IMG/VR virus record: IMGVR_UViG_3300044846_005229
Span: 62,001-126,000 of that record
Direction: 5' to 3' (one strand)
DNA: 64,000 nt
Part shown: piece by piece, positions 1 to 64,000 of the stretch
Layout of the letters: the number at the start of each line of letters is the position of its first letter
Numbering within the stretch: the stretch's first letter is position 1
Position numbers and translations under genes: made by a program
Notes under the pieces: model-generated
Seen by the model: the letters and a program-made list of their open reading frames with translations, nothing else
Told to the model about the DNA's origin: nothing
Databases searched by the model: none

Positions 1-148
1 TAGATTGAATCATAAACCGACAGATTATTAACTACACCAAGGGACTGATAAAAAACTGGAGCCAACGGGTTTGTGGCACTTTGGCCGAACCCTTGATAGA
101 TTGGGAACCCTGGGTCATAATCAGCGTTGTAGTTACTTTCGAATGCCA

Positions 149-1342
149 TTATTTAAAGGGATTTAGTGCGGAAGTCAAGGATGAGTAAACAGTGTTTATA
201 GTACCTTGGGGATTTTGTAGCGTTTTTAGTATAAAATTAGTTTGAGGGGAATACGATTGTAGGGCCGCCAATGCAGTTGACTGAATAAATGTCGTGGGAT
301 CTGATATGATGTTCCTTGCAGCCTCAGTGATAGAAAGGGCTTTTTGTGCTGTTTTTAAAGCGGTCTCCGCAAAGTTAATGCCAGGTATTGCCGGTAGGGT
401 CGCTGGAATTTGTGGGGTCCATGCAGTAGTAAAAGAGCCTTTAATTTGGCCTTCTATGTACCCAGCATCCTTCCTCACAAAATCCATCGCAGCACCCATG
501 TCTAGGAGCTTAGGGTCTTCGAAAGGGAATGGTTGTTTATCGCTCATCGGTGGGGGATTCCAATTAGCATCGACCCCAAATGGGTTACCAGTGGGCGCAG
601 TCCCGAAAGCTGAGTATCTTTTGCACTGGCCATTGGATGTTGGAAAAGTACAATCACTTACCGTCCCGGCTTGAATGGGGTTTTGCCTATTTCCGGAAGA
701 GTCTGGTGGCTGAATAGAGTCATTAGCCCCTGCGTGTCCATGTTGCAAGTCACAATGTCGTACCCAGATGTACTCGCCGTTTCTTTTCAGACAGACGCAT
801 ACCCAGTCAGAACTCATGGGGCCATCTTCTTCTATGACAGAGCAACCACGGTTTTCCTTGCAAGGTGGGGGTAGACCCCCTGAGGGGTAAACTGGGAGGC
901 GAGTCATGGAAGAGTTGTTAGGAATTGTCAACCCCCCTGCCGCTTGTTCTGTTAGGTTTTGTGGGTCGTAAAGGGTATCACTCAAGATGGCATAGTGGTA
1001 TTGGCCATTACTTAGTATGACATTTACTCTGGACCCTACCAAGTCCGGGGGCTGCTTACCGACAAATGCAGGAGAAGCGTCAATCCAATGTGAATATGAA
1101 TTTCCTTTACCGTCCCTTGGACCCGAAAATAAACCGGCCCCTTCAACCTCAGGTATATCATCCGGGTTCATAGCATCAAATAGTACCCTAACCCTACCGA
1201 GATTCTCAGGGTCATCGACATCGACTATTTTCCCCCTAACCATCCCCCTAGGTAAACCAGCATACTTAGCATTGGATTCTGCAAATAGCATCAACCTGGC
1301 TAAATTGTGAGTTAGCGGTATGCAACTGAGACTTTGTGCCAT
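149..1342 (-). CDS. Baseplate spike / gp5-like OB-fold protein
   Basis: N-terminal RGKIVDVDDPENLGRVRV matches the gp5/VgrG/gpV OB-fold signature; lies in the baseplate cluster. Confidence 0.75.
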   Translation of the reverse strand: MAQSLSCIPLTHNLARLMLFAESNAKYAGLPRGMVRGKIVDVDDPENLGRVRVLFDAMNPDDIPEVEGAGLFSGPRDGKGNSYSHWIDASPAFVGKQPPDLVGSRVNVILSNGQYHYAILSDTLYDPQNLTEQAAGGLTIPNNSSMTRLPVYPSGGLPPPCKENRGCSVIEEDGPMSSDWVCVCLKRNGEYIWVRHCDLQHGHAGANDSIQPPDSSGNRQNPIQAGTVSDCTFPTSNGQCKRYSAFGTAPTGNPFGVDANWNPPPMSDKQPFPFEDPKLLDMGAAMDFVRKDAGYIEGQIKGSFTTAWTPQIPATLPAIPGINFAETALKTAQKALSITEAARNIISDPTTFIQSTALAALQSYSPQTNFILKTLQNPQGTINTVYSSLTSALNPFK

Positions 1343-1689
1343 TACTTATGCGCTGAGAATCTAGGGGTATTTCTAAGTTGGGTGCGCTTTGGCCGGGGTT
1401 TGACTATCTTTTGTTCCTCTTGTGCCACTTGTGCCACTTGTGTGTCACTAATCGGAAATTGAGTTAATTCATTTTTGTCTAACTCTGCAGTTTCCTCAGG
1501 CACTTTTGGTTTAGAGAGGGCTTTAAGAATTGGGCTTAGTTGCTTGGGGCTTACTTCCAAAATTGGTTCAGGGCTTTCGGGGGTAGCGGGGTTCCCAAGG
1601 TTCCCAAGGCCCTCAGCGCTATCGGAGGTAGCGGGGGTAGCGGGGGTTAAATCCTGAGTCTCATCCAAGTTTTTTCTTTTGGTGGTCAT
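1342..1689 (-). CDS. Hypothetical low-complexity protein
   Basis: 115-aa ORF whose stop overlaps the spike start; GGGTAAAA motif 24 nt upstream. Confidence 0.55.
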   Translation of the reverse strand: MTTKRKNLDETQDLTPATPATSDSAEGLGNLGNPATPESPEPILEVSPKQLSPILKALSKPKVPEETAELDKNELTQFPISDTQVAQVAQEEQKIVKPRPKRTQLRNTPRFSAHK

Positions 1690-1742
1690 AATAATTTGTT
1701 TGTATGATAGATTTTTACCCTGACTTTAGTGTTACCGGCCAA

Positions 1743-4637
1743 TTATGGACAGTCCGGACATGGGGTCAAATAGAGGGGGGTTCTTTGCGTACATTTTTTC
1801 CAAGACGCGGGATTAAATGGGTCGAAGAAAGTTTCATCAGCGGCCGACAAATCAGCAGCAAAATACGCATAGCCGACCTTATAGTGATTGGCGTCTACTC
1901 TGTAAGATTCTTCGTTTATGACACAAGTAGTAGGGATCTTATAGATACTGGAATCCCAAAGTGGGGCGTCTATACTTTCGATAATTGAATCCCCCAAGTC
2001 ATTAGCTAAGTGGCCGGATAGTCTTCCGCATTCGTCAGCTCTGTAGTAATCTCCTTCCCAATCCCCATAGACTTTATCTGATGTGGCTTCAGTGGTCGCT
2101 CTACGGTCGTGGAGGGGGGCATATTCCACTATTTTGGGCCCTGAGAAATCATCAAAATCAATGTCCGCACCCGGCAATATGGCGGCATTTAGGTAGTCCT
2201 CTTCCAGACCTAGGCCGTACCTTACATTGGAATATAAGTAAGATTCAGAATACAGATAAGTAGGACTCGATGGCTCTAGACCGTATAGAAACACATCGTC
2301 GTAAATCCTTGGTTGCTCTTGCTGAGGGGGACACTCCATGTCTTCTGGAGATAAAGGAGACCCCCATAAGCCAAAATCTTGGCAAATCAGGTTTACTTTT
2401 TGCCACTCTGGCCCGTTCCTTTGGTAGGCCGGTGGTAGCCTTAGGAAATAATTCTCCCAGTTTTCATCACCTACTCCTGAGTTTAAATCAGCCACGAGGG
2501 CATTGTCATACATATCCAACTCTGGTACGGAATTGACCACATACAGGGGCTTCGTCTTCCAGATTCTCAAAGAAGTAGAAGCGTCCATTACGTTGGGGGA
2601 CATGTAGATTTGTAACCCACTGAATACCAAGTTGGAGATGTCGTGTCTAAATGTATAAGTCAGCGAATCCGTTATTATTACTGTCGGGAGTTTAACTTTT
2701 CCCTCGAAAGTCATTGTGTTGTAGGAAAAATTAAAAGTCCCATTTAGGCTGTCAACTGTAAAAACTATTTGGAAGTCCTCAGTTTGATACGGAATGGATG
2801 GCTCTAGTGGTACATCGTTACAAAATACCTTAACAGCATCAAAATTGACAGCTGATGATGGGACAGCAGGGGTGAAACTATTGATGTCTACCCAGTCTCC
2901 TTGCAGTTCCCATTGGGTGCCTACTAACTCCCACCGATTATAATAGAAGATAGATGCCCCCCTTACCTGTGGGTCGGGGTTACTGTAATCCCAAGATAAT
3001 TCCCCATCTTGTAGCTCATCGCCAAAGAGACGGGTATCTCCGATGTACCTTAATTTGGACGGAGGTGAAATATACCAAGGACTCCTCGGCTGATTATCCC
3101 ACCTTGATAAGATCAGGGGGTAAGGGCCCCCCAGGTTTGCCAATAGGTTGGCAATCACATAGCTACTAGTGGATGGGCTAAGGGATGCCGAATTCTCTAG
3201 TTTGATAATTACCCTTGCAGGTAAAATGGGGGCGTCTATGGAAAAGTTTGCCTCATCAGGGTATACTACAGACTGCAGCTGCCAGTGCCCCTCATCAGAT
3301 GGTTTGAACAGGTTGATTTGGCAAGTACCGGATATGACCCCAGACAGACCTATAACTCCATCAGCTTCTGATAGCCCAGTGGCGTCTAAGATCCTAACGA
3401 CTGCCCCGATTGTAATTGGGTCCGTATAGCTAGAGAAACTATTATAATCAGGGAATAGGAAATCAGGGATTAAGGGGAAATTACCATCTTCAGGATACTC
3501 TATCTCCACCCATGGGCCACAGTTGAAGCCGCCCCCGTCGTAAACCGAAAATGATCCTGTCTGGCTATTCCACCAGATTTGATTTTGTTTTGGAGACGGG
3601 GTAGTAGGGCTTACTGCTGCCTTCTGGTAGTAAATGAAATTTAAAATGTCATTAAATGGTATCTTTCTTTCCACTAGCGCCAAATACAGGGAGTTTCTCT
3701 CATCGAAACCGTGTAAGCTAAGACTATCAAATACGAAATTAAATGGTAAAAATCCGCCCTTATTCCCCCAGACCCCTGTAAAATTATCTAAGACGGATTT
3801 GCAATTCCAGTCGCTATTGAATGACCAGGGCAATACCAAGAAAGTTGAGCTATATTCATCATACTTTAATAGGGCATTAATTCCAAGACCTTCTAATTTT
3901 AGATTTGGGGGGATGTCTAGGAACCATGACTTTGTTTCAAAACTATAGGTTGGATCTATGGTAACTTCTTCAGAAATGATGAGCTGTACGGGTTTATCAA
4001 AGTATAGTCTGGACCCCACATAAAATATGTTGAATACATACGGTAAAGAGTATTGGTTATCAAAATCTGGGTGGAGGACTATGGAACCAGTCTCATCCAC
4101 TAGGCTAACCAAAAATGAAGCATCAGCAGAGGTGCCTGGAGTCGGCCTGTAGAATGGGGCTGGTCGAGAACTTTCTATATCAATTTTAATTTGACTACCA
4201 ATAGAATAATCAAGTATGAATTGATCATTAAACTCGCTAATAAACAACGATAAGGATTGGCTATTTTTTTGGACGCCCTTTATTTCGTACGAGTAATCAC
4301 CCAATGTCAAAATTTGACCGATTTGAATTCTGTTATCAGATTCAACGACAATGGAACCTTCCCAGTTCCTAATTTCTTTGACGGCAGGAAATACAGAGCT
4401 ATTGTAAACACCGAAAGTGCCAACCAAGAGTTGCCGTTTTTGGTCTATGTTTGAAGCAAGACTAAACCAGTATTCATCACCGCTCCAACCTAATAGCTGA
4501 GCCAACCAATCTAATTGGTTACTAACTCTGGTTCCAACTTGTTGGACAGATGTAGCTTGACTTTCTGATAGGAATGGATTAGAATACCCATAGAGTTCGT
4601 AGTCGTCTATGTTAAAATTTGGGTAAATTTTGGTCAT
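1743..4637 (-). CDS. Large virion structural protein (baseplate/tail associated, function unknown)
   Basis: 964-aa acidic/aromatic ORF, tightly packed downstream of the baseplate J gene cluster. Confidence 0.55.
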   Translation of the reverse strand: MTKIYPNFNIDDYELYGYSNPFLSESQATSVQQVGTRVSNQLDWLAQLLGWSGDEYWFSLASNIDQKRQLLVGTFGVYNSSVFPAVKEIRNWEGSIVVESDNRIQIGQILTLGDYSYEIKGVQKNSQSLSLFISEFNDQFILDYSIGSQIKIDIESSRPAPFYRPTPGTSADASFLVSLVDETGSIVLHPDFDNQYSLPYVFNIFYVGSRLYFDKPVQLIISEEVTIDPTYSFETKSWFLDIPPNLKLEGLGINALLKYDEYSSTFLVLPWSFNSDWNCKSVLDNFTGVWGNKGGFLPFNFVFDSLSLHGFDERNSLYLALVERKIPFNDILNFIYYQKAAVSPTTPSPKQNQIWWNSQTGSFSVYDGGGFNCGPWVEIEYPEDGNFPLIPDFLFPDYNSFSSYTDPITIGAVVRILDATGLSEADGVIGLSGVISGTCQINLFKPSDEGHWQLQSVVYPDEANFSIDAPILPARVIIKLENSASLSPSTSSYVIANLLANLGGPYPLILSRWDNQPRSPWYISPPSKLRYIGDTRLFGDELQDGELSWDYSNPDPQVRGASIFYYNRWELVGTQWELQGDWVDINSFTPAVPSSAVNFDAVKVFCNDVPLEPSIPYQTEDFQIVFTVDSLNGTFNFSYNTMTFEGKVKLPTVIITDSLTYTFRHDISNLVFSGLQIYMSPNVMDASTSLRIWKTKPLYVVNSVPELDMYDNALVADLNSGVGDENWENYFLRLPPAYQRNGPEWQKVNLICQDFGLWGSPLSPEDMECPPQQEQPRIYDDVFLYGLEPSSPTYLYSESYLYSNVRYGLGLEEDYLNAAILPGADIDFDDFSGPKIVEYAPLHDRRATTEATSDKVYGDWEGDYYRADECGRLSGHLANDLGDSIIESIDAPLWDSSIYKIPTTCVINEESYRVDANHYKVGYAYFAADLSAADETFFDPFNPASWKKCTQRTPLYLTPCPDCP

Positions 4638-4638
4638 T

Positions 4639-5934
4639 TTATTCTACAATGATTAGATCATCAGATAGTGCTAAGTATTCTTGATTCATGCAAGTATCGG
4701 GGGTCATCCAAAGGGCCGAATAATTATCCACTTGCTCGTATAGGTTAATCAAGTTGTCATCCCATGGCCTTGTAAGCCATTCTGCAATGGGTTGGTAATC
4801 TGCATTTACAGACTCTCTGATGTCAAAAATTTTCTTTACCTCATAACTCGGGGAAATATCAACTTGAGCAAGTTTACAATAGGTGACTGGAACTTCTTCC
4901 CCCGCACTATTAATTACTATAGATGGCAGACTACCCAGTGGGTGAGCAACAAGAGATACTTCTGATTTACCCGTTGATGGTCCCCTCAGAAGGGAGATAG
5001 TCCCTGAAACAGAAACAGATTGTATGGAAATTTTGGGGTCTGACCACTCGATCTTCCAACCAGTATTAAAAGTGGGTATTGCAATTTTAAATGTAAAGAA
5101 TTGACCCGTACTATCCCTACTAACTTCCACTGTTTCCACAAAAATCCAATCCGGATCAGGGCAGTATGGGTTATCAGGGTACGGTTGCCCAGGGTTATCA
5201 GGATCTTCGTTAAAACAGTTGGTTATAGATAGGGTGGCGCTACCCGTAATTACAGTGTTAGGTGGGCAACGGAATGTTATCTCAGAAAAAGAAGCCGCCC
5301 TGGGGAATTGCCAGTATAAGTACGGCGCTCCAGAATAATATGGAAATACCCCATCGTAATTTCTCCATTCTAGGGTCGCATCATTGCAAAAAGCATATTT
5401 AGGTACGAACCTCCACCCTACCTCAGAATCTGTGCCACTGACGACATTCATTTCGTGACCAGATAAGGAATAATTCTCTACAGAATACAAAGCATAGAAG
5501 GGGGAATCGTCATAGGTCAATTTATAAGCTATCAAATATTGGGAATCAGCCATCCCAACCAATTCTAAATTTATAATGACTGGGCCTATGTAAAGATTAC
5601 CGTGCTCCCAAACTACGGTTCCAGGCTTGATGACTAAAAATTTATCGCCCCCTGATGCAACAACTTCTAGGGAATTAGGGCCAAACGGACTTTCCCCAGG
5701 CGGTAGATACACATAGGCAGACTTCCTATCTAGTCCAAAGTCAACATAGTATCGTTCCGATGCGGCAGGTAACCTACCATAAATAGGTCTACCACCTGGT
5801 ACCCATTCAGTGGGTGTCTCAAACAGGTTATTAGCCTCTTGAAACTGGACGGATAATATAGTACCAAATGTAGGATTAGAAGATGTCTGAATTTCCCCCC
5901 TACCCCCATTTAAAGGCGTGATAATCTGGCTCAT
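4639..5934 (-). CDS. Putative baseplate/tail protein
   Basis: 431-aa ORF overlapping the baseplate J stop by 4 nt. Confidence 0.5.
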   Translation of the reverse strand: MSQIITPLNGGRGEIQTSSNPTFGTILSVQFQEANNLFETPTEWVPGGRPIYGRLPAASERYYVDFGLDRKSAYVYLPPGESPFGPNSLEVVASGGDKFLVIKPGTVVWEHGNLYIGPVIINLELVGMADSQYLIAYKLTYDDSPFYALYSVENYSLSGHEMNVVSGTDSEVGWRFVPKYAFCNDATLEWRNYDGVFPYYSGAPYLYWQFPRAASFSEITFRCPPNTVITGSATLSITNCFNEDPDNPGQPYPDNPYCPDPDWIFVETVEVSRDSTGQFFTFKIAIPTFNTGWKIEWSDPKISIQSVSVSGTISLLRGPSTGKSEVSLVAHPLGSLPSIVINSAGEEVPVTYCKLAQVDISPSYEVKKIFDIRESVNADYQPIAEWLTRPWDDNLINLYEQVDNYSALWMTPDTCMNQEYLALSDDLIIVE

Positions 5935-8900
5935 AGACTTAAGGTCCCTTCTTTATAGTCAGGCGGTTGGTAGGGGAAAGTAGTCCCAGTATACCAAGAG
6001 AGTTGGGGAACATCTGTATTGGAACTAGGGTTCTCCCACACATAGGTTATTTTCTGATTAGAGTTAGAAAATCTCCCTGTATTGCGAGGTACTAGTGTTA
6101 TTTGGGCTACTCCCAATTTAATCGAGGAGGTCTCCAATCCAAATTGAGAGATAATTTCCTCTTCACACCTGTAAAAAGAGACGTACCTCAGTAGGTTATC
6201 GGCAAATTCTTCAAATCTGGCCGTATTGGTGACTGTCATGTTTGTCCAGTTGGTCACCGTTGTTTGAGGTGTGAATGCTCTCATTACTCTATAGATATTC
6301 CTGCCATCCTCTGCTACAAGGGTGTCCTCTGCGTATTTGATATACTCCGGATTAAAATATGGGATGTATGTCCGGGAGTCAAATTCGTTTGTTCCAGCTT
6401 CTGAGGAGTCTATGAAAATACCGTTTTTGTAGTAAATTGAAAAGTCAAATAAGGGGCTTACGCTAGATGTGGCTGTATAGGATCTTACCGAATTACCATT
6501 TCTAAAGTAGGTTCTGTCCCCTCTGTAGAAAGTAAACATCCTGACAAATGTATTTATTTCCGTCAGCCGGGGGTAAAGAGAGGTTATTTGGATTTGGAAG
6601 CCACTGCCGGTGCCGCCCAAGTAACTATTATCTATAGTCAGGACATCACCAATCGAGAACCCTCTTCCAAAATCAGATAACTCGTAGGAAATAATTGTAT
6701 TCCCTGAGACTACCAAGTTAATGGATCCGTTGACCCCAACCCCATTGATCGGGTTGCCATATATTAAAGGTAGGTTAGTATAGGCACCGTTTCGGTAACC
6801 TGACCCCCCGTTGACCAAGTTGGTCGTCTTTATTCTGCCAGATACGCTATTATCTACTAGGTCGTCTAATTGCGACCTTAGCTCGAATGAAGGTGCAAGG
6901 TTGATCACTGAGCCATCATTGATTAAGTCCTGAATAGATGTGCTGCTTGGTGTGAAGTACTTGGCGGCAATACAATAGGTAGGGGTCCCCCCTGAAACTT
7001 CCCTGTATTCTAAATACTGCCCACATTTGAATCTAGGTTTGTATTTGTAAATGGGTAGCCCACCATTGCCATCTAGTACGGACACTTCTTTTATAATGCC
7101 TTGCTTTATTAATTCGCTAAAGTAATCTACGGTTAGTGCCCCATTGGGTTCGTAAGTAAAAGGCGCAATTACATAGGCGTACTTATTGACAGCCCCTTTC
7201 GTTACGTCAACATAGTTATAATGGGGGTCAGAAACAGCATCCGGACCGCTCCCAACCTGTGGTGTGTAAACCCAAGTTCCTGCTAAGTAGGACTGACCTT
7301 CAACTAGTTGATTGTAATTATTTGGCAAGCTAGAATTTAAAGCTGGTCCTATTTTATTTTCAGTCTGGGACCCGGTAATGTCATTCGTAGAAGGGAATAA
7401 GATAAAATTCTGAGCTACCAGCCAAGCTAATCTTCCGACAGTAGTGGTAGGTAGGAACTCACCGTCTGAGTAGTCATACTCAACGATTTCTGGGTCTATT
7501 GTTGTCCCCAGTGAATATTGGTAAGTATTATTTACGACCCATGCAGAATAAGTCTTTGCCGAAGAAATTTTTCCAGCTACAAAGGCACTGGGGATATCTG
7601 CTGAAGATCCAATTACTATGTTTTCAAGGACTACGAATAATTGATTATTGAAGAACACAATGTCCCCCAAACTGTATCTACCGGCAGTAAGTAACTTTAT
7701 TTGCTTTAAAGCAAGATTACCGTACACAGTTTGGTCGAATTTGTTTGTTGAATAGGGGCTATACGCTTCTTCTACTGGGTAGTATAAGGGGTTAGGGTTA
7801 TTAACTACAATGAGGTCATCGCCATTTAAAATAGTATTTACGGGTTCAAAATCATATACATTAGTATAAATAGCAGCGTCTTTACTCAGAAGAACAGGAG
7901 TATTGTAAGCTGCGGAGTAGTTAATTTGAGGGTCTTTGAACCTACTGATAGAATCAAAAGTATTATAAAAAGCTGCATCAACATCACTTACGGTTGGGTT
8001 CGTGTCAGTTGGGAAAACATTTCCAGGGGTCAGTACTGTGGATAACCTATCCCTAAAATTCAAAGTTACAGGCTGATAATTAGAGCCATAGATACCATTG
8101 GCATCAACTTCAAGAGTTATGTTATATTGAGTTTGGCTTAGAGTAATAGGGTACAGGTGGGCTTGATTTTCAATGGGGATCGAGAAATTAATTACATTTT
8201 GACCCCTTCTTATTTGGTCATCTGTTAATTCTATACCATTGGGTCCAAGCACAAAGAAAGAAACTTGTCCATTGGGCTTCGTAAAGTCAGACAAATAATT
8301 ATAACCAAATCTGCTACTTCTATTGGGTTGAACAGAAGTCAGAGTCCCTAAACCAAACATATCTATGAAGAAATTCTCCCAGTCTGCCTGGCTAACGGGA
8401 TTCCTGCGTCGGATTAGGGAGAAAAATCTTTCTTGAACTTGAGCATATGTTTCTACATCACTGCCCCCTACCGCAGGTTCAGGATTGGTTACTACGGTGC
8501 TAGCTTCCCCGAGGTCTGGGGGACCAGTAATTGAATTAGCCGGGACATTATAGATGTTACCTACAAATTTAGAATAAACAGGGATTTCAACTTCGGTCTT
8601 ACCGGCAGGTATTGTGACACTATATGAGCTTACATATTCAAATCCTTGGCCGCCTGATAATTGGGGGTTGGATGTAAATACAGACCCGGATGGTACCGAT
8701 AAGTCTGAATTTCTTGGTGCTATTGACAACCTAACCAAAGCTGTAGCAGGGGTACCTAGTCTCCTTAGGGCGCCTAAAAATGGGCCTATCCATTCGATAA
8801 GGATCTTATTTGGTAGTTGATTCGCCCAAAATAAAAATTCACCTTGAGAAAAAGCCTGCCCCTCTAAAAGAACCGCAAGGGGATTCCCTGCACTGAAGTC

Positions 8901-9011
8901 ATTGAGGGTTTTGTTAGACGCCTCGTATACTTTTTGCGCTGCATCTTGAACTAATTGTGCCTCGTTCCTTGGGTCTATTGAAACCGAGGGGAGGGGAGCA
9001 TATCTTGGCAT
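5931..9011 (-). CDS. Baseplate J-like wedge protein with long C-terminal extension
   Basis: LNDFSAGNPLAVLLE, G..YNVPANSI and VTNPEPAVGGSDVET motifs typical of baseplate J/gp6 proteins. Confidence 0.8.
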   Translation of the reverse strand: MPRYAPLPSVSIDPRNEAQLVQDAAQKVYEASNKTLNDFSAGNPLAVLLEGQAFSQGEFLFWANQLPNKILIEWIGPFLGALRRLGTPATALVRLSIAPRNSDLSVPSGSVFTSNPQLSGGQGFEYVSSYSVTIPAGKTEVEIPVYSKFVGNIYNVPANSITGPPDLGEASTVVTNPEPAVGGSDVETYAQVQERFFSLIRRRNPVSQADWENFFIDMFGLGTLTSVQPNRSSRFGYNYLSDFTKPNGQVSFFVLGPNGIELTDDQIRRGQNVINFSIPIENQAHLYPITLSQTQYNITLEVDANGIYGSNYQPVTLNFRDRLSTVLTPGNVFPTDTNPTVSDVDAAFYNTFDSISRFKDPQINYSAAYNTPVLLSKDAAIYTNVYDFEPVNTILNGDDLIVVNNPNPLYYPVEEAYSPYSTNKFDQTVYGNLALKQIKLLTAGRYSLGDIVFFNNQLFVVLENIVIGSSADIPSAFVAGKISSAKTYSAWVVNNTYQYSLGTTIDPEIVEYDYSDGEFLPTTTVGRLAWLVAQNFILFPSTNDITGSQTENKIGPALNSSLPNNYNQLVEGQSYLAGTWVYTPQVGSGPDAVSDPHYNYVDVTKGAVNKYAYVIAPFTYEPNGALTVDYFSELIKQGIIKEVSVLDGNGGLPIYKYKPRFKCGQYLEYREVSGGTPTYCIAAKYFTPSSTSIQDLINDGSVINLAPSFELRSQLDDLVDNSVSGRIKTTNLVNGGSGYRNGAYTNLPLIYGNPINGVGVNGSINLVVSGNTIISYELSDFGRGFSIGDVLTIDNSYLGGTGSGFQIQITSLYPRLTEINTFVRMFTFYRGDRTYFRNGNSVRSYTATSSVSPLFDFSIYYKNGIFIDSSEAGTNEFDSRTYIPYFNPEYIKYAEDTLVAEDGRNIYRVMRAFTPQTTVTNWTNMTVTNTARFEEFADNLLRYVSFYRCEEEIISQFGLETSSIKLGVAQITLVPRNTGRFSNSNQKITYVWENPSSNTDVPQLSWYTGTTFPYQPPDYKEGTLSL

Positions 9012-9023
9012 TTAATCCTCTAA

Positions 9024-9515
9024 TCAGTATTCGCCGTTGTCAATGACTAAATTGTTTAGCAAATCGGCTAAGATTTTCTTGGTGATTAAGTCAGCATCAT
9101 CCAATGACCCGAACTTTTGAGCTACTGACGGGTTAGGTGTCCCATTAGCGTAATTATATTTATTGTTTGTCGTATAACTTCTAGGGGCATTTTCTTTGAT
9201 ATTTTCAGGGTTGACATTATTATAATTTTCATCCAACAAAGTAGGGAAACCAAACCACCATTTACCTAAGGTAACTTTATTGCCAGTGATAGGGGCTCCA
9301 GAAATGAATTCATTTAAGCTAGATAGCGTAGGCTGGTTGGTACCTAAAGTCATGTACCGACTATCCAATCCATTCGGACCAGCCGTAACCAGAGAGTTCA
9401 ATCCGAGGGGGTCATAGTGCCAATCTAAATCTTGGCCATCGAAAAATATTTGTTTTGCTCCGTTCAACCATGCACTGGTTACAATGACAGCGGAACTGTA
9501 AGTTGTCTTTGCCAT
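9024..9515 (-). CDS. Putative virion protein
   Basis: 163-aa ORF at the head of the baseplate operon; GAGG SD precedes the next gene; GGGTAAAA upstream. Confidence 0.55.
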   Translation of the reverse strand: MAKTTYSSAVIVTSAWLNGAKQIFFDGQDLDWHYDPLGLNSLVTAGPNGLDSRYMTLGTNQPTLSSLNEFISGAPITGNKVTLGKWWFGFPTLLDENYNNVNPENIKENAPRSYTTNNKYNYANGTPNPSVAQKFGSLDDADLITKKILADLLNNLVIDNGEY

Positions 9516-9557
9516 TATCCGTTGGTAATCCTGTTATGTATGTTTTACCCTGCCTAC

Positions 9558-9579
9558 AAAAAAGCCCCCTTTCGGGGGC
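9558..9579 (-). terminator. Rho-independent terminator after capsid-tube transcript
   Basis: Minus strand GCCCCC-GAAA-GGGGGC followed by T6. Confidence 0.8.
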
Positions 9580-9597
9580 AATTATTGAACCACAAAA

Positions 9598-10041
9598 TCA
9601 AGTTCTGTCCCAAATATTGACGGTCAGTTCCACTTCAATTTCCTGGACGTTTCCGCTGTCGCGATCAACGTTGGCAGTAGTGATTGATAGGAATTTACAA
9701 CCGTAGCAGGTGTACGCGCCACCGGCTGGAGCAGATCCTGTACCAGTACAGTCCCTAGGGGTTACTGTAACGGTAACATCTTGACAATTGTAGTTTAACC
9801 AGAAGTTCTCTAATTGCTTGAAGATCGTAGGATCATACGGAGCAGTAAGAGTAACATTATCTGCAGTTCGTGGGCCAACGACATGGTACTTTCGGTTTCC
9901 AGTGCCATTGGCGTATTCGCTCTTTTCGGAAGAATCTTTGATACCACTGAATTTTGTGAAAACAGCGATTAAAGACACCCCGTTGGGAGCTACGAACGAT
10001 ACCTCGTATTGCGACTTTGTTAAAGGTCTGAGAATTGCCAT
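9598..10041 (-). CDS. Tail tube protein (gp19-like)
   Basis: 147 aa with F.KFSGI, ADNVTLT, YTCYGCKF and DRDSGNVQEIEVELTV, the usual contractile tube pattern; strong SD AAAGAGGTG upstream. Confidence 0.75.
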   Translation of the reverse strand: MAILRPLTKSQYEVSFVAPNGVSLIAVFTKFSGIKDSSEKSEYANGTGNRKYHVVGPRTADNVTLTAPYDPTIFKQLENFWLNYNCQDVTVTVTPRDCTGTGSAPAGGAYTCYGCKFLSITTANVDRDSGNVQEIEVELTVNIWDRT

Positions 10042-10069
10042 GGGATCACCTCTTTATTTCCTATCCTTA

Positions 10070-13000
10070 TCAGGACAAGATGTTGGTGATCATAGCGCCA
10101 GAACCGATAAGACCAGATGCACCGAGGCCAACCAAGTTAACCACACGTTCGATGGTGATTTCAGCACGCACGACACGGCGTTCGCGAATGTAGTACTCCA
10201 ATTTGTTATCGTAAAGGCTCTTTATCCCTTGCTTCTGCATGTTTCTATGCAGTTCAGACTATATCATCGTTTTGTAAACAAAACGTCAGGCGCTCGTGGA
10301 TTGTTCACCTGTTCTAGGCTACTTAATCTAGTCGTTGGACCTTGCTTTTATCCCTAAAAGCCTTGGCTGCTGATTGCCTTGTGTTTCAAGGAATTCACTC
10401 CTGAAACCGTCAGGTTTCCCAGCAATTCACCTAATTTCTTTTTATGTCAGACCCCAGTAGTTAAGGACGGACAGCGGGTGTTCCTGTGAGTTGATCATTT
10501 TTGTTAGCGTGAAGGTTATTTATCCTCCACTTCTTCACATTTCTGCAAAGATCAGACTATATCTTCTTCCTTGAAATTCCTTATAAACCTTTGAAGAGTT
10601 TTTGACCTAAACCCGTTTTTCTTTGTGTCCAGATTTAATAATTGACCTAAGAGTATGTCCCCAGGTTTGTTATTTTCAATCCATACTTGTCTAATCTTAT
10701 CCTTCATTCCCTCCAAGTCTTTATTAGAGTTTGGGTGAGCATAACCCCTAGGGGTATTTGAAGAATTTAATCTTGCCTTTGAGATATTCATCCGCCTCTC
10801 TGGTGTCAATGATACACCTTTTAGAGACTCGGCAATACGAAAATTATGGGATTTAGACCTGACATAGTTTTTACGGAGAAATTCGTAGATTCTCTCACCC
10901 CCGACTGAACTCATTCTGAATACTGCATACCATAGACCTTCATGGTCAAGGTACATTTTATTCAAAAGGCGGTGAAGTATAAAGTGTTGCCTCAAGGTGG
11001 GGTAGCACAGATTTTCAGGGTCCGTTTTACTTCCGCCTAGGCATTTTGGAACTATGTGGTGCTCTTCAGTTTTGTGGGACACAGGACGAGTTTTGGGGCA
11101 TTGGTAAATTATTTGCCAATACCACTTTTCCCATTTATTAAGAAAGTGACATTCAAGGAGTGGGGCGCTCGTGGATGGGTTATTATTTTCGGTATTCACC
11201 ATCTAGTCGTTGAACCTTTTGACTACAACTCTATTATAGCATAGAGTCCGAAATAGTCAACTTGGCTGCTGATTACCATAGCTTTCAAACTCTCGTTTGA
11301 AGCCGTAGGCTTCCCAGCAATTCACCCCATTGATCTGCGGATCAGGCAGATAATTTGACGTTACCGTCAAACCACGCATTCAACTCGTTTGAAAGAAACG
11401 ATGTTATTAACATACGTGTAACTGAAGGACGGAGTCGCAGCATTAGCACCACCCGCAGGCATGATCGAATCAGAAGGGCCGTTGGGGCTGTAGAACAGGA
11501 GGATGCCATTGGCGGGGAAGACAGGCTGCAAGGAGCCGTCGTTGGCCAAATAACGCCCTTCAGCTACGCGCAGGCCACGCTCAAGACCGAAGTAGCGAGC
11601 GATGACATCTGTGTCGATGCTATCGGCGGAAGTGTACTTGATACGATCAAGGATCGCTTCGTTGGTCAGCAAGAGGTCGAAAACCGAAGTTCCAAGAACA
11701 GCGGAGTTCGGACGAATGCCGATCTGGTTGGCAACAGCACGCTTCAGAGTCAGGATGTCCTCAATGGGATTAGAGGTTGCACCAGACCATGCGGCAGGGC
11801 CAGTGGCTGTGCCATAAGCGGTGTTGAAGGCGGTCCAGGTTGTAAAACCAAGACCAGTTTGTGAGCCAGGAGTCCCATTGTAGGGCTCGTATGGATTGTA
11901 GCTGCCAGTCACTGAAACAGCTTGAGCAACGGTGTACTCGTAGCTGTTCATCCATTATGTTATCGCGAGGGCTCTTTATCCCTTGCTTCTGCATGTTTCT
12001 ATGCAGTTCAGACTATATCATCGTTTTGTAAACAAAACGTCAGGCGCTCGTGTCAGCTTCATTACTGTTCTAGTAGTATGCTGTTAGTCGTTGAACGTTC
12101 CGTCAATCCCTTGACGGCTTCGCTGCTGATTACCATAGCTTTCAAACTCTCGTTTGAAGCCGTAGGCTTCCCAGCAATTCACCCAATTTTCTAAATGAGA
12201 TCAATCTCATAGGGCCAATGTGTTTAGCCTAGACATCGCATTGCGAGTCTCGACGGCGCGTAGCATTTGTTAACTCAGCGGCTCTTTATCCACTGATTCA
12301 TTACCTTGTCGTTGGTAATGTTCAGACTATATTATTGCCCCACTATGTACACGATTACTGTACTTTGTAAGACATTGGGCGCTCGTGTCAGCTTCATTAC
12401 TGTTCTAGTAGTATGCTGTTAGTCGTTGAACGTTCGTTTTCTCCCGAAAACGCTTCGCTGCTGATTGCCCACGCGGGGGTTCCAGCAATTCACCCAATTT
12501 AGAGTGGACCTACGCTGCGATCGAAATCGTTCGTAAAAAATAATCCACTTGTGCAGGACCTTCTCCTGCGTTCTCGATTCAATAATGTTATCGCAAAGGC
12601 TCTTTATCCTTTACTTCTCTCTGTTTCCAGAAAGTTCAGACTATATCTTCACCCTTATCAGGGTGCTGGGCGCTCGTGTCAGCTTCATTACTGTTCTAGT
12701 AGTATGCTGTTAGTCGTTGGACCTTGCTTTTATCCCTAAAAGCCTTGGCTGCTGATTACCATAGCATCAAACTTTCGTTTGAAGCCGTAGGCTTCCCAGC
12801 AATTCACCCAGTTTTTCTATCAGTTTTTCAACTGACGGAGGCTATCGATCTAACCTCTTCCAAGGTTGTTATCACAAAGGCTCTTTATCCTTTGCTTCTG
12901 TAAATTTACCATCTTTACAGTTCAGACTATATCACCACCCATTTTTGAATGATATCCAATCTAAGTCTTTTGAAGGTACCCAACCTTGCTCAAATTTACG

Positions 13001-15850
13001 AACCATGCGGGACACAGAAGTTGATCTTCTTACTCCCACTAAAGTTGATAGCTTTACTCCACCACATCTATGGTGAAGCCACACATTATAAATTTGATCG
13101 GCGATCATCCAAAGATTTTTGGCTTGTCTACTTGTGGATGTAGCCGTGTTTCTATATGGGGGTATATTATAACCGTGCTTAGAAACAATACTCTTTCCTA
13201 AATTAGGGAGCTTTGTGTAAGCTTTAACTAAATGAGGATGCTTAGTGTTATTCAAAAACCTAGTTATACTTCTAGCTATAAACGGGGTCATTTCCATTTT
13301 ACCTAATAAAAGATGTAGAATGTAATGTTCCCTCGGAGTTAAAGTAACTTTCCAGTGTCGATCTATATGCTCCCAGTTTTTGGGAAATAAGCATTCTGGG
13401 ATGACGTGGTGTTCTTCTACTGAGCCTTTAAGATAGCTAGACCCGTTGGTCCTTCTTTTTTCGACTTTTTGGATTATACTCCAATACCACTTCTCATATT
13501 TACTTGAATAGTGGCAAGTTAGGTGTTGGGCGCTCGTGGATGGGTTATTATTTTCGGTATTCACCATCTAGTCGTTGAACCTTTTGACTACATTCCCATT
13601 ATAGCATGGGAACCGAAATAGTCAACTTGGCTGCTGATTGGCCATTAAGTTGGAGGCTTTCCAGCAATTCACCCTATTATTCTTACCGCGCTAACTAGGC
13701 AACGGCAAGGCCCAAAGATTTAGGCAATTCCCATGCGACCACTTCCTGCTCCAGAGCATAGGGCTCGGAGTCGTAACGGCTTTGGACGTAGGGGATGTTT
13801 GTCATTTGTTAACGCAAAGGCTCTTTATCCCTTGCTTCTACATGTTTCCATGTAGGTCAGACTATATCTTTGCCTTACATTACCATGTAGGGCATTGGGC
13901 GCTCGTGGATTGTTCACCTGTTCTAGGCTACTTAATCTAGTCGTTGAACCTTGCTTTTATCCCTAAAAGCCTTGGCTGCTGATTACCATAGCTTTCAAAC
14001 TCTCGTTTGAAGCCGTAGGCTTCCCAGCAATTCACCCAATTTATTTACGGCACAAACTAATTACCGTAAGCACGACGGAAGTCGTTGATAGCAACACCAT
14101 GTTATCGTAGAGACTCTTTATTCCCTACCTCTGCATGTTTCTATGCAGTTCAGACTATATCATCGTTTTGTAAACAAAACGTCGGGCGCTCGTGGATTTT
14201 TCACCTGTTCTAGGCTACTTAATCTAGTCGTTGAACCTTGCTTTTATCCCTAAAAGCCTTGGCTGCTGATTTCCCTCGCCTTTACGTTAGGGGTTCCCAG
14301 CAATTCACCCAATTTTACAACAGCAAGCTATTTACTGTTCCTTCAATTATGTTATCGCAGGGGCTCTTTATCCCTTGCTTCTGCATGTTTCTATGCAGTT
14401 CAGACTATATCATCGTTTTGTAAACAAAACGTCAGGCGCTCGTGGAGTTTTCATCTGTTCTAGATTACTAACTCTAGTCGTTGAACCTTGCTTTTATCCC
14501 TAAAAGCCTTGGCTGCTGATTACCATAGCATCAAACTTTCGTTTGAAGCCGTAGGCTTCCCAGCAATTCACCCAATTTTTCATAACCCCTCACGGAGTTA
14601 AGCGGCATATGGAATACCGAAGCGCAGGATACGTCCTGCACGAGTTGGAGTGTCTACCACCGGTGCTATGAATAATATACAAAACTTAACGTTTTGCTCT
14701 GCATGTTTCCATGCAGTTTAGACTATATCATCATCTTTGCCTAAGCAAAGAGTCGGGCGCTCGTGGAAAGATTATTCTTGGGTCAGTCACTTTCTAGTCG
14801 TTGAACCTTCTTACTTCACTCTTATTATAGCAACAAGAGACCCGAAGTAAACTTGGCTGCTGATTGCCTCTTTTGCATAGCAAAAGTAAGGTATCCCAGC
14901 AGTTCACCCGATTATTCGACAGGGGTCACCCCCTGAAGGAACCTCATTGATTCGCAATGTTGGTAGACGGTAGCATGAAACCTTGCGCGAGGGTGGTGAG
15001 ACATTTGTTAACGTAGAGGCTCTTTATCCCCTACCTCTCTTTGTTTCCAAAGAGTTCAGACTATATCATCGTTTTGTAAACAAAACGCCCGGCGCTCGTG
15101 GATTTTTCACCTGTTCTAGGCTACTTAATCTAGTCGTTGAACGTTCCGTCAATCCCTTGACGGCTTCGCTGCTGATTACCATAGCATCAAACTTTCGTTT
15201 GAAACCGTAGGCTTCCCAGCAATTCACCGGATTTTCTTTGTTAAAAACAAAGCCACTCCTTTAAATGGGCAATATGTTATCGCAAAGGCTCTTTATCCTT
15301 CACTTCTTTACATTTCTGCAAAGGTCAGACTATATCATCATCCTTTAACTCCCATGCTGAGGAGTCAAGGAGCTGGGCGCTCGTGGAGTTTTCATCTGTT
15401 CTAGATTACTAACTCTAGTCGTTGGACCTTGCTTTTATCCCTAAAAGCCTTGGCTGCTGATTGCCTCTTTTGCATAGCAAAAGTAAGGTGTCCCAGCAGT
15501 TCACCCAGTTTTCTGCCATCATTAAAATGACAGGGACCCTAATTAATCCACACCTGCGTAGGTCTGTTGTAGCATTATGTTATCGTAAAGGCTCTTTATC
15601 CTTCACTTCTTTACATTTCTGCAAAGATCAGACTATATCATCAACTTGCAAGCAAGTTGTCGGGCGCTCGTGGATTGTTCACCTGTTCTAGGCTACTTAA
15701 TCTAGTCGTTGAACGTTCGTTTTCTCCCGAAAACGCTTCGCTGCTGATTACCATAGCATCAAACTTTCGTTTGAAACCGTAGGCTTCCCAGCAATTCACC
15801 CGATTTTCATCCCAAGGTTACCCTTGAGCGGAACCGCCATGATTCATCAT
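10070..15850 (-). CDS. Major capsid protein (lambda gpE-like), spliced from 14 exons: 15850-15842, 15572-15546, 15269-15265, 15001-14950, 14672-14616, 14343-14334, 14094-14063, 13802-13722, 12860-12853, 12579-12543, 12263-12226, 11952-11414, 10495-10464, 10198-10070
   Basis: Joined exons total 1056 nt in one open frame, 351 aa: MMNLQQTYAGVDPILTTLAQGFMLPSTNIANFIAPVVDTPTRAGRILRFGKEQFAINDFRRAYGTNIPYVQSRYDSEPYALEQEVVAWELPEEVIENAGEGPAQVDLRAVETRNAMSRLMNSYEY...PSFSYTYQLTGTPAVRPEYYIRERRVVRAEITIERVVNLVGLGASGLIGSGAMITNILS*. The DP.LT..A.G, FGKE.F, W....SNPIEDI and PSF.YTY motifs and the position after portal-protease-decoration fit a gpE-type capsid. Confidence 0.9.
10199..10463 (-). ncRNA. Group I intron 13 of MCP (265 nt)
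   Basis: P/Q/R/S core; P1 UCCU/GGGG; terminal G. Confidence 0.9.
10552..11202 (-). CDS. Intron-encoded HNH homing endonuclease with NUMOD3-like DNA-binding motif
   Basis: EEHHIVPKCLGGS...PENL...RQHFILHRLL; RIAESLKG...RMNISKA; the last codons (DIV*) are the intron S element. Confidence 0.82.
   Translation of the reverse strand: MVNTENNNPSTSAPLLECHFLNKWEKWYWQIIYQCPKTRPVSHKTEEHHIVPKCLGGSKTDPENLCYPTLRQHFILHRLLNKMYLDHEGLWYAVFRMSSVGGERIYEFLRKNYVRSKSHNFRIAESLKGVSLTPERRMNISKARLNSSNTPRGYAHPNSNKDLEGMKDKIRQVWIENNKPGDILLGQLLNLDTKKNGFRSKTLQRFIRNFKEEDIV
11233..11260 (-). promoter_or_regulatory. Sigma70-like promoter inside intron 12 P6 region
   Basis: TTGACT-16nt-TATAAT with extended -10 TG, about 30 nt upstream of the HNH ATG. 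Confidence 0.65.
11953..12225 (-). ncRNA. Group I intron 11 of MCP (273 nt)
   Basis: P/Q/R/S core; P1 GGCU/GGCC; terminal G. Confidence 0.9.
12264..12542 (-). ncRNA. Group I intron 10 of MCP (279 nt)
   Basis: P/Q/R/S core; P1 GUGGAU/GUCCAC; P10 GCGUAG/CUACGC; terminal G. Confidence 0.92.
12580..12852 (-). ncRNA. Group I intron 9 of MCP (273 nt)
   Basis: P/Q/R/S core; P1 GAGGU/GCCUC; P10 UCGAU/AUCGA; terminal G. Confidence 0.9.
12932..13567 (-). CDS. Intron-encoded HNH homing endonuclease
   Basis: EEHHVIPECL...LTPREHYILHLLL HNH-type motif; lies inside intron 8. Confidence 0.8.
   Translation of the reverse strand: MVNTENNNPSTSAQHLTCHYSSKYEKWYWSIIQKVEKRRTNGSSYLKGSVEEHHVIPECLFPKNWEHIDRHWKVTLTPREHYILHLLLGKMEMTPFIARSITRFLNNTKHPHLVKAYTKLPNLGKSIVSKHGYNIPPYRNTATSTSRQAKNLWMIADQIYNVWLHHRCGGVKLSTLVGVRRSTSVSRMVRKFEQGWVPSKDLDWISFKNGW
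13598..13625 (-). promoter_or_regulatory. Sigma70-like promoter inside intron 8 P6 region
   Basis: TTGACT-16nt-TATAAT with extended -10 TG, about 30 nt upstream of the HNH ATG. Confidence 0.65.
13803..14062 (-). ncRNA. Group I intron 7 of MCP (260 nt)
   Basis: P/Q/R/S core; P1 UUACGGU/GCCGUAA; P10 GUUUGU/ACAAAC; terminal G. Confidence 0.92.
14095..14333 (-). ncRNA. Group I intron 6 of MCP (239 nt)
   Basis: P/Q/R/S core; P1 ACAGU/GCUGU; P10 AUAGC/GCUAU; terminal G. Confidence 0.9.
14344..14615 (-). ncRNA. Group I intron 5 of MCP (272 nt)
   Basis: P/Q/R/S core; P1 CGGU/GCCG; terminal G. Confidence 0.9.
14673..14949 (-). ncRNA. Group I intron 4 of MCP (277 nt; terminal A)
   Basis: P/Q/R/S core; P1 GAAU/GUUC; P10 AUGAG pairs with the 3' exon UUCAU; last base is A. 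Confidence 0.85.
15002..15264 (-). ncRNA. Group I intron 3 of MCP (263 nt)
   Basis: P/Q/R/S core; follows the 5-nt exon CCCAT; P1 CCAU/GUGG; terminal G. Confidence 0.88.
15270..15545 (-). ncRNA. Group I intron 2 of MCP (276 nt)
   Basis: P/Q/R/S core; P1 GGAU/GUCC; terminal G. Confidence 0.9.
15573..15841 (-). ncRNA. Group I intron 1 of MCP (269 nt, no ORF)
   Basis: P GGTGAATTGCTGGGAA, Q AATCAGCAG, R GTTCAACGACTA, S ATGATATAGTC; exon ends in U with a P1 U.G pair; terminal G. Confidence 0.9.
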
Positions 15851-15972
15851 AATAGATGATTTCCTTTTCTAGGTTGACTTCAAAGATTGCCTTGGCAATC
15901 TAACCCCAAAAGTTCGAAAACTCTAGGGTCACTGTAGTTATACCCACACTTTGCTAATGGAAGCCTAACCAT

Positions 15973-15999
15973 AAAAAAAGGAGCCCTTTTCGGAGCCCC
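15973..15999 (-). terminator. Rho-independent terminator between decoration gene and MCP
   Basis: Minus strand GGGGCTC-CGAAAA-GGGCTCC followed by T7. Confidence 0.65.
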
Positions 16000-16021
16000 A
16001 TAGTAAAAATTCAATCAGCAA

Positions 16022-16495
16022 TCAGTTGAAGGTTGCAATAACCAAGGTACGACGACCGATCGTAACAATCTCACGAATGAGTGGGGTGGTACCATCTAGG
16101 GTAACGTTCACACCGCTGTTGGCGGTTGGGAGTGCTTTACCGTCGGTACCAACAGAAAGGCGGCTACCAATGGTAAAAGCAGCGACAGCCGAAGCGCTTA
16201 CTTCGACGATCAAAGAGCCGCTACTAGCGACACTAACTTGACGGGCAGTTTGAGGTTGGGATAGTGCAGTCGGGATATAAGACTGGCTAACACCTACGAT
16301 GGCCCCGGTAAAGGATGTTAAATTACCAGGGGAGCAGACTAGATTAGCTCCGGCATAGGTTGCTTGAGCGACAACCGAAAATTCGGGGATTTCGACTACG
16401 CCAATACTACCAGCTTGGTTGTCGGTAGCGGCTTGCCAGGTGGAAGCATATCGGATGTACTGTTTTGCGTAAACGGGTGCAATGTTTAGACTCAT
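16022..16495 (-). CDS. Putative capsid decoration/cement protein
   Basis: 157 aa, rich in small residues, GAIVGVS...V..SGSLIVE...IGSRLSVGTDGKA pattern; immediately upstream of MCP. Confidence 0.6.
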   Translation of the reverse strand: MSLNIAPVYAKQYIRYASTWQAATDNQAGSIGVVEIPEFSVVAQATYAGANLVCSPGNLTSFTGAIVGVSQSYIPTALSQPQTARQVSVASSGSLIVEVSASAVAAFTIGSRLSVGTDGKALPTANSGVNVTLDGTTPLIREIVTIGRRTLVIATFN

Positions 16496-16584
16496 GATCT
16501 TTTTCTTAATATGTGTTGACTTTTGGTTTACTCTAGGACTTGTTTTTCACCTAGCTGATGTGATAATTGGTTTTTACCCAGCCT

Positions 16585-17001
16585 TTAGGTTAGGAGTTTT
16601 GATACTCTGGATGGCTGGAAGGTAAGGCTGAATTGGGCTACCTCTCCACTATCACGACTGAATTTTGGTAAGGAATAGCCAATTAGTTGGCACCCGGTGA
16701 GTCGATATTGGGAGGTTACTTCTATGCCATCCGTTGGGGTGATCCCAAACTCTAGTGTGAAGGAATCTTCGGACCCCTTCTTAGTACCAAGGTGTTCTAC
16801 ACAGTAGTTAATAAGATCTTTATAGTAAATCGGGTCAAAGCATGATCCAATCGTGATAGGGTCATATGACACTGTTGTGCCAATCTTGTGGGCCTTTAAT
16901 TCAGATGCAGTTATAAAACTTGCCCTATAATTCATTTCCCCGACATCCTGTGACAGGGAGATTTCTATGTGACATTCTGCAATTGGTCTAAGGATGGCCA
17001 T
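16585..17001 (-). CDS. Second tail-tube-like protein (divergent paralogue)
   Basis: Probable start is MAILRP at 17001, the same N-terminus as 9598-10041; shares Y.L.GC and RDSG.V..F.L. Confidence 0.65.
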   Translation of the reverse strand: MAILRPIAECHIEISLSQDVGEMNYRASFITASELKAHKIGTTVSYDPITIGSCFDPIYYKDLINYCVEHLGTKKGSEDSFTLEFGITPTDGIEVTSQYRLTGCQLIGYSLPKFSRDSGEVAQFSLTFQPSRVSKLLT

Positions 17002-17032
17002 TTTAGTTCTCTTTTTGTAAATTTGTGTAAAA

Positions 17033-17794
17033 TCAACGGTAATCAACGATACAGCGGCATCTGTCATAGCATCTGCATCTTTGTCCAGGAAGTGGTAAGG
17101 AACCGATTGGTTGCCAACCTAACTTCTCATATTCTTTGCAATCTCTGCAAGTTTTCTTATCTTTTTTGGCAACTCGCATCATTTCTTTATGGCCTTGTTC
17201 TTCCTTAACTAGGTAATCCCCCAGTTGGAAAAATGCGTAAGCTGGGGTAACAAGGTAGCGAGAAACCCTAGAAAAAACCCCTTGCCAGGTTTGCCCCACA
17301 CCGGAATCAATCGAATTCTGTATGGCATTCTGGACCTCGGGATCCTCCGAATCGTAATCAGGATCCTCTAAAATATCCCAATCATAGTCGCCAGATGGAC
17401 CTTTGGAGGCAAAATCCATTTCGTTACCAACGATGGAGATTACATTACTATCAAATCGAGCCTTTGTCACATCGAGGAATTTAAGTAATGGTGGCACCAA
17501 TTGTCCAACAACTGTTGGCCATGCTTTTTCCAATTTTGCTTTAGGCTTCGATGATGCTGACCCAAGGTAGACTCCTGCTAAAGATGCCTCTAAGGTTTTG
17601 TCAACCATGGCACGAGAAAACTCGTCCCACTTTATGTCTTTGTCCTTCAGAGACTTAACTAAAAGCTTAGAATCCTTAAGCATCATACTCTCTAGGTTCC
17701 CGATGGTTTTAGCTTTTTTGGCCAGGGATTCGGCATTAGAGAAAAAATCTCCCCTCCTTTTAGTGACAGAGCCAATCAGGGAGAGGAGATCCAT
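17033..17794 (-). CDS. Head morphogenesis protein (Mu gpF / SPP1 gp7-like)
   Basis: C-terminal D.KTCRDC...LPLPGQRCRCYDRCRC motif; located in the head module. Confidence 0.6.
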   Translation of the reverse strand: MDLLSLIGSVTKRRGDFFSNAESLAKKAKTIGNLESMMLKDSKLLVKSLKDKDIKWDEFSRAMVDKTLEASLAGVYLGSASSKPKAKLEKAWPTVVGQLVPPLLKFLDVTKARFDSNVISIVGNEMDFASKGPSGDYDWDILEDPDYDSEDPEVQNAIQNSIDSGVGQTWQGVFSRVSRYLVTPAYAFFQLGDYLVKEEQGHKEMMRVAKKDKKTCRDCKEYEKLGWQPIGSLPLPGQRCRCYDRCRCIVDYR

Positions 17795-17799
17795 TTAGC

Positions 17800-20370
17800 T
17801 CAGTTAGAAGTCCAAAGGCAAGTTTTGATGGCTTCCAAATAGTCGGAGGCTTCACCGCGTTTTACCATTTCAAGGGCTCTTTCATGGGGATCCATGTTTT
17901 CTAAGGTTGCTTCAAATGCTTTGTCTTCTGGTCCAACAATTTCCCCAAAATGCACCATGCTTGGCAGGCGATTTAAAATTCCAAAAAGTTTGGATGTTGG
18001 TGTTTCACCTTCAGAGAATTCCAAGGTCCCAAATTCTAAACCTTCGCAGAAACTTTGCAGTTCATCTTGCTGAATGATAGCATTGGTCAGTTTGCCGTCG
18101 CTATAAAGGTTCTCAACGTAGTGGGAAATCCTTTGTTTATGGGCATGAACTTTCTGCTCTTCGAATTCCTTCTTGAGCCTATCGTTTTCTTGCTTAAGGG
18201 CTTCGATCTCCCTGTAGATTTGGGCGGGGAACCCAGTCGGGCGGGCTTGACCTGCAGAACCCATTCCGCTATACTTAACTTCTTCTTCCCCGTCAGAACA
18301 AGCTCCCATGGAACCCTTGGGCTCCTTATAAGTCGAACCCTTGCCTGTTACAGTCATTGGGTCTTCCTCCTCCGCTGCCTTTTTACGGCGGGACATTTCA
18401 CCTTCAGCATGGTTGACGGATGCCTTCTCACCGGACTTCTGACGAACAACCCGGACCTTATCACTTTGGGTAGCATCCTTTAGGTCAACTGCCATGTCGA
18501 GATCATCCGGATCTTCCTCAGAGCGAGTTGGGAAATCAGTCGGGCCACCCTCGCGGCCACGGGGGGCTTTACCACTGGAAGTCTTGGCGGATTTCGGTTC
18601 TCGGACGACCCCCTCTTCATCAGGCTCACCACCTTCGGCATGGTCGGCAATTGGGCCACCTTTGAGTGGGGCTCTTTTGTCGCTAGATGATTGGTGAATG
18701 ACGCGAGAAGTTTTGTTACCTTTAACTGATTTGACATCTACTGCCATGTCGAGATTGTCGGGGTCTTCCTCAGAAAGGTTAGAAACTGGGGTAGGCCCTT
18801 CGCTGCGGCCATGGGGATCCTTCCCATCGGAAGTTCCAGGGCGTTGCTTCTCTGGGTACTTGGTGCTGGCATCGTCATACTGATCGTTGTTTCTATCTTT
18901 GGCCATAGTGTCTTGACCGGCCCAACGACCTTCCTGACTATTGTCACCATCTTCCTCTCTAGCAGTCTTGAGACGGTCCTCGTCTTGTTCGCTATTTTTT
19001 GCAGTCTTGAGACGGTCCTCGTCTTGTTCACCATCGCTGGTTACACCCTCGCGGTCTTCCTCTGGGGCTTTACCAGCCTTTTGACGGGCACCGTAGCTAT
19101 CATCTTTAGATCGGGCAGTAACTGAACGGCCAGTAACTTTATCTCCGGTTTCACCTTTGCGGGTACCAAAGGATACTTTCCCATTAGATGCGGTTTTGTG
19201 ACTAACTTCGTCGTACTCTAGTTCATTGTACTCTGAATCCTCGTCATCCATTTCCTCTTCGTCCATGTCCGCTTCGTCAACAGGTTGACTGGGGGCTTTC
19301 TTTTTCTTGGACTTGGAAACTTCCTTATGCTGAGAATCGATACCTTCCTCAAATACTTGCTCAACAACCTGAACTTCCTGGCCACCAGCCCCTTTAGAGA
19401 CACGGCGCTTAATGCCTTCTTCGAATTCGGTGTCTTGGCGCTCCGTCTCATCCTCAGGGGAGTCCATCATTCTGGACTTTTTGCCACATTCGGTAACTTC
19501 CTTGAATTCCCCGTCTTCTTCGGTATCATCAAGTTTGGCTTCGGGGGAAACTTTTGATTTGGACATTTTTGGCTTGTTTTCTGGTGCTTTGGTTTCTAGA
19601 TTGGCTACTTCTTGAGTAGACTCAGTGATTTCAGCGCCTTCGCGCCCCAAGTTCTTTTTCATTTCAGAGAATTGCTGATTAGGGTTATCGGGGTTGGCGT
19701 TTTGATCCGCCGAATTTGTGGTTTCAGGTTGTTGGCCTTGGCCGACATCTGGTTCTGTTTGTTGGTCCTGGTTTTGTTCTAGTTGCTGTAGGGACTGATT
19801 GACTTCACTTTTGACTTCATCTAGTCTTTCTTTTAGCATTTCTAGGGGACTTTTTTCTATAAGCAGCGTCGGTCCTAAGTCCTTATCAAAAATTTGGTCA
19901 GGGGACAAGGCTACTGCAAAGTCGAAAACTCCCTCTTCTTCGCTGAAAGAGAATGGCTCCAAGCCTTTCACAGCTGGGGGTGCAGCTCCGAGTAATGCCA
20001 AATGCCTTGCACTCCACTTGCCTTTGTGTGGGTTAATGGGGGAATCGGGGGAATAGAAGGAAATGGAAACTTTCCTATAATGACCACCTCTAACTAAGTC
20101 CTTAGCTACATCCGTAAATTCTACATCTGCATATAAGTCATCACCCTTTTGAGAGAATCCTTTAATCCACCCGTAAGCAGGTACGCTGTCGTTATCTCCA
20201 GAGTGGCCAATTACAAGGGGGGCTGAATGGACTTTGGGGTCATATGAGTTTGCAACTTCCTTAAGGTCGTCAGCAGAGAAGTTTCTCTGCACACCCTGTG
20301 CGCTAGTTTGGGGGCCAGCTTTAAATACGTGGACTTTTTTTGAGAACACTTTTTTATCGGATTTACTCAT
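17800..20370 (-). CDS. Mu-like prohead protease/scaffold with long acidic insertion
   Basis: VFKAG, APLVIGH, PAYGWI, YRKVSISFY and RHLALLGAAPPAVKGL motifs; C-terminal coiled coil and LPSMVHFGE. Confidence 0.85.
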   Translation of the reverse strand: MSKSDKKVFSKKVHVFKAGPQTSAQGVQRNFSADDLKEVANSYDPKVHSAPLVIGHSGDNDSVPAYGWIKGFSQKGDDLYADVEFTDVAKDLVRGGHYRKVSISFYSPDSPINPHKGKWSARHLALLGAAPPAVKGLEPFSFSEEEGVFDFAVALSPDQIFDKDLGPTLLIEKSPLEMLKERLDEVKSEVNQSLQQLEQNQDQQTEPDVGQGQQPETTNSADQNANPDNPNQQFSEMKKNLGREGAEITESTQEVANLETKAPENKPKMSKSKVSPEAKLDDTEEDGEFKEVTECGKKSRMMDSPEDETERQDTEFEEGIKRRVSKGAGGQEVQVVEQVFEEGIDSQHKEVSKSKKKKAPSQPVDEADMDEEEMDDEDSEYNELEYDEVSHKTASNGKVSFGTRKGETGDKVTGRSVTARSKDDSYGARQKAGKAPEEDREGVTSDGEQDEDRLKTAKNSEQDEDRLKTAREEDGDNSQEGRWAGQDTMAKDRNNDQYDDASTKYPEKQRPGTSDGKDPHGRSEGPTPVSNLSEEDPDNLDMAVDVKSVKGNKTSRVIHQSSSDKRAPLKGGPIADHAEGGEPDEEGVVREPKSAKTSSGKAPRGREGGPTDFPTRSEEDPDDLDMAVDLKDATQSDKVRVVRQKSGEKASVNHAEGEMSRRKKAAEEEDPMTVTGKGSTYKEPKGSMGACSDGEEEVKYSGMGSAGQARPTGFPAQIYREIEALKQENDRLKKEFEEQKVHAHKQRISHYVENLYSDGKLTNAIIQQDELQSFCEGLEFGTLEFSEGETPTSKLFGILNRLPSMVHFGEIVGPEDKAFEATLENMDPHERALEMVKRGEASDYLEAIKTCLWTSN
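18962..19029. repeat. 29-nt direct repeat (EQDEDRLKTA x2) in protease/scaffold
   Basis: gcagtcttgagacggtcctcgtcttgttc at 18962 and 19001. Confidence 0.85.
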
Positions 20371-20372
20371 GC

Positions 20373-22190
20373 TTATTTTTTACCCTTGACCTTGTTTTCC
20401 ATCTCTGATATTATAGAGTCTAATTCTCCATCGGAAATTCCACTTGTGGATTCGGCCTCATTTGACCCTTCCTCGGGGAGTTCCCCCGGTTCGGATTCCC
20501 CTGGTTCTTCAGCCAATGCAGAGTCTAAATCGGATAGTAAGGAGTCTAACTCTTTGTTGGCTTTGCTATTTTTCTTTTTTGGTTGCTTTTCTACAGGGGG
20601 TTGCTTTGTTGGAGTTTCTTCATTCGGAGTCGTCTCATCCGGGGTCTCTTCAGTTGGGGTCATCTCAACCGGAGCCTCTTCATCCAGGGTTTCTTCAGTC
20701 GGGGTCGTATCATCCGGGGTTTCTTCACCCTGAATTCCCTCATCCGGGGCCCCTTCATCTGGGGCCACCTCGTCCGGAGTCATCTCAGCCGGACCCCCTT
20801 CAGTAGGGGGAACCTCTGGGACTTCGCCCTCAGTGGTAGATCCTGGGACCCCTTCAGCATCCCCACCCGAACCATCATCAGGGCCAAAAATTGACTCATA
20901 TAGGTTCTTATCCTTTTCAGGGTCAAACGTAGTTTCACCTTCGCTACCCTGTTGGCCCTCAGCAGATTTAGCCTCATCTTCCAGATCAACTCTAAAGTGT
21001 CTCTCAATCCATTCTCTACGGGGTTTGAAACCATTTTGAATCAATAGGGAAACATCAGCGGGTGTCAGTTGGGACTCCTCAATTCTGAACTCCCTAGTTA
21101 AAGTCGGAGATGCAACATCAGCACCGAAATTTAAATCTACAATCCACCTTACCAAAGTTTGAGTTAGTTGATGACAGATCATTTCTGATATCTCAGATGC
21201 CCTCACCACTCGAACTACGTTGGCAACCATTGACGAAGCCCTGGAACCAGACTCAGCCTGCCCAGCTTCATTTTCACCGCAAATCAGAAGGCTAATGACT
21301 TTATCTAGGTAGTCAATCAAGCCTTTAAATACATCGGGGCTACCTTCAGGGTTTATAAAATCCAATACGAACCCTTCAGGTAAAACCATCGCGGTCTCTT
21401 GGGATAAATTTGAGATCATCCCATAAATATTATCGATTTCGGCTGTTGATGCACTTAGGGGGGCAGTTGCTACGGTAGTCGGGGTTGCATATCTATCACC
21501 ATAGAGAACATAAGACTCTAATGCCCTCCTCCTAAACTTCACCAGGGGGTATAAAATACGACCAATCGAAGAACCATAGGGATCCCCATTATGCTGAGTC
21601 CAGTACCTATTGATGATGAATTTACGCGCAGGTAGCTCGATACCTTCAAACATCCTGTTGAATGTCAAGCAACGCATTGTAAAACCTGTTTGAGAATCCT
21701 CAGCTTCTTGGAAGACAAATCGGCGCTGGTCTCTAACTCGAACATCAAATGGGATGACACCCCGCTTGGTTTTTTTCCACATTACTTCCGCAACACTGAA
21801 ACCAACGATTAAGGCTTCGGCTAAGCCTTTGAAAATATCGTCTATTGGCAACTCTTCTAAAACTTCAGCTACAAAGTCCCTGACGGCTAAGTCTCCGGGT
21901 TTATCGCTGTATTCCTGAATATACCATGGCCTAGACGTAACTTCCTGGAGCAACTTAGAGTAAGAACCCTGGACTTGTTCATCCAATAGCAACCTTTGGT
22001 AAGTTGATAATGCGCGATTACCCCCCTTTTGGATTAGTAGATCGTCATTAGGGCGAACAATGCTGGAACCAGTCCCCGTAAAAGGAGAGCTGGAACCAAA
22101 CATGTAAATAGAACTAAGCGCATACGGGTTACTGATGTACGAGCTTATTTCACCGGTTGGGACAGGCGAGGTCTTAAATCTTTTGGCCAT
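20373..22190 (-). CDS. Portal protein (DUF935 / Mu gp29-like) with acidic tail
   Basis: GFSVAEVMW, DPYGSSIGRILY, DRYATP, ISLLICG, SRAS and TLVRWIVDLNFG motifs. Confidence 0.88.
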   Translation of the reverse strand: MAKRFKTSPVPTGEISSYISNPYALSSIYMFGSSSPFTGTGSSIVRPNDDLLIQKGGNRALSTYQRLLLDEQVQGSYSKLLQEVTSRPWYIQEYSDKPGDLAVRDFVAEVLEELPIDDIFKGLAEALIVGFSVAEVMWKKTKRGVIPFDVRVRDQRRFVFQEAEDSQTGFTMRCLTFNRMFEGIELPARKFIINRYWTQHNGDPYGSSIGRILYPLVKFRRRALESYVLYGDRYATPTTVATAPLSASTAEIDNIYGMISNLSQETAMVLPEGFVLDFINPEGSPDVFKGLIDYLDKVISLLICGENEAGQAESGSRASSMVANVVRVVRASEISEMICHQLTQTLVRWIVDLNFGADVASPTLTREFRIEESQLTPADVSLLIQNGFKPRREWIERHFRVDLEDEAKSAEGQQGSEGETTFDPEKDKNLYESIFGPDDGSGGDAEGVPGSTTEGEVPEVPPTEGGPAEMTPDEVAPDEGAPDEGIQGEETPDDTTPTEETLDEEAPVEMTPTEETPDETTPNEETPTKQPPVEKQPKKKNSKANKELDSLLSDLDSALAEEPGESEPGELPEEGSNEAESTSGISDGELDSIISEMENKVKGKK

Positions 22191-22266
22191 TGCCTTCCCC
22201 CTTGTTGATATGATGTTTGACCAAGCTACTAAATGTTATGCTGTAGAGGTTTTACCCCGTGGAAAC

Positions 22267-22644
22267 TTAGTTTCCAAGGGAGAATTGAACAGGAGGTTGA
22301 GGTATGTTATTGACGGCGTAAGTAATGGCCACTAAATAAACACCGTCGTCCCCCCTGGTTACCCAGTCCCCATTAACAGAGAGGGAAGTTAAACCTGAAA
22401 CCTGTGATGATATTGAAGTTTGAAACTCTGAATTAATTTGCCCAGGGTCCATTACATCTAGAGTATGGTCACCAACCCCATAATCAGCTCTCATCACCCT
22501 TTCGAAAAATCTCGTCTCTACTACACTTCTGATCTCTTGAGATTTCAATTCAAAATCAGTACTTGTAGCTAAATTACCATTCTTAATTCTTAAAGGGTAA
22601 GCTATGCCCCTTACAGTGGGGTATGTCGGTTGCGGCACACTCAT
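22267..22644 (-). CDS. Baseplate wedge protein gp25/gpW-like
   Basis: GIAYPL...ETRFFERVMRADYG motif. Confidence 0.8.
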   Translation of the reverse strand: MSVPQPTYPTVRGIAYPLRIKNGNLATSTDFELKSQEIRSVVETRFFERVMRADYGVGDHTLDVMDPGQINSEFQTSISSQVSGLTSLSVNGDWVTRGDDGVYLVAITYAVNNIPQPPVQFSLGN

Positions 22645-22925
22645 CTATAACACCTTAGAATTTGAAGCTCTAATTGTCTTACCCTCCTTTTTATCTCCTC
22701 CGTAGGTAAGTCACTTCCCATGACTTTCTTCATTTCTACCCTAATTAGACCATTCGGCAAAGACCCATACAGTGATGGATCAGTCAGTTGTTCTGAAACT
22801 CTTTGATTGTCGCTATCTAGCATATAGAGGCAGAATGCTTCTAATGAAACACCCTGCCCCTTAGCTTCTTGCTCTAGCTTAGAAAAAAGAGAGTCAGGAA
22901 TCTGTAGCTTTAATTCCTTGTTCAT
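22641..22925 (-). CDS. Ribbon-helix-helix-like small protein
   Basis: LKLQIPDSLFSKLEQEAKGQGVSLE RHH pattern. Confidence 0.55.
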   Translation of the reverse strand: MNKELKLQIPDSLFSKLEQEAKGQGVSLEAFCLYMLDSDNQRVSEQLTDPSLYGSLPNGLIRVEMKKVMGSDLPTEEIKRRVRQLELQILRCYR

Positions 22926-22940
22926 TGACCCTCTTGTAGG

Positions 22941-25900
22941 TTAACCTAAGCCCCTTGATTGAAGTTCATTGCTCATTTGACCAATGGAAACTCTAATCAA
23001 TCCAACATCGATTCTTTCCATTGTTGGGACAGGGACATCATAGACTTGGACATTGACGATTCCGTTTTCCAGATCTTCGACCCTGTTGATCCTTTCGTCG
23101 CAGATGACTTGGAAAGCATCCGAAGGCTTAGCGCCATAAAGAGCACCTTCGTTGTAAAGTTGACCCATGACGCTGTTGCCAATGGTGACAATCTGGTTGA
23201 AGATAACTCCAAAGCCATCAATTACTGAGAAGATTTGATTATCAAATACCCTGCGGAGCGAACCATAAACAACGTTTTGAATGACGCGGGTGTTGACAAA
23301 TTGGTACTTACGTTGTTCAGGGATAGCAGGGTTAATCCTAGTTCTTCCACCCCAGATGAAAATCGCAGAAGAAGCATAACCAGGAAGAGTCCTAGCAACG
23401 TTGCAACCCCTGGGGTTTAACAGGTTCTGTTGAGCAGAGTTGACAGAAAGTTGGGCGCTAATAGCATCGACAAGTTGATACTTAGTGCCAGCTGGAGGGA
23501 ATTGGAACCCCTCTGAACGATAACGCCTTAGTGCAACTCCGGCCACATACGGGGAGAGAGGAATGTACTGACCCGCTGAATTAAGGATGTGTGGGCCATA
23601 GTAGGCAATAAATCCAAAAGCGTTAAAGTAGCGTTGGCTATCCTCTAGCAAGCGTGCTACATTATCGACACCGGCCTCTATGAATACCGCCTCTGGTTCA
23701 CCTGAATTTCCCACCCCACGTAAAGCATCATCGATAATCTCAGTGGATGTAATGGCATCAAAGTTCCACAAATTGGTTAATGGTGTTTGCTCTTCGGTTA
23801 ATACAAGTTCGACTTGTGAGCCATGGCACACATGGCCAACCGAAGTAAGATCACCACCAAGGCTATTAGCAGGGACCACAACCCAGTCGTAACTGCCCCC
23901 GTTAAGCACTACAGCAATCCGGTCACCCACTTTAACTGCAGTCATACCGTCTGGTGCCACAGAGTTTGTTGGTGCCGAGGTCACTTGGAAGTAGACACCA
24001 CCCAAATGGCTGATAGAAGACTGAATGTTAATGCCTGTGCTGGAAACGGCTAGTCCGCAAGCTACCGCATAAGGAGAAGCTACATCAAGAAGTCCTGTGC
24101 CAGCGGTGGTATTAGCCCCGTAGTCGCCACCGTAGATGGCGTCAATGGCTGGAACTATGAAGGCCTGGGAGGTAAAGTTTTGGTCTGTAGTCGGGGTGCA
24201 AATATAGTTTTGAGTTGAACTCTGCGTTGCACCCGGATTAACTAAAGCCAGGGTAGGCAGCCATCCAGCAGATGTGGTTTCACCATAGGGGAAAATCAAC
24301 TCCTCACCAAGGATCTTGGAACTCCTATTAAGATACATGGACACAGTTGGGTTGCCAGCTCCGGGGGCTGGTGCCACCGATGCGTCAGCAGCCTGGCTTG
24401 CGATAATACCGCTGTTTAAACCATATTTCCGAGCCCTAATTAGGGGGATAGTGGTTAGTTCGGCCAAATTAACAGAAGTCAAGTTACCACCCAGTACCCC
24501 GGAGTACAAAATGGTGGGCTTTGTGGAAATAGAGCCAGATGGGAAAGTAATGTATGAGCCAGACAAATACCCCGTATAGCTAGATGCTAGCAGGATGGTA
24601 TCATTATCAATGACCTTGGCAAAGTAAGGATTAATGGAGTTAGCAGTAGTTGCCTTTAGCAAAGTCGTGGTGCCAGCCAAAACAGCTTGCGTGAAGAAGA
24701 CTTTTTGACCATTGACTAGACCATGCTTATTGATGTCTAGTGACGCATGAGCAGTAGTACTACCGGTCATGGTATAAGAATTGATACCCTCAGAAGGGTC
24801 AAACAAAGTCCTTGAGATGAAATTCAGCCTATAATCTCTGGTTGAATCCTGAAGGGTTGCAGGAAGGTGCAATGTATTAACTCCCTTTGTTTCCCCTGTG
24901 ATATTTTGAACCAGGTTAGAGGTTTGCCCCTGAATTTCAACAGGCCAATTCCAGTCAGGTGTGCCGTAAGTGACGACCGCTGTAGATCCGGTTGGGGTGT
25001 TAACTACATAAGCTCCATTTGCTGCAGCTACACCGTTAGCTACAAGGTCAGTGCCCCCAGCAGCCATAACCGCTGTCAACACTGCAGTAGCTTCAGATGC
25101 TGTTTCTGTGATGTAGACATATTGAGTGCTGCTATTAGAAGGATAAGCACAGAACAGATTCTCATCATATGGGGGTGCTACGATATAGACAGTAGCTGAA
25201 GTCTCACCCATGCCAAACAATCCACCGAAGTCCGCACCAGCGTTGCTGATGGTTACCTCTTGAATCTCTTTCCCAACTGGCCAAACAGCACCATCAACAA
25301 CGAAAATGCCATTCTGGGCCAAACCAGAAACAGACTCCAATGCAAAGACAGCTGGGTCTAAAATGCCAACCTTCTCACCAGCAGCTACAGTTGCTGTAGA
25401 TTGCAGTACTGCGACCTTTGGGCTATGGCCAGGGATCATAGATTGGTATGGCAAACGTCTGTAAGTAACGTCATTGCCGATCCATTCGTAAATGGTATTA
25501 TCAACCAAATACTTCAAGCCCATTACCAAATCTTCGGCGGGCTGATGTGGGATGTAGTTTTTATATTTATTGATATCTGTGACTAAGAACGAGCCTCCGT
25601 CTGCCAAAGCCAGCCACTTAAAGTTACCATCTTCGCAATGGGCAGCAGCAGCAGCTCCCACGGCAGTTCTACCTGCAGCATCAAACTGTGCATATGCAGT
25701 GGGCGATAGCAGATATCCCTGGTCTTGTTGTCCGTCAAATGCAGTTCTGATGCACTGAACATAGTCTTGAGGGACCCTTTCCAGGCTAGTCTGGGCACAA
25801 TCAATAGTTCCGACCACATAGCAATCGGTCATTAAGATTTTAGCAGCGCCTACAATGAATTGTTCAGGTACTACTTGGATAGTCCCGTCAAAAGTTGTAG

Positions 25901-26591
25901 CTGCCAGGACTGCAAATCCGCTTTCTGAATTTGTCTCAGGGCAAAGGGTATTTACTAGGCCCGACTCCCTGACATAGGCGGAACTGCTAATGCTAGGATT
26001 AGACTCAATTGCAGCAGCAAATGCGTTGACGATTGCAGATGAAATCTTACGGTTATTTACTTCGTCTCCAACGATATAACTAACGGGGATAGTAACGGGG
26101 ACACCAAGCCACTCGCCATTGGCAGTATAACCAGTGGAACCGTCTCCAGCCACTAGCTTTTGGCCATTAAGGGTCATTTGGATATACACCTGGTCACCAG
26201 CTTCAAGCTGGGAAGGTAGTCCAGTGGAATTGATTTTGGTGCCAGAAGGTAGAAACTCGATTTCAGCAATCTGAGTTGGTGTTCCTACTCTGACGACACG
26301 AACGTCCCCAACTTGTTGGGCATTTAGGAAAAGTTCATTTACACAATTATAGCTAAGAAGGGGGATTTTCTCGGTGGGGACCCCTCCTACTAAGGCCCTA
26401 TAGTCATTCAGAGAAGTGATGACGACAGGGGCATTAAACGGAAAGCGACTTACTGGGACAGTATCCTCAGTTTCTACCAACATGTAAGCGGTGTTAAATG
26501 TTGCGATTGGCGCGGCTGTAATATTGCCAGCGACTTCGTTTATGAATGTACCAGGGGCCCCAGGAGTGGTGCCAAAAGAGAAAGTTGCCAT
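22941..26591 (-). CDS. Contractile tail sheath protein (1216 aa, large insertion)
   Basis: N-terminal PGTFINE; C-terminal AYYGP, FPPAG, LNPRGCN, IWGGRT, FVNTR, AFQVICDERIN and PTMERI. Confidence 0.9.
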   Translation of the reverse strand: MATFSFGTTPGAPGTFINEVAGNITAAPIATFNTAYMLVETEDTVPVSRFPFNAPVVITSLNDYRALVGGVPTEKIPLLSYNCVNELFLNAQQVGDVRVVRVGTPTQIAEIEFLPSGTKINSTGLPSQLEAGDQVYIQMTLNGQKLVAGDGSTGYTANGEWLGVPVTIPVSYIVGDEVNNRKISSAIVNAFAAAIESNPSISSSAYVRESGLVNTLCPETNSESGFAVLAATTFDGTIQVVPEQFIVGAAKILMTDCYVVGTIDCAQTSLERVPQDYVQCIRTAFDGQQDQGYLLSPTAYAQFDAAGRTAVGAAAAAHCEDGNFKWLALADGGSFLVTDINKYKNYIPHQPAEDLVMGLKYLVDNTIYEWIGNDVTYRRLPYQSMIPGHSPKVAVLQSTATVAAGEKVGILDPAVFALESVSGLAQNGIFVVDGAVWPVGKEIQEVTISNAGADFGGLFGMGETSATVYIVAPPYDENLFCAYPSNSSTQYVYITETASEATAVLTAVMAAGGTDLVANGVAAANGAYVVNTPTGSTAVVTYGTPDWNWPVEIQGQTSNLVQNITGETKGVNTLHLPATLQDSTRDYRLNFISRTLFDPSEGINSYTMTGSTTAHASLDINKHGLVNGQKVFFTQAVLAGTTTLLKATTANSINPYFAKVIDNDTILLASSYTGYLSGSYITFPSGSISTKPTILYSGVLGGNLTSVNLAELTTIPLIRARKYGLNSGIIASQAADASVAPAPGAGNPTVSMYLNRSSKILGEELIFPYGETTSAGWLPTLALVNPGATQSSTQNYICTPTTDQNFTSQAFIVPAIDAIYGGDYGANTTAGTGLLDVASPYAVACGLAVSSTGINIQSSISHLGGVYFQVTSAPTNSVAPDGMTAVKVGDRIAVVLNGGSYDWVVVPANSLGGDLTSVGHVCHGSQVELVLTEEQTPLTNLWNFDAITSTEIIDDALRGVGNSGEPEAVFIEAGVDNVARLLEDSQRYFNAFGFIAYYGPHILNSAGQYIPLSPYVAGVALRRYRSEGFQFPPAGTKYQLVDAISAQLSVNSAQQNLLNPRGCNVARTLPGYASSAIFIWGGRTRINPAIPEQRKYQFVNTRVIQNVVYGSLRRVFDNQIFSVIDGFGVIFNQIVTIGNSVMGQLYNEGALYGAKPSDAFQVICDERINRVEDLENGIVNVQVYDVPVPTMERIDVGLIRVSIGQMSNELQSRGLG

Positions 26592-26764
26592 TTTATATTT
26601 AGTATTCCCCCTTTACCTAACCCTCGTACCGGCGGGGATAACTCCGGTGGTGGTGCCCGTAGGCCAAGGATTGTTTATGGACAATTAATATTTACCCACC
26701 ATTGAATCGACATCCTTTCCGGCCTGAATGGTGATGCCCCCAGCCAAAGATTAGAGGTTTTATC

Positions 26765-27130
26765 CTATTGGTTGCCAGTATCGGAATGAACACTAGCGGC
26801 TGACCAACCGTTGTTTCTTTCTACATCTCTTAAAGACAATCTGGTGTATCTCGATAGGGACTCAGCGTAAGACTCTTGAGAAGTGAAAGGGAAGAAGTCT
26901 CCAACAGAGTTTGTAACGGATGACAGTACAGGGGATTGTTGCGTCAATCCTACAGACATAGCTGGCCCCGAAACACTACCTGGGTTAAGAATTGTCCCTA
27001 AAGGGGGATTTTTTACTACGGACCATGTGGGGTTATTCTCCAGAACCTCCCTATATGAGAGGGAGTTTGAGTATAGAGCAAAACCTAGCCTCCCCCAGGT
27101 TGAACCAGATTGAAAAACTAGGTTTGCCAT
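26765..27130 (-). CDS. Putative gpX/LysM-like baseplate protein
   Basis: G.TW..L...LY.....YREVLENNP pattern. Confidence 0.5.
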   Translation of the reverse strand: MANLVFQSGSTWGRLGFALYSNSLSYREVLENNPTWSVVKNPPLGTILNPGSVSGPAMSVGLTQQSPVLSSVTNSVGDFFPFTSQESYAESLSRYTRLSLRDVERNNGWSAASVHSDTGNQ

Positions 27131-27133
27131 CTA

Positions 27134-27583
27134 TCAGGTTCCTCTTTTTGCTTTTGCCATCAGGCGGGCACCAACTTCAGTACCACGAGTTAGGGGGAAG
27201 CCATTATCCCTAGAAACTTCCTTAACCTCATTATTAAGTTGACTGGAAGGTACAAATGGGTCTACTTCCGGGGAGTTTAACCTGTTGGAAAGTTTCTCTT
27301 GGATAGACGCCTCGATAGACTCCTTAGTAGGTTTATCCTTAATGGCGGTGCTCTCTGCTGTTTTAAGGTCGATGACAGAGGGTTCGTGTGATTCGTATGA
27401 TTCGGACCCTAAACCATGGGTTTCTGTGGGCTCTGGCGCCATGGCTACGGGGGGCTCAGGGGTTTCTGAATTGGGTGTAATTTCAGCAGCTGGATTTTCT
27501 TTCCAGGCTTCATTTACGTCGGGAGTAGTTGGGTTATCGCCAACAAATTTACCGAGGGGATCTTTAGCGCGTTGTCTTGTCAT
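27134..27583 (-). CDS. Hypothetical protein
   Basis: 149-aa ORF in the structural operon. Confidence 0.5.
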   Translation of the reverse strand: MTRQRAKDPLGKFVGDNPTTPDVNEAWKENPAAEITPNSETPEPPVAMAPEPTETHGLGSESYESHEPSVIDLKTAESTAIKDKPTKESIEASIQEKLSNRLNSPEVDPFVPSSQLNNEVKEVSRDNGFPLTRGTEVGARLMAKAKRGT

Positions 27584-27585
27584 GG

Positions 27586-27996
27586 TTATTTAAGAATGTG
27601 TTTCCAGGCAATGTCAGATAGTTTGTCAAGGGAGCTATCTGGTACTCCCATCCATGGGCGGGCGGGCATTTTTTCAGTCCCAAATTGGTTGAACACCCCC
27701 CACGGAGTCGTATCGACTAAGAATCTATTACCCCAAGGTTTAATAGTAGCCGAGTCTTGCATTTCGCCAGTCTGCCTCAAGATTGGGCCAGCTCCAAACC
27801 CACTGGAAATTCTTTTCTTTATAGTGTTGGGGCTTAATTTAATCCATGGTCTCCCTTCGGGGTCTACTTGAGACGGCCAGTTAACCTTATTATCATCTAG
27901 AAGGGCAGGGGCCCATTCCACTTTGGCCGGACCCCACCACCCTAATTTAAAGGGTTGCATAGAACCCGGTTCCTTTAGGGTGACTTTAATTTTCAT
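27586..27996 (-). CDS. Virion morphogenesis / tail completion protein (Mu gpG, P2 gpS-like)
   Basis: DPEGRPW..LSP.T, ILRQTG and QFGT.KMPARPWMG motifs. Confidence 0.8.
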   Translation of the reverse strand: MKIKVTLKEPGSMQPFKLGWWGPAKVEWAPALLDDNKVNWPSQVDPEGRPWIKLSPNTIKKRISSGFGAGPILRQTGEMQDSATIKPWGNRFLVDTTPWGVFNQFGTEKMPARPWMGVPDSSLDKLSDIAWKHILK

Positions 27997-28403
27997 TTCT
28001 TTTTCGTTAGGCTCTCTTGTTCTTCGGCATATTTTTTATTAACTTCAATCATGGCTCTAATTTTACTCATAGGTTGAGTTTCCAACCAATCGATAGATGA
28101 ATCCCACCGTTGTTTGCATAAATGGAACGCGACTTCAAGCCAATTTTCCACTGACAGGATATTCTCTTGGAAGATAGTCGTCACTGCCCAGTCAATTAAT
28201 ACTTTGAAAATTTTAGACGGGGTTTCATCGATGGCGTCGGTATTTAAGATCACCCTTAGAAGAAGCGGCAGGAAGCTCTTCTCACCATTTCTGAGGATTT
28301 GTGCCTTATAGAAGTCTTTGGGGGTTATCTCCCTAAGGTGAAATGGCCCCCACCCGTCTATAGTTACAAGATATGAAAAGTCATCTTGATCCTCAATTAA
28401 GAT
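27993..28403 (-). CDS. Tail assembly chaperone -1 frameshift extension
   Basis: The -1 frame is open from CCCAAAA (28403-28409) to the stop at 27993 and contains HLREITPKDFY, which resembles the first domain. Confidence 0.65.
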   Translation of the reverse strand: MLIEDQDDFSYLVTIDGWGPFHLREITPKDFYKAQILRNGEKSFLPLLLRVILNTDAIDETPSKIFKVLIDWAVTTIFQENILSVENWLEVAFHLCKQRWDSSIDWLETQPMSKIRAMIEVNKKYAEEQESLTKKK

Positions 28404-28714
28404 TTTGGGTCAACTACAACTTCCCCCATTGCCTTGCCGACTAACTCACTGATTTTTTTGATGTCTGAAAGACGGAGATCAGCAATTTCGTCAAAGGAAA
28501 TTTTATCCTCACCGATTGTTAATCGTTCGGCCAATAGAAAGCTTTGCTTGGCTTGTTTGAATTCACCAAGTTCTTCTTCTAGGTAAATTAAATCCCTGCC
28601 GGTCATTTCCCTAATTGTGAGGGTTCGGCCGTCAGACAAAGTTTCACTATAAGTCTCAAGCCCAGTGACTGGTGTAGCCTTTACTGTGGTGGTTTCGTTG
28701 GATACGGTTCGCAT
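28397..28714 (-). CDS. Tail assembly chaperone (short form)
   Basis: LTIREMTGRD...DEIADL.LSD chaperone pattern; ends at slippery site C CCA AAA. Confidence 0.7.
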   Translation of the reverse strand: MRTVSNETTTVKATPVTGLETYSETLSDGRTLTIREMTGRDLIYLEEELGEFKQAKQSFLLAERLTIGEDKISFDEIADLRLSDIKKISELVGKAMGEVVVDPKS

Positions 28715-28947
28715 TTGGTTTTTATTGAGGGATACTCAGTGAGTTTTACCCTACTTGCCACCAGATGCCTTTCCAATTCTGCATCACCTTTCCCAGCAGG
28801 AAGTTTGAGATATAGATGGTTAGCTGTCTGCCAGCTTTTTTCAGCCCCATCTAAATCCCCCATATCGACCCTATCGCCAACATCATCGATCCAACTACGG
28901 ATAACTTCTTTGCGAAACTGTGGGTCTAAGGGTAGCGGAAATGGCAT
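28681..28947 (-). CDS. Hypothetical protein
   Basis: Probable start MPFPLP at 28947 avoids overlap with 29000-29197. Confidence 0.45.
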   Translation of the reverse strand: MPFPLPLDPQFRKEVIRSWIDDVGDRVDMGDLDGAEKSWQTANHLYLKLPAGKGDAELERHLVASRVKLTEYPSIKTKCEPYPTKPPQ

Positions 28948-29238
28948 GTTGCTGTTTGGGTTGGGACGTAGTAACTTCCACGGGCTTAGTGCCCAATAGT
29001 CAGAGGGCCTTAAGCATTTGGACAACTTGATCTTCGGAATAGTAAAGAGCATTGTAAGCGCAATCAACTGAAGAAGGGATAAATTTATCTTTTTTATCGA
29101 AGGGTTGTGGCATATAGAAAGTACCGAGGGATCCGGGATGCGCAATAACGGTGGCAGAAACAGCGCGATTCTTTTTCAGTTTTGGTTGTGTTGACATGGT
29201 GTTTTGGTAATTAGTTTGGATTAAACGTGAGTTGAAGG

Positions 29239-32184
29239 TTAAATGAGACCCTTCCGGATTGAATCATACCGGAAAGTCAACTTATTGACAGCACCCAATT
29301 CAAATAGTTGGGTCATTGAGTATTCAACCCCGGGTGGTTCATCACCCCCGGACTGATTGGATGGAGTTACCGTATTCTCTTTTGGGGACTTCCGGAGCCT
29401 GTCATCAATAGCAACCGAGGAGAAGAACGCTCGGCTCAATGGTAATTCGGGTATTTCCATCGCATAGTGGAATAAACACCAAGTGAAAAGGTGGGCAATC
29501 TGGAATAACACGGCAAACTGCTCTGCGTATTTTTCCGGTGTCATGAAATGCAGTTCATCATGGATGCTAATTATGAATCGGTAGGGGATCTTAAACTCTT
29601 CAGCCAGCCATGCCACGGCAGTTAGGGTGATAGACAAGATTTCAGACCCAGACGCTTGAATTGCCCAATTTGTCCTACCTGTTTTAAAATCATTGCCGAC
29701 TGCAGAGGGCATCATGGCCGTTGATATTTTTGTACCCAGACAAGGTAACCGGGGTGTACCCGGCCCCATGGAAATTCTTTCCATCATATTGAATGCGCCT
29801 GAGTCTGACCCACCTTCGTATTTACCGAACCTTAAGACCCCCTTCTTAGACGCAATAGCTTTAAGAGCAAAAGTCTTGACTGCATCCTCATCTTTATTGG
29901 GGAAGGTCATCCTGATGGGGTTACTAAGGGCTCTGACGCTCCCGCCGTACAAAGTAGCAAATCCTACAATCTTGGCCAGGTCCCTCGTTATTTTGAGCAT
30001 AGTGTCCTTTTCCTTATCAATTGGGGACACCCAGTAGCCATCACGGGGATGGCAATCATCGCTGTCTTCAGGTTTTTGCTCATATTTATAGCAGATCCCC
30101 AGGGTCTTATCCCAAATTAGACCTTCATACAGCTCGGGAAAGATGGCTCGGGCCAATGCAGTGTGAGGATCAGTGCCATTCTCTTTAGAACCCGAAAGCA
30201 CATTGTATCCCATGGGCGAACACCCAATGAAACCACCCTCCCATTTATCACTATAGATAGACGCAATCTGCATCTCTTGGCCGTCATAGTCCGCACTAAT
30301 GATTTTCCACCCCTCAGGGGCCTGAACACGGGTCTTAAGCTCGGTTCCGATGCGCCAGCTCTTGGTAGAGCACATGGTGGCCATAAGGCTCTCTACGACC
30401 CTCCGGGTGACGGTTCCGTGGCAGATGATCTCTGGAAGGGTAACGAGGTTAGGTTTCCCTAAGGGGTTGGTGGCCCCCATGACAATACGGCTTTTAACCC
30501 GGCTGCGAACTGATGTCCAAAAACTAATGGCATTGGCGATTTCTAGCGCCCTTTTTGCCTCCGGTAAGTCACTACTTAGTCTTCCAACTTCCATGTGAGT
30601 AACGAACTCTTTTGAGAATAGTCCGCCTACGTTTTCCCCAGGTTTCTTAGGGTGTGGGATTCTATCCAGGGTGCCTTCCCCCGTAGTAAAACACCAACCT
30701 TGTCCATCTTCCCAAACGATAGGGGTGCCTTCCCATTTTAGTTTCAGTAGGAAATGCGATAGTTTGCTTTTAACGCCAATCTCCTTATCAGGGTCCTTCT
30801 TATAGGGCCTCATCCAAGTGGGGATCCATGCGTAGACACCCTTAATAGACTTCACTTCCCAATCTAATTGGCGAATCCATGGGTCTTTTGATACCCATTT
30901 GCTTGCCTCTTTGACCCCGATTTCCTTTGTTTCGTGGCTGTCTACTATTTCCTTCCATGAATTGAAAGTATCCCATAGCAAAGTCTTACAAAGACCGGTC
31001 ATTTCCTGGTTATGGCTGTTATAGACTTCCTCAGCCCCTTGCACCCATTCAAACCAGTTGTCCACTAACGGCACCACAGACCCATTCAGATGGTAATGCC
31101 CGCAAAGCCCCACCATTGATGGTGTGCTATCAAGGTATTTTGGCCATAGAGCCTGGAATAATTCCGAAGTATAATAAGCGTCCTTAATGGCATAATCGAC
31201 TGTTTCAGCTAGTACCTTATTGATTTCGGAAAGCGTATCAGCGGTAACAAAAATGTTCCTAATTTCCTTGTCGGAATCTGATAATGGCTTTACATCGCCA
31301 TCGTCAAAGAAAAATTCCTTTGCCCGTTGAACATGAAAGTTGTATGTTTTAACTAGGGAGTTTGTGCTCCCCCTGTCAAGCCATTCTGGGGAGTACTTGA
31401 GTTTCCGCTTCTCCTCATCATCAAGCAGATCAAAGTCCTTTTCAGCCAGGGCATAAAGCCACCTTTGGCCTGATGCTAATCCTGATACGCCAACGTGGGC
31501 TGATAGGGTGTCAAAGTAGAAATTTTCCGGTTTGGTAAAATCTAGTGAATAACCCTCTTGGGCCCTCACACGGTCATAGGATATATTATGGCCAATAACA
31601 AGCCTATCAGTTCCAATTGGAATAAGTTTAAATTGATCCCAATCATTTTGGGGAATATCAAGGTTAACAAGCTCGGCGGCTAACCAAATATAGGCGGCCC
31701 TATCACTTAGAGCAGTTCCAATAATAGGAAAGGCCCCACCTTTAACGAAAGTTTCCGTGTCAAATGTAAATACTTTTTCTTCGGGGTAGGGTACTTCCCT
31801 AGTTTGCCACTGTTTGTCAGGGCCATCGCCGATAAGCTCATACCGCGTCCACCCCGATTGGAATACTAAATCGGTGATTGACGGAATCTTTGGTAGGGTG
31901 CATTTGGCAAATTTATTGCCTAGTTCCTTGTAGCGTCCAACTTGATTTTCTGCAATCTTTTCAAAGTGGTCGCGGATATTGTTGGCCTTTAGGCTAGGCA
32001 GGGGGACTGGCCCATCATAGATGCTTTCGGGATAATCAACTGGGGTCTCAATCCCAAATTTCCTCAAAAGGGAAACGGCCTGATCCTTTTGCTTGCTATT
32101 CATTTCGGGCCTGTAATCAGATCCAAAAATCTTTAGGTGCAAGTCATCGGACAAGACCGGGTAGCCAAGGGCAGTAGTTTTCAT
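29239..32184 (-). CDS. Family A DNA polymerase, mitochondrial Pol-gamma-like
   Basis: Exonuclease motifs FDTET, GHNISYDRVR and FDTLSAHVGVSGL; polymerase motifs HGTVTRR, RIGTELKTRVQAPEGWKIISADYDGQE, RDLAKIVGFATLYG, NWAIQASG and ISIHDE. Confidence 0.92.
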   Translation of the reverse strand: MKTTALGYPVLSDDLHLKIFGSDYRPEMNSKQKDQAVSLLRKFGIETPVDYPESIYDGPVPLPSLKANNIRDHFEKIAENQVGRYKELGNKFAKCTLPKIPSITDLVFQSGWTRYELIGDGPDKQWQTREVPYPEEKVFTFDTETFVKGGAFPIIGTALSDRAAYIWLAAELVNLDIPQNDWDQFKLIPIGTDRLVIGHNISYDRVRAQEGYSLDFTKPENFYFDTLSAHVGVSGLASGQRWLYALAEKDFDLLDDEEKRKLKYSPEWLDRGSTNSLVKTYNFHVQRAKEFFFDDGDVKPLSDSDKEIRNIFVTADTLSEINKVLAETVDYAIKDAYYTSELFQALWPKYLDSTPSMVGLCGHYHLNGSVVPLVDNWFEWVQGAEEVYNSHNQEMTGLCKTLLWDTFNSWKEIVDSHETKEIGVKEASKWVSKDPWIRQLDWEVKSIKGVYAWIPTWMRPYKKDPDKEIGVKSKLSHFLLKLKWEGTPIVWEDGQGWCFTTGEGTLDRIPHPKKPGENVGGLFSKEFVTHMEVGRLSSDLPEAKRALEIANAISFWTSVRSRVKSRIVMGATNPLGKPNLVTLPEIICHGTVTRRVVESLMATMCSTKSWRIGTELKTRVQAPEGWKIISADYDGQEMQIASIYSDKWEGGFIGCSPMGYNVLSGSKENGTDPHTALARAIFPELYEGLIWDKTLGICYKYEQKPEDSDDCHPRDGYWVSPIDKEKDTMLKITRDLAKIVGFATLYGGSVRALSNPIRMTFPNKDEDAVKTFALKAIASKKGVLRFGKYEGGSDSGAFNMMERISMGPGTPRLPCLGTKISTAMMPSAVGNDFKTGRTNWAIQASGSEILSITLTAVAWLAEEFKIPYRFIISIHDELHFMTPEKYAEQFAVLFQIAHLFTWCLFHYAMEIPELPLSRAFFSSVAIDDRLRKSPKENTVTPSNQSGGDEPPGVEYSMTQLFELGAVNKLTFRYDSIRKGLI

Positions 32185-32252
32185 CGGCGTTAGGTTGATA
32201 TGACTGTGGGTTATTTGACTGTGGGCTATGCGGCTATTTGACTATTCAGCCA

Positions 32253-32576
32253 TTAGGACACTGAGTCCAAAGGTGGTGGCACTAGGCTGTCGGCAACTGG
32301 GGAAAGGATTGCGCTGAAACCATCGCCAAATATACGTTTTGAAGGCTGCGCCCATCGTGGTTGGTTTTCTGACCAGCTATGGACATAGTAGCTGAATGTG
32401 ACGGGTCTACCGAGAGTGTCGCTCGGGGCATTGCCTGATGTGCCCAAGAAGTAACCGGAGTAAAGGTTGCTCCACCCCATGTAAGGCTTGGCTATGATGT
32501 TGCCGTATTCACTTACTGACTCCTCCCCAATAATGTCAGCTACGGCTTTCGCCATTACTACTGTAAGTGGTACCAT
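32253..32576 (-). CDS. Hypothetical protein
   Basis: 107-aa ORF with GGGTAAAA 26 nt upstream. Confidence 0.45.
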   Translation of the reverse strand: MVPLTVVMAKAVADIIGEESVSEYGNIIAKPYMGWSNLYSGYFLGTSGNAPSDTLGRPVTFSYYVHSWSENQPRWAQPSKRIFGDGFSAILSPVADSLVPPPLDSVS

Positions 32577-33484
32577 TCTTCCTCTCTTTCAATTTCTTCA
32601 ATTTTACCCCTTACCCAAGTTGATTCCGTATCATCATCTAGGTCACCATCTAGTTGGAAATTAATTGATTGATTTAGTTTTTGAAAACTTACTTCAAAAT
32701 CCTGAAGACCTGAACTTATGTAAACATCTTTTCTATTTCTCTTGTAGATGTCAAATACGTCATCAATTTTTGAAAATTCATGGGGGCGGCATTCCGGGTG
32801 CTGCTGCCACTTTCTCATTTCGAAGAATGAAAATGGCTCATCGATTTCCCATGATTTATCTTTACCTTCGAAAAGTCTAATAAGGGCGTCCCTCTTCCAC
32901 CAATTGCTTACTCTGTCAATATAATACTCCCATGCAGTTTCGTCAGTCAAGTAAGTATCACAATCTTTACGGATTGACTCAAGTTCTTTTTTACCGTCGT
33001 TTATGACATCCATGGTAGCTTCAGGGAGCACACCAAATAGGTACTCAGGGCGGCACTCATTGATGCGTTCATACACACTGGGAAACAAAACCGAGTAGCA
33101 CATTAGCTTATAGTCGTCAGAATCTCCACAAATTAAATCTAAGATAGTTTCAAAGATTGATATTGACGTTGCGATTTGCTTTTCCAGGTCTGGCTCGTGC
33201 TCTTCTTCCCGGTCTGGCAGTCCTCTTTCACTTCTAAGATCACGAATTTCACTCATCAACCCCTCAATATCAAGCTTTAGCTTCTTGTTTTCCCTACCCA
33301 TTTCTCTTTCTAGCCGTGCCTTGTAAGCCTCCACTTCGTAGAATAGGTTTGTAACTTTTTCTTTTAGATAATCAAGAGATAATGCCGTCTTATTATCTAG
33401 TTGGGTGCGAGCATTAAAGTCTTTTTCAACACTGCGGATACTGGAGAGAACGCTGGTTTTTAATTTGAGAATCGAATCGTTCAC
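32558..33484 (-). CDS. Hypothetical coiled-coil protein
   Basis: 308-aa ORF, co-oriented and abutting its neighbours. Confidence 0.6.
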   Translation of the reverse strand: MNDSILKLKTSVLSSIRSVEKDFNARTQLDNKTALSLDYLKEKVTNLFYEVEAYKARLEREMGRENKKLKLDIEGLMSEIRDLRSERGLPDREEEHEPDLEKQIATSISIFETILDLICGDSDDYKLMCYSVLFPSVYERINECRPEYLFGVLPEATMDVINDGKKELESIRKDCDTYLTDETAWEYYIDRVSNWWKRDALIRLFEGKDKSWEIDEPFSFFEMRKWQQHPECRPHEFSKIDDVFDIYKRNRKDVYISSGLQDFEVSFQKLNQSINFQLDGDLDDDTESTWVRGKIEEIEREEEWYHLQ

Positions 33485-33485
33485 G

Positions 33486-34055
33486 TTAAATTGGTTTGAT
33501 GGTTGCTTTTAGTTTGTTTTCTGGTTCTCCGGGTTCAGTTGTATCTGATGGCCGGATTATGAAGCTGAATTTCTTTTCAGGGTCTGATAGCAGATGAAAA
33601 TCACCCATAAAATGTTTGCCTTCAGAAGATAACAAAAATGAATTACCCGGTGTCGGCGGAGAACACAAGGCAATGTCACCTTCTAAATCGGGGTCAGCCT
33701 CTTCGATGGCTATTACTAATTCCCTGTAAATGGCGGAGGTCTTGGCTAGATCCTCATCAGTGGTTATTTCAGCCCTGACTTCATCCTGTACGGCCTCTAA
33801 GCGAGATTCTAGGCCAGTGTCAAGCTGGATGGTGAAGATAGCTCCGTCATTTTCCGACTCAAACATGACTTCTTCAGGTTCAAATTCACAGTCTTCGGGC
33901 TCTTGATCTGTGAAATCAAACTCCAGAAGCGAGTAGAAAGCTTCTTTAAGTGTGTCACCGTCTGGGCCACCTAGGTAGTTGGCTATGGCATAGAAGATTT
34001 TGGGGTTTGCTAACAATCTGGAGACAGGGTATACAATTGACATAGTTCGGTCCAT
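33486..34055 (-). CDS. Hypothetical acidic protein
   Basis: 189-aa ORF with TGCTATACT upstream. Confidence 0.6.
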   Translation of the reverse strand: MDRTMSIVYPVSRLLANPKIFYAIANYLGGPDGDTLKEAFYSLLEFDFTDQEPEDCEFEPEEVMFESENDGAIFTIQLDTGLESRLEAVQDEVRAEITTDEDLAKTSAIYRELVIAIEEADPDLEGDIALCSPPTPGNSFLLSSEGKHFMGDFHLLSDPEKKFSFIIRPSDTTEPGEPENKLKATIKPI

Positions 34056-34146
34056 CTACTCTTAGTATAGCAGGGAGGCCCCGTAAGTAAACCCCCCTTG
34101 TGTTTTACCCTGATTTTTAGGGGGAAAGTGTTGCATTTAGATTTTT

Positions 34147-36201
34147 TCAAGAGATTGAAGGGAGTTTAATTTCAGTTAAGTTCGCAATTTTAGCCCCTTT
34201 CGCACCAGGTTTCCCTAGCTTTATGGAAAGGTCAATTTTTGCTGGTTTTTTCTTTGTCGATACCCACTCGATGGTAAATGGTTTCTCCCCAAAATACATA
34301 AAGACGGCCCCTTCCGGCAACCATTGTTTGCCTGTACTTGTGGTTCTACACAGGGTTTCACCATCCATGGCCATAGCCCTTAGTTGACCATCAACCATGA
34401 ATACAGCCAGGTATTTGCGTCCCGAGACGTATGCTTCCGGTTTTGCAAGCACCACAGGTGAATACCCTGTGGAAATTACACCCTTATAGGAAGCAGGCAC
34501 CTTCTTTAGCATTCCGTCCTCGCACACTAGGATTAGCTTGTCGGTAGACCCCATGGCCAGGCAACCCTTGGGACCCTTAGATTGCTCGACGGTACCTTTC
34601 TTCATGTCGATTTTCAGGAAGCGCGGTTTTGCTATCAGGGTAGTGGCTGAGGTGGCAGATTCCCCATTGTCTACTCTAGGGCGAGTTACCGTAGAAACCG
34701 GAACATCAATTAAAGGGCTCCTGCGGGGAACCCCATATTGCTTGTTAATCCTAGCGAGTTCCTCCAACATGTATGTCTTTCGAGCACTGACATTATCGGC
34801 TTCGTCCCCCACCAAAGACCCGAGCCTTTCAATGTCAGCCAGTAGTTCATTCTTTTCGCATACCATCGAATCAAAGTCTAGGCCTGTTAATTGCCGCAAC
34901 CTCATTTCTAAAATGGCATCAGCTTGTTGTTCGGTGAATTTAAGCGGCGGTGACATTAGGGATTGCTTGGCTTCAGATTTGTCATTTGCGGCACGAATGC
35001 GTTTAATGACTAGGTCCATCCGGTCAATCGCCTTTAGGAGGCCATCAACGATGTGTAATCTTTTGTTTTTTGCCTCCAGTTCATGTTCAAATTTAACATC
35101 AAGCCGACCCAACCTCCATTGGACCCATCGTTGGATAATTTGGACCGGTGATAACTCAACGGGCTTAAACCCATCGATAACCAAGGTTTTAGCCGAGTAT
35201 TTGCAATCAAGGTCCGTATATGTGTATAGCAACTGCTTTACCAAATTAATATCAGCACCAGGTTTGAGGACCACCACCAGCCTATCCCCACTAATATCAC
35301 TTTCATCTGTGATCTCGGCTATCCCCTCAATACGTCCTTTTTCTAACTCACTCTTGATCTGCTCACCAAGTTTCTCTGGATTGGTGCCAGGTGGCAAACA
35401 AGTGAAAGTCAAGGTGGATCGATCCCTTGATTTTCCGCCCCTTTTCTGAATACCGGACTCAACACGGGCCATACAGCGTATGCCCCCGATTCCAGTACGG
35501 GTATAAGCATCTAGTTGCTCGTCTTGGACGATTTGGGTGCCAGTTGGGAAATCGGGAATTAGAGATAGGCTGGCTTTTTTTATATTATCAAGGTGGGCCT
35601 TTTCGGTAGGGGCATCCTTGCAAATTAACTTAATGGCTTCTACGATAGAACGTAAGCTGTGGGGAGCCAAACGGGTAGCAAAACCCACGGCAATTCCTGA
35701 GTCACCGTTTAGCAAAACGGTTGGCAAAGAAGTATTAAACCTGATGGCCTCCCGCTTACTGCCATCATAGTTTGATTTAGTTTCCCACACTTCCCGGTCT
35801 TGTAAAAGAAGTTCCACTGCGGAAATTCGTAGTCTATTTTCTAGGTACCTTTCTGCTGAGGGGGAGTCAACTGTGCTTCCAATATTTCCATGACAATCAA
35901 TCCAAGGGACATTATTGTTCCAGGGGGTAGCCATGTTAATCAGGGCCCCGTATGCAGAGCCATGGGGATGGTAATAGGCACTAGTTAGGCCCGTAGTTCG
36001 GGCACACTTTACATACGGTTTATTCGGAAGCAATCCCTCTTCAATCATCGTCTGAAGGATGCGTCTTTGAACTGCCTTTAACCCATCGTAAATGTCCGGT
36101 ATCGATCTCCCGATAAGCACGGCCATACTGTAGCTCAAATAGTCTTCCTTGAGCTGATCGACGAGATTGACTTCTGTGATTTTTGGCCTAGTTTTAGTCA
36201 T
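34147..36201 (-). CDS. Type IIA topoisomerase subunit A (GyrA/ParC-like)
   Basis: YLSYSMAVLIGRSIPDIYDGLKAVQRRIL, YHPHG, SAERY (catalytic Tyr), GIAVGFAT, PDFPTG and QADAILEMRLRQLTGL. Confidence 0.92.
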   Translation of the reverse strand: MTKTRPKITEVNLVDQLKEDYLSYSMAVLIGRSIPDIYDGLKAVQRRILQTMIEEGLLPNKPYVKCARTTGLTSAYYHPHGSAYGALINMATPWNNNVPWIDCHGNIGSTVDSPSAERYLENRLRISAVELLLQDREVWETKSNYDGSKREAIRFNTSLPTVLLNGDSGIAVGFATRLAPHSLRSIVEAIKLICKDAPTEKAHLDNIKKASLSLIPDFPTGTQIVQDEQLDAYTRTGIGGIRCMARVESGIQKRGGKSRDRSTLTFTCLPPGTNPEKLGEQIKSELEKGRIEGIAEITDESDISGDRLVVVLKPGADINLVKQLLYTYTDLDCKYSAKTLVIDGFKPVELSPVQIIQRWVQWRLGRLDVKFEHELEAKNKRLHIVDGLLKAIDRMDLVIKRIRAANDKSEAKQSLMSPPLKFTEQQADAILEMRLRQLTGLDFDSMVCEKNELLADIERLGSLVGDEADNVSARKTYMLEELARINKQYGVPRRSPLIDVPVSTVTRPRVDNGESATSATTLIAKPRFLKIDMKKGTVEQSKGPKGCLAMGSTDKLILVCEDGMLKKVPASYKGVISTGYSPVVLAKPEAYVSGRKYLAVFMVDGQLRAMAMDGETLCRTTSTGKQWLPEGAVFMYFGEKPFTIEWVSTKKKPAKIDLSIKLGKPGAKGAKIANLTEIKLPSIS

Positions 36202-36982
36202 TAGTAATTTCTTCCCTTAGCGAGGGATCAATGCCCCTAGCAGTTTGATATAGAGTGAGGGGACCAGGTGTTGATATTTTCCCAGTCACTAAGCAGCGTA
36301 CACGCCTAGAATTAATTTTTTTAGCCATTTCAGAAAAATGCAGGGGATTCTTGGCCAATGTCACACGCGCTGATCGCCTAGCATGATTGCTAAAAAACTC
36401 AGGGTCTTTGCTTAGTTTAGTTTGATTAGCTTTTTCACATGCTTGTTTCCTCTTTTCTGGAGTCATGGCCTTTTTCATCGCCAAATACCTACTTTCTTTT
36501 TCTTCAGGGGATAACTTGGCCATCGCCGCTCGACCCCCTGCTTGTTTCTGCTCCTGGGTTTGACTAAGTGCCCCCTTTCTAGAAAACTCTGCTTTTTCTT
36601 CAGGGGATAACTTGGCCATCGCCGCTCGACCCCCTGCTTGTTTATGCTCCCGGGTTTCTTCTCTGGGGAGACCGTTCCATCTAATTATTGCGGGAATGGC
36701 TTTTACCTTCATCCACTTTCGCCAAAGAGATAAAATCTCCCCCTCAAGGTAAGATTTCTCCCAACCCCAAATACAAGGGTGGTTACACTCCTCTGACTGC
36801 AAAACACCTTGAATAGCGTGGTGCTCTTTGAGCAGAAGAACGGTATTACTTCCCCCTAGGCATTTTGGGACGGGGTAATGACATGACTCCCAATCCCCAT
36901 GGCAAGAATTACCAGGTTCCAGCCGATTGTCAAAATAGTAGTCTTCGCACCACCTTACAAATTGCTCCTGAGTCGGCATCAT
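36194..36982 (-). CDS. Free-standing HNH homing endonuclease-like protein
   Basis: HYPVPKCLGGSNTVLL..EHHA motif followed by basic helical repeats; probable start MMPT. Confidence 0.65.
   Translation of the reverse strand: MMPTQEQFVRWCEDYYFDNRLEPGNSCHGDWESCHYPVPKCLGGSNTVLLLKEHHAIQGVLQSEECNHPCIWGWEKSYLEGEILSLWRKWMKVKAIPAIIRWNGLPREETREHKQAGGRAAMAKLSPEEKAEFSRKGALSQTQEQKQAGGRAAMAKLSPEEKESRYLAMKKAMTPEKRKQACEKANQTKLSKDPEFFSNHARRSARVTLAKNPLHFSEMAKKINSRRVRCLVTGKISTPGPLTLYQTARGIDPSLREEITND
36496..36643. repeat. Perfect 52-nt direct repeat within HNH gene
   Basis: Identical copies at 36496-36547 and 36592-36643 (KQAGGRAAMAKLSPEEK x2). Confidence 0.9.
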
Positions 36983-36989
36983 TTTAGCA

Positions 36990-37553
36990 TTAGTCAAGGT
37001 AAAAATCCAGATAGTCAAGGATTGTTTCCTTGGCTTCCGATGCTTTTACCCGAACAGGAGTAAAACTTTTGCCGTACTCAGTTGAAAACGAATTAAGATA
37101 CTCCTCAAGGTGCCCATCCAAACGTAAAGCGTCTTCTTCAGATTCATATCTGCCTTGGGGATCATATGTGAAATCTCTACTTAATAGGAAATTCAAATGC
37201 ACCACACCGTCATTAGTAGAGTGGTTTACAAACCCCTTGGCCGCCTCATCGACGTAACTGGATATCACACCGTGGTAATAGGTGGCATAAAACCCGGCAA
37301 GCAATACCGGGGAGTCAGTGACGATGTACCTCACGGTGCCATACAGGAAGGACTCATAATGGGATTGTTTACCTAGTAGGTACAATTGGTCGTACTTCCC
37401 GATTTTCCTCTTTGTGTAAGCCCAGTGTTTGACATATTCGCGGACAAGTTCTGCGCTTTCGCCTTGTTTCTTGAGTTCACTGTAGATGCCGGGCGCAGCA
37501 GTGGATTTACCAGTTCCGGGTCCACCAAATAGATTAATTACGGTAGTTTGCAT
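36990..37553 (-). CDS. P-loop nucleotide kinase (NadR/AAA_28-like)
   Basis: INLFGGPGTGKST, ELVREYVK, IVTDSP and GRYE motifs. Confidence 0.75.
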   Translation of the reverse strand: MQTTVINLFGGPGTGKSTAAPGIYSELKKQGESAELVREYVKHWAYTKRKIGKYDQLYLLGKQSHYESFLYGTVRYIVTDSPVLLAGFYATYYHGVISSYVDEAAKGFVNHSTNDGVVHLNFLLSRDFTYDPQGRYESEEDALRLDGHLEEYLNSFSTEYGKSFTPVRVKASEAKETILDYLDFYLD

Positions 37554-37620
37554 TTTGAGTTAGAATGTCAATCAGGGGTATTGTATTAGCCGGAAGTCAA
37601 AAGTCAATGGGGGTCGGAGG

Positions 37621-37818
37621 TTATGAATGCTTCAGGTAAACATCCTGCAGGCAATCGGGACATTTCCAGCTTACTATTTTATTATCTTCCAGGCATCCAA
37701 GTAAGCGCGAATGGAAAGCTCCCGGTTCGCACGTATCAGGTAAAAGCATTTCGCTTGCTATGAGATTTGTGCAACAATGGGGGCATTGCTTGCAGTGTAG
37801 AATGGTGGGATATGGCAT
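37621..37818 (-). CDS. Small zinc-ribbon protein
   Basis: CPHC...WKCPDC. Confidence 0.5.
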   Translation of the reverse strand: MPYPTILHCKQCPHCCTNLIASEMLLPDTCEPGAFHSRLLGCLEDNKIVSWKCPDCLQDVYLKHS

Positions 37819-37890
37819 TAGGGTTATTAGTGTAGAATAGTGGGGACTAGTATGGGGCTAGTATGGGCTATTTAGACCAACCCCTCAGCA

Positions 37891-38526
37891 TCAAACATCG
37901 ATGTCAACGTATTCTAATTCACCTAGGCTAATAATCTCGACGCCGTTGTAAATTTTACGCGAAGATAGATGCCAATGGCCATGGATCCAAAGGTCCGGCT
38001 TATGGATTTCAAGCATATTATCGAAGCAACTGCGAGTTACCGAAGGAATATCATACTTGTGTATTCCTTTTTCATGGCAAATACGGATTATGACCGAATC
38101 CGGGCACTCATGGGTGACGACGATTTTCGGTTTTATCAACTCATAAGCATCCATTATATTGGACAATTCACCATAGGACAATTCCTCATCGTGCCACCAA
38201 TCGTAGTTTTCGGTCCGCCGGTCCCTGTCAATGGAAAAAGCCCCGCCAACACAAAAGATATCGTCGCGGCCAAAGGCAGACCCACCGTCTTTGATCCAGA
38301 AGGGGTGTCTCTTGCAAGCTCCGGGACTATCGTGGTTTCCACGAATGAAGAAGTGCTCCCCCTTGGCCATGTGGTCGTAGGGCGGGTTGCTGTAGGGTTT
38401 GTTGGTACGGGGGTTGATGAATCCGACTCCAAAATCCCCAACTTGCAAGGAACGGTCGCACCCTTTAATGATGTCCTGAAATTTACTCCATTTCGCGTGG
38501 ACATCTCCAATGAATCTAATTTGCAT
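37891..38526 (-). CDS. Calcineurin-like metallophosphoesterase
   Basis: GDVH, GDFG, RGNHD, THECP and HGHWH motifs. Confidence 0.88.
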   Translation of the reverse strand: MQIRFIGDVHAKWSKFQDIIKGCDRSLQVGDFGVGFINPRTNKPYSNPPYDHMAKGEHFFIRGNHDSPGACKRHPFWIKDGGSAFGRDDIFCVGGAFSIDRDRRTENYDWWHDEELSYGELSNIMDAYELIKPKIVVTHECPDSVIIRICHEKGIHKYDIPSVTRSCFDNMLEIHKPDLWIHGHWHLSSRKIYNGVEIISLGELEYVDIDV

Positions 38527-38733
38527 TTTGTTTTTTGGCGACTTTGTTTAATTGCCTCACGATAGACTCAGCTTGTGCGGGGCTGTCTACTTCAAGGAGA
38601 ACAATGGAGATACCCGCAAATAGGGACATGGCAATCTTCGGTCCATGGGCTATGTAGGTTGCTGTGTCAACTTTTAGGGTATTCCGTAGAATGAAGCTAA
38701 TTAGGGGGATTTGTGGAATTACCATTTTCTCCA

Positions 38734-39804
38734 TCACAAAATATTCAAATCGGGATACAAACTCAAAAGCTCCTCCTTCGAAAGAACATCATACTCATCT
38801 TCCGGTTGCCAGATAATCTCAAGGGCGACTAGGTCATCAGGTGTAATAGATCCTAGGGCCACCAGATTTGACTTTAGGCACTCATGTGAGTCAGATGGCC
38901 TTAGGTTAAGATCCCCGTTCGTAACTACCATGACATTCACAAGGATGTATTCGTTGTCTTGGGTTTTTTCGTGAGCCTTTTCCTTACTCTTTGAGAGACG
39001 ACCGTCAACGTTCGTCAAAGTTTCTTCCGACGCTCGGGAACGCTCTTCCATGGAGAACTGGTTAAAGAGATCTTCCGCATTGTCAATGGACTCCCTGTTC
39101 TTATCACTCCAAGCGTAGATTACCTTATCAGGGTGCCGGAGAAGGGCAAGGGTCGTTTCTTGCAGGATCTTGGCAAGACCGTACGAACTGTCGGTATCTC
39201 CTTGTTCGGCCATCCGAATTAGGTCAGATTGAATATCTTTGGCTGAAGCGAGAAGGGCTACCCGTTGACGCACTACTGTGAGTTTCTTGAATTTTTCTTT
39301 TTGGGTGCTTAACCACGGGCTTACAAAATCTTCCCAACCCCCAAGCAAGAGAATGACCGCAATAATTACCACACCCATTGAAGCAAGCAGAGTCAAAAGA
39401 ACCACAGGATTGACAGGTTGTTGGCTAACTGTGGTCACCCGCGAAGGCAAGGAGTATGGGGTAACCGGTGCAACATTTGGGGTCAAGTCAGGCATGACGA
39501 TGATGTTAGTGCTTGAATGACTTGGGGGGTTGTAAGAAGGTCTAGGGGCAGGCAAGGGAGTGTATGTTCTCGGTGCTGAGTAACTATGGCTGGGACTACG
39601 ACGGCTGTAGCTCGGGGTGCTAGGACGACTATAGCTCGGCCTACTATAGCTCGGGGAGCTTGAGCGGCTGCGAAAGCTACTACCGCCGATACGACCGGCA
39701 GATGCAGCAAAAGCGGGTGATGCTGTTAGTAGCATCGCAACCGTGAGCGTCAGAATTACTGTCTTGAGTGATTTGGTATTCATGGGTTTAGTAAAAATTT
39801 TCAT
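38734..39804 (-). CDS. DUF1517 family (FLAP1-like) membrane protein
   Basis: Signal peptide, ASAGRIGGSSFRS, TM segment, LQETTLALLRHP, FNQFSMEERS and ALEIIWQPE...LSKEELL..YPDL. Confidence 0.8.
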   Translation of the reverse strand: MKIFTKPMNTKSLKTVILTLTVAMLLTASPAFAASAGRIGGSSFRSRSSSPSYSRPSYSRPSTPSYSRRSPSHSYSAPRTYTPLPAPRPSYNPPSHSSTNIIVMPDLTPNVAPVTPYSLPSRVTTVSQQPVNPVVLLTLLASMGVVIIAVILLLGGWEDFVSPWLSTQKEKFKKLTVVRQRVALLASAKDIQSDLIRMAEQGDTDSSYGLAKILQETTLALLRHPDKVIYAWSDKNRESIDNAEDLFNQFSMEERSRASEETLTNVDGRLSKSKEKAHEKTQDNEYILVNVMVVTNGDLNLRPSDSHECLKSNLVALGSITPDDLVALEIIWQPEDEYDVLSKEELLSLYPDLNIL

Positions 39805-40108
39805 CTCCGATTAAATTAGCGAGTTCCTGTATAGTCATTTTACGGATGTCTTCGTACATGATCGTATCGGCTTCGGCTCTCTCTACTCCCATTTTATAGC
39901 CGAAGTCGTAACCCTCCTGGTACCCTAATCGATGTTTCGGGCCATCTTCCTTATTATGTTTTCTAATAGTACGGAGAGTATCAATGAGGTATTCCACCGT
40001 AACTGGGCCAGCTCCATTTTCAGCATAGATTTCTTTATTGAAATCCTCAAGCAGTTGTTCGTCGTGTGTCATTGAATTCCTTCTGTAGATTTTAAGTTCA
40101 TAAGCCAA
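39788..40108 (-). CDS. Hypothetical protein
   Basis: ORF downstream of a TTGTTT-17-TATCAT promoter. Confidence 0.5.
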   Translation of the reverse strand: MAYELKIYRRNSMTHDEQLLEDFNKEIYAENGAGPVTVEYLIDTLRTIRKHNKEDGPKHRLGYQEGYDFGYKMGVERAEADTIMYEDIRKMTIQELANLIGDENFY

Positions 40109-40195
40109 TGATAGCAGCTCTGCAACGCAGAAACAAGGGTGGAAGCCGAAGGCTTCCGTTCGGTTAACCGTCCTTGGGTTTAATCAATCACAGCC

Positions 40196-40732
40196 TTAAT
40201 CACTACCACAATCAAAGCCGCCAAAGTCGTGGCCACCGCAATCATGGCCCCCGTAGTCGTGGCTGCTTCCATAGTCATGGCTGCTATGGCTGTGGCCGGA
40301 GTCATGACAACTATGGTCGTGGTTAGAGCCGATATCAGAATGACTAAGGGGGTTAGAGTTAAGATCGTAACCTGCGGCTAATGCTGAGTCCAGGTCATAT
40401 AGGAAGGTGTAGCTATCTTCGTCCCCCGTGTTGGGAATATTTATACGATTGTTTCTCGGTGTTTGTGACTTTTTGGCGGTCTTGGTTCCCCGATTGTTTT
40501 CATGGTGCTTATTGACCAGAATAGCAGTAGCTTCACCATAAGAGTTTTTAATGCGACTAAGGAGTATGGGATCTATAGGACCTTTGAAACCTTGATACAG
40601 GGCTGAGGGTTCAGGTTTCTCGGCAGTATCCTCTTTGCGTTTGACTTTGGGGGCTTTTTGAGTTAAGCTCATGCTTGCGGTTAATGCCGTAGTGATTAGG
40701 AGAATGGCTATGACTGGTAAAAGAAAGGTCAT
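40196..40732 (-). CDS. Membrane-anchored protein with His/Asp/Gly-rich tail
   Basis: N-terminal hydrophobic helix; C-terminal HD(Y/C/F)G repeats. Confidence 0.55.
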   Translation of the reverse strand: MTFLLPVIAILLITTALTASMSLTQKAPKVKRKEDTAEKPEPSALYQGFKGPIDPILLSRIKNSYGEATAILVNKHHENNRGTKTAKKSQTPRNNRINIPNTGDEDSYTFLYDLDSALAAGYDLNSNPLSHSDIGSNHDHSCHDSGHSHSSHDYGSSHDYGGHDCGGHDFGGFDCGSD

Positions 40733-40881
40733 TTGTGGGTTGGTTGTAGAGGGTGATGTGGGCCGGGTATCGCCTGCGGCGCCCGTCCCTGGTCGGGGGC
40801 TACGCCCCCTCCCGAAATTTTAGGGGGCTGTCATTAGATGGCCACCCATGCCAACAACCGATCAACAACATCTTGCAGTTC

Positions 40882-41610
40882 TTAACCATTGGTTAACCCC
40901 TTGGCGTCGTCATACAAAGCAATGCCCCACCTTAGCGCCCAGCAGCACCGTAGGAATGAGAAGGTATACTCCGCGCAGTCGTATTCATAAAAGTCCTGGA
41001 ATGGGTATGATCTGCTGGTAACTCCGCATCGCGGAGTGTGACTACCTTCCACGGCAAACATATAGGCAGCCTGTTGAGCGGCATACTCACTATCATCAGC
41101 ATGACATAAAATTTCCTCTTCGACCCGTTCCCAGGTATCTGCTATTAGTTTTTCTTTTATGGATTCCTCCAAGCTATCGTTATGCCACCGTTGGTACTCG
41201 GCCCAGTTGTCAAAATCGGTTTTGATATTTTCCTTAAAGATTCTGGGACTAAATTTAGAAACGCCCGTCCGCTTATCGACAGATTGGATCTTTTCTGCCC
41301 AGTAGCTGTAGCTGATTTGGTATCTATCGTGGCTACCACGAAAGAACTCAAACATATCTGTCAAGCGACTAAACACATACGTGCCCATATCCCCGGTGTA
41401 ACACAGGCTGCCTGGCCATGTGATGATGTCGAAATACTGGTTGTTAGTGTCAGGGCACTTAAAGCGTAGGTGGCGATGAATGCCTTCGTCTTTGATTATG
41501 ATTAGTTGATGGTTGGCAACTTGCTTCTTAAATAGCTCAAGTTCCACCTTGTGGTCTTCAGGTAGTTGGGGCATTTTGATGGGGGGTATTGTTGGCTGAG
41601 GAGTTGCCAA
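40882..41610 (-). CDS. Conserved phage hypothetical protein
   Basis: FDIITWPGSLCYTGDMGTYVFSR...YWAEK motif, recalled as common in phage proteins. Confidence 0.65.
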   Translation of the reverse strand: MATPQPTIPPIKMPQLPEDHKVELELFKKQVANHQLIIIKDEGIHRHLRFKCPDTNNQYFDIITWPGSLCYTGDMGTYVFSRLTDMFEFFRGSHDRYQISYSYWAEKIQSVDKRTGVSKFSPRIFKENIKTDFDNWAEYQRWHNDSLEESIKEKLIADTWERVEEEILCHADDSEYAAQQAAYMFAVEGSHTPRCGVTSRSYPFQDFYEYDCAEYTFSFLRCCWALRWGIALYDDAKGLTNG

Positions 41611-41651
41611 TGGTGTAGCGTGGTGTAGGATGGTATGGCAATTTACGGGTA

Positions 41652-42377
41652 CTAATCAGGAACCACCAGATCCCAACTCTCAGGATAAAACCGTGGCTCG
41701 TGCCAATCTTTGATTATTCCATCGGGGCCAATGTTCAGAATGATGTAATCCCCATATCCCTCATCCCCATGGCAAAGATAGGGGTCGGGGACGTAATAGT
41801 CCCTACACTTAAATAATCTGCGGGATGCACTACGCAACCAACACTCCCCTTCGTCGCAAACTTTGTAATACACCCGTGCAGTCATCCCTTCAGGCCAATC
41901 CATGACTTTACCATCGCTGAGCCGGATCGTAGGGACCCATAAGTCTCCATTACGGAAAGGCATCAAAGTACCATCAATGTCCCTGTCGCCATTAACATGG
42001 GCATCTTCCCAATACCTGACTTTGGCGGAAACTTCCAGGAATTCGGGCTTTTCGGGTACTTGTTGCTCGGGCACCAGCTGTTCCCTTTTTGTAATCCCCG
42101 CAACTAAAACGTGGGGCCAGATCCTCTCGGGGTTATTATCAATGGCAATGTCCCCATGGTAGGGCAACCGCATCGTTTCCATCTGTGGTTCACCTAGGGG
42201 GATCACCTCAATGGTGTAACCTTCGCCGTCGTTTGTAAATGAGTTGAATTTTGTTGCTTCTCCGGAATATAATGCTTCGGCCAAACAGTCGAGTAATGCA
42301 GTCAGAGACTGGCGGTCACCGACGATATAAGCAGAATCATGCCAAGCGTCTTGGCCGTAAATGTGTAGGGTGTCCAT
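41652..42377 (-). CDS. Hypothetical two-domain phage protein
   Basis: VRYWED...YKVCD.G...YVP...GYGDYI domain. Confidence 0.6.
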   Translation of the reverse strand: MDTLHIYGQDAWHDSAYIVGDRQSLTALLDCLAEALYSGEATKFNSFTNDGEGYTIEVIPLGEPQMETMRLPYHGDIAIDNNPERIWPHVLVAGITKREQLVPEQQVPEKPEFLEVSAKVRYWEDAHVNGDRDIDGTLMPFRNGDLWVPTIRLSDGKVMDWPEGMTARVYYKVCDEGECWLRSASRRLFKCRDYYVPDPYLCHGDEGYGDYIILNIGPDGIIKDWHEPRFYPESWDLVVPD

Positions 42378-42472
42378 GCTTGTGGGGTGTTTATGGTGGG
42401 ATTAGCTGATTAGAATTGACATTATTCCGGTTGCAGTTACCGAAAGTATTATAGGGAAAGATCTAGCCAAAG

Positions 42473-43638
42473 TCAATGGCTTGACCGGCAGTCATCTAGT
42501 TGAATGTCAGGGTCAAGTTCTGTTGCGATATCCATGAGTTTACTTCGTGTGGTATGACGCTGGAGACTTTGTGCTATTTCTGTCAGATTAAATTCACCGG
42601 TAGCGTCATCATAAAAATCATTCGGCCTGGAATGCTCCCATAGGATTTCCTGTTCTGTCAAAACTCGGACAATAAACGCAGCATCCTCACGGCATTCTTC
42701 ACACGGCTTCACGCAAGGACCTGCAGAAGCAGGGTACCGACGTTGACATAGTGCAATTACCAGGTCTTGGGCAGTAGGGGATAGGTCAGCCATTGGAACC
42801 CTCCAACTCGGTGGCTAGGGCAAGGAGTTTGCTCCTAATCTCAAGCGCCTTCCCTAGCACAGGGCTTTCATTACGCTCGTAATACTCTAACATCACAGCA
42901 GGGGGCACCACTTGTTCCGCAGCGGCGCGGATAGCGACGGAAGCGTGATAAGCCATGCGTTGGGCCTCGTTTGGAATGTCGGCGGGGTCAAGTCCGTATT
43001 CACTTATGGTAAGTGCTGCCAGCACTGCCTGCGCGGCAGGAGATAAGTCAGCCATTGGAACCCTCCAACTCGGCGGCAATGGCAAGGAGTTCGCGTCGAG
43101 TTTCGTACCTGGCCGACCACTTTGAGGCACCTATATCACTAGGTAAGCAGTCGTTTGCAACCGAAATGAATAGGTCAATTTCAGGCACCACCTGATCTGC
43201 CAGGGCGCGGATAGCGGCGGCAATTTGAACGTTCCTCGCGGGGGAGACTGGCGCATTCCAAAACTCGTGCAAAACCGCCTGCGCGGCAGGGGAGGGGTTG
43301 TCCGTTGGTTTAGGGGTTGATTCGTTCATTTTCCTTAAAGGTTTAACAAATAGCTCGTGAAGCATAACATCATCATTAATCACTTGGCCTGGTTCGACCC
43401 AGTATTCACCGTTTAAAGACGTAGACTCTTTGCCTTCTGGATGCGGGTCCATCACCAAGTTGATACCACAAGGGAATCCACCAGAGCAGCCATCGAAGAT
43501 GTTTAGCATGGAAAATACGACACCATCGCATCTTTCTCTTGGAGTTTTGTCTTCTAGCTGGGACCAATAAAATGCGATCGACTGGCAATGGGCGAGAAAC
43601 ATCTCTCGCATTTCTTCTTTTGTGTAGGTGCCAGTCAT
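42473..43638 (-). repeat. Tandem paralogous genes of the LSPAAQAVL family (42473-42793, 42786-43055, 43048-43638)
   Basis: Duplicated junction gtcagccattggaaccctccaactcgg at about 42785 and 43047; shared IRA.A.QVVP and LLA.A.ELE. Confidence 0.7.
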
Positions 43639-44399
43639 TTGGAATCGTGCATACTACTTTCAATCAGATCGGCAATTTCATCTTTGGAAAGATGCGGAGG
43701 GCTTAAACGGATCATTTCAACCGCAAGGGCCATTCCTTCGTCCATAGCATATGCCACTTGCTGTTCGATTAATACGGTCACAAGTTGTGTTTGCTCTAGG
43801 GTGAGTTCAGGTACGGATGCCCAATCTATGTCTGGGTCCATGCTTCCTAATAATTGGAACAATTGTGAGGCTCTTTCTGTGTCAGTCATTGCAGGGTTTG
43901 TGGGGATAATGTGGATTATAACTACCCTAGGGGCATATCGTCTGGACCGAATTCGGATAGCGGGCCTTCAGAACCCAGATCCACCAGTAATTCATCATCC
44001 TCTGCTTCCATTTCCTCAGTATAAATCACAGGGTTTCTATCGAAAGTTTCCAGGGCTTTTAGCAGTTCCAAGAGTTGCTCTTTCGTGAAGCTTCCGTCTA
44101 ATGCGAGTGAGTCTGGCCCGTCTGGACAAAACCAGTTATACGAATGATCCGGGCGATCAGCAATTTCATCAAATTTTGTCATTTTGCATAGGGTTCGAAT
44201 TGAGTAGGGTCTACAGAGTAGGAGATGCTATAGGGCCTAGGGTCCAAACTTTGGCCATCCCTAGCAAGGGCCAGCTCTAAAAGTTGGCCCCTAGTGAAAC
44301 AACCATTTAAAATAATAGTTTCACCATTGTTATCTGAGTGAATGTAATTAGCGTTATGCTCAGGGCGAGTTGAAATTTTGTCGAGTTCGGTCACTCTTC

Positions 44400-44782
44400 C
44401 TACCTGTAAAAGTAAAGTTGGGGTTTCGTGGCTTCTTCATACCGAGAGTATCCAATAAATTGACCCGAATAGGCATCAACCCATGGTAAGATCCACTTAA
44501 AGAAGGCTTCGATTTCCTGATAATAATTCTTAATGTCACCCTTTCCTAGAAGAGACCATTGCTTTGAAATTTCGTCGTAGTCTAAAAATTTACAGTGCGT
44601 TCTCGGAGTGTAGTAGCTGCAATCAGAAAAGAGGCTGTGCCAACGATCCGGAAAGCCTTTAGAGCATCGTCCGCATCGCCCTCTTCCAGTTTCCCGCACA
44701 TTGCCTTGAGCACATTAAGGACCTCGTCAGGGGTTTCCTGCTTGAGGTCCACATTCACATAAATTTCTGTGTACATTCCCAT
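44400..44782 (-). pseudogene. Frameshifted phage hypothetical gene (MGMYTE...KNY..EIE.F..WI.P)
   Basis: N-terminal half is in the frame of 44582-44782 and C-terminal half in the frame of 44400-44699; the switch is near 44655. Confidence 0.55.
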
Positions 44783-45127
44783 TTGCTTACTCCTCGTTGT
44801 TTATTTCGTTGTTGGTCAACTGTTTAGATTGCTTCCGGTCGTAGCGTTTGCCGGTCCAGTGAGGACAGGAGTGGCCCCAATCTGGCTTGGTTCGTCCATC
44901 CAGAAACTCGCATAGCCCTGAGGGTAGCTGTCGCCACTTCACCCCGTTCACTTTGACAGGTTTGACAGGGGGGAATCTTTTCCACTTGATGTAGTAGACA
45001 CAGGATCCGCAACTTTTGCTCATTGCCTTAGGGGGTTTAGATGGGAGGGGTGTTGGGTCGGTGGTTCCAACTTCGGATATGACACGGGCGATTATCGGAG
45101 CGGCTCGCTCTCGCCAGGTTAGGTATT

Positions 45128-46297
45128 TCATTGTTGGATGAATTTAAAAATTTCTTTCTTGGAAAGCCTAATGATTTGGTTGTTTAGGATTTCTATTGAA
45201 GGGATGATCGTGGTGTCATCCGCTACTTTAATTCCGGACAAAAAGACAGACCCGGCTCTGATTTTACGTCTGGCATCGCTTGTGCTTTTTACCAGGTTGA
45301 GTGCTTTCAGCAGGTTGGCTAGTGGTATAGGGAATGTAATGCTGTTGAGAAGGGCGGTTGGCACGTTGCTGTCCGTAGGATCTGCCAGGCCAGAAAATAC
45401 GATGGACTCAGCGTTTTGCTTGGCGTCCAAGGCTTTGTCCATTCCGTGAAAGGTCGCCGTAACTTCGATTGCCATTTGCCGTTGCTTTTCACGGGGGTTG
45501 GTAGGGAAATCCTCTGGGTCGCAATCAGTAAGCAAAGTGATGAACTCATTGACAGCACTATCGGGAATTTTCTCCAGTTTGGAAAACATGTGGAGAGGGT
45601 GCTCGTTGATTCCGATGGTGTTCCCAAGGCTCTTTGACATCTTTTGGTGGCCGTCGGTACCCACAAGAATGGGCATTAACATGCCGATTTGTTGCTCTTC
45701 CGAGCCAAGTCCCCTTTGGATAGTTCGCCCGATACTGATGTTGAACTTTTGGTCGATGCCACCTAGTTCTACATTAGATTGGACAACAAAGCTGTCGAAA
45801 CCTTGCAGCAACGGGTACATAAACTCGTGTAGGCTGATTGGTGTTTCGTTTTTTAGACGGTTGGAGAAATCTTGCTTAGCCAGTAGCTGCTGCACAGTCA
45901 TTAGAGACTGGAGCTTGATGATGTCGTTGAGTTGTAGGGGTGCTAAGTGGGCGGAATTAAATATGATTTCGCATTTTTCTATGTCAAGGAATTTTCCCAT
46001 AGTATCCAGAAAGGACTGCCCATTAGCTCTCACCACTTCAAGGTCAAGTTGCGGGCGAGTTGTGTTTTTACCGGTTGGATCCCCAATCCTAGCAGTGAAA
46101 TCTCCAATAATTACAACCGGAGTATGGCCATCTTGCTGGAAGGCACGGAGCTTTCTCAGAAGCACAGAATGCCCCAGGTGCAAAAAATCTGAAGTCGGAT
46201 CGAATCCAAGCTTGATGCGTTTTGGTTGTGATAGGAATTGGTTTAGCTCGGTGGCAGGTAGTACATCAACGATGCTGCTTTGAATGGGTCTCATCAT
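45128..46297 (-). CDS. tyrS: Tyrosyl-tRNA synthetase
   Basis: LGFDPT..LHLGH (HIGH), IGDFTARIGDPTGK, EFMYPLLQGFDS, ELGG.DQKFN, KMSKS and a C-terminal S4-like domain. Confidence 0.93.
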   Translation of the reverse strand: MMRPIQSSIVDVLPATELNQFLSQPKRIKLGFDPTSDFLHLGHSVLLRKLRAFQQDGHTPVVIIGDFTARIGDPTGKNTTRPQLDLEVVRANGQSFLDTMGKFLDIEKCEIIFNSAHLAPLQLNDIIKLQSLMTVQQLLAKQDFSNRLKNETPISLHEFMYPLLQGFDSFVVQSNVELGGIDQKFNISIGRTIQRGLGSEEQQIGMLMPILVGTDGHQKMSKSLGNTIGINEHPLHMFSKLEKIPDSAVNEFITLLTDCDPEDFPTNPREKQRQMAIEVTATFHGMDKALDAKQNAESIVFSGLADPTDSNVPTALLNSITFPIPLANLLKALNLVKSTSDARRKIRAGSVFLSGIKVADDTTIIPSIEILNNQIIRLSKKEIFKFIQQ

Positions 46298-46364
46298 GTA
46301 CCTATTATAGGTTTACTCAGGCGGCAAGTAAAGGGCGGATAACCGAAGGCCGATGGGAGGGAAT

Positions 46365-46973
46365 CTAAGGGGATTCTGGGTCAACAATGGCCCAATGCGG
46401 CAACCAGTGAGTGTATTTATAGATTCCGTCTGAAAGATTGTAATTCTTAATGTCGGTGTCATGCTGTAATTTCTCCCAAAGTCCTTCGACGCCTGTACCA
46501 TCAGTTCTCCACCACCAACATAGCCCATCTTCATCTGCATCAGTAAAGTCTGGAAGGCGGTCAAGTACAGATACCGGGTCTACTCGAACGTCCGCCATGA
46601 TAGCTGCCTTGATTGTCTCAATGTCCTGGCACTGTTCGCGGATGTCATTTGCACCGGATGTGATTGCGTGCAGGGCAGTCAAGGCTTGTTGGCGTGTTGG
46701 TGACGGTGTCTCCTTTTCTTGTAGGGAATTCAAAGTTTCACGGGTCTCTCCCCGGATATTTCGTATTCTCCCCATACTGGCTTCAATTCTAAGGTCAGCT
46801 TCTCTGAGTTTCTTTTCTAGCTCGGGCAACTCTGAGGCGTCTGGATCCAAAATAGTTGTTGGGTGCAAGGAGCGTAGTTTTTTGATGATTTGTAATTGTC
46901 GGCAATATAATCCGTACACCGTAACCATGGTAACCAGTATGCCAATCGTTAGAAAGACATCATAGGTAGTCAT
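46365..46973 (-). CDS. Hypothetical membrane-anchored protein
   Basis: N-terminal TM; C-terminal DADEDGLCWWW...THWLPHWAI. Confidence 0.55.
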   Translation of the reverse strand: MTTYDVFLTIGILVTMVTVYGLYCRQLQIIKKLRSLHPTTILDPDASELPELEKKLREADLRIEASMGRIRNIRGETRETLNSLQEKETPSPTRQQALTALHAITSGANDIREQCQDIETIKAAIMADVRVDPVSVLDRLPDFTDADEDGLCWWWRTDGTGVEGLWEKLQHDTDIKNYNLSDGIYKYTHWLPHWAIVDPESP

Positions 46974-47377
46974 TGCAATTCCGGTGAGTTTAAGTTGGCA
47001 GTTAAAGCCTTGCGAATCGTATCTGTGATTTCTGGCAAGTACCTGCCGTCTTTTTCGATAGTGCTTAGCATCTCTAAAGCTATACTATTCAGGGTTTGTG
47101 GTTCTGGTCGTCGCGCTTTCCGTAGGTCGTTGGTGTCCCACGAGCCCCTCATCACACCGTTGTTCATGAAATCTATCCAATCACAACAGGCTTCCAACTC
47201 CCACTCTGCTGATCTAACGGCGACATGTTGAATGATGTTATCTAGTTCGAATATGAAGGGGCTATCGAAAAATATTGCGGTGCCAAGCGGAGAAATTTCC
47301 CTAATCCAATACTCTATAAGCTGATTAGATGGGGTTTGGGTTGATGGAGATAGGTTGTCACTAGTCATTGTGCTCAT
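46970..47377 (-). CDS. ELEACC-family hypothetical protein
   Basis: WELEACCDW...LRKARRP shared with 50545-51620. Confidence 0.55.
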   Translation of the reverse strand: MSTMTSDNLSPSTQTPSNQLIEYWIREISPLGTAIFFDSPFIFELDNIIQHVAVRSAEWELEACCDWIDFMNNGVMRGSWDTNDLRKARRPEPQTLNSIALEMLSTIEKDGRYLPEITDTIRKALTANLNSPELQ

Positions 47378-47474
47378 CGTAAAAGTGCCAGGATGTAATT
47401 AAACAGGAATCCAAAAAATGAGGCGTACCCTAATCAGGGATGATTGGTAAGGTTCCGTAGATAGCGCTTTAATG

Positions 47475-47960
47475 TCATGGGTGGTTTTCTAATTCGGTGG
47501 CAATTGCAAGGATCGATTCTCGGATTGGATTTCTCTTCTCGTACCAGCAACCTTGGATTTCTTCGATCTCAAAAGGAACTACTTCGTCAGCAACGACCCT
47601 GAGAAACGCAGCGAGGGCATTGCCGTAGTCATCAAAGACGCCAACCTTTTCAGCTACATCATTAAAGGCGTCCCATGCGGCTTGGGTTGTTGGTGAGAGG
47701 TTGGGCATTGGTTTAGGGTCGGTAGGCACGGGTTCCAAGTATCGTTTCCATCCTTGTTCATAAGTGTCACGGGCATCCGCTTCAGCAATTTTGCGCGAGG
47801 GGTATGGCCCCATGTAGTGGTCCATGTAGTCTCGCCAGAACCATTCGTAGTTGTCGTATTGATAGATTTCGATCCGACTTAATGTTCTACCCCCGGGAAA
47901 GGGGTTTACCAGTTCTAAGTAATAGTTGCCGTTGTGGATGTCGCGTTGTGACTGAGTCAT
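47475..47960 (-). CDS. Hypothetical protein with C-terminal LSPAAQ-family domain
   Basis: NLSPTTQA...ADEVVP...ILAIATELE. Confidence 0.55.
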   Translation of the reverse strand: MTQSQRDIHNGNYYLELVNPFPGGRTLSRIEIYQYDNYEWFWRDYMDHYMGPYPSRKIAEADARDTYEQGWKRYLEPVPTDPKPMPNLSPTTQAAWDAFNDVAEKVGVFDDYGNALAAFLRVVADEVVPFEIEEIQGCWYEKRNPIRESILAIATELENHP

Positions 47961-48704
47961 TTATTCCCCGGGGGTTGTGTCTTCAATTGGGAGATAAGAG
48001 CAAATAGCCTTTGATCCCTTTCTTTTCATGTCAACAAGTCTCATTCCCTCAATCTGCAACCCTACCAGAGCGGCGGCGGCACCTTTGTATGGGTCAATGT
48101 CAAATGTTAGCTTCGTGGGTTTGGTCATGGTTTAGGGTGGTTAAGCAACCAAGTATAGCACTCCCTCTTTGCGAAAGAAAGGACGGCTAACCGACCCTTA
48201 TCAAGCTACGGATAGCGTCTGCATTTTCCAGGAACCACTCCACTGCTTCCCAGTTATTTGCATACCAGTCATCTAGGGGCTCTAAGTAACCACCCCCAAA
48301 AGTCCACTCATCATAGGGGCGGCGAGGTGATACATGGGGCATGGGGCTAAGTTTCGGTTTTTGCGATTCCATCTAATACGTTGGCAATGTCGCAAAGTTG
48401 ATCTTTGCAGGAAAGTAGCATTCCGCCTTGAGAGTTTATTTCTGGGTCTATAACAAGTTGATCAGCGGCGGCGCGAATGGACGCGGCAATTTGTCGGCGA
48501 CGTGTTGTTTCGGTATCGCCGAGAGTTATAGGCAAATTCCACGCAGCATCGAATACGGTCTGAGCGGTGGAGGATAGGGGCGCTGGTTGGTCTTTTTCGG
48601 TGTTATCTAAGGGGAGTTCCTTTGTGTATTCGTAGCTGCCTGAGGCTTCGAAAAGGGGCGCTCTCCATAATTGCAAAGCGGCAAGGAGGCGGCGGTGACT
48701 TGAG

Positions 48705-49238
48705 TCAGACACCGTAGTCACCCAATTCGTCGGCAAAAGCGCGAACTTCTTCTGGATTAATGCGGGCAGCCCCACAATCATCCGCATATTGCGTGAGATC
48801 AACAAGGGCACGGAGGGTGGCAGCGAGACCTTTGCGTGGTTCATATGTTGGGGCTGAGTCTGAGCCACATGCCTTATCAATAAAAGCATCAAGCAAGGCT
48901 TTGGCGACGGGGCTTAGCGACGGCCCTTTGGATGAAGACACCAACGCAAGTACCGGCTCCTTAACGTACAGCACCGACGCTGACCGGCCCGAACGTGTGG
49001 GTCGCTGAGTTTCCTTGCCAGTTGAGGGGTCGGTTCGCTTCTCTAATTGACCCATTTGCACTAATTCCCGACATCGGGCAGAAGCAGTTTGGTGCAACAT
49101 TGAAAGGTCTTGTTCGACTTCGTCGCAAGTGGCACCATTGGGTTTGGTGCGGATGTGGTTGAGAACCTTGAGCCTTAGGCTTTCTGCGATTTGGGCAACT
49201 GAGTTAGCGGCAGCTTTTTGGGTTTGGGTGGTTGGCAT
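48705..49238 (-). CDS. Winged-HTH protein fused to LSPAAQ-family domain
   Basis: GATCDEVE..L...HQTASAR..EL...RPTRSGR; C-terminal LSPVAKALLDA. Confidence 0.6.
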   Translation of the reverse strand: MPTTQTQKAAANSVAQIAESLRLKVLNHIRTKPNGATCDEVEQDLSMLHQTASARCRELVQMGQLEKRTDPSTGKETQRPTRSGRSASVLYVKEPVLALVSSSKGPSLSPVAKALLDAFIDKACGSDSAPTYEPRKGLAATLRALVDLTQYADDCGAARINPEEVRAFADELGDYGV

Positions 49239-50090
49239 GGTTGGTTTGGGTGGTGGGTTTGAGGGGGGGTGAGACCCCGGTAGCTACTATGGCAGGCAGG
49301 CTAGGTGCGGCGGTGCTTTTACTATCAGCAGTTTGACCCTTAGGCATAGTGACCCACTACCCTAGCATAAAAGTCATTAAGTGCCTTAAGCACATCAGGC
49401 TCTAACACAACCACAGGCTCATTACGGTGGTCATTTACCATTAGTGAAACGGCATATCCGTCAAACTGGGCATATACACCATCGCCCAAATAGTCAATCC
49501 AGGGGTCATTATTCATAGGGGGTCGTAAATTCATTGGTTCAGTCGTCGCTAATGCTCCGATTCTAGGGTGTCCGGCGGTGTTGCGGTACTTTGGTTCAGT
49601 CATTGTAATGTCAACGCACGGTCGGCTTCAGACGTGAGCAGGGCTCGAAGTTGTTTCCGGAAATCGTAATTGTGCTCCACTAAAGATCCAAACCAAATTG
49701 GGTCCAATGGTTCTTCTTCTGGTACAAGCCAGTCGCGAATGGCTAGGATTCGAGCAGCATTGTAGTCTTCGTCGTTAAAACATTCTCCCGTCTCTCTTTC
49801 TTTTGCCAGGAGTTCATCTTCTGACTTATCCATTGCTTGCCACAGTCTGGGGGCGGATTTTGTACTCATTAGGTCTCTTCGTTTGGTTTAAGCATTGAGT
49901 TTATTGATTGGAAAGCGCTTATTTTTAGACCGTGTAAGACGCCGCTTTTAGTCACTTCAATAAAGTAATTATTCCAGTTTTCATACGGCTCTGGGGGAGG
50001 GCCCGAAAATACGCAATTGGTGATGAGGGATAAGGGCCTGTCGGTATTCATCGATGGGTGATTGTCAGTGGTCATTGGTGGCTTCAGCAA

Positions 50091-50216
50091 TCATCGTATT
50101 CGGCTCACCATAAATATGGCTAATCCTATGTAGATAACTCCTGCTACAACCACAGTGCCAGCGGCACCAGCGGCACCGTAAAGAAGCCAAAGTGGAATTG
50201 TGAATGTGAACGTCAT
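50091..50216 (-). CDS. Small membrane peptide C (41 aa)
   Basis: MTFTFTIPLWLLYGAAGAAGTVVVAGVIYIGLAIFMVSRIR; paralogue of the next two. Confidence 0.65.
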   Translation of the reverse strand: MTFTFTIPLWLLYGAAGAAGTVVVAGVIYIGLAIFMVSRIR

Positions 50217-50288
50217 TGGGTGCTTATGGGAATAATCAAAGGTGTGTGAGAAGGATGTTATGTGACAAGGTGTTGGCCATAATTAGTA

Positions 50289-50429
50289 TCACCCCCAGGG
50301 CCCAAATCTATTGCCGCCGGTAACAAGTCCTACGAAAATAAAAACCCCTAAACACATAAACGCTAATGCCACAAGTGCGGCAAAGCCTCCTGCTGTGTAT
50401 AGCAGCCAGATTGGAATTGTGAATGTCAT
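50289..50429 (-). CDS. Small membrane peptide B (46 aa)
   Basis: MTFTIPIWLLYTAGGFAALVALAFMCLGVFIFVGLVTGGNRFGPWG; ATGA overlap with the upstream gene. Confidence 0.68.
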   Translation of the reverse strand: MTFTIPIWLLYTAGGFAALVALAFMCLGVFIFVGLVTGGNRFGPWG

Positions 50430-50548
50430 TGCAGTTTAATTGATCGAAGGTAGCGAAGCGCCAAGGCTCCGAAGCAAGCTAGGGCAAGCGTCACAATAAT
50501 TGCACCGCCGCCCGCAAAAAGGAGCCAGATTGGAATGGTAATTGTCAT
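50426..50548 (-). CDS. Small membrane peptide A (40 aa)
   Basis: MTITIPIWLLFAGGGAIIVTLALACFGALALRYLRSIKLQ; ATGA overlap with the upstream gene. Confidence 0.68.
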   Translation of the reverse strand: MTITIPIWLLFAGGGAIIVTLALACFGALALRYLRSIKLQ

Positions 50549-51620
50549 TGGCGAACCTCAGGTGTAGCCCCTAGTGCGCGGCGAATGATGTCGCATTGGT
50601 CGGGTGTTAGTTTCACCGCTGACGCACCATATGTCTCAAGTAAACGCAAGGCCTGTTCTTTTTCGGAGGGTGGTTTAGGGCGGCGGTTTAATTTTAAATC
50701 CCCAACGGTAATGCCATCAAAGTATCTGTCTTTCTCTGGGATTGATTGCTGTCCCGCAAATTCGCAAATAGCGTCTAACTCCTGGTCTGCGCCGTGCATA
50801 ATAAGACGACTTGCAAGTTTCATATACTCGGCACGGGGGAATGCCATCTCTACATCGGGATCTGGAACAGTGAAACCCGACTCGTGCATAAACCTCTGCA
50901 CTAATTCGTAGGATGGAAGGTCAATAGATTGGTCCATAGTCATTGGGTATCTGTGGGAATGGTGCTCAGGGCGCGGCGAATGATGTTACATTGGACGGGT
51001 GTTAGTATCACCGTTGATGCACCGTTCGCCTCAAGTAAACGTAAGGCCAGTTCTTTTTGGGTCGGAGGTTGCGGGCGCCGAGCGTCGCGGAGAAACTCGA
51101 TGGCCATCGCGTCCCTTGTATTCTTTGCGAGCCAATCACAGCAAGCCTCTAATTCCTGGTCTGCACCCCAGCGGGCTGCTTTGATAGCTATGTAGGTTCC
51201 TTCACCATGGCTGGCAGGGTTATGAGTATAGCAAACCCACTCTCTTTTCCACTGGTTTAGTAACTCTGGGGAAGGGATGATTCGGTGTTGTTCAGTCATT
51301 GGTTGGTCTTCGTTAGTCATTGTAGTCAAATCGTTGGTTGGCGGAATGAAGTATCCATCATTACATCTGATAACTCCGTCATCAGTCAATTCTCGCAGAG
51401 CTTGCATCACTTCGTGTCTATAGGGGGCGCACGGAAAAAAGTGCGTTATCCCCAAGCGCACCCCGGCGGAGCTATGAGGTCCAGGGTTATCTTTGAGAAA
51501 GGATGTGATTTTCTTTTGTATTAGGTTCTGATAGGAAGTTTTTGATTTCATAGCTAATCCGGTTTCTTCTACGGGGTGTCGATTGTTGTTCATTGGTTCA
51601 GACAACGGGGTGGCATTCAT
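50545..51620 (-). repeat. Tandem paralogous genes of the GADQELEAC family (50545-50943, 50940-51620)
   Basis: Shared GADQEL.A.C, RRP.PP..KE.ALRLLE..GAS and LTP.QC.IIRRAL at protein and DNA level. Confidence 0.7.
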
Positions 51621-51780
51621 CGCATATCATCATAATAAAGAGTCATTCTACGGTCGCATAGCTTGCACTTGTATTACTCGCAATGGAAGTCGGACCATGT
51701 TTCTAGCATATAGGGGCATGACCATGACTCTTGTTCGGTGTTGCATCTTGTGGTTTTATCGACGGCATTATTCATTTTTA

Positions 51781-52428
51781 TTATAGGTCGATGTCCTTAG
51801 CAATAAATGGTGTGAGTTCATTTCGGAGCGCAACCCATAGCCGCCTAAAGACATTGTACTCACAGAAATTGTGAACCCTCCGCCTGATGTCAAAAAGTTC
51901 GTCATTGGTTGACAGGTACCTATCATTCAAAGAAGCATTAGTGCTTAAGGCATCGTTGAGTTTTTCCTCTAGTTTAGATTTTTCCTGCTTGGTTTCGGTA
52001 AGATCCTTATAGTATCTATTGGACTTATCAGTCTCTATCCTTTTCTCATGCTCTAATTTTGAGATTTTTCCTGCAACTTTTTCTTCATTAAATACGTGCC
52101 ATAGGATGCTTTCTAGCTCAGGTTCGACGGCGAACAGGTGGTGGTAGGTATTTATATCGTCCCCGGTCTTCCAATCTTTCTCAGAGTCATACCGTTGCCA
52201 AGGTTCCGGGGGTCGAATTTCAGAGCATCCTCGGGACACTCTAAACGATTTACATACGTGGTGTAGAGGGAGAATGGTCTCCTTAATGGACGATGGGATA
52301 AACACGGGGGATCCACCCTCAATATAAAGGGGAGACACATCCTCAGCACGGTCCATGTACCTAATATACTTATCGTTGTATACTGGAATGACTTTAGATT
52401 GAAGGGTGTATAAGGTGGCGGTTTGCAT
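51781..52428 (-). CDS. Hypothetical coiled-coil protein
   Basis: 215-aa ORF. Confidence 0.55.
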   Translation of the reverse strand: MQTATLYTLQSKVIPVYNDKYIRYMDRAEDVSPLYIEGGSPVFIPSSIKETILPLHHVCKSFRVSRGCSEIRPPEPWQRYDSEKDWKTGDDINTYHHLFAVEPELESILWHVFNEEKVAGKISKLEHEKRIETDKSNRYYKDLTETKQEKSKLEEKLNDALSTNASLNDRYLSTNDELFDIRRRVHNFCEYNVFRRLWVALRNELTPFIAKDIDL

Positions 52429-52442
52429 TGTGCTGTTTGGGT

Positions 52443-52883
52443 TTAAGGATGGGGGACTTCAGAAAAGTCGATGAAACTCTCGGCAGTTTTAAATTGGTCT
52501 GTAACATCCACGACGGTGTCAGTTTCCGGGTTATACAAGAACACTGTGCAATTGGACTTTACAACGTCTTTCCTTGCCCGTTCTTGTCCGACTTTGCTGT
52601 CGGCTCTCCAAGTATAGTTGATATGAGATTCCCAGCCGTTGGTAATTTCTTTTCTTGATGTTACCATAAGAATCTTCCCCATTCGCCAGGCGACTTCTTT
52701 AATGCAAGCTGTGCGACTATAAGCAATTCTGATGTGAGCGGTTATACTCTCCATTGCTGTTATAAGGTCCGCAAGACCATTTAGATTCCCTGCTTCGCAG
52801 TTCTGTGTTCTGAAATTGAGAAACAAATCTACAAACTCGTTGAATTTGGAATTTAGTTGTTCGGTTGTTACTTGGTTGTCCAT
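52443..52883 (-). CDS. Hypothetical protein
   Basis: 146-aa ORF. Confidence 0.5.
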   Translation of the reverse strand: MDNQVTTEQLNSKFNEFVDLFLNFRTQNCEAGNLNGLADLITAMESITAHIRIAYSRTACIKEVAWRMGKILMVTSRKEITNGWESHINYTWRADSKVGQERARKDVVKSNCTVFLYNPETDTVVDVTDQFKTAESFIDFSEVPHP

Positions 52884-52896
52884 TGTTGTTTAGTGC

Positions 52897-53339
52897 CTAA
52901 GGGGCCCGATAAAATCCGACGCCAGCAACCTCTTCCCAAAGCTGCCGCATCGTTATTAGTATAGCAGCTTGGTGCTTAGAGTCAAGCAGTCCGAAATCGT
53001 GCCGGTAGCGCATGGCCATTGATTCTAGGAGGATCGGGTCTGGCTGTGCCTGGGTGGGGCCAAGAACCCTTAGTGTACACATGGTATCACCTTCTCTTAC
53101 GGTCCTCTCCGAGACTTCGAAACCAAACTCTTGAAGGAGTTTAAATGCAGCAATATAATATGGTTTTCTTATGGGGGGGGGTTCCCTTTGTCCACAACAC
53201 AGTAGATAGTTAGTTCTACGGAACACTCACCCCTGTGGTAAGCTTTTTTAACTAGGGCCCCAATGCGTGTAAGTATCGCGCCCAGATCTGCCAGGGCCTC
53301 TGCATTTTCTAGGGTAATGTGGCCCGATGCGGTTGTCAT
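52897..53339 (-). pseudogene. Gene interrupted at a C9 homopolymer; paralogue of 60631-61012
   Basis: The frame from ATG 53339 aligns with the paralogue up to the tract at 53173-53181, then homology continues in another frame. Confidence 0.6.
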
Positions 53340-53426
53340 GTGGTTATTCTATTCATTTAATTTGGAGGGAAGAGTCGGTGGCTGCCATAGTGCGGGCATG
53401 GTTTGAGTGTGGTTGTGGACTCTACC

Positions 53427-54305
53427 TCAGTCATAGACGGCCCAGAGATCATAGTCATCACTTGGATCAGGAGGTTGAAGGTCTCTGTTCTTGTTTTTTG
53501 TTTGGATTCCATATATCCGATGCTTCACCTTGTTCAATTCCACCACAGGGAAAAACCATTGCCCCCTAGACTGGAATGCTCCGGGGAAGCTGCCGCCTTC
53601 TAACCAATTGCGGATTGTGCCCAGGTTGGTTACACCCAAATAGGAAGCTGCAGCTTGGGTGTCTAACAGATCGCCTTTGGAGATAAGGTGGCATGAGTTT
53701 AGGGTATCTACCATTGCACTTAAGCTCTCGTTGTTGGCGGCCAATGTTTCTGCATTTCGCGACAACGTGTCGTTTATGCCTTTAAGCTTTTCGACTGTTT
53801 TATCCAGGTTTTGAGGGTCGCTAACCACGGTTGTTGGGGAATCTTGCATTTCACTCTTGAAGGCTTTCATAATTAAGTCATCATCAATGCTCACATGGGT
53901 TCTGTTAGGGTATTTTCTTCTTGTTTTGTCAAATGGCCCATCAGTCTCATTAACCATTCGTGCAAGTTGGGAGGGAGAATATTGGCCATACAGTTCCCAA
54001 ATGCGCCTCAAGAGTGGGATTCTGGGGTCGTCTTCTCGAAGAGTTGGGTAACCGTCGAGGGGTGAAAGGCAGGACGGAACTGGCCCACTTCCAAATTCTC
54101 CGGCAAAGTCATAAACACCTTGAAATCCAGGTCCCCACGGCATCATCGTCACTACTTCACTAATGATAGGCTTACCGTGTAGAGCCAGGCTCCACCCGTA
54201 AGCAAAGTATACGAGTTTTTGCAACTTGGATAGCGTGATTTGCTGGCCATCTCGCCTAGCAGAATCTATGAACCAGTTTGCCACTAATGTGCTATCGTTC
54301 TTCAT
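53427..54305 (-). CDS. Panacea/SocA-like (DUF4065) antitoxin domain fused to an excisionase-type HTH
   Basis: VANWFI...KLQKLVYFAYGW.L...WGP...IWELYG.YS...L; C-terminal LLDTQAAASYLGV...TIRNW...FPGA....QW. Confidence 0.75.
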   Translation of the reverse strand: MKNDSTLVANWFIDSARRDGQQITLSKLQKLVYFAYGWSLALHGKPIISEVVTMMPWGPGFQGVYDFAGEFGSGPVPSCLSPLDGYPTLREDDPRIPLLRRIWELYGQYSPSQLARMVNETDGPFDKTRRKYPNRTHVSIDDDLIMKAFKSEMQDSPTTVVSDPQNLDKTVEKLKGINDTLSRNAETLAANNESLSAMVDTLNSCHLISKGDLLDTQAAASYLGVTNLGTIRNWLEGGSFPGAFQSRGQWFFPVVELNKVKHRIYGIQTKNKNRDLQPPDPSDDYDLWAVYD

Positions 54306-54407
54306 ACATTTATCTTACTGTTTCTGCTCCTTAGAAGCAAGCCGGAAAACCGAACCGGGCATGGCGGTTTACCCCCCGTAACTTTAGACTTATCCACATA
54401 CTAATTA

Positions 54408-54989
54408 TTAGTCTGGGACAACATCAAAACGATGAAGCTCGTTTAACATTCTAGCATACTCTGATACAATGGCCCAGTGATCTACAAAAACACGGCAGTT
54501 TGGGTGGGCACCCTTTAGCTGCATCGTTCGGAAGTCAAATGATGGTAAGGATGCGGGCGTTTCGAACTTCACACCTAGGGTACTGGCTTCCCCTGCCCCG
54601 AACAACCTGTCTGCCATCCTCTCCATTTGGAAGATATGCCCATGGTTAGCAGCTATGACATAGACAGCCTTTCCTTCTTTCGCCAGTTTGAATGCTTCGG
54701 TTAGCATCCTTGTGGTCCGGCCAGTTTGAATGTATGGGTCAGATGGCGTTGTCATAGTTGTTGGTTTGGTTGTTGGTTTGGTGAAGGATGCTTCAACGAT
54801 TTGCTTGAGTTTTTCATGGTTGATTTTCTCTAAGGCAGCATTTTGTCGGCGGAGATTTTCCGTCTCTTGACGAATGGTCTCAGTCTTTTGGCGAATGCGT
54901 TCCGTGCTTTGTCGCAGGGGTTCGAGCCAATCGTCTTTGGGGTGTATCATATTAGGGACCTTAGCGGTATACCACAGGCCTTCAGCCAA
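54408..54989 (-). CDS. Hypothetical protein with degenerate P-loop-like motif
   Basis: QTGRTTRML...VFVDH. Confidence 0.45.
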   Translation of the reverse strand: MAEGLWYTAKVPNMIHPKDDWLEPLRQSTERIRQKTETIRQETENLRRQNAALEKINHEKLKQIVEASFTKPTTKPTTMTTPSDPYIQTGRTTRMLTEAFKLAKEGKAVYVIAANHGHIFQMERMADRLFGAGEASTLGVKFETPASLPSFDFRTMQLKGAHPNCRVFVDHWAIVSEYARMLNELHRFDVVPD

Positions 54990-55221
54990 AGGGTATCGTT
55001 ACCGATGCGATCGGCGATCGTCTTAAGCTCAGAAATATCGCATGGTACCCTCATCCAGAATACTTCTGGATCCACACAGGGTGCAGACCCGGCATGGAAC
55101 CCCTGAGCCTTAATAAGAATGTGGCCATCATCATCCATACCGTATTCTTGCCCATTGGCATCCGTCACGGTATTTCCCGCCAGCAAAACTCGAAGTAGGA
55201 TTTCTATGGGTTCTTTCATAG

Positions 55222-55734
55222 TTATAGGTGGTTGGAGGGGTGGTGAGAATTAACCTTGTCCTGTACCATAAGCCGAAGTGCTTCGTCGTGAACAAATCTA
55301 TGGTACAAATTTAGGGCACTTGCGAGTACTTCTGCTTTGCTTTGCTGCGTCTTCACCGCAAGCTCGTTTACAGTTGTAACGAAACTGTCTTCGAAGGGCG
55401 CTTCCCCCTCTTCACCCAGTCCGATGTCTGCTATCGACTCCTCAAGAGTAAAAACACGCTCCTTGCCTTGTTCTACTCGGTCAGCTACAGCAATAGCTAA
55501 GCTAATTTCCTCGTCAGAGAAGTCCTGTTCATCATCGGGAACCATTGCTGAAAGCTTTTCGTCTTCATTAAGGTCCGGTGGATCGGCAAACTCTCTCTTT
55601 CTTGCTTGGTCTAGGCCACGCTTAACAGAGGCAATAGCTTCCTTATTTCTGAAAAGCCATGCCTCCTGCGTTGGGTCTAGTTTTATCTTAAACGCCATCC
55701 CTGCAGCATCGAGCCAGCGGTATATCACAGTCAT
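55222..55734 (-). CDS. Antitoxin-like acidic protein
   Basis: EAWLFRNKEAIASVKRGLDQA motif; C-terminal RHH-like helix. Confidence 0.45.
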   Translation of the reverse strand: MTVIYRWLDAAGMAFKIKLDPTQEAWLFRNKEAIASVKRGLDQARKREFADPPDLNEDEKLSAMVPDDEQDFSDEEISLAIAVADRVEQGKERVFTLEESIADIGLGEEGEAPFEDSFVTTVNELAVKTQQSKAEVLASALNLYHRFVHDEALRLMVQDKVNSHHPSNHL

Positions 55735-55940
55735 ATCCCTAACCCCACAACATCACGCAAGGTGCCGTCCGAATCGCGAAGAATCACATTGCCCCCTTGC
55801 TGGCGGGTATCTATTGCTTTCTTATAGAGAGCCATGGCACGGCGGAAGATTTCACCACGGGAATGGCCCGTTTGTTCAACAAGGTCTTGCACGTCCTGGG
55901 CGAGGTCAAGTGGCATGATTATATCGAATCTAGTTTTCAT
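55731..55940 (-). CDS. CopG/RHH DNA-binding protein
   Basis: RFDIIMP..L...VQDL...TG.SRGEIFRRAMALY. Confidence 0.65.
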   Translation of the reverse strand: MKTRFDIIMPLDLAQDVQDLVEQTGHSRGEIFRRAMALYKKAIDTRQQGGNVILRDSDGTLRDVVGLGI

Positions 55941-56494
55941 TGTCGCGCATCCGTTGATTCTTTGGGAAACATGTGGTCTATGGTTTTATCGAAAAAGTTT
56001 ATTTGGCCCTTTTGCGGTCAGACTTCATGGAAGCAAGTATCGATTCGAGTTTTTGGTTGAACTCTTCTCTGGCTCTTTTTGACTCTTCACGGTCAGATTT
56101 TGCAGAAGCAATTAACAAATCAAGTTTTTTTTATTAAATCGTCTTGTGCGGTCATGGTAGGTTTCCGTAAGTCTGCAGGAGCTTGGTGGCAAAATCCACT
56201 ACGATGTCCCGAATGTCAGTGTCTTCAACATAGGGAGAACAAGCGCCCCGTAGGAATTTTCGTAGACTAGGTCCATTGAAACAGCCAACGCAATGATTTG
56301 GTCTGTGGTGGGGAGTGGTGGGGGACGGTGACTGGTTGACGCATCGGTGGCATCTATTCCCCCAACTTCAGCAACGAACTCAAGGCAAGTTACTCTTTCA
56401 GGACACGTAAAGCAGTCGTTCTCTGCAATTTCCTGAAAAGATTTGGTTCGGCCCGGACTGTAACATTCTGGCTTTTTGTGGGCTTGAAATTCCA

Positions 56495-56962
56495 TCAAAA
56501 ATCACCTCCGTCAATCTCTTGCAGTCTAGCCATAATCTCCATGTAGAAAACATGGTACTTTGCCATCCGAGCAATATCCTTCTCGGTTACACCTTTGAGG
56601 CGGCGCACATCGGTATTGTGTCTCAAGTCACACAGCTTGACCCTCATCGCATCCTCATTGGCAAAGACCCGATGTTTGTATTCATCGTAAGTCTCACCAG
56701 GCTGCTTGGTAAGGGCGCGGATGCCTTCGATTACCCGGTGAGTGAATCCTTGCTCTCGGAGGTCCGCATAGGTAACCTCGGTATCTTCGATAATGTCGTG
56801 ACCAAGCGCAATGCACTGGAGGTCTTCGTCGTCGGTTTTTAGAAAGTACATCACCTTCAGCGGGTGAAGGATGTAGGGGTTTCCGCCTTTGTCATACTGA
56901 CCGGCATGGGCGTTGGTTGCCAGCACAAGCATTTTGTTGAGGAGTTGGCCTTTGGTGGTCAT
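56495..56962 (-). CDS. HD-domain small alarmone hydrolase (SpoT/Mesh1-like)
   Basis: AHAGQYDKGGNPYILHP, LGHDIIEDT and VKLCDLRHN motifs. Confidence 0.8.
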   Translation of the reverse strand: MTTKGQLLNKMLVLATNAHAGQYDKGGNPYILHPLKVMYFLKTDDEDLQCIALGHDIIEDTEVTYADLREQGFTHRVIEGIRALTKQPGETYDEYKHRVFANEDAMRVKLCDLRHNTDVRRLKGVTEKDIARMAKYHVFYMEIMARLQEIDGGDF

Positions 56963-57445
56963 GGGTCGGAAGGGGACTACATCATTACTATAGCGTTTCT
57001 GCAGTGCAGAAACAAGGGTGTGAACCGAACGGTTTAGGGCGGTTTACCGCCCCTGGGCCATTTGGGTTAGTTAGCCTGGGTGGAAGACTTCTTATTAGCT
57101 TGGTCTCTCATAAGCATAATGCGGCCACACTCCTCATCAGTGAGTCCAATTTTGAGACTCTTCAGATCGTAGGTGGTCCGAATGTTTTTCAAGATACGGC
57201 TCAATGCCCAGGCAAAATCAGCATCGGTATACTCCGGATTTTTAGGAATCCATTCTTTGGTTCGTCTCCAAGGCCGAGTCCTACCTAGTTTGGTACAATC
57301 GTCCCTATAGTGGCCCACATGCTGATAGTCCAGATGTTGATAGCCATCCTCGTCTTCTCCTAATAAAATTTCAATACACCCGTCAGGGTCCATGTCATCG
57401 AAGTCAGGGAGATGGGGTGGTTGGTTGAAGGGGGTTGTCATTTAC

Positions 57446-57967
57446 TTAGAGATGGGTCACCCGGTTGCCAAACCCACATTTTTCCCATATCATTTGCCTC
57501 TCAGAATACCGAGTCCGAATAGCGTCCGTAAGCTCATCTAGGGAAGCAACTTGCTTGACGCCGTATCGCTCGCAAACAATGTCAACGTTACCCTTTCGGT
57601 GGAATCCTTCAGGGCAGCATACGACCAGCTTGTTGGTTTTATCGGCAGCGATTCCGAGTTCCAACAGGGAGATAGGGCTCATAGTGCCTGGTGCCAAATA
57701 CATAACGACCAGATTCGCCAGAGCCAAAGCATCAAGTTCCCACTCCACTTGTTCACGGAACTGGGGATTATCAGCGCTTTGAACCCATGTTGGGTCCCAG
57801 TTGTCGCGGCGCGGATTGTAGATGTCAATGTCAAGGTGGGCAAGGTTGCGTTCCACCTCAGCTTGCCAATTAGGAGCAGCACCCATTTCGATGGATCCAG
57901 CGAGAAAGACGCTGTAGCCCTGCCATTTTGGCGGGAGTGGTGCGGGTGGTTTGTATGTGGTTGCCAT
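57446..57967 (-). CDS. Nucleoside 2-deoxyribosyltransferase-like protein
   Basis: VFLAGSI, YNPRR, QVEWEL, SPISLLELG and RKGNVDIVC motifs; probable start MATT. Confidence 0.75.
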   Translation of the reverse strand: MATTYKPPAPLPPKWQGYSVFLAGSIEMGAAPNWQAEVERNLAHLDIDIYNPRRDNWDPTWVQSADNPQFREQVEWELDALALANLVVMYLAPGTMSPISLLELGIAADKTNKLVVCCPEGFHRKGNVDIVCERYGVKQVASLDELTDAIRTRYSERQMIWEKCGFGNRVTHL

Positions 57968-57974
57968 TTTTAGC

Positions 57975-58271
57975 TTAAGGGTAAATCTTGTGGAGCCATG
58001 AGACATTTAATTTAAGGGAGTTAGGGGAACTATCGCTGTCTACATAAACTTCGTACCCGTCGTTGGTAAGGTACTTGTAAAGTATTTCCTTCGCGGCTTC
58101 GCCCAAATGGGATAAAGGAATGGCAATGGAAAATTCATTTTTTTGGGCCGCTTCTCGAATCTTAGTATAGTACTCTTCCAGCAGGCTGATGACGCTAGTT
58201 AAATCACTCTCTCTGAAAGAGATATCAAAGGCACTTTGGGCGGTGATTCGGTTTGGGATTTGTAGTTGCAT
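57975..58271 (-). CDS. Hypothetical protein
   Basis: 98-aa ORF; G(Y/F)EV...L.VSW resembles the 53/60 kb paralogues. Confidence 0.5.
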   Translation of the reverse strand: MQLQIPNRITAQSAFDISFRESDLTSVISLLEEYYTKIREAAQKNEFSIAIPLSHLGEAAKEILYKYLTNDGYEVYVDSDSSPNSLKLNVSWLHKIYP

Positions 58272-58332
58272 TTTGGTGTTGGGTTTTGGGTTTTTGGTTT
58301 CGGATTTGTTCCCGAGGATCAGGATGTTAAGG

Positions 58333-58965
58333 TCAGGCAGCTAGGCCATTGGCAACAAATTGCTGTGACCGCCAGTGCTTGTTGGCACGAACATGGTTGG
58401 CACGAACAAACTTAGCCACTGACCTACCAAAGTCATCGTAATGAAAAGATTCAACAAGGCGAACGACGTAGCCTTCGGTTTGATCCGGGTTTAGGGTATC
58501 GCAGAGACTGCGGATTGCGAGTTCATTCCATTTCCCACCCCAGAGAACGGGTACAGGTTTTACTCCGAGCATAGAAAAATACTCTAAAGTGTCACTCCAG
58601 GGTAGGGCAATGTTGTGGCTATCCCATATGCTAAACCCATAAAAGTATGATTTCAGATCGGTGTATTGGACGCTATGGCAAGCCCATAGGTTCTCACCAC
58701 AGATTCGCCACCCTTCAGGGATTTCGCCACGGATCGAAGCCCATAATCGCTTCACCCATGCCCTGTCCTCACCACCTTTGCTGTCTAGGCTTCTGGCATG
58801 AATATGGTTGCGGTACATGGTCGTATTCTCACCGTCCATCTTTTCGGTCACAATCACTTGGCGGCCCCTAAAATGAGCGACCGAAGGCACAACCTTATCA
58901 TCGGATGTGGCGCCTAGGGACCACGGAAGATGCAAGGTGCGGGGATATTTGGTGTGGTTTTCCAT
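58333..58965 (-). CDS. ATP-dependent RNA ligase family protein
   Basis: KYPRT.HLPWS, TEKMDGEN (motif I), GEN, EGYVVR and AKFVR motifs. Confidence 0.82.
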   Translation of the reverse strand: MENHTKYPRTLHLPWSLGATSDDKVVPSVAHFRGRQVIVTEKMDGENTTMYRNHIHARSLDSKGGEDRAWVKRLWASIRGEIPEGWRICGENLWACHSVQYTDLKSYFYGFSIWDSHNIALPWSDTLEYFSMLGVKPVPVLWGGKWNELAIRSLCDTLNPDQTEGYVVRLVESFHYDDFGRSVAKFVRANHVRANKHWRSQQFVANGLAA

Positions 58966-59055
58966 TTTGACTTCGGTTTGTTGTCAAGGGCTTGCGTTGA
59001 TAGGGATACATAGGCATCATAGCTCCTTAAGCATTGTATAGGGCAAAAACCAAAC

Positions 59056-59760
59056 CTACATCCCCTCGGCCGTGTTTACACTAAGGTCTACACTAGGGAC
59101 AGCACCAGGGACAGCACCACTAGGAACATTAGCAGCTATCGACACAGCAAATGGCCTCGGGACATTGACACGCGGGGCAATACGTTCCCCAGTTACTGCA
59201 GCCTGTTGTGGTGCGGATGGGGTCATTGCCACGGTCGTAGGAATCGATGGCAATTGGGTAGGGGGTTGATATGGCTGATATGGCTGGTACGGTGGATACG
59301 ACCCTGATGTTGGCGCAGTTTGAGTGCCAATCGTATGCTGAGCATGTAGCGGATTAAATTCAGGTAGCGGGGCTGGAGTTGAACCTGGCGGGGAAATACT
59401 AATGATTAGCTCATTTAGACAATCAGAATATGGGGGCATTGCTCCCGTCGCCATGATGCGTTGGTTTAGGTTCTCCCGGCGGTTGTTAACCCAATCAGCA
59501 ACTAAAGCCGAAATCCGATCAGCCCAAAACTGTGCCTCTTCCTTTCCATTATCCTCGTCAATGAATGCCGCATAGATGGCCCCCCACAGGGAATCCGATC
59601 GCCTACGTTCCCTTTCTAGTTCCCCCATCAGGAATGCAACTTGTTCTTCTAGTTGGGAAATTCGGTCCTTGCTGTTTGGTTCGGTTGCCATCGCTGATGG
59701 TTTGATTGCTGAGGGTTCAGTCATTTCGGGTTGGTGGTTGGTGGTTGGTGGTTGGGCCAT
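59056..59760 (-). CDS. Hypothetical Pro-rich protein
   Basis: 234-aa ORF; coiled coil followed by low complexity. Confidence 0.5.
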   Translation of the reverse strand: MAQPPTTNHQPEMTEPSAIKPSAMATEPNSKDRISQLEEQVAFLMGELERERRRSDSLWGAIYAAFIDEDNGKEEAQFWADRISALVADWVNNRRENLNQRIMATGAMPPYSDCLNELIISISPPGSTPAPLPEFNPLHAQHTIGTQTAPTSGSYPPYQPYQPYQPPTQLPSIPTTVAMTPSAPQQAAVTGERIAPRVNVPRPFAVSIAANVPSGAVPGAVPSVDLSVNTAEGM

Positions 59761-59834
59761 TGATGCTTATAGACAGTAATTATCGTGCTGTTTCGCCGTA
59801 GTCATCACCGTAGTCGTCGGTTTTCAGGTTGATT

Positions 59835-60614
59835 TCAGCCATTGGCATCATCTAAAAGGCTACAAAATACGATTTGCCGCCATCTTGATACTAGCATATC
59901 TGCATATTGCTGTCGGGTAGGGGGATTAGATTGGGGGTCGTTATTTTCGTACAAACCTAATGCCCACGCATCGTTAAGTTCGACTAGACAATACCTGCCT
60001 AAATCACACCTCCACCCGATGTCCACCGTATATGCTCCTGGGGCACCATTGCCTCCCAATTCTTTCATTATGGCCTCAACCAACTCAAAATCAGGTTCGG
60101 GGCACTTCATGTTTGAATCATCGTATCGAGACCAACCCTGGACTTTACCACCACCAATGAAATCCTGAACATAGAAGCGAAACTCAGCTCCGAAAGGTAC
60201 GGCCTCGGAAATCCAAACTGGGGTGTCATTCGGTATGGAATCCGATGTCCCCATATCAAGGTGCCCCTTCACATTACCCGTGAACAACTTTATCTCAATG
60301 GGTTTGATAAAATCGGTTAGAGTCGCCTCACCATAAGTCCCCCTTCGGATAGTCCTCATTAGGAATTTGTCCAGATCACCATCGCAAATCCCATAGGAAA
60401 AATCATCAGGTAGCCGGATACCGACGTGATCACCATATGCCTTGGCAAACTCAACTGAGCCGACCGGGATATATCGGATTTTTGCTTCTTGGGGGTCTAG
60501 CTTTGTTAGTTCCTCCAATGAGCAATACCTGATAGGGTAACATGAAAAGCTGCAGGCTATTTTTTCTGTCGGTAGTGGCCCACCGGATTGAAGTAGGAAT
60601 GTTGGGTTTTTCAT
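59835..60614 (-). CDS. ATP-grasp domain protein (R2K / DUF4343-like)
   Basis: PVGSVEF, FIKP...KLFTG, EFRFYV, AYTVDIG and LVELNDAWALGLY motifs. Confidence 0.75.
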   Translation of the reverse strand: MKNPTFLLQSGGPLPTEKIACSFSCYPIRYCSLEELTKLDPQEAKIRYIPVGSVEFAKAYGDHVGIRLPDDFSYGICDGDLDKFLMRTIRRGTYGEATLTDFIKPIEIKLFTGNVKGHLDMGTSDSIPNDTPVWISEAVPFGAEFRFYVQDFIGGGKVQGWSRYDDSNMKCPEPDFELVEAIMKELGGNGAPGAYTVDIGWRCDLGRYCLVELNDAWALGLYENNDPQSNPPTRQQYADMLVSRWRQIVFCSLLDDANG

Positions 60615-60630
60615 TGCGGTTTGGGGCTGG

Positions 60631-61012
60631 TTATAAGGTTATTCTAGCAGGGTTAGTCCCGGTTGTCAATGGTGGCGGGGTCACATCGGTAATAAAATTG
60701 TGGGGCCAAGAAACTATTAGTGTACACATGGTATCACCTTTTTTTACAGTTTTTTTCTGAGACTTCGAAACCAAACTCTTTAAGGAGTTTCAAAGCAGTA
60801 GTCATAGATGGCTTTCTTATGGATGGGTCTCTTTCGCTCACAACAGCGTAGAGAGTAAATTCTACGGAACTGTCATGCCTGTGGTGGGCTTCTTTAACCA
60901 GGGTCCCAATATGTGAAAGCATTGAGCCCATCTCTCCCAAGCCCGCCAAAGACCAATACTCAATACTTCCAAGTTCTCTATAAGGGTCGATGTGGTTTGA
61001 TGTGATTGCCAT
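60631..61012 (-). pseudogene. Gene interrupted at an A7 homopolymer; paralogue of 52897-53339
   Basis: After EFGFEVSE, homology (TVKKGDTMCTL) continues only if one A is removed at 60750-60756. Confidence 0.55.
60641..60669 (-). promoter_or_regulatory. Sigma70-like promoter
   Basis: TTGACA-17nt-TAGAAT with extended -10 TG, 27 nt upstream of the ATP-grasp gene. Confidence 0.65.
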
Positions 61013-61568
61013 GTTGTTTATAGGGATGTTGAGGCTATAGGGTGGATAATACGAACATTATGCTTCAGGGTATGCCAACTCGCTATCTTCGGAAACTAAA
61101 TCCAACCAAATCGGCTTCACTTCACTAAAGAGGCTATTACTGGCTTCGATATTACCTTCCAATAGCGATAAATACGAATCCATTACCTTCTGGGAATATG
61201 CCTGCATTTTCTCTGAATGATTCATGGGGGGAGTATACTTAGCTGTAAAGAGGTTAAAAGTAATGACTTGGGTAGTTAATCGTCATTAAAAATTGCAAAA
61301 TCATACTGCCCTTTACCATCGATATGCGCCCTAAGCAAATCAATAACTGCCTGTAGGGACTCGGGGTTGGCATATGGCCCTGATGATCCGGGGGTTGCAT
61401 TGTACGCATCAACTAAGTCCCTACCAAGTTCAGTTAGGACGCGAGTTTGTTTTGCTTTGAAGTGTGTCATTTTGCCAGTTGCTGTCGGTCATGTGTCATT
61501 TTGCCATTTGTAATTTACTAGTTGCCAGTTGCCAGTTGCTAGTTGCCCAATAACGAATTACCCGTGCG

Positions 61569-62132
61569 TCAAGCATTGGCCCTCAGCATGTTGCAAAAAA
61601 TGCGGCCCTGTTCAATGGCATCATCCAAGGCAATGTGAGTATGGCTAGATTTTGGGGGAAACCATGCCTTTGGATAATTACGTTTTGTGGATTGCCGGTA
61701 AGGTCTCTTCAAGAGAGCCATAGCATATGTCTTGCCATCTAGGGCAGAGAAGCTAAATGGGGATTCCCCTGCGAATTTAATCATATACCAATACACGAAC
61801 AGGAAGTCAAAGCCTGCAGGAAACGCAACAAATACCGGTTTGCCACTTCCTGATAGTTCCTTTACCCACTTAACATATGCCACCATGGCATCAGCCGGTT
61901 CCTGCACATTTTCCCGGCACGCCGCCCAAGCCCCAGGTTGAGACTTCCACCATTCGGCAGTTTTGGGATCTGGTTTTGCCTCTGGCAATGTTTTTAAGTT
62001 AGCACTGAATGTCCCTAACAAAACACCATCCGAACTAAAAGCAGCTGACCCCAAAGATAACATACTGTGTGGGCCCGGGATTGGCCCGTCAGTTTCAACG
62101 TCGGTACTAAAATAGATTTCGTTATTGCTCAT
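61569..62132 (-). CDS. DEDDh 3'-5' exonuclease (Rv2179c/DUF5051-like)
   Basis: [21 protein letters not shown] and [10 protein letters not shown] motifs. Confidence 0.8.
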
Positions 62133-62262
62133 TGGTTGATGCTGATGGGTGCTTGTTGGTTTAGATTAGTGTTGGTTGGTATTGACATGCATTGGCAGGT
62201 ATTGGCAGGTATTGATAAGTATGATGGTCGTACCACAGGAAATACCAACCATCCGGCAACAA

Positions 62263-62589
62263 TTAGCGAGGCAAAATAAGGCGGGACTCTGGTTCGTCTT
62301 CGATTCGAATAGCCTCCTTGACGGTTAGATCGTTAGTCCCCTCAATCCGAGTGAATGATAAGGCATAGTTTCCTTCTTCAGCTTGAGATGCTACGGAGTA
62401 GAGACCAAGTGAGCGCATGAATAATTCATCTTGGGTCAGTCCCTCTCGTTCTGAGAGCGAATTAAAAGCTTCGGCAAAGTTAGCCGGTAAATTGATTGTG
62501 ACTTCGGTATGTTGTGGTTGCTGCGGTTGCTGTGGTTGCTGTGGTTGCTGTGGTTGCTGTAGCGCTTGTTCCGGGTTGTCAATTGTCAT
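62263..62589 (-). CDS. RHH-like protein with PQQ tandem repeat
   Basis: (QQP)n encoded by a 9-nt tandem repeat at about 62512-62561; VTINLP...F..LSEREGLT..ELF.R. Confidence 0.55.
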   Translation of the reverse strand: MTIDNPEQALQQPQQPQQPQQPQQPQHTEVTINLPANFAEAFNSLSEREGLTQDELFMRSLGLYSVASQAEEGNYALSFTRIEGTNDLTVKEAIRIEDEPESRLILPR

Positions 62590-62912
62590 TTGCTATTTGC
62601 GATTTGCGAATGGGTGTTGTTGTTGCCTAGGGTTGTTGTTGCCCAGGGTTGTTGTTGCCCAGGTAGACTACGGGTCGTAAAATAAAGGCAGGATGGCAAA
62701 CTTATGTCCGTTGATGACAGTGCATATCGAAGTTCGCATTCCAGTTTGTTAGCTTTCTCCTTGACCCATGCGTAATAGTCATCTGGTGTGGGTGCTCTAT
62801 CTTCATTGTCCTCCCAATAGCTTAGGAAATCATCAGTTGACCATGTGAAGTTTACTGATGTAAAGAGTTCCTGTACTTTGAATTCTGGCGTGCGACCATT
62901 CATTTCAGGCAC
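62586..62912 (-). CDS. Hypothetical protein
   Basis: ATGA overlap with the downstream gene. Confidence 0.5.
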   Translation of the reverse strand: MPEMNGRTPEFKVQELFTSVNFTWSTDDFLSYWEDNEDRAPTPDDYYAWVKEKANKLECELRYALSSTDISLPSCLYFTTRSLPGQQQPWATTTLGNNNTHSQIANSK

Positions 62913-63301
62913 GCAATGTCACGAAACGTTTTAGGTCCTGCTTTGGTATCCCTGGCGTTGGCTATTGCTTCGGTCTTAGTTACCGCTGACTCCACGGCTT
63001 TTGAGATTGACTGCGTTAAAATGGCGGTTAGTTCTGCGGGAGTCAAAGCTGTCGAGCCGGAAAATATGATGGCAGGTTCAATAACAACCGGTGCGGCAAC
63101 AACCGGGCTACCCGATGCAGCCCTCATTGCGCGGATAGCATCGAGAGCAGTATTATGATCGGTGGCACCTAGGCACTCCAAAAGTTCACCATAGTTCGTC
63201 TGAATTTCCTCAGCCGCATAGCATATACTGCGAACCCACCCCATTAAGTCAAAGTTTGCATCCTCAATACGCTGAAGAATCGAATCAAAATTAATGGTCA
63301 T
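62900..63301 (-). CDS. Hypothetical protein
   Basis: 133-aa ORF preceded by a poly-A tract. Confidence 0.5.
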   Translation of the reverse strand: MTINFDSILQRIEDANFDLMGWVRSICYAAEEIQTNYGELLECLGATDHNTALDAIRAMRAASGSPVVAAPVVIEPAIIFSGSTALTPAELTAILTQSISKAVESAVTKTEAIANARDTKAGPKTFRDIACLK

Positions 63302-63357
63302 TTTTTTTTTTTGAGAAAGTCATTGTCATTACCATTGTAACTACACCTGCCACAAAG

Positions 63358-63912
63358 TCAAGGTTCGGTTTCCACCCGGCAAACAATCAGTCGCTTGCCT
63401 CTAACTGCGATGATAGATGCCCGATCTGATTTTACCAGGTCCCTAAACCATTCTTTGACTTTTGCGGTTGGTAGCTGATGAGTTTTCGCGAACGTGGTTG
63501 CATTTACCCGGTGCGGTAACCCGAAGATACCTTCAAACATAGCAGGCAAACCTTTTGCATTGACTCTAAATAGATCCTCAGGTTGCCGTATGCCTAGTAC
63601 TGAGTTATAATATCGGATGGTGCTTGGTTTTAGGTTGGGGTTCTTTAAACCTAGTCTAGCCCGGATGAGTTCAGGATATGTCGCCACTTTGGTTCTACGT
63701 GGCCCTGGCCTAAACATTCCTCCACCACGATGGAATCTAACCACATATTCATTTTCAACCAACCAATTTAATGCGCTAGGCGTATACCCCTTGAATTTAC
63801 CAATTTGATTGGCATTCAGGGTAGAGTCTGCCAGCGGTGATCTAACCCATTCGAGTAATAGCGCTAGGGGGGCTAAGGGGGCCTCTGTTATTTTTGGGCC
63901 GTCCTGCCCCAT
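63358..63912 (-). CDS. Hypothetical basic protein
   Basis: 184-aa ORF. Confidence 0.5.
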   Translation of the reverse strand: MGQDGPKITEAPLAPLALLLEWVRSPLADSTLNANQIGKFKGYTPSALNWLVENEYVVRFHRGGGMFRPGPRRTKVATYPELIRARLGLKNPNLKPSTIRYYNSVLGIRQPEDLFRVNAKGLPAMFEGIFGLPHRVNATTFAKTHQLPTAKVKEWFRDLVKSDRASIIAVRGKRLIVCRVETEP

Positions 63913-64000
63913 GCTGCTTGTTAGCCGTGCAATTAGGGTTTACCCTGCACCCTGCTTCGGGGTTGCCGTCGGGATTGATCACCGCTGGTTAGGATTCTCA

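Follow-up and report, generated by a model that had tools for sequence, protein, structure and literature searches.

A phage major capsid gene interrupted by 13 group I introns

Descriptions of group I introns in phages usually concern a single intron per gene, and only seldom two or three. The question raised by the locus at positions 10070-15850 (minus strand) of the stretch described here is whether 14 coding segments separated by 13 such introns can constitute one working major capsid gene, and how so many introns came to lie in it. The window (the whole stretch of DNA that was analysed) covers 64 kb of a 279-kb contig, which is likely to derive from an uncultured freshwater (lake) myovirus whose closest relative in culture is Synechococcus phage S-CBWM1. 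The locus is interpreted here as a single capsid gene with 13 introns of IA type, which is spliced and which was built by the selfish spread of the introns; this reading is considered very likely (probability of about 0.88). Thirteen introns are more than were found reported for any phage gene in the literature searched.

Organisation of the locus and identity of its product

Exons were mapped by spliced alignment of an uninterrupted homologous coding sequence (contig L005, positions 4177-5232) to the window, which gave 14 blocks, and the final exon borders were set on top of these blocks by the rule that an exon ends in U and an intron in G. Together with the Rfam matches, this alignment resolved one major capsid gene of 14 exons and 13 group I introns (Table 1). 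Introns total 4725 nt, or 81.7% of the 5.8-kb locus, and the joined exons form a stop-free frame of 1056 nt with a product of 351 aa. This product differs from that of the uninterrupted L005 gene by 3 aa (25 nt), and the 14 exons are colinear with the 341-aa major head protein of S-CBWM1. T is the last base of the upstream exon at 13/13 splice sites, the 3' terminal base is G in 12 of the 13 introns (A in intron 4), and the codons split by introns read AT/T, T/TT, GT/A, CT/G and T/AT in the joined frame. The numbers of introns and exons, the joined frame and its product, the terminal bases, the split codons, an intron content rounded to 82% and an expected gap-free match to intronless homologues had been part of an original prediction made without database searches, and all of them held.

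The start codon was placed at 15850, with an AAGGA ribosome-binding site about 10 nt upstream, and the 5' UTR upstream of exon 1 is contiguous in L005. The Rfam match for intron 1 starts at 15911 and puts P1 about 60 nt too far upstream; comparative data favour the start codon at 15850, which was also the predicted one, over this placement. The orthologue of intron 1 is missing from the spliced contigs L005 and L084 (see below).

Table 1. Exons, introns and intron-borne open reading frames of the capsid locus (site, position in the joined coding sequence; a slash marks the interruption of a split codon)
Feature	Position	Strand	Description	Evidence
Exon 1	15842..15850	-	9 nt; ATGATGAAT; start codon 15850	Spliced alignment to L005
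Intron 1	15573..15841	-	269 nt; site 9, phase 0	RF00028, 98 bits
Exon 2	15546..15572	-	27 nt	Spliced alignment
Intron 2	15270..15545	-	276 nt; site 36, phase 0	Rfam, 83 bits
Exon 3	15265..15269	-	5 nt; CCCAT	Spliced alignment
Intron 3	15002..15264	-	263 nt; site 41, phase 2, AT/T	Rfam, 90 bits
Exon 4	14950..15001	-	52 nt	Spliced alignment
Intron 4	14673..14949	-	277 nt; site 93, phase 0, A-ending	Rfam, 94 bits
Exon 5	14616..14672	-	57 nt	Spliced alignment
Intron 5	14344..14615	-	272 nt; site 150, phase 0	Rfam, 88 bits
Exon 6	14334..14343	-	10 nt	Spliced alignment
Intron 6	14095..14333	-	239 nt; site 160, phase 1, T/TT	Rfam, 90 bits
Exon 7	14063..14094	-	32 nt	Spliced alignment
Intron 7	13803..14062	-	260 nt; site 192, phase 0	Rfam, 94 bits
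Exon 8	13722..13802	-	81 nt	Spliced alignment
Intron 8	12861..13721	-	861 nt; site 273, phase 0; putative endonuclease ORF inside	Rfam, 46 bits; nhmmer split match
Intron-8 ORF	12932..13567	-	211 aa; putative HNH-type homing endonuclease	PHROG 655, 6e-21; HH..N..H motif
Exon 9	12853..12860	-	8 nt; GAAGAGGT	Spliced alignment
Intron 9	12580..12852	-	273 nt; site 281, phase 2, GT/A	Rfam, 102 bits
Exon 10	12543..12579	-	37 nt	Spliced alignment
Intron 10	12264..12542	-	279 nt; site 318, phase 0	Rfam, 58 bits
Exon 11	12226..12263	-	38 nt	Spliced alignment
Intron 11	11953..12225	-	273 nt; site 356, phase 2, CT/G	Rfam, 86 bits
Exon 12	11414..11952	-	539 nt	Spliced alignment; Pfam PF03864, 1e-8
Intron 12	10496..11413	-	918 nt; site 895, phase 1, T/AT; putative endonuclease ORF inside	Rfam, 57 bits
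Intron-12 ORF	10552..11202	-	216 aa; putative HNH-type homing endonuclease	PHROG 655, 5e-30; weak HNH matches
Exon 13	10464..10495	-	32 nt	Spliced alignment
Intron 13	10199..10463	-	265 nt; site 927, phase 0	Rfam, 81 bits
Exon 14	10070..10198	-	129 nt, including the TGA stop (10070-10072)	Spliced alignment

The uninterrupted L005 ORF served as query for the joined capsid protein. Matches were obtained to Pfam PF03864 (Phage_cap_E) at 33.7-35.1 bits (cutoff 22.9), PHROG 1005 (major head protein) at 2e-52 across residues 2-335, and PDB entry 3bjq at 5e-28; identity to the annotated major head protein of S-CBWM1 is 68% (59% for the exon 12 piece). The predicted gpE-like capsid protein was thus confirmed by homology: the product is very probably a major head protein of Phage_cap_E/HK97 type, the HK97 fold resting on sequence evidence only. 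Its position in a head-morphogenesis module also supports this identity: along the minus strand, the genes for sheath, portal and head protease and two small ORFs precede the capsid gene, and after it come a gene whose 147-aa product weakly matches a tail-tube-like Pfam family (T4 gp19) and then baseplate. As predicted, the gene escapes ORF callers: standard programs give only a 194-232-aa fragment of it, and exon 12 is the only piece that they recognise as Phage_cap_E.

Codon differences from intronless alleles are in synonymous:non-synonymous ratios of 21:3, 161:34 and 163:37, and this synonymous excess makes it very likely that the capsid gene is under purifying selection. A second capsid homologue was not found in the window, and a search of 185,579 bacterial or archaeal genomes found no close relative of the capsid protein and did not reveal the host.

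Ribozymes and putative intron-borne endonuclease genes

Rfam model RF00028 (gathering score 50) gave 13 matches, all of them on the minus strand in the interval 10199-15841, and none elsewhere in the 64-kb window. Twelve introns scored 57-102 bits; the remaining match (13294-13731, in intron 8) was sub-threshold at 46 bits because the ORF insert interrupts it. The core motifs GGTGAAYTGCTGG and GTYCAACGACTA each occur 13 times on the minus strand, all within 10329-15800, against about 0.01 copies expected by chance. Single copies of the core motif or of the 3'-tail motif were also present in more than 100 other viral contigs, and the motifs are not specific to the capsid gene.

Conservation of the ribozyme fold was assessed from paired positions. 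Compensatory changes were found in 29/47 predicted pairs among the 11 ORF-less introns of the window, and over 87 distinct family members the helices P3, P6a, P7.1, P8, P9 and P9.2 were paired in 82-100% of cases, versus 35-60% when the partner was slid; P7 is invariant across these 87 introns. From both results, selection on the ribozymes is very likely. The Rfam alignments contain a 30-nt insertion between P7 and P3', the site of the extra stems P7.1 and P7.2, for which compensatory pairs number 3/4 and 1/3, respectively, in the 87 introns. The prediction of an extra stem at this place and of subgroup IA therefore held, and the introns are likely to form one IA-type family, an inference from sequence in which the finer assignment to IA2 relies on resemblance only, without a subgroup-specific model.

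The U before the 5' splice site is shared by 207/209 mapped relatives, one of the two exceptions being an unreliable mapping in the divergent contig L038. Every intron of the window has a G-containing guide of its own, which gives a P1 of 4-7 bp that can form within the intron's own exon, even the 5-nt exon 3. The predicted U.G-containing P1 was accordingly found in each intron, with weak statistical support (mean of 5.2 pairs versus 4.1 in mismatched exon/intron combinations). An in-frame stop precedes the ribozyme core in 13/13 introns, which is not clearly above the other two counts by frame (11/13 and 8/13). Neither P1 length nor these stops, being not clearly above controls, were counted as evidence.

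The ORFs in introns 8 and 12 have a visible EEHH(I/V)P...N...H motif and their own near-consensus predicted promoters (promoter-like sites at 13625-13598 and 11260-11233, respectively); the start of the intron-8 ORF overlaps P7.1-P3'. No match was found for either ORF in Pfam, and NCBIfam and PDB gave sub-threshold HNH matches only. Together with the PHROG matches of Table 1, these data indicate that both are likely HNH homing endonucleases, their cleavage of an intron-less target being inferred only indirectly, from the site specificity of their C-terminal domains and from the co-conversion-like clustering of exon differences described below. The endonucleases of the family have a common HNH domain and site-specific C-terminal domains. 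The 11 other introns of the window are without an endonuclease gene (lost or never present); one of them, intron 4, which has a degenerate 3' tail, is a derivative with the endonuclease gene deleted and a promoter-like remnant at 14851-14824.

Intron polymorphism and spliced forms in related phages

Related contigs have 0-13 introns at 16 distinct sites of the capsid gene, 30 of these contigs being without any intron, and endonuclease-bearing versions are known at 11 of the 16 sites. The count of sites excludes site 86 of the truncated contig L025, which is doubtful, and the incomplete map of L038, which has at least 11 introns; the intron sites 889 and 895 of L052 and L037 were read directly from the sequence. 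Insertion sites fall where conservation of the gene is highest. The intron tree sometimes places copies from different sites as mutual closest relatives. Exon 13 carries 9 synonymous differences from an allele without the two flanking introns, and 14 of the 25 exon differences are no more than 15 nt away from sites that differ in occupancy (p = 1e-7). The HNH endonucleases, the presence/absence polymorphism of introns and endonuclease genes, and these exon tracts resembling co-conversion make selfish homing and spread within the gene the likely origin of the array.

The intron-rich versions recur between samples. Over 16.5 kb, contigs L001 and L002, which come from two samples, match at 100% identity, and L003 matches at 99.98%; versions with 9-13 introns, identical or variant, were recovered in over 10 assemblies made independently (JGI, ENA and Logan). 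The terminal A of intron 4 is also present in 5 orthologues of close relatives.

Intron-free forms of sister genomes were found in samples of RNA type. Contigs L005 and L084 correspond to the 127-kb contig L006 minus 11/11 introns, with 0 mismatches in 5.4 kb, and L027 corresponds to the 85-kb contig L017 minus 3/6 introns, cut at the predicted junctions with 100% identity. L027 keeps the introns at sites 9, 36 and 75, which are its three 5'-most ones, and the three downstream have been removed; the intron spliced out at site 895 is a different variant from that of the window. The L006 copy of the A-ending intron 4 (99.6% identical) is absent from the spliced contig L005. The sample of L027 (3300012708) is listed as an rRNA-depleted metatranscriptome; for that of L005 (3300012770), metatranscriptome status was inferred from adjacent identifiers that are listed so. 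With this reservation on the library type of L005, precise in-situ splicing in sister phages is very likely. As a separate observation, L005 has a chimeric 3' end.

No RNA-derived contig of the exact 13-intron allele was found in contig searches. The allele-specific spliced junction (exons 12-13-14) had no exact match in IMG/VR, the two-junction pattern had no match in JGI metagenome contigs (a collection without the sample of L005), no evidence of splicing at sites 36 and 927 was found in RNA-type contigs, and the partially spliced ORF of L027 had no exact-sequence match. Splicing of the window's own allele, sites 36 and 927 included, is considered likely by analogy with the sister phages. 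Three findings had been named beforehand as refuting the prediction, namely a joined protein without homology to capsid proteins, an assembly artefact and the absence of spliced junctions; the first is answered by the capsid matches of the product, the second by the recurrence of the array in independent assemblies, and the third by precise spliced forms of two sister genomes, not of the window's allele.

Proposed mechanism, rival explanations and known systems

In the proposed mechanism, a pre-mRNA of about 5.8 kb would be transcribed from the locus and each ribozyme would fold independently, with pairing between the intron's internal guide and the final 4-7 nucleotides of the exon, of which the last is invariably U. 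Excision would proceed by two transesterifications, started by guanosine, and ligation of the 14 exons (some of 5-10 nt) would yield the 1056-nt mRNA for the 351-aa HK97-type capsid protein, any capsid protein thus requiring all 13 splicing events. Two caveats apply: intron 4 is without the terminal G by which the 3' splice site is defined, and the presence of 13 near-identical cores in a single transcript could lead to misfolding or exon skipping. The array itself would result from selfish spread and not from a benefit to the phage: intron copies with site-specific HNH homing endonucleases would enter intron-less alleles when phages co-infect a cell, with flanking exon sequence carried over, copies would occasionally jump to new sites within the same highly conserved gene, and decay of the endonuclease genes would leave ORF-less ribozymes, which must keep splicing because the capsid gene is essential. 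Self-splicing without protein and the history of homing and transposition are, like the splicing of this exact allele, inferred from sequence alone, and are regarded as likely. No adaptive role of the array has been shown. Among the roles originally suggested, only selfish accumulation has positive evidence (endonuclease genes, polymorphism, co-conversion-like tracts), and a timing gate or a protection against CRISPR or rival endonucleases remains speculation.

One alternative, which remains possible, is that some introns are not autonomous and need a host or phage protein (maturase or chaperone), folding coupled to translation or a fixed order of removal, splicing being then a regulated step that is rate-limiting for heads. 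It is supported by the retention in L027 of the 5'-most introns when downstream ones are gone, by exons of 5-10 nt that leave neighbouring introns nearly touching, and by the A-ending intron; moreover, in vivo splicing of T4 group I introns is known to be poor unless the upstream exon is translated. Against it, P1 of each intron can form inside its own exon, only 2/13 introns encode a protein, which is nuclease-like and not maturase-like, and a single assembled contig is uninformative on kinetics.

A second alternative, considered unlikely, is that the array helps the phage, either because the endonucleases cut the intron-less capsid genes of rivals or because the interruptions remove targets of CRISPR, restriction or rival endonucleases. 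Two endonuclease genes with their own predicted promoters and insertion where the capsid gene is most conserved are in its favour, and an intron endonuclease has been reported in the competition between phages PhiPA3 and PhiKZ (PMC11620839). However, 30 related contigs live without introns, 11 of the 13 introns of the window have no endonuclease gene, and conserved targets would suit a selfish homing element equally. A bolder form of this idea, equally doubtful and inferred from the sequence, makes the capsid gene a battleground in which site-specific endonucleases, expressed from promoters of their own, would cut co-infecting intron-less alleles, which would be converted or excluded. If it were true, the sweep of a capsid allele through a lake population would be decided by its intron load, the need for 13 splicing events would determine when heads are assembled and in what yield, and the lineage would be a natural system in which to measure viral gene drive and expression limited by splicing.

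It is very unlikely that the introns have inactivated the capsid gene, some of them having lost the ability to splice and the phage being defective or using another capsid gene. The A-ending intron 4 with its degenerate 3' tail, the three introns retained in L027 and the restriction of the search for a second copy to 64 kb of a 279-kb genome could be read in this way, but the exons are under strong purifying selection, all ribozyme helices are kept by compensatory changes, a fully spliced 11-intron sister exists from which the A-ending intron has been removed too, no second capsid homologue lies in the window, and the genotype is widespread across many samples. An assembly artefact, in which a metagenome assembler mishandled a repeated intron sequence and collapsed or expanded it into the capsid gene, is all but excluded: the intron copies are 58-88% identical to one another, repeats can mislead assemblers and L005 is chimeric at its 3' end, but every copy is distinct with its own guide sequence, the same 16.5 kb was obtained from two samples (and nearly so from a third), JGI, ENA (megahit and scaffolded assemblies) and Logan all provide variants with 9-13 introns, and intron removal restores a perfect ORF.

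Under the preferred reading of a spliced capsid gene colonised by selfish introns, the graded series of 0-13 introns over 16 sites is a natural experiment on intron load in an essential and very highly expressed gene, and informs how introns reach new sites and shed endonuclease genes. The correct folding of many near-identical ribozymes within a single transcript is a further question that the locus poses. Because gene callers report only a fragment, a hallmark gene for recognising and classifying phages is missed or truncated in such genomes, and metagenomes from lakes commonly contain them. The ribozymes, compact at about 240-280 nt and tolerant of very short flanking exons, could interest RNA engineers.

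Several known systems share part of this organisation. The orf142 gene of Staphylococcus phage Twort is reported to have three group I introns (Landthaler & Shub 1999) and is similar in having several related self-splicing introns and short exons in a single phage gene; it differs by its 3 introns versus 13, the exons here being as short as 5 nt and occupancy varying from 0 to 13 over 16 sites. The crAss-like phages of the Zeta group have a capsid gene in five fragments and as many as 14 introns in a whole genome (PMC7886860). They are likewise uncultured phages in which group I introns fragment the major capsid gene and defeat gene callers, but with 4 capsid interruptions there versus 13 in one 1-kb gene here, and with another capsid family and environment; their density per genome was called "unprecedented", whereas no other gene in the 64-kb window has introns. 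In Cluster J mycobacteriophages, one group I intron interrupts the capsid gene and its splicing was demonstrated (PMC3706429), so that a product needed in bulk is again concerned, with a single intron per interrupted gene. Jug (jumbo gut) phages have about 18.5 group I introns per genome, with terL in 2-3 pieces and half of the introns validated by metatranscriptomes (PMC12880540); these large uncultured phages also have interrupted essential genes and metatranscriptomes as evidence of splicing, but their introns are distributed at 1-2 per gene over many genes instead of being concentrated in one.

The introns of T4 td, nrdB and sunY and other phage IA2 introns are known to carry endonucleases (cf. 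PMC2988022). The likeness to these extends to the ribozyme class with P7.1/P7.2, the looped-out endonuclease ORF with its own promoter (predicted here), and homing with co-conversion of flanking exon sequence (inferred here); unlike the introns described here, they occur one per gene of nucleotide metabolism, and the HNH-type endonucleases here have domains swapped from site to site. Outside phages, mitochondrial cox1 of Agaricus bisporus has 19 introns, 18 of them of group I (PMC2987802), and is similarly a conserved gene acting as a reservoir of group I introns, with polymorphic sites and endonuclease genes decaying to a varied degree. However, cox1 belongs to an organelle of a eukaryote, spans about 30 kb and has large introns from several lineages, whereas the capsid gene described here is a 5.8-kb virus gene with compact introns of about 270 nt that belong to a single family.

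Joined capsid gene and recurrence of the array

The sole long ORF between the introns matched Pfam Phage_cap_E and showed 59% identity to the major head protein of Synechococcus phage S-CBWM1, its closest record in the phage collection; this 341-aa protein is encoded without interruption and is colinear with the short translated pieces lying between the Rfam matches of the window. Among the IMG/VR relatives of the long exon, contig L005 carries an uninterrupted 1056-nt capsid gene (99% protein identity), whose spliced alignment to the window gave 14 blocks, exon boundaries being set so that the exon ends in U and the intron in G. The joined window exons form a stop-free frame of 1056 nt (351 aa) that differs from L005 by 3 residues and 25 nucleotides, with a summed intron length of 4725 nt; the last base was T in 13/13 upstream exons, and a terminal G was found in 12/13 introns. 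The original prediction, made from sequence alone, had proposed this frame, the length removed, these exon and intron ends and five split codons, all of which held. Its identification of the product as a gpE-like capsid protein held as well, since the natural intronless protein of L005 matches PHROG 1005 “major head protein” (2e-52), Pfam Phage_cap_E and PDB 3bjq (5e-28). Genes for the tail sheath, portal and head protease are found upstream of the capsid gene, and one for the baseplate downstream; elsewhere in the window, the DNA polymerase gene is uninterrupted.

The array is not the assembly artefact that would have refuted the prediction: it is identical or nearly so in independent samples and recurs in three different assembly routes. 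Over 16.5 kb, the window shares 100% identity with contigs of two separate samples (L001, L002) and 99.98% with one of a third (L003); the downstream 147-aa protein was present in 93 blocks of the collection (look-up). In the long contigs examined from JGI, ENA and Logan, this capsid gene holds 9-13 introns, and only a 194-232-aa fragment of it was recognised by gene callers in every case.

When IMG/VR was searched with the long exon, 80 related loci were recovered, whose capsid gene contains 0 to 13 intron cores. Comparison of 46 intron-bearing loci with 30 intron-less alleles gave 16 well-supported insertion sites (CDS positions 9, 36, 41, 75, 93, 150, 160, 192, 273, 281, 303, 318, 356, 889, 895 and 927), and the frame was stop-free after intron removal in every site combination mapped. 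Thirteen introns are also present in a second lineage (L052, L315, L317), but its sites are in part different ones; two of its ribozymes are only 6 nt apart, where the exon ACACGT separates the site-889 and site-895 introns (L052:9340-9400). At least 11 introns were found in the more divergent contig L038, and no contig with more than 13 in the capsid gene was found among the related loci examined.

Features located in the window
Feature	Coordinates	Strand	Remarks
Long mechanical ORF (TTG start)	9818-10357	plus	opposite intron/exon array; likely spurious
Twelve group I introns (Rfam)	10235-15911	minus	above curated threshold, 57-102 bits
Exon 13	10464-10495		within CDS 880-927
Promoter, extended -10 sigma-70-type, near-consensus (TTGACT-16-TGnTATAAT)	11233-11260	minus	within P6 extension, endonuclease-carrying intron
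Long mechanical ORF (TTG start)	11355-11864	plus	opposite intron/exon array; likely spurious
Sole long ORF between introns	11367-11951
Thirteenth intron (permissive Rfam search)	13294-13731	minus	46 bits; split by ORF
Promoter, extended -10 sigma-70-type, near-consensus (TTGACT-16-TGnTATAAT)	13598-13625	minus	within P6 extension, endonuclease-carrying intron
Intron 4 (site 93)	14673-14949		ends in A
Weaker promoter remnant	14824-14851	minus	intron 4
5' UTR segment	15851-15911		hairpin (AGATTGCCAAGGCAATCT) and ribosome-binding site
Terminator-like hairpin and T run	15980-15999		between upstream 157-aa ORF and capsid gene
160-aa ORF overlapping 253-aa gene	16585-17067	minus	likely spurious, though called in one JGI record (L316)

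Intron number and ribozyme structure

No Rfam match above the curated threshold was found anywhere in the 64-kb window beyond the capsid-gene introns. Each motif proposed for the ribozyme core is present in exactly 13 copies, where chance would give about 0.01. The claim of 13 minus-strand copies held, 12 of them above the curated threshold and one in the more permissive search. Repeat analysis of the window showed that the copies are diverged paralogues (58-88% pairwise identity) and not identical repeats. The Rfam match of intron 1 overshoots the real 5' splice site by about 60 nt, into the 5' UTR, which is contiguous upstream of this intron in the spliced contigs.

In the 11 ORF-less window copies, 29 of the 47 predicted pairs retain pairing via changes on both sides. 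In a family alignment of 87 distinct members from all loci, pairing was kept in 95-100% for P3, P4, P6, P6a, P7, P9 and P9.2 and in 82-89% for P8 and the extra stem P7.1, against at most 60% for slid-partner controls, with compensatory changes in every variable helix. The stems between P7 and P3' probably place the family in subgroup IA, and the paired P7.1 fits the prediction of this subgroup from an extra stem. Each intron was also predicted to form a P1 with its own guide sequence; a pairing of 4-7 nt with the upstream exon is possible in every one (including with a 5-nt exon), and each has an in-frame stop ahead of the core, but both features were left out as evidence because neither clearly exceeds its control.

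Spliced contigs and RNA evidence

Outside the introns, L005 (intron-less, 5.8 kb) matches the 127-kb, 11-intron contig L006 at 100.00% identity over 4186 nt upstream, all exons (0/1056 differences) and the downstream gene; L005 is L006 minus its 11 introns, cut exactly at the predicted junctions. The L005 protein is also found on three further contigs of only 1.36-1.56 kb, starting 20-68 nt before the start codon. The 2.8-kb contig L027 (1-2756) is likewise 100.00% identical to an 85-kb contig (L017:1469-5783), except that 3/6 introns are gone: those of sites 93 (263 nt), 318 (967 nt, with an endonuclease gene) and 895 (329 nt). The three 5'-most introns (sites 9, 36 and 75) are kept, a pattern that might hint at unequal or ordered splicing.

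A reading of L005 as a DNA variant is not credible: 11 introns would have been lost without any sequence divergence, and in DNA contigs of this clade a divergence of 1-4% goes with a change of just a few introns. The L027 sample (IMG 3300012708; 43.099, -89.405) is listed as a rRNA-depleted metatranscriptome in the supplement of bioRxiv 10.1101/2022.02.15.480533, and on this listing L027 is treated as RNA-derived. The IDs either side of the L005 sample (including 3300012771 and 3300012778) are listed likewise, while no own entry was seen for 3300012770 (the L005 sample), 3300012772 and 3300012777 in the examined portion of the listing; an RNA origin of L005 and the related contig L084 is thus inferred from adjacent IDs, with high confidence.

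Ten of the 13 window sites are occupied in L006, all of whose introns are absent from L005, and the introns at these common sites are 84-99.6% identical to those of the window, except at site 273, where the window copy additionally carries an endonuclease gene. Splicing at window site 895 is covered by L027, but with a different intron variant, and none of the spliced contigs gives RNA support for sites 36 and 927. No spliced contig of the window's own 13-intron allele was found in the contig collections searched (including IMG/VR and JGI metagenomes); the predicted spliced junctions were seen for sister genomes, in L027 (sample listed as RNA) and in L005/L084 (very probably RNA-derived), and not for the window allele.

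Intron 4, the only one not ending in G, is a deletion derivative of an endonuclease-carrying intron of the same site, with a degenerate 3' tail and without the P9.2 hairpin. It also has a G-to-A change just past the P7 3' strand (GTCTA in place of GTCTG), by which pairing with the dinucleotide preceding the splice site could become stronger. Its 99.6%-identical orthologue in L006 is nevertheless missing from L005, apparently removed by splicing.

At its end, L005 is chimeric: its final 96 nt (5742-5837) repeat part of the capsid long exon, as can happen in contigs of transcripts with very high coverage. This RNA-type contig also reads through the terminator-like hairpin ahead of the capsid gene.

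Inferred intron mobility and comparison with known systems

Two window introns are protein-coding, intron 12 (216 aa) and intron 8 (211 aa). Both products match PHROG 655 “homing endonuclease” and contain an HNH-like motif, with only weak backing from Pfam, NCBIfam and PDB. Both ORFs begin directly after P7, overlapping P7.1-P3', and each is preceded by the near-consensus promoter of its intron, which suggests that the endonucleases may be expressed independently of late capsid transcription. Family-wide, endonuclease-carrying versions were found at 11/16 sites; the endonucleases of different sites have a common N-terminal nuclease domain (mostly 35-66% identity) and C-terminal halves that are conserved within a site and unrelated between sites. 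In the intron tree, same-site introns mostly cluster, several sites hold two or three lineages, and some copies pair most closely with copies from another site, as with sites 150 and 356, 9 and 93, and 273, 281 and 895.

Insertion sites fall in the most conserved stretches of the capsid gene (P = 0.004). The window and L006 differ at 25 exon positions, 14 of which are no more than 15 nt from the four sites of differing occupancy (p = 1e-7); such clustering is the pattern expected from co-conversion during homing. Thirteen of the 25 differences from the L006/L005 allele are found in the 48 nt of CDS 880-927, which include exon 13 and flank introns 12 and 13, absent from that allele; all but one are synonymous, and they may represent a co-conversion tract or changes protecting the endonuclease target. 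Taken together, the mobility evidence supports, without showing it, a likely scenario wherein endonucleases would drive homing of introns into capsid alleles, introns would occasionally move to new sites inside the gene, and resident introns would later lose the endonuclease gene. The adaptive roles suggested in the original prediction (a timing gate on head assembly, or protection from rival endonucleases or CRISPR spacers) remain untested proposals; its observation is confirmed and its structural interpretation supported.

More than 100 unrelated viral contigs from many environments (L086-L165, L205-L281) contain a single copy of these ribozyme core and 3'-tail motifs, so that the intron family itself is ordinary and the pile-up in one gene is what is unusual. 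Phage capsid genes with group I introns have been described before, and 13 in one gene is an extreme case. Cluster J mycobacteriophages have one in the capsid gene (PMC3706429); crAss-like phages of the Zeta group have a capsid gene in five fragments and up to 14 introns per genome, a density called unprecedented (PMC7886860); Jug phages have 18.5 introns per genome on average, their interrupted genes being split into 2-3 fragments (PMC12880540). Twort orf142 holds three group I introns. In the literature searched, no phage or bacterial gene near 13 introns was reported. The nearest cultured relative of the window phage infects Synechococcus, and the nearest analogue in architecture to its capsid gene is fungal mitochondrial cox1, which in Agaricus bisporus has 19 introns (PMC2987802).

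What the first reader, a model, noticed from the sequence alone, without database searches (positions are those of the whole stretch)
10552..14851. Endonuclease promoter and start codon are built into the ribozyme core; intron 4 keeps an orphan promoter
Seen: only the two HNH-bearing introns (8 and 12) carry a P6 module with TTGACT-16-TATAAT (extended -10 TG). Both ORFs begin inside the P7.1 stem with an identical 13 aa (MVNTENNNPSTSA), read through P3', and stop in or at the S element, yet their bodies are divergent. ORF-less intron 4 has the same arrangement (TTTACT-16-TATAAT, 14824-14851). Inference: a portable expression cassette uses the same sequence as RNA structure, promoter and coding region. 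It would allow early host-polymerase expression of nucleases independent of the late capsid transcript. Intron 4 probably lost its endonuclease.
Basis: partly seen in the sequence, partly recalled or inferred. Interest (0 to 1): 0.62.

Follow-up and report, generated by a model that had tools for sequence, protein, structure and literature searches.

The report
Promoter-like nuclease cassette inside ribozyme core
Two self-splicing introns in a lake phage's capsid gene carry nuclease genes whose likely promoter, start codon and stop codon are all made of sequence that also folds the ribozyme; this is a compact variant of the way phage T4 introns express their nucleases, and transcription from it has not been shown.

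Summary

**What is there.** The window's minus strand carries a major capsid gene cut by 13 group I introns.
- Only introns 8 and 12 hold HNH homing-endonuclease ORFs, and only they plus ORF-less intron 4 carry an extended P6/P6a with TTGACT (or TTTACT)-16-TGCTATAAT.
- Both ORFs start in the P7.1 stem, read through P3' and stop at the S element.
- The proteins share 13 N-terminal residues but are 32% identical overall.

**Why the boxes look like promoters.**
- TGCTATAAT occurs 37 times on the coding strand of this phage and never on the other. Three of the 37 are the intron copies.
- In 38 distinct related modules from other viral contigs, the T, A and T of the -10 box and the -35 hexamer stay fixed 15-16 nt apart, while the surrounding hairpin covaries freely.

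**New here.** The promoter spacer pairs with the P7.1 loop (codons 4-6) in a covarying pseudoknot. A transcript from the internal promoter would lack this strand.

**Intron 4.** It is an ORF-deleted derivative; relatives have a ~955-nt ORF-bearing intron at the same site.

**Limits.** No transcription start could be tested. I rate this a new variant of a known kind (T4 intron promoters, "core creep").

The parts
10496..11413 (-). Intron 12 (group I, 918 nt) with an HNH ORF. The 5' exon ends in U (11414) and the intron ends in G (10496).
   Evidence: Rfam hit 10533-11401. RNA-contig joint 10493>11412 with a 2-nt ambiguity. Sequence read.
11255..11260 (-). -35-like TTGACT, which is also the 5' strand of the P6 outer helix (pairs with 11226-11219).
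   Evidence: The hexamer's base pairs are 74-95% invariant across 38 modules, while the next two pairs of the same helix covary freely.
11248..11253 (-). J6/6a strand TTTCGG inside the promoter spacer. It pairs with CCGAAA of the P7.1 loop to form a pseudoknot.
   Evidence: a cognate helix of 5-7 bp in 38 of 38 modules, with 17 distinct helix sequence pairs. Non-cognate and shuffled controls are shorter.
11233..11241 (-). Extended -10 TGCTATAAT. It spans the end of the P6a 5' strand, the P6a loop and the first two bases of the 3' strand.
   Evidence: 37 copies on the minus strand of the genome, 0 on the plus strand.
10552..11202 (-). HNH homing-endonuclease ORF of intron 12 (216 aa). ATG 11202-11200 lies in the P7.1 stem. 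Codons 4-6 (11192-11187, CCGAAA) lie in the pseudoknot. P3' is 11167-11163. The TGA stop 10554-10552 abuts the S element (ATATAGTC, 10562-10555).
12861..13721 (-). Intron 8 (group I, 861 nt) with an HNH ORF.
   Evidence: Rfam 46 bits. RNA-contig joint 12579>13722 with the 8-nt micro-exon retained.
13598..13625 (-). Intron 8 promoter-like element: TTGACT, 16-nt spacer, TGC-TATAAT. The spacer holds TTTCGGT, which pairs with ACCGAAA of the P7.1 loop.
12932..13567 (-). HNH ORF of intron 8 (211 aa). It has the same 13-aa leader. The TGA stop 12934-12932 overlaps the first A of the S element.
14673..14949 (-). Intron 4 (277 nt), an ORF-less derivative of an ORF-bearing intron. GTG 14790-14788 sits at the start-codon position. 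The pseudoknot is GGGTC 14843-14839 with GACCC 14784-14780. The 3' tail is atypical and ends in A.
14824..14851 (-). Intron 4 'orphan' promoter-like element: TTTACT, 16-nt spacer, TGC-TATAAT.

Best explanation
Introns 8 and 12 are mobile IA-type group I introns. Each has an HNH homing-endonuclease gene inserted in P8 that has 'crept' into the ribozyme core at both ends.

Shown by sequence and comparison:
1. The ORF starts on the conserved (A/G)UGA motif in the 5' strand of P7.1, runs through the P7.1 loop and P3', and ends at stop codons supplied by the S element.
2. P6 is extended by a helix, an internal loop and a hairpin (P6a).
   - Its DNA reads as a sigma-70-type promoter of the class this phage uses throughout its genome.
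   - The -35 box is the P6 5' strand, and the -10 box lies at the P6a loop and 3' stem.
3. The 5' internal-loop strand, which lies inside the promoter spacer, base-pairs with the P7.1 loop (codons 4-6).

Inferred:
- In the long capsid pre-mRNA the ribozyme folds. The start region is then locked in P7.1 plus the pseudoknot, so the nuclease is not translated and ribosomes do not unfold the core.
- RNA polymerase starting about 7 nt downstream of the -10 box (near 11226, 13591 and 14817) would make a transcript without P1-P6a and without the pseudoknot strand. That transcript cannot form the ribozyme and leaves the start codon open.
- This is the logic of T4 I-TevI, moved into the ribozyme core.
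- The nuclease would then nick or cut intron-less capsid alleles of co-infecting relatives and drive homing.

Intron 4 is the same element after deletion of its ORF.
For: **Match to the phage's own promoters**
- The intron boxes are the top three sigma-70-like sites in window 9500-17500.
- The genome is about ninefold enriched for consensus promoters. They lie almost all on the coding strand and are mostly intergenic.
- TGCTATAAT occurs 37 times on the minus strand and 0 on the plus strand.
- The exact pattern TTGACT-N13-TGCTATAAT occurs six times. Two copies are introns 8 and 12, and two lie just upstream of tRNA genes.

**Conservation across 38 distinct modules**
- The first T of the -10 box is invariant, and the A at position 2 and the last T are at least 90% conserved.
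- Spacing to the -35 box is 15-16 nt.
- The P6a stems turn over, loop size ranges from 3 to 10 nt, and the offset of the box to the loop ranges from -2 to +6.
- The base pairs under the -35 hexamer are conserved in sequence, while the adjacent pairs of the same helix covary.

**RNA structure**
- P6 and P7.1 are 98.8% paired, and 12 of 15 pairs show compensatory changes.
- The pseudoknot is supported by covariation.

**ORF boundaries**
- 65 of 65 ORF-bearing introns start 0 or +3 nt after GACTAG.
- 59 of them stop within -3 to +10 nt of S; the other six are mis-called S positions or truncated ORFs.

**Association with ORF presence**
- 30 of 35 ORF-bearing introns are promoter-like, against 8 of 81 ORF-less ones. 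All 8 are ORF-deleted or ORF-broken copies.

**Adaptation to the resident phage**
- Relatives that lack the TGCTATAAT signal carry weaker boxes such as TATAGT and TATGAT.

**Signs of an active homing cycle**
- The same sites are empty, ORF-less or ORF-bearing in different relatives.

**Precedent**
- T4 intron endonucleases have their own promoters, with the RBS sequestered in longer transcripts (PMC2988022). ORF overlap with the core is known (PMC3073962, PMC3428280).
Against: - No transcription start, and no RNA that begins at the predicted sites, was observed. The RNA data are contigs only.
- One RNA contig spans the promoter (11116-11316), so intron RNA from upstream transcription exists.
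- Spacers of 15-16 nt are shorter than the optimal 17, and TTTACT is only a 4 of 6 match to the -35 consensus.
- The modules share ancestry, so neither the ORF association nor part of the conservation is independent evidence.
- The extended P6 is also explained structurally by the pseudoknot.
- No good Shine-Dalgarno sequence is present; AAGG lies 13-16 nt upstream of the ATG.
- The P7.1 hairpin can still form in the short transcript.
- Intron 4 keeps a perfect box without any ORF.
Confidence: 0.6

Rival explanations
1. The extended P6/P6a is only an RNA structural module. It would be a peripheral clamp, through its pseudoknot with the P7.1 loop, that stabilises a ribozyme carrying a ~600-nt insert in P8. 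Its likeness to a promoter would be a by-product of an AT-rich hairpin. The nuclease would be translated from the capsid pre-mRNA or from the excised intron.
For: - The pseudoknot and the helices are strongly supported by covariation.
- The module always travels with its P7.1 partner.
- Intron RNA that includes the ORF exists in metatranscriptomes, including a contig that joins the 3' terminal G to intron nucleotide 5, which is the signature of a circle.
- ORF-less intron 4 keeps the module intact.
Against: - A purely structural constraint does not explain invariant T, A and T at a fixed 15-16 nt from a sequence-conserved hexamer, when loop size, stem sequence and register all vary.
- It also does not explain the exact match, including TGC, to a motif found 34 more times on the coding strand of this genome and never on the other strand.
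Confidence: 0.25
2. The boxes are real promoters but do not serve the nuclease. They might be resident phage promoters captured by recombination, and they might drive downstream structural genes or a regulatory RNA. That would explain why intron 4 keeps one without an ORF.
For: - The intron 4 box is perfect although its ORF is gone.
- The 42-kb structural block otherwise has only one strong site, at window 42476.
- T4 offers a precedent: promoters for essential genes are embedded in endonuclease genes (PMC2988022).
Against: - A transcript starting inside introns 4, 8 or 12 lacks the 5' exons, so it cannot yield capsid protein.
- The boxes co-occur with ORFs across many phages.
- Relatives with empty sites do without these boxes.
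Confidence: 0.1
3. Chance resemblance: the boxes are neither functional promoters nor selected sequences.
For: Consensus scans give many weak hits. In window 9500-17500, 17 were found against 13.9 expected.
Against: - Three sites of 10-11 matches out of 12 plus TG sit at the homologous position of three introns.
- About 0.35 sites with at least 11 of 12 matches plus TG are expected in the whole genome.
- The boxes are conserved across 38 diverged modules.
Confidence: 0.03

Closest known systems
[quoted passage not shown]
   Same: - The nuclease gene inside a group I intron has its own promoter within the intron.
- In transcripts from upstream promoters an RNA structure hides the translation start, and the internal-promoter transcript lacks part of that structure (PMC2988022).
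- Translation into the core harms splicing (PMC3073962).
   Different: - The T4 promoters are phage middle or late types. They lie in the looped-out ORF region, not in a conserved paired element.
- T4 masks the start with a local RBS hairpin. Here the masking would be P7.1 plus a pseudoknot whose other strand is the promoter spacer.
- The T4 promoters are mapped by experiment. The ones here are not.
'Core creep': ORF overlap with the ribozyme core. Examples are I-PfoP3I of cyanophage Pf-WMP3, the SPO1 intron HNH ORF in P8 (I-HmuI), and the B. thuringiensis nrdF intron.
   Same: - Phage IA-type introns with HNH or GIY-YIG ORFs whose ends contribute to P6a, P7, P7.1, P7.2 or P8 (PMC3428280; Table 1 of PMC3073962).
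- SPO1 also has its HNH ORF in P8.
   Different: - Here both ends are supplied by invariant core motifs: the start on (A/G)UGA of P7.1 and the stop at S.
- Different nuclease bodies are swapped between these fixed ends.
- No promoter built into P6 is mentioned in the passages of those papers that I read.
T-even phage homing endonucleases matched by the two ORFs (the T4 Mob family is the likely group, from my own knowledge of that family)
   Same: Both ORFs match phrog_655 'homing endonuclease' and align at about 30% identity over 93% of their length to T4-like phage homing endonucleases, some annotated HNH. They carry an HH...N...H motif.
   Different: - The T4 Mob genes are free-standing and mostly promoter-less (PMC2988022).
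- These two ORFs are intron-borne, and their first ~15 residues are dictated by RNA structure.

Membership tests
Group I intron (Rfam RF00028), IA-like | Covariance-model match covering P1-P9, with P/Q/R/S elements. | tested here: met
   - Intron 12 scores 57 bits (cut-off 50) and intron 4 scores 93.7 bits.
- Intron 8 scores 46 bits, just under the cut-off because of its insert, but its core is near-identical to that of intron 12.
Group I intron (Rfam RF00028), IA-like | 5' exon ends in U, the intron ends in G, and removal restores the host reading frame. | tested here: inconclusive
   - Met for introns 8 and 12: U before the intron, terminal G at 12861 and 10496, and exon joints seen in RNA contigs that restore the capsid frame.
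- Not met for intron 4: it ends in A at 14673 and lacks the conserved 3' tail.
- The joined RNA form could also come from intron-less alleles.
Group I intron (Rfam RF00028), IA-like | Self-splicing activity. | not testable with these tools
   This needs in vitro transcription and splicing. The contig joints and one circle-like joint are only suggestive.
HNH (His-Me finger) homing endonuclease | Sequence match to the family and the HH...N...H motif. | tested here: met
   - phrog_655, E 5e-30 and 6e-21.
- tblastn to T-even phage homing endonucleases.
- EEHHIVP...N...H aligns with the pyocin AP41 HNH motif only weakly, E 0.6.
- Pfam HNH_5 is below its cut-off at 13 bits.
HNH (His-Me finger) homing endonuclease | Site-specific nicking or cleavage of the intron-less allele. 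| not testable with these tools
   Empty, ORF-less and ORF-bearing states at the same sites in relatives fit homing, but there is no assay.
Sigma-70-type promoter | -35 and -10 hexamers with a 16-18 nt spacer, with or without an extended -10 TG. | tested here: met
   Introns 8 and 12 match 11 of 12 consensus positions and intron 4 matches 10 of 12. All three have a 16-nt spacer and TGC before the -10 box. They match this phage's own motif.
Sigma-70-type promoter | Transcription initiates about 7 nt downstream of the -10 box. | not testable with these tools
   Only assembled RNA contigs were available, and these cannot show starts.
T4-type intron-ORF regulation (internal promoter plus masked start) | The start region is masked by a structure that the internal-promoter transcript cannot form. 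| tested here: inconclusive
   - The anatomy fits. The pseudoknot strand 11253-11248 lies upstream of the predicted start.
- P7.1 itself can still form in the short transcript.
- There are no functional data.

The most novel reading that the evidence does not exclude
One ~110-nt stretch would carry three overlapping codes and act as a transcript-isoform switch.
- Read from the capsid promoter, it folds into P6/P6a, P7.1 and a pseudoknot. The ribozyme is then active and the nuclease start codon is buried.
- Read as DNA by host RNA polymerase, the same P6/P6a is a promoter. Its transcript begins inside P6a, so it lacks the ribozyme's 5' half and the masking strand and serves as nuclease mRNA.

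Because invariant core motifs supply the start (P7.1) and the stops (S), the chassis would act as a general landing pad into which different nuclease bodies are swapped. The -10 box would be tuned to the promoter dialect of each resident phage.
Probability: 0.4. Interest if true: 0.72.

Novelty: new variant of a known kind. Interest (0 to 1): 0.6.

Why it matters
- If the P6 boxes are active promoters, this is the most compact known answer to a standing problem for mobile introns: how to express a nuclease from inside a ribozyme without translation destroying the fold.
- It would extend the T4 paradigm to host-type promoters embedded in a conserved paired element.
- It gives a natural example of DNA, RNA and protein constraints on the same bases.
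- It helps explain how one capsid gene can hold 13 introns in a lineage where the same sites are empty, ORF-less or ORF-bearing in different phages.
- It offers a simple, testable system: reporter fusions and compensatory mutants.

Tried and rejected
- **RNA evidence for starts.** The look-up of sequencing runs gave only lake and freshwater metatranscriptomes kept as Logan contigs. Laying four of them on 4,801 letters, under the 6,000 limit, showed exon joints, unspliced intron 4 and a circle-like joint. It cannot show 5' ends.
- **Known phage records.** megablast of the region against the phage collection found only short ribozyme-core matches in Bacillus and Staphylococcus phages.
- **Cellular genomes.** The genome-contig scan with the Q/-35 pattern gave 78 hits, none in an intron context, so all are chance. 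It gave no host clue.
- **Solved structures.** There is no useful relative; the best hit is the pyocin AP41 HNH motif at E 0.6.
- **Autorepression as in I-TevI.** By eye I saw no likeness between the promoter region and the exon junctions. Introns 8 and 12 share the promoter region but sit at different sites. I rejected this without a formal test.
- **Decay of the boxes after ORF loss.** Two of 8 ORF-less modules have a degenerate -35 box, which is too few to conclude anything.
- **Searches not run.** I did not use the large protein searches, structure prediction or complex prediction, because family scans and the viral-contig loci answered the question.
- **Spliced model.** The capsid sequence was compared exon by exon, by reference. 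The joined sequence was not built or searched.
Full report
**Context**

The window is bases 62001-126000 of a complete 279,339-bp IMG/VR phage genome with direct terminal repeats and 46.5% GC. All large ORFs lie on the minus strand.

Between about 10070 and 16000 the minus strand carries a major capsid gene.
- It matches Pfam Phage_cap_E and phrog_1005.
- The largest exon is 59% identical to the capsid protein of Synechococcus phage S-CBWM1.
- Exon peptides map in order onto that protein.
- The gene is cut by 13 group I introns. Three more introns lie at genome 20378-21454.

The RNA runs that hold parts of the region are lake and freshwater metatranscriptomes. A freshwater cyanophage is therefore likely, but the host is inferred only.

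Reading the minus strand, ten capsid introns have a short P6 hairpin of three sequence types. Introns 8, 12 and 4 instead have an extended P6.

In intron 12 the extended P6 reads CCAAG-TTGACTA-TTTCGG-ACTCTAT-GCTATA-ATAGAGT-TG-TAGTCAA-AAGG. Folding gives an outer helix, an internal loop and an 8-bp hairpin, P6a.

The promoter scan ranks exactly these three places first in window 9500-17500:

| Intron | -35 box | Spacer | -10 box | Before -10 | Consensus matches |
|---|---|---|---|---|---|
| 12 | TTGACT 11260-11255 | 16 nt | TATAAT 11238-11233 | TGC | 11 of 12 |
| 8 | TTGACT 13625-13620 | 16 nt | TATAAT 13603-13598 | TGC | 11 of 12 |
| 4 | TTTACT 14851-14846 | 16 nt | TATAAT 14829-14824 | TGC | 10 of 12 |

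- Each starts with ATG directly after the P7 strand GACTAG. The TAG of that strand closes the frame upstream.
- No other in-frame start exists before the conserved nuclease domain, which begins near residue 22.
- The ATG lies in the 5' strand of the single helix between P7 and P3', called P7.1 here (GAUGG/CCAUC).
- The ORF then crosses the P7.1 loop and P3' (CGCCC, pairing with GGGUG) and fills P8.
- It stops at S. In intron 8 the TGA overlaps the first A of ATATAGTC. In intron 12 it is the TGA right after TAGTC.
- The proteins share MVNTENNNPSTSA and are 32% identical overall.
- Both are HNH-type homing endonucleases: phrog_655 and relatives among T-even phage homing endonucleases.
- They are the only two of this family in the genome.

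**Is the promoter likeness more than chance?**

Three independent lines say yes.

1. *This phage uses such promoters.*
   - The genome has 39 sites with at least 11 of 12 matches to TTGACA-N16-18-TATAAT, against 4.6 expected. Twenty of them also have TG, against 0.35 expected.
   - Almost all lie on the coding strand and are mostly intergenic. Many sit 6-80 nt before an ORF start, and they cluster at genome 130-195 kb among small ORFs.
   - Their consensus includes TGC before the -10 box.
   - TGCTATAAT occurs 37 times on the minus strand and never on the plus strand, against about 1 expected per strand. Three of the 37 are in introns 4, 8 and 12.
   - TTGACT-N13-TGCTATAAT occurs six times. 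Two copies are introns 8 and 12, and two lie just upstream of tRNA-Thr and tRNA-Arg.
   - The 42-kb structural block otherwise has one strong site at its head, at window 42476.

2. *Comparative data.*
   - Pattern scans of viral contigs brought in about 170 loci, many holding the same capsid gene with varying intron sets.
   - A scan keyed on the P7.1/P3' motif, not on P6, gave 38 distinct extended-P6 modules.
   - In their alignment (A1) the P6a region is otherwise hypervariable. Yet the first T of the -10 box is invariant, and the following A and the last T are at least 90% conserved. This is the conservation profile of a sigma-70 -10 element.
   - The box lies 15-16 nt from the -35 hexamer in 36 of 38 modules. 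By contrast, P6a loop size ranges from 3 to 10 nt and the offset of the box to the loop from -2 to +6.
   - In the P6 outer helix the six pairs under the -35 hexamer keep their sequence in 74-95% of modules. The next two pairs of the same helix covary freely.

3. *Adaptation to the resident phage.*
   - Three relatives of 190-277 kb lack both the TGCTATAAT signal and consensus promoters.
   - Their intron boxes are weaker: TTTACT with TATAGT, TATGAT or TACAAT.
   - The boxes nearest to consensus sit in the phage whose own promoters are nearest to consensus.

**Association with ORFs**

Among 116 distinct introns of this family in all loci, 30 of 35 ORF-bearing ones pass a strict promoter filter, against 8 of 81 ORF-less ones (Fisher p = 2e-15).
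- The five ORF-bearing exceptions carry the same module with one deviant base.
- The eight ORF-less cases all keep the start-codon-bearing P7.1 and are ORF-deleted or ORF-broken copies.
- These counts are not phylogenetically independent, and 58 loci were picked with a pattern that contains the -35 box. I therefore treat this as description, not proof.

P6 and P7.1 are well supported: 98.8% of cells are paired, and 12 of 15 pairs have compensatory changes, against 6.4 in shuffles. Where the start is at +3 (ATG or GTG), its first base covaries with its P7.1 partner (A-U or G-C), so the start codon is under RNA pairing constraint.

The 5' internal-loop strand of the extended P6 is complementary to the P7.1 loop in every module, and the two covary.
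- Examples are TTTCGG/CCGAAA (introns 8 and 12), GGGTC/GACCC (intron 4), GTCGA/TCGAC, GGGTA/TACCC, AGGGT/ACCCT, TTGGG/CCCAA and AGGGG/CCCCT.
- The cognate helix is 5-7 bp in 36 of 38 modules and 4 bp in the other two, with a mean of 5.5. The mean is 3.75 for non-cognate pairs and 3.4 for shuffled loops.
- This pseudoknot explains why the extended P6 always travels with its own P7.1.
- It also places one strand of an RNA contact inside the promoter spacer and the other inside codons 4-6.

The leader peptides come in two frames (...NNNxSTSA and ...FPRAPDS) over the same P3' bases. The leader is therefore dictated by RNA, not by protein function.

The (A/G)TGA motif of P7.1 is also conserved in distant ORF-less introns. 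The start codon thus reuses a pre-existing core motif.

**Generality of the cassette**

- In 65 ORF-bearing introns the ORF always starts 0 or +3 nt after GACTAG.
- 59 of them stop within -3 to +10 nt of S; the remaining six are mis-called S positions or truncated ORFs.
- The S region supplies stops: ATA-TAG and GTC-TGA in two frames, and TGA in GATGATATAG in the third.
- The nuclease bodies fall into 12 clusters at 60% identity. The same cluster occurs behind different leaders, and the same leader occurs before different clusters.

**Intron 4**

At the junction of exons 4 and 5, relatives show four states:

| State at the site | Loci |
|---|---|
| Empty | 15 loci |
| 277-nt ORF-less intron identical to the window's | 4 loci |
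| 262-nt ORF-less intron | 1 locus |
| 951-964-nt ORF-bearing intron | L024, L039, L045, L054 |

The ORF-bearing versions share P6, P7.1, P3' and the first codons after P3' with intron 4 (alignment A2). Loss of the ORF is well supported.

**Mechanism**

I commit to the mechanism given under Best explanation, with 0.6 confidence.
- Shown: the anatomy, the conservation patterns and the match to the phage's own promoter class.
- Inferred: promoter activity, the start position, relief of masking, and homing.
- Timing: 'early' expression is plausible, because the promoter class is densest among small ORFs, but it is not established. Independence from the capsid pre-mRNA is the sturdier part of the claim.

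**Comparison with what is known**

[quoted passage not shown] Their RBS hairpins form only in longer transcripts (PMC2988022).
- Translation into the core impairs splicing, and overlap of the ORF with the core ('core creep') is documented for SPO1 (HNH ORF in P8), the B. thuringiensis nrdF intron and others (PMC3073962).
- In cyanophage Pf-WMP3 the I-PfoP3I ORF spans P6a to P7.2 (PMC3428280).
- I found no description of a host-type promoter built into P6/P6a, of this pseudoknot, or of this capsid-intron family. The library is limited to open papers.
- I therefore rate it a new variant of a known kind.

**Limits**

- No transcription-start data could be obtained.
- The RNA joints may partly come from intron-less alleles.
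- The host is unknown.
- The joined spliced capsid sequence was not built or searched; exons were compared one by one, by reference.

Noticed in passing
window 10070-16000 (- strand): One ~1-kb capsid gene holds 13 group I introns with very short exons between some of them. An 8-nt exon (12860-12853) and a 9-nt exon (AGGAACAGT, between introns 5 and 6) are retained in RNA contigs. A ~5-nt exon is guessed between introns 2 and 3. The introns are mosaics of a few P6 and P7.1/P7.2 module types.
   Followed up: partly
window 10496-10571 joined to 11326-11409 (run X2, record 7): A metatranscriptome contig joins the 3' terminal G of intron 12 (10496) directly to intron nucleotide 5 (11409). This is the signature of a circularised group I intron that has lost its first 4 nt. 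That contig carries a different ORF 3' end, so it comes from a relative. It is a single contig at depth 4.
   Followed up: partly
window 14673-14728 (- strand): Intron 4 lacks the conserved 3' tail (GGATAAAGAGCC...GATAACAnnTG) present in the other 12 introns and, at the frame-restoring junction, ends in A rather than G. Its sequence is identical in 5 contigs. It is the only intron of the window itself whose full unspliced form assembled in all four RNA runs; introns 5, 6, 8 and 9 had little or no coverage. It may splice poorly or by an unusual 3' site. G14685 would give an in-frame 4-aa insertion.
   Followed up: partly
whole genome G000; e.g. window 42476, 52985, 60669 and genome 130-195 kb: The phage has about 55 strongly conserved sigma-70-type promoters with a consensus close to ggggTTGACa-N17-aTGCTATAAT, all on the coding strand. 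TGCTATAAT occurs 37 times on that strand and 0 on the other. Three related phages of 190-277 kb with the same capsid-intron family lack this signal.
   Followed up: partly
loci L019-L076 (capsid genes of related viral contigs): Each intron site is empty, ORF-less or ORF-bearing in different relatives. For example, the gap from exon 12 to exon 14 is 30, 359, about 940 or about 1207-1232 nt. This is a textbook picture of the homing cycle (gain, ORF decay, loss) inside one capsid gene.
   Followed up: partly
window 11219-11226 and 11203-11208 (- strand): In introns 8 and 12 the P6 3' strand (GUAGUCAA) mimics the S element and is predicted to pair with the P7 strand GACUA in the short transcript. 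It could be an alternative pairing or a chance result of TTGACT resembling CGACTA.
   Followed up: no
genome 20378-21454 (outside the window; loci L009, L012, L013): Three more ORF-less group I introns of a different P6/P7.1 type interrupt another gene of the same phage. The gene was not identified.
   Followed up: no
locus L084:1-300: A distant intron with the same ATGGTGA P7.1 and a ~830-nt P8-region insert (no intact ORF was called from P7.1) has no P6 promoter-like box. It has TATAAATA, the T4 late-promoter consensus as I recall it, in its P5 region. This hints that the promoter type may follow the resident phage.
   Followed up: no

Follow-up and report, generated by a model that had tools for sequence, protein, structure and literature searches.

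Group I introns of the phage type are present in the td, nrdB and sunY genes of phage T4. They have core elements in common, and recombination at short conserved core sequences is reported to create hybrid introns by domain shuffling (Bryk and Belfort, Nature 1990). Several group I introns in one phage gene, some of them with HNH-type endonuclease ORFs, have been described for orf142 of Staphylococcus phage Twort, which contains three introns and shows exon skipping (Landthaler and Shub 1999, cited in PMC11878797), and for Bastillevirinae (PMC11878797). The Jug jumbo gut phages are uncultured large phages rich in small group I introns, whose splicing is supported by metatranscriptome reads (PMC12880540). 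In phage PhiPA3, an intron in an essential gene carries a homing endonuclease that is used in competition between co-infecting phages (PMC11620839). Outside phages, fungal mitochondrial cox1 genes contain many group I introns with endonuclease ORFs, whose presence varies between strains.

The locus described here resembles these systems in its phage-type core, its intron-encoded ORFs and its mosaic introns, but has 13 introns in a single capsid gene with 1,056 coding bases, which is far denser than any phage gene described in the papers found, and the array looks like natural ribozyme domain shuffling. It was analysed in a window of 64,000 nt (positions 62,001 to 126,000 of IMG/VR record IMGVR_UViG_3300044846_005229), and all coordinates refer to this window. 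An earlier note, based on the sequence alone, had described the introns between 10199 and 15841 as combinatorial mosaics of interchangeable peripheral modules. This observation was confirmed and extended. The interpretation given with it, ongoing gene conversion between independently assorting modules together with a possibly selected alternation of the P5 module, was supported only in part. Literature searches on capsid-gene introns in cyanophages, phage S-CBWM1, micro-exons and intron domain shuffling found nothing on this gene.

Organization of the capsid gene

The gene is located on the minus strand at 10070..15850 and comprises 14 exons (1,056 nt with the stop codon) and 13 group I introns. 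Splicing in silico yielded an open frame of 351 aa that is 68% identical over its full length to the intronless major capsid protein of Synechococcus phage S-CBWM1, with no gap at any junction. Rfam RF00028 matched 13 times on the minus strand between 10235 and 15911. Twelve matches scored 57–101.6 bits (gathering score 50), whereas intron 8 scored 46 bits because of its 596-nt ORF insert but contains all five core blocks. The positions 10199 and 15841 are exactly the 3' end of intron 13 and the 5' start of intron 1. A megablast search of the region against deposited phage genomes returned only core matches of 62–125 nt, showing that the genome is not in that collection.

Exon boundaries were derived from the in silico splicing and from a contig lacking all introns (L005), which aligned to the predicted spliced CDS without gaps over 1,056 nt. 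L005 is 100% identical to an 11-intron genome (L006) everywhere except the introns. In addition, two lake metatranscriptome contigs (X19 and X20) carry every exon joint, including those of the 5-, 8- and 10-nt exons. In X20, the joints have a depth of about 106–152, against 0–47 over introns. These RNA contigs are 95–99% like the window and thus come from a related strain, and a co-occurring intronless strain could in principle supply the joined form.

Exon 1 (15842..15850, 9 nt, ATGATGAAT) is followed by intron 1 (15573..15841, 269 nt, 98 bits), which carries P5a, a P6 of the GCGUUUUC type and a P7.1 of the GAUUAAG type and is spanned by the RNA joint 15571>15841. Exon 2 (15546..15572, 27 nt) precedes intron 2 (15270..15545, 276 nt, 82.6 bits), with P5b, the common P6 and a P7.1 of the GAGUUAG type. 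Exon 3 (15265..15269) has only 5 nt (CCCAT) and is present as ATGGG on the plus strand between the two sides of the RNA joint 15001>15546. Intron 3 (15002..15264, 263 nt, 89.6 bits) and exon 4 (14950..15001, 52 nt) follow. Intron 4 (14673..14949, 277 nt, 93.7 bits) has a divergent 3' domain and ends in A, whereas the other 12 introns end in the usual G. Its junction, AAT|TTC, is fixed unambiguously by L005 and by the RNA joint 14672>14950, and the same end is kept in the related contigs L006, L007 and L035. Alternative splice sites that would give a canonical terminal G were rejected, because they change the frame or the conserved NFIAP peptide and contradict both the intronless contig and the RNA joint.

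Exon 5 (14616..14672, 57 nt) is followed by intron 5 (14344..14615, 272 nt, 88.1 bits) and by exon 6 (14334..14343, 10 nt, AAGGAACAGT), whose letters ACTGTTCCT lie between the sides of the RNA joint 14094>14615. Intron 6 (14095..14333, 239 nt, 89.7 bits), exon 7 (14063..14094, 32 nt), intron 7 (13803..14062, 260 nt, 93.6 bits; RNA joint 13801>14062) and exon 8 (13722..13802, 81 nt) precede intron 8 (12861..13721, 861 nt), which has a long P6 and an ORF in place of P8. Exon 9 (12853..12860) has 8 nt (GAAGAGGT), and its letters ACCTCTTC lie between the sides of the RNA joint 12579>13722. It is followed by intron 9 (12580..12852, 273 nt, 101.6 bits), exon 10 (12543..12579, 37 nt), intron 10 (12264..12542, 279 nt, 57.7 bits; RNA joint 12263>12543), exon 11 (12226..12263, 38 nt) and intron 11 (11953..12225, 273 nt, 85.7 bits; RNA joint 11950>12224). 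Exon 12 (11414..11952, 539 nt) is the only exon long enough for a gene caller to find and matches Pfam Phage_cap_E. The 3' part of the gene consists of intron 12 (10496..11413, 918 nt, 57 bits), again with a long P6 and an ORF in place of P8, exon 13 (10464..10495, 32 nt), intron 13 (10199..10463, 265 nt, 80.6 bits) and exon 14 (10070..10198, 129 nt including the stop codon).

The ORF of intron 8 (12932..13567, minus strand, 211 aa) starts inside the P7.1 hairpin and reads through the P3' core, and that of intron 12 (10552..11202, minus strand, 216 aa) has the same first 13 residues. Both are homing endonuclease-like, matching PHROG 655 (homing endonuclease) with E=6e-21 and E=5e-30, respectively. 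The intron-12 ORF also gave a weak match to the HNH family PHROG 12434 (E=9e-4), an EEHH(I/V) motif is visible, and a Pfam search of both ORFs returned no family at E<=0.01.

Mosaic structure of the introns

Five core blocks (GGTGAAYTGCTGG, AATCAGCAGC, AACGACTA, ACGAGCGCC and ATATAGTCT) are identical in all 13 introns, apart from one C/T position in introns 2 and 4. A consensus fold, obtained with a method that does not predict the P7 pseudoknot, recovered P3, P4, the base of P5, P6, P8, P9 and P9.1, with compensatory changes in 29 of 47 pairs, and the P7 strands GACUA and UAGUC are complementary in every copy. The helix names used in the earlier note are therefore appropriate. With no subgroup-specific model at hand, the features bearing on subgroup IA2 are limited to one hairpin between P7 5' and P3' and to best DNA matches among Bacillus and Staphylococcus phage introns.

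The P1/P2 segments are unique to each intron (distance 0.31–0.72), as the note had claimed. All 13 upstream exons end in U, and each pairs over 4–7 bp with a G-initiated guide in its own intron, with a U.G pair at the splice site. A simple scan for the specificity of this pairing was not discriminating and does not show that an intron's own exon pairs better than the others, because the guides are only 4–7 bp long and the scan ran into the core.

By contrast, the P5, P6, P7.1, P8 and P9 hairpins fall into discrete alleles, with bimodal distances of 0–0.1 within an allele and 0.2–0.7 between alleles. The note had assigned three P6 strings to introns 2, 5, 6, 7, 9 and 13, to 3 and 11, and to 1 and 10, two P5 strings to introns 1, 3, 5, 7, 9, 11 and 12 and to 2 and 4, three P7.1 strings to introns 1, 3, 6, 7 and 13, to 9, 10 and 11, and to 2 and 5, and a P8 string to introns 3, 5, 6, 11 and 13. 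Each was found exactly in the introns named, except that the common P5 pattern requires a 1-nt indel to cover introns 7, 11 and 12, giving three subvariants. The chance expectation was 0.00 matches in 100 shuffles, against 6 and 3 exact copies found. The alleles are hairpins of the same shape, such as three P6 stems that are all capped by GGGA.

All 13 introns have different combinations of the five modules. Most pairs of modules are formally compatible with one tree, because many alleles occur only once, but the partitions of P6 and P7.1 (2 cycles) and of P7.1 and P9 (1 cycle) are mutually incompatible. The PHI test gave P=0.0015, and 60–63% of informative site pairs are incompatible. The claim that modules assort independently is only partly true. 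Introns 8 and 12 (and loosely intron 4) form a linked subfamily with a long P6, their own P7.1 and a homing endonuclease-like ORF, P8 and P9 are correlated (Mantel r=0.45), and P5 is mostly stable at its site. In Mantel tests, most module pairs were uncorrelated, and the significant ones were driven mainly by the subfamily of introns 4, 8 and 12.

The note had also proposed that the common P5 module, which does sit in introns 1, 3, 5, 7, 9, 11 and 12, may alternate because of selection against mis-pairing between neighbours. This idea is not supported. The alternation has P=0.025–0.027 before correction for five modules and is absent from a sister clade, where one P5 allele sits at the adjacent sites 1, 2, 3 and 4. 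Pooled over modules, neighbours are neither less nor more alike than random and allele sharing shows no dependence on position, and adjacent introns do not share shorter identical tracts than random (P=0.57).

Related phage genomes have introns at the same sites. In five genomes whose exon 12 is 97.8–100% identical, introns at the same site keep the same P1-P2 and 3' tail but differ by whole hairpins that match alleles at other sites. The fraction of same-site pairs sharing an allele is 0.92 for P1P2, 0.84 for P5, 0.79 for P9, 0.72 for P8, 0.55 for P7.1 and 0.39 for P6. Exchange appears to have continued while closely related strains diverged. The note had proposed the P/Q/R/S cores as crossover points. 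The differences start and stop at the invariant blocks, which correspond to P, Q, R, P3' and S, so that breakpoints lie in or beyond those cores, although they cannot be placed more finely.

Origin of the mosaic

Recombination among paralogous introns is the best explanation of these data and is considered likely. In this view, the region is the major capsid protein gene of an uncultured lake-water tailed phage, one assembly of which is a 279-kb contig, and a single family of phage-type (IA2-like) group I introns has colonised the gene 13 times. Each intron would be cut out precisely by means of its own guide, giving an mRNA with an intact capsid gene despite exons of only 5–10 nt. Any allele would work in any copy, because the catalytic core (P3, P4, P7 and joining strands) is shared, while the peripheral hairpins form a small set of alleles with the same length and the same loops, for example GGGA on P6 and the UAGAACAG motif in three of the five P7.1 forms, but with different compensatory stems. 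Homologous recombination between non-allelic introns, mostly non-reciprocal conversion, would start in the invariant core blocks or in neighbouring modules that happen to be shared and move hairpins from one intron to another, whereas selection would remove any event that touches the site-specific ends (P1-P2 and the 3' tail) or deletes an exon. This would explain why the central hairpins P6 and P7.1 are the most mobile. However, several core blocks have only 8–13 nt, which is short for homologous recombination unless a neighbouring module is shared.

The analysis itself demonstrates the introns and their boundaries, the spliced form in RNA libraries, the mosaic pattern with its phylogenetic incompatibility, and the whole-hairpin differences between same-site introns of related genomes. 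The recombination mechanism, its operation within one genome or between co-infecting genomes, any role of double-strand breaks made by the two putative intron-encoded endonucleases, and self-splicing as such are inferred.

Chimeric assembly, which the note had named as a possible refutation, is largely answered and appears very unlikely; in that case the introns would be real, but short-read assemblers would have taken wrong paths through the shared cores and produced chimeric module combinations. The region is a tandem array of similar repeats, Logan k=31 contigs break at every shared module, and many related contigs end inside the gene. All DNA evidence is from short-read metagenome assemblies and k=31 contigs, the latter confirming the unique parts at 100% identity but unable to link modules over distance, and no single molecule spanning several introns was seen. 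Nevertheless, the full 13-intron haplotype is reproduced in two IMG data sets (contigs L002 and L003 equal the window over 16,537 nt with 0 mismatches), and a third contig covering introns 11–13 (L004) has 1 mismatch in 4,949 nt. A second haplotype (L007) is reproduced at 100% identity by L083 and L133 from other data sets. Data sets that agree may come from the same lake population, making them independent assemblies but perhaps not independent populations. The longest exact tract shared by two window introns is 90 nt, which a read of the usual ~150 nt (Illumina) would bridge. Convergent compensatory evolution of identical hairpins is effectively refuted: although the stems are under structural selection and compensatory changes are common, identical strings of 26–39 nt occur in up to 6 copies, and allele distances show no intermediates.

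It is also unlikely that there was no exchange within the gene and each intron arrived separately from a diverse outside pool, already carrying its module combination, with the mosaic reflecting recombination elsewhere in the phage intron pool. The same core pattern does occur in at least 120 IMG/VR stretches, mostly as single copies in unrelated contigs, it is 82–83% identical over about 125 nt to an intron region in Bacillus phage DNA polymerase genes and 86–89% identical over 62–86 nt to Staphylococcus phage introns, and some alleles of relatives (n1, n3) are absent from the window. However, identical P1-P2 segments and tails with differences only in internal hairpins fit conversion of a resident intron rather than replacement by a newcomer, and in the examples examined the swapped-in alleles are present at other sites of the same gene. 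A somewhat less remote possibility, though still doubtful, is that transfer between sites was rare and ancient and that ordinary allelic recombination between co-infecting phages now reshuffles long-standing polymorphisms. Flanking genes of the compared genomes differ by 3–5%, which leaves time for allelic recombination, and the same few alleles recur at a given site. Yet this scenario still needs non-allelic exchange to create the polymorphisms, and P6 shows up to four alleles at one site among five genomes, with module mobility rising with distance from the site-specific ends, as expected for repeated internal conversion.

A more far-reaching reading, which is speculative and rather improbable on present evidence, is that the capsid gene acts as a breeding ground for one ribozyme family, whose introns multiply to new sites inside the gene (at least 16 sites across the family, up to 14 insertions in one genome) and evolve as a recombining population with continually reshuffled hairpins. 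The array may then be kept because it is useful, for example by making the gene immune to the homing endonucleases of competing phages or by acting as a barrier to recombination with them. This reading would include a natural intron, intron 4, that appears to splice with a terminal A instead of the near-universal G.

Comparison with known systems

In the papers that could be found, the phage maximum is three group I introns in one gene (PMC11878797), whereas 11 of the 13 introns described here lie within the first 356 coding bases. This raises the known limit of how densely such introns, predicted to be self-splicing, can be packed and still yield a very highly expressed structural protein. 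Exons of 5–10 nt flanked by near-identical ribozymes are a natural test of co-transcriptional folding and of how exon skipping is avoided, which has so far been studied only with engineered tandem introns (PMC10136302). The allele sets are a ready-made natural library showing which peripheral helices of one ribozyme core can be exchanged, and the variation between strains gives a way to measure non-allelic recombination in wild phage populations. Since gene callers see only a 179–194-aa fragment of this capsid gene, such genes are probably being missed or mis-annotated in viral metagenomes.

The Twort and Bastillevirinae introns have a core similar to the one described here, which is 82–83% identical over about 125 nt to the intron region of the Bacillus phage SageFayge DNA polymerase, but those genes hold at most two or three introns, mainly in DNA-metabolism genes and terminase, in contrast to 13 in a capsid gene here and up to 14 insertions in the relative L051. 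The Jug phages have about 18.5 introns spread over a whole 360–400 kb genome, with genes split into two or three pieces, and there is no report there of one family packed into one gene or of module exchange. The PhiPA3 system involves a single intron, but offers a possible selective reason for keeping introns 8 and 12. Fungal cox1 introns belong to diverse subgroups, are mostly over 1 kb with ORFs and are not known to be near-identical paralogues sharing one core or to be separated by exons of 5–10 nt. In T4, finally, the three introns sit in three different genes and the hybrids were reportedly rare laboratory events, whereas here 13 copies sit in one 1-kb gene and the mosaics are the standing natural state, varying between strains.

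Gene structure and exon junctions

The region was searched with the Rfam group I intron model, which matched 13 times on the minus strand between positions 10235 and 15911. Twelve matches scored 57-101.6 bits against a threshold of 50, whereas the 13th scored 46 bits because it carries a long ORF. No other part of the 64-kb window gave such a match, no tRNAs were detected, and all large ORFs run on the minus strand. The neighbouring genes are typical of a phage head and tail module and include those for the portal (20373-22190), the head maturation protease (17800-20370) and a baseplate wedge protein (5931-9011). The portal and protease genes and the DNA polymerase gene further along (29239-32184), which are usual intron targets in other phages, are uninterrupted. 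Within this window, the intron family is confined to the capsid gene. The only long exon (11414-11952) matched Pfam Phage_cap_E, and its closest annotated relative is the intronless 342-aa major capsid protein of Synechococcus phage S-CBWM1.

To define the gene structure, the S-CBWM1 protein was mapped onto the region, and the P1 pairings and conserved 3' tails were read from the sequence, which fixed 13 pairs of splice sites. The spliced gene comprises 1,056 nt and encodes 351 aa that are 68% identical to the S-CBWM1 protein from first to last residue, with no gap at any junction. The exons are 9, 27, 5, 52, 57, 10, 32, 81, 8, 37, 38, 539, 32 and 129 nt long, and eleven introns are located in the first 356 coding bases. 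The interval 10199-15841, to which the earlier note referred, corresponds exactly to the outer ends of introns 13 and 1.

The boundaries were verified with an intronless IMG/VR contig (L005; IMGVR_UViG_3300012770_000549), which aligned to the predicted spliced coding sequence over all 1,056 nt without gaps and with 97.6% identity. Compared with L006 (positions 486-9212), a related genome with 11 introns in this gene, L005 was 100% identical in 4,186 nt upstream, in every exon and in 1,213 nt downstream, and differed only by lacking the introns; its last 92 nt repeat part of exon 12. Since the precise loss of 11 introns with no other change is unlikely at the DNA level, L005 is best read, by inference from its sequence alone, as an assembled spliced polycistronic transcript filed as a viral contig. 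Contigs from two lake metatranscriptomes (X19 and X20) carried every predicted joint. Introns 1, 4, 7, 10 and 11 were skipped singly, whereas introns 2 and 3 were skipped together with ATGGG (exon 3 on the plus strand) between the two sides, introns 5 and 6 with ACTGTTCCT (exon 6), introns 8 and 9 with ACCTCTTC (exon 9), and introns 12 and 13 with exon 13 between. These contigs are 95-99% like the window and thus come from a related strain, and their exon-12 variant pattern fits both L006 and L005. In X20, the joined forms had a depth of about 106-152 (49 for the joint across introns 12 and 13), against 0-47 over introns. One contig of intron sequence ended exactly at the last base of intron 11.

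Intron 4 (14673-14949, minus strand) ends in A (..GUUUUGUAUAUUA|UUCAUAG; 3' end at 14673) instead of the near-universal terminal G. This junction is fixed without ambiguity by the intronless contig and the RNA joints, and the same end is conserved in L006 and in the related genomes L007 and L035. In most other lineages, the intron at this site ends ..GGUAACAAGUG with a G. The P7 strands, which hold the G-binding pocket, are unchanged.

Mosaic composition of the introns

Every module string reported in the earlier note was present exactly in the introns named, against a chance expectation of zero, and the observation of combinatorial modules is confirmed. Each intron was cut at five invariant blocks, GGTGAAYTGCTGG, AATCAGCAGC, AACGACTA, ACGAGCGCC and ATATAGTCT, which together correspond to P3/P4, P4', P7, P3' and P7' (the classical P, Q, R and S elements plus P3'). 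The intervening hairpins fall into discrete alleles. For P5, one common allele is found in introns 1, 3, 5, 7, 9, 11 and 12 (in three 1-3-nt subvariants) and a second in introns 2 and 4, in addition to four unique forms. P6 comprises three 29-nt alleles (introns 2, 5, 6, 7, 9 and 13; introns 3 and 11; introns 1 and 10) and a 53-nt form in introns 4, 8 and 12. P7.1 has five forms (introns 1, 3, 6, 7 and 13; introns 2 and 5; introns 9, 10 and 11; introns 8 and 12; intron 4). P8 has one allele in introns 3, 5, 6, 11 and 13 and six unique forms, with ORFs in introns 8 and 12. P9 has one allele in introns 5, 6, 11 and 13, another in introns 1, 2 and 12, and six unique forms, of which those of introns 3 and 9 are similar. 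Distances between hairpins were bimodal (0-0.1 or 0.2-0.7).

A consensus fold confirmed the helix names, with compensatory changes in 29 of 47 pairs. The alleles have the same shape: the three short P6 alleles are 7-bp stems capped by the same GGGA loop, and three P7.1 alleles share one two-stem layout and the UAGAACAG motif, which gives a structural reason why they can be exchanged. In the 3' part, twelve introns share a P9.1 hairpin with a conserved AUAAAGAG loop (AUAAAUAA in intron 12) and a GAUAACA-type tail. The two strands of the P9.1 stem vary in a compensatory way between introns. P9.1 represents a further variable module that was not listed in the earlier note.

Introns 8 and 12 contain homing-endonuclease-like ORFs (PHROG 655) at 12932-13567 and 10552-11202 (both minus strand), respectively. 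Both start inside the P7.1 hairpin and read through the P3' core, and their first 13 residues (MVNTENNNPSTSA) are identical because ribozyme structure encodes them. The stop codon of the intron-8 ORF overlaps the strand leading into P7'.

The introns are mosaics in the phylogenetic sense. All 13 have different five-module combinations, and neither the P6 and P7.1 partitions nor the P7.1 and P9 partitions can both fit one tree. At the nucleotide level, 60-63% of informative site pairs were incompatible. The PHI test gave P=0.0015 for 11 or 10 ORF-less introns, weakening to 0.066 when introns 4 and 10 were both left out. The independent assortment proposed in the earlier note holds only in part, as introns 8 and 12 (and loosely intron 4) form a linked subfamily with a long P6, their own P7.1 and an endonuclease ORF, and P8 and P9 are correlated.

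Related genomes and the origin of the mosaic

A scan of IMG/VR with the long exon returned 80 related loci. The number of introns in this gene ranges from 0 to 13, or 14 insertions in the relative L051 when two that lack the full core signature are counted. Mapping of the insertions onto the coding sequence gave the 13 sites of the window (after nt 9, 36, 41, 93, 150, 160, 192, 273, 281, 318, 356, 895 and 927). Relatives carry introns or insertions at sites that are empty in the window: at nt 303 (L006, at ~7125-7395, L051, L011-L013, L017, L020, L025, L032, L039, L066 and L072), at nt ~74 (L013, L015, L019 and others) and at nt ~880-888 (L038 and L051). These include one splitting exon 10 and a 215-nt insert near nt 74 that lacks the full core signature. 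Many relatives at 77-83% identity have no introns.

The window was then compared with L006, L007, L035 and L051, whose exon 12 is 97.8-100% identical. Introns at the same site keep identical P1-P2 segments and 3' tails, with only 0-4 point differences elsewhere, whereas whole hairpins are replaced by alleles found at other sites. The fraction of same-site pairs sharing an allele was 0.92 for P1-P2 (0.00 for different-site pairs), 0.84 for P5 (0.23), 0.79 for P9 (0.07-0.08), 0.72 for P8 (0.10-0.11), 0.55 for P7.1 (0.17-0.18) and 0.39 for P6 (0.18-0.20). The most central hairpins are the most mobile, as expected if conversion tracts are tolerated only when they avoid the site-specific ends. Differences begin and end at the invariant blocks.

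Chimeric assembly, which the earlier note had named as a possibility to be excluded, is unlikely to have created this pattern. Two contigs from different IMG data sets, L002 (279 kb) and L003 (110 kb), equal the window over 16,537 nt with no mismatch, and a third, L004, has one mismatch in 4,949 nt. A different mosaic haplotype, that of L007, is reproduced at 100% identity by the contigs L083 (2,160 nt) and L133 (5,978 nt) from other data sets. This agreement is between assemblies rather than single molecules, and the public runs were examined as k=31 contigs, which break at every shared module. The DNA contigs of a 2024 lake run matched all unique parts with no differences. In addition, the longest exact tract shared by any two introns of the window is 90 nt and would be bridged by Illumina reads if these had the usual length of ~150 nt. 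A contig from a 2016 freshwater DNA run (X10) joins position 14851 to 15449, and hence the 5' part of intron 2 to the 3' part of intron 4, through their shared P5 module. It is either another module combination at site 2 or a recombinant that has lost exons 3 and 4 (57 nt, in frame).

The interpretation put forward in the earlier note, ongoing intron-to-intron gene conversion with an alternation of P5 modules that may reflect selection against mis-pairing, is partly supported. The intron boundaries, the joined forms in the RNA libraries, the mosaic pattern and the hairpin differences between same-site introns were read directly from the sequences, whereas the mechanism is inferred. The best reading is homologous, mostly non-reciprocal recombination between non-allelic introns, which would start in the invariant cores or in neighbouring shared modules, with selection removing events that touch the guide sequences or delete exons. 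Donor and recipient may lie in one genome or in co-infecting genomes. Some alleles in relatives (n1 and n3) are absent from the window, so the pool extends beyond a single genome. The two putative endonucleases could, hypothetically, supply the breaks. The core type is widespread, occurring in at least 120 IMG/VR stretches, mostly as single copies, and once, as the Q-R-P3' core pattern, in a contig labelled as a giant-virus metagenome-assembled genome (L144; IMGVR_UViG_GVMAG-S-1101176-83_000001). It is 82-83% identical over about 125 nt to the intron region of the Bacillus phage SageFayge DNA polymerase. The identity of the cores therefore reflects functional constraint at least as much as homogenisation.

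The presence of the common P5 module in every odd intron from 1 to 11 is real in the window but statistically weak (P=0.025 exact and 0.027 by permutation, before correction for five modules). P5 is stable at its site, so close relatives simply inherit the pattern, and in the 91%-identity clade one P5 allele occupies the adjacent sites 1, 2, 3 and 4. Adjacent introns do not share shorter identical tracts than random (P=0.57), and pooled allele sharing shows no neighbour effect. The proposed selection against mis-pairing between neighbours is not supported.

Comparison with other phage introns

Literature searches returned nothing on this gene or its relatives. In the papers found, the phage maximum is three introns per gene, in Twort orf142 and in Bastillevirinae DNA polymerase and terminase genes (PMC11878797). 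Jug phages have about 18.5 introns per 360-400-kb genome, with genes split into two or three pieces (PMC12880540). Domain shuffling between T4 introns has reportedly been obtained in the laboratory (Bryk and Belfort 1990). Both the kind of element and the kind of process are known, whereas the density, the micro-exons and the standing natural module exchange within one gene are new.
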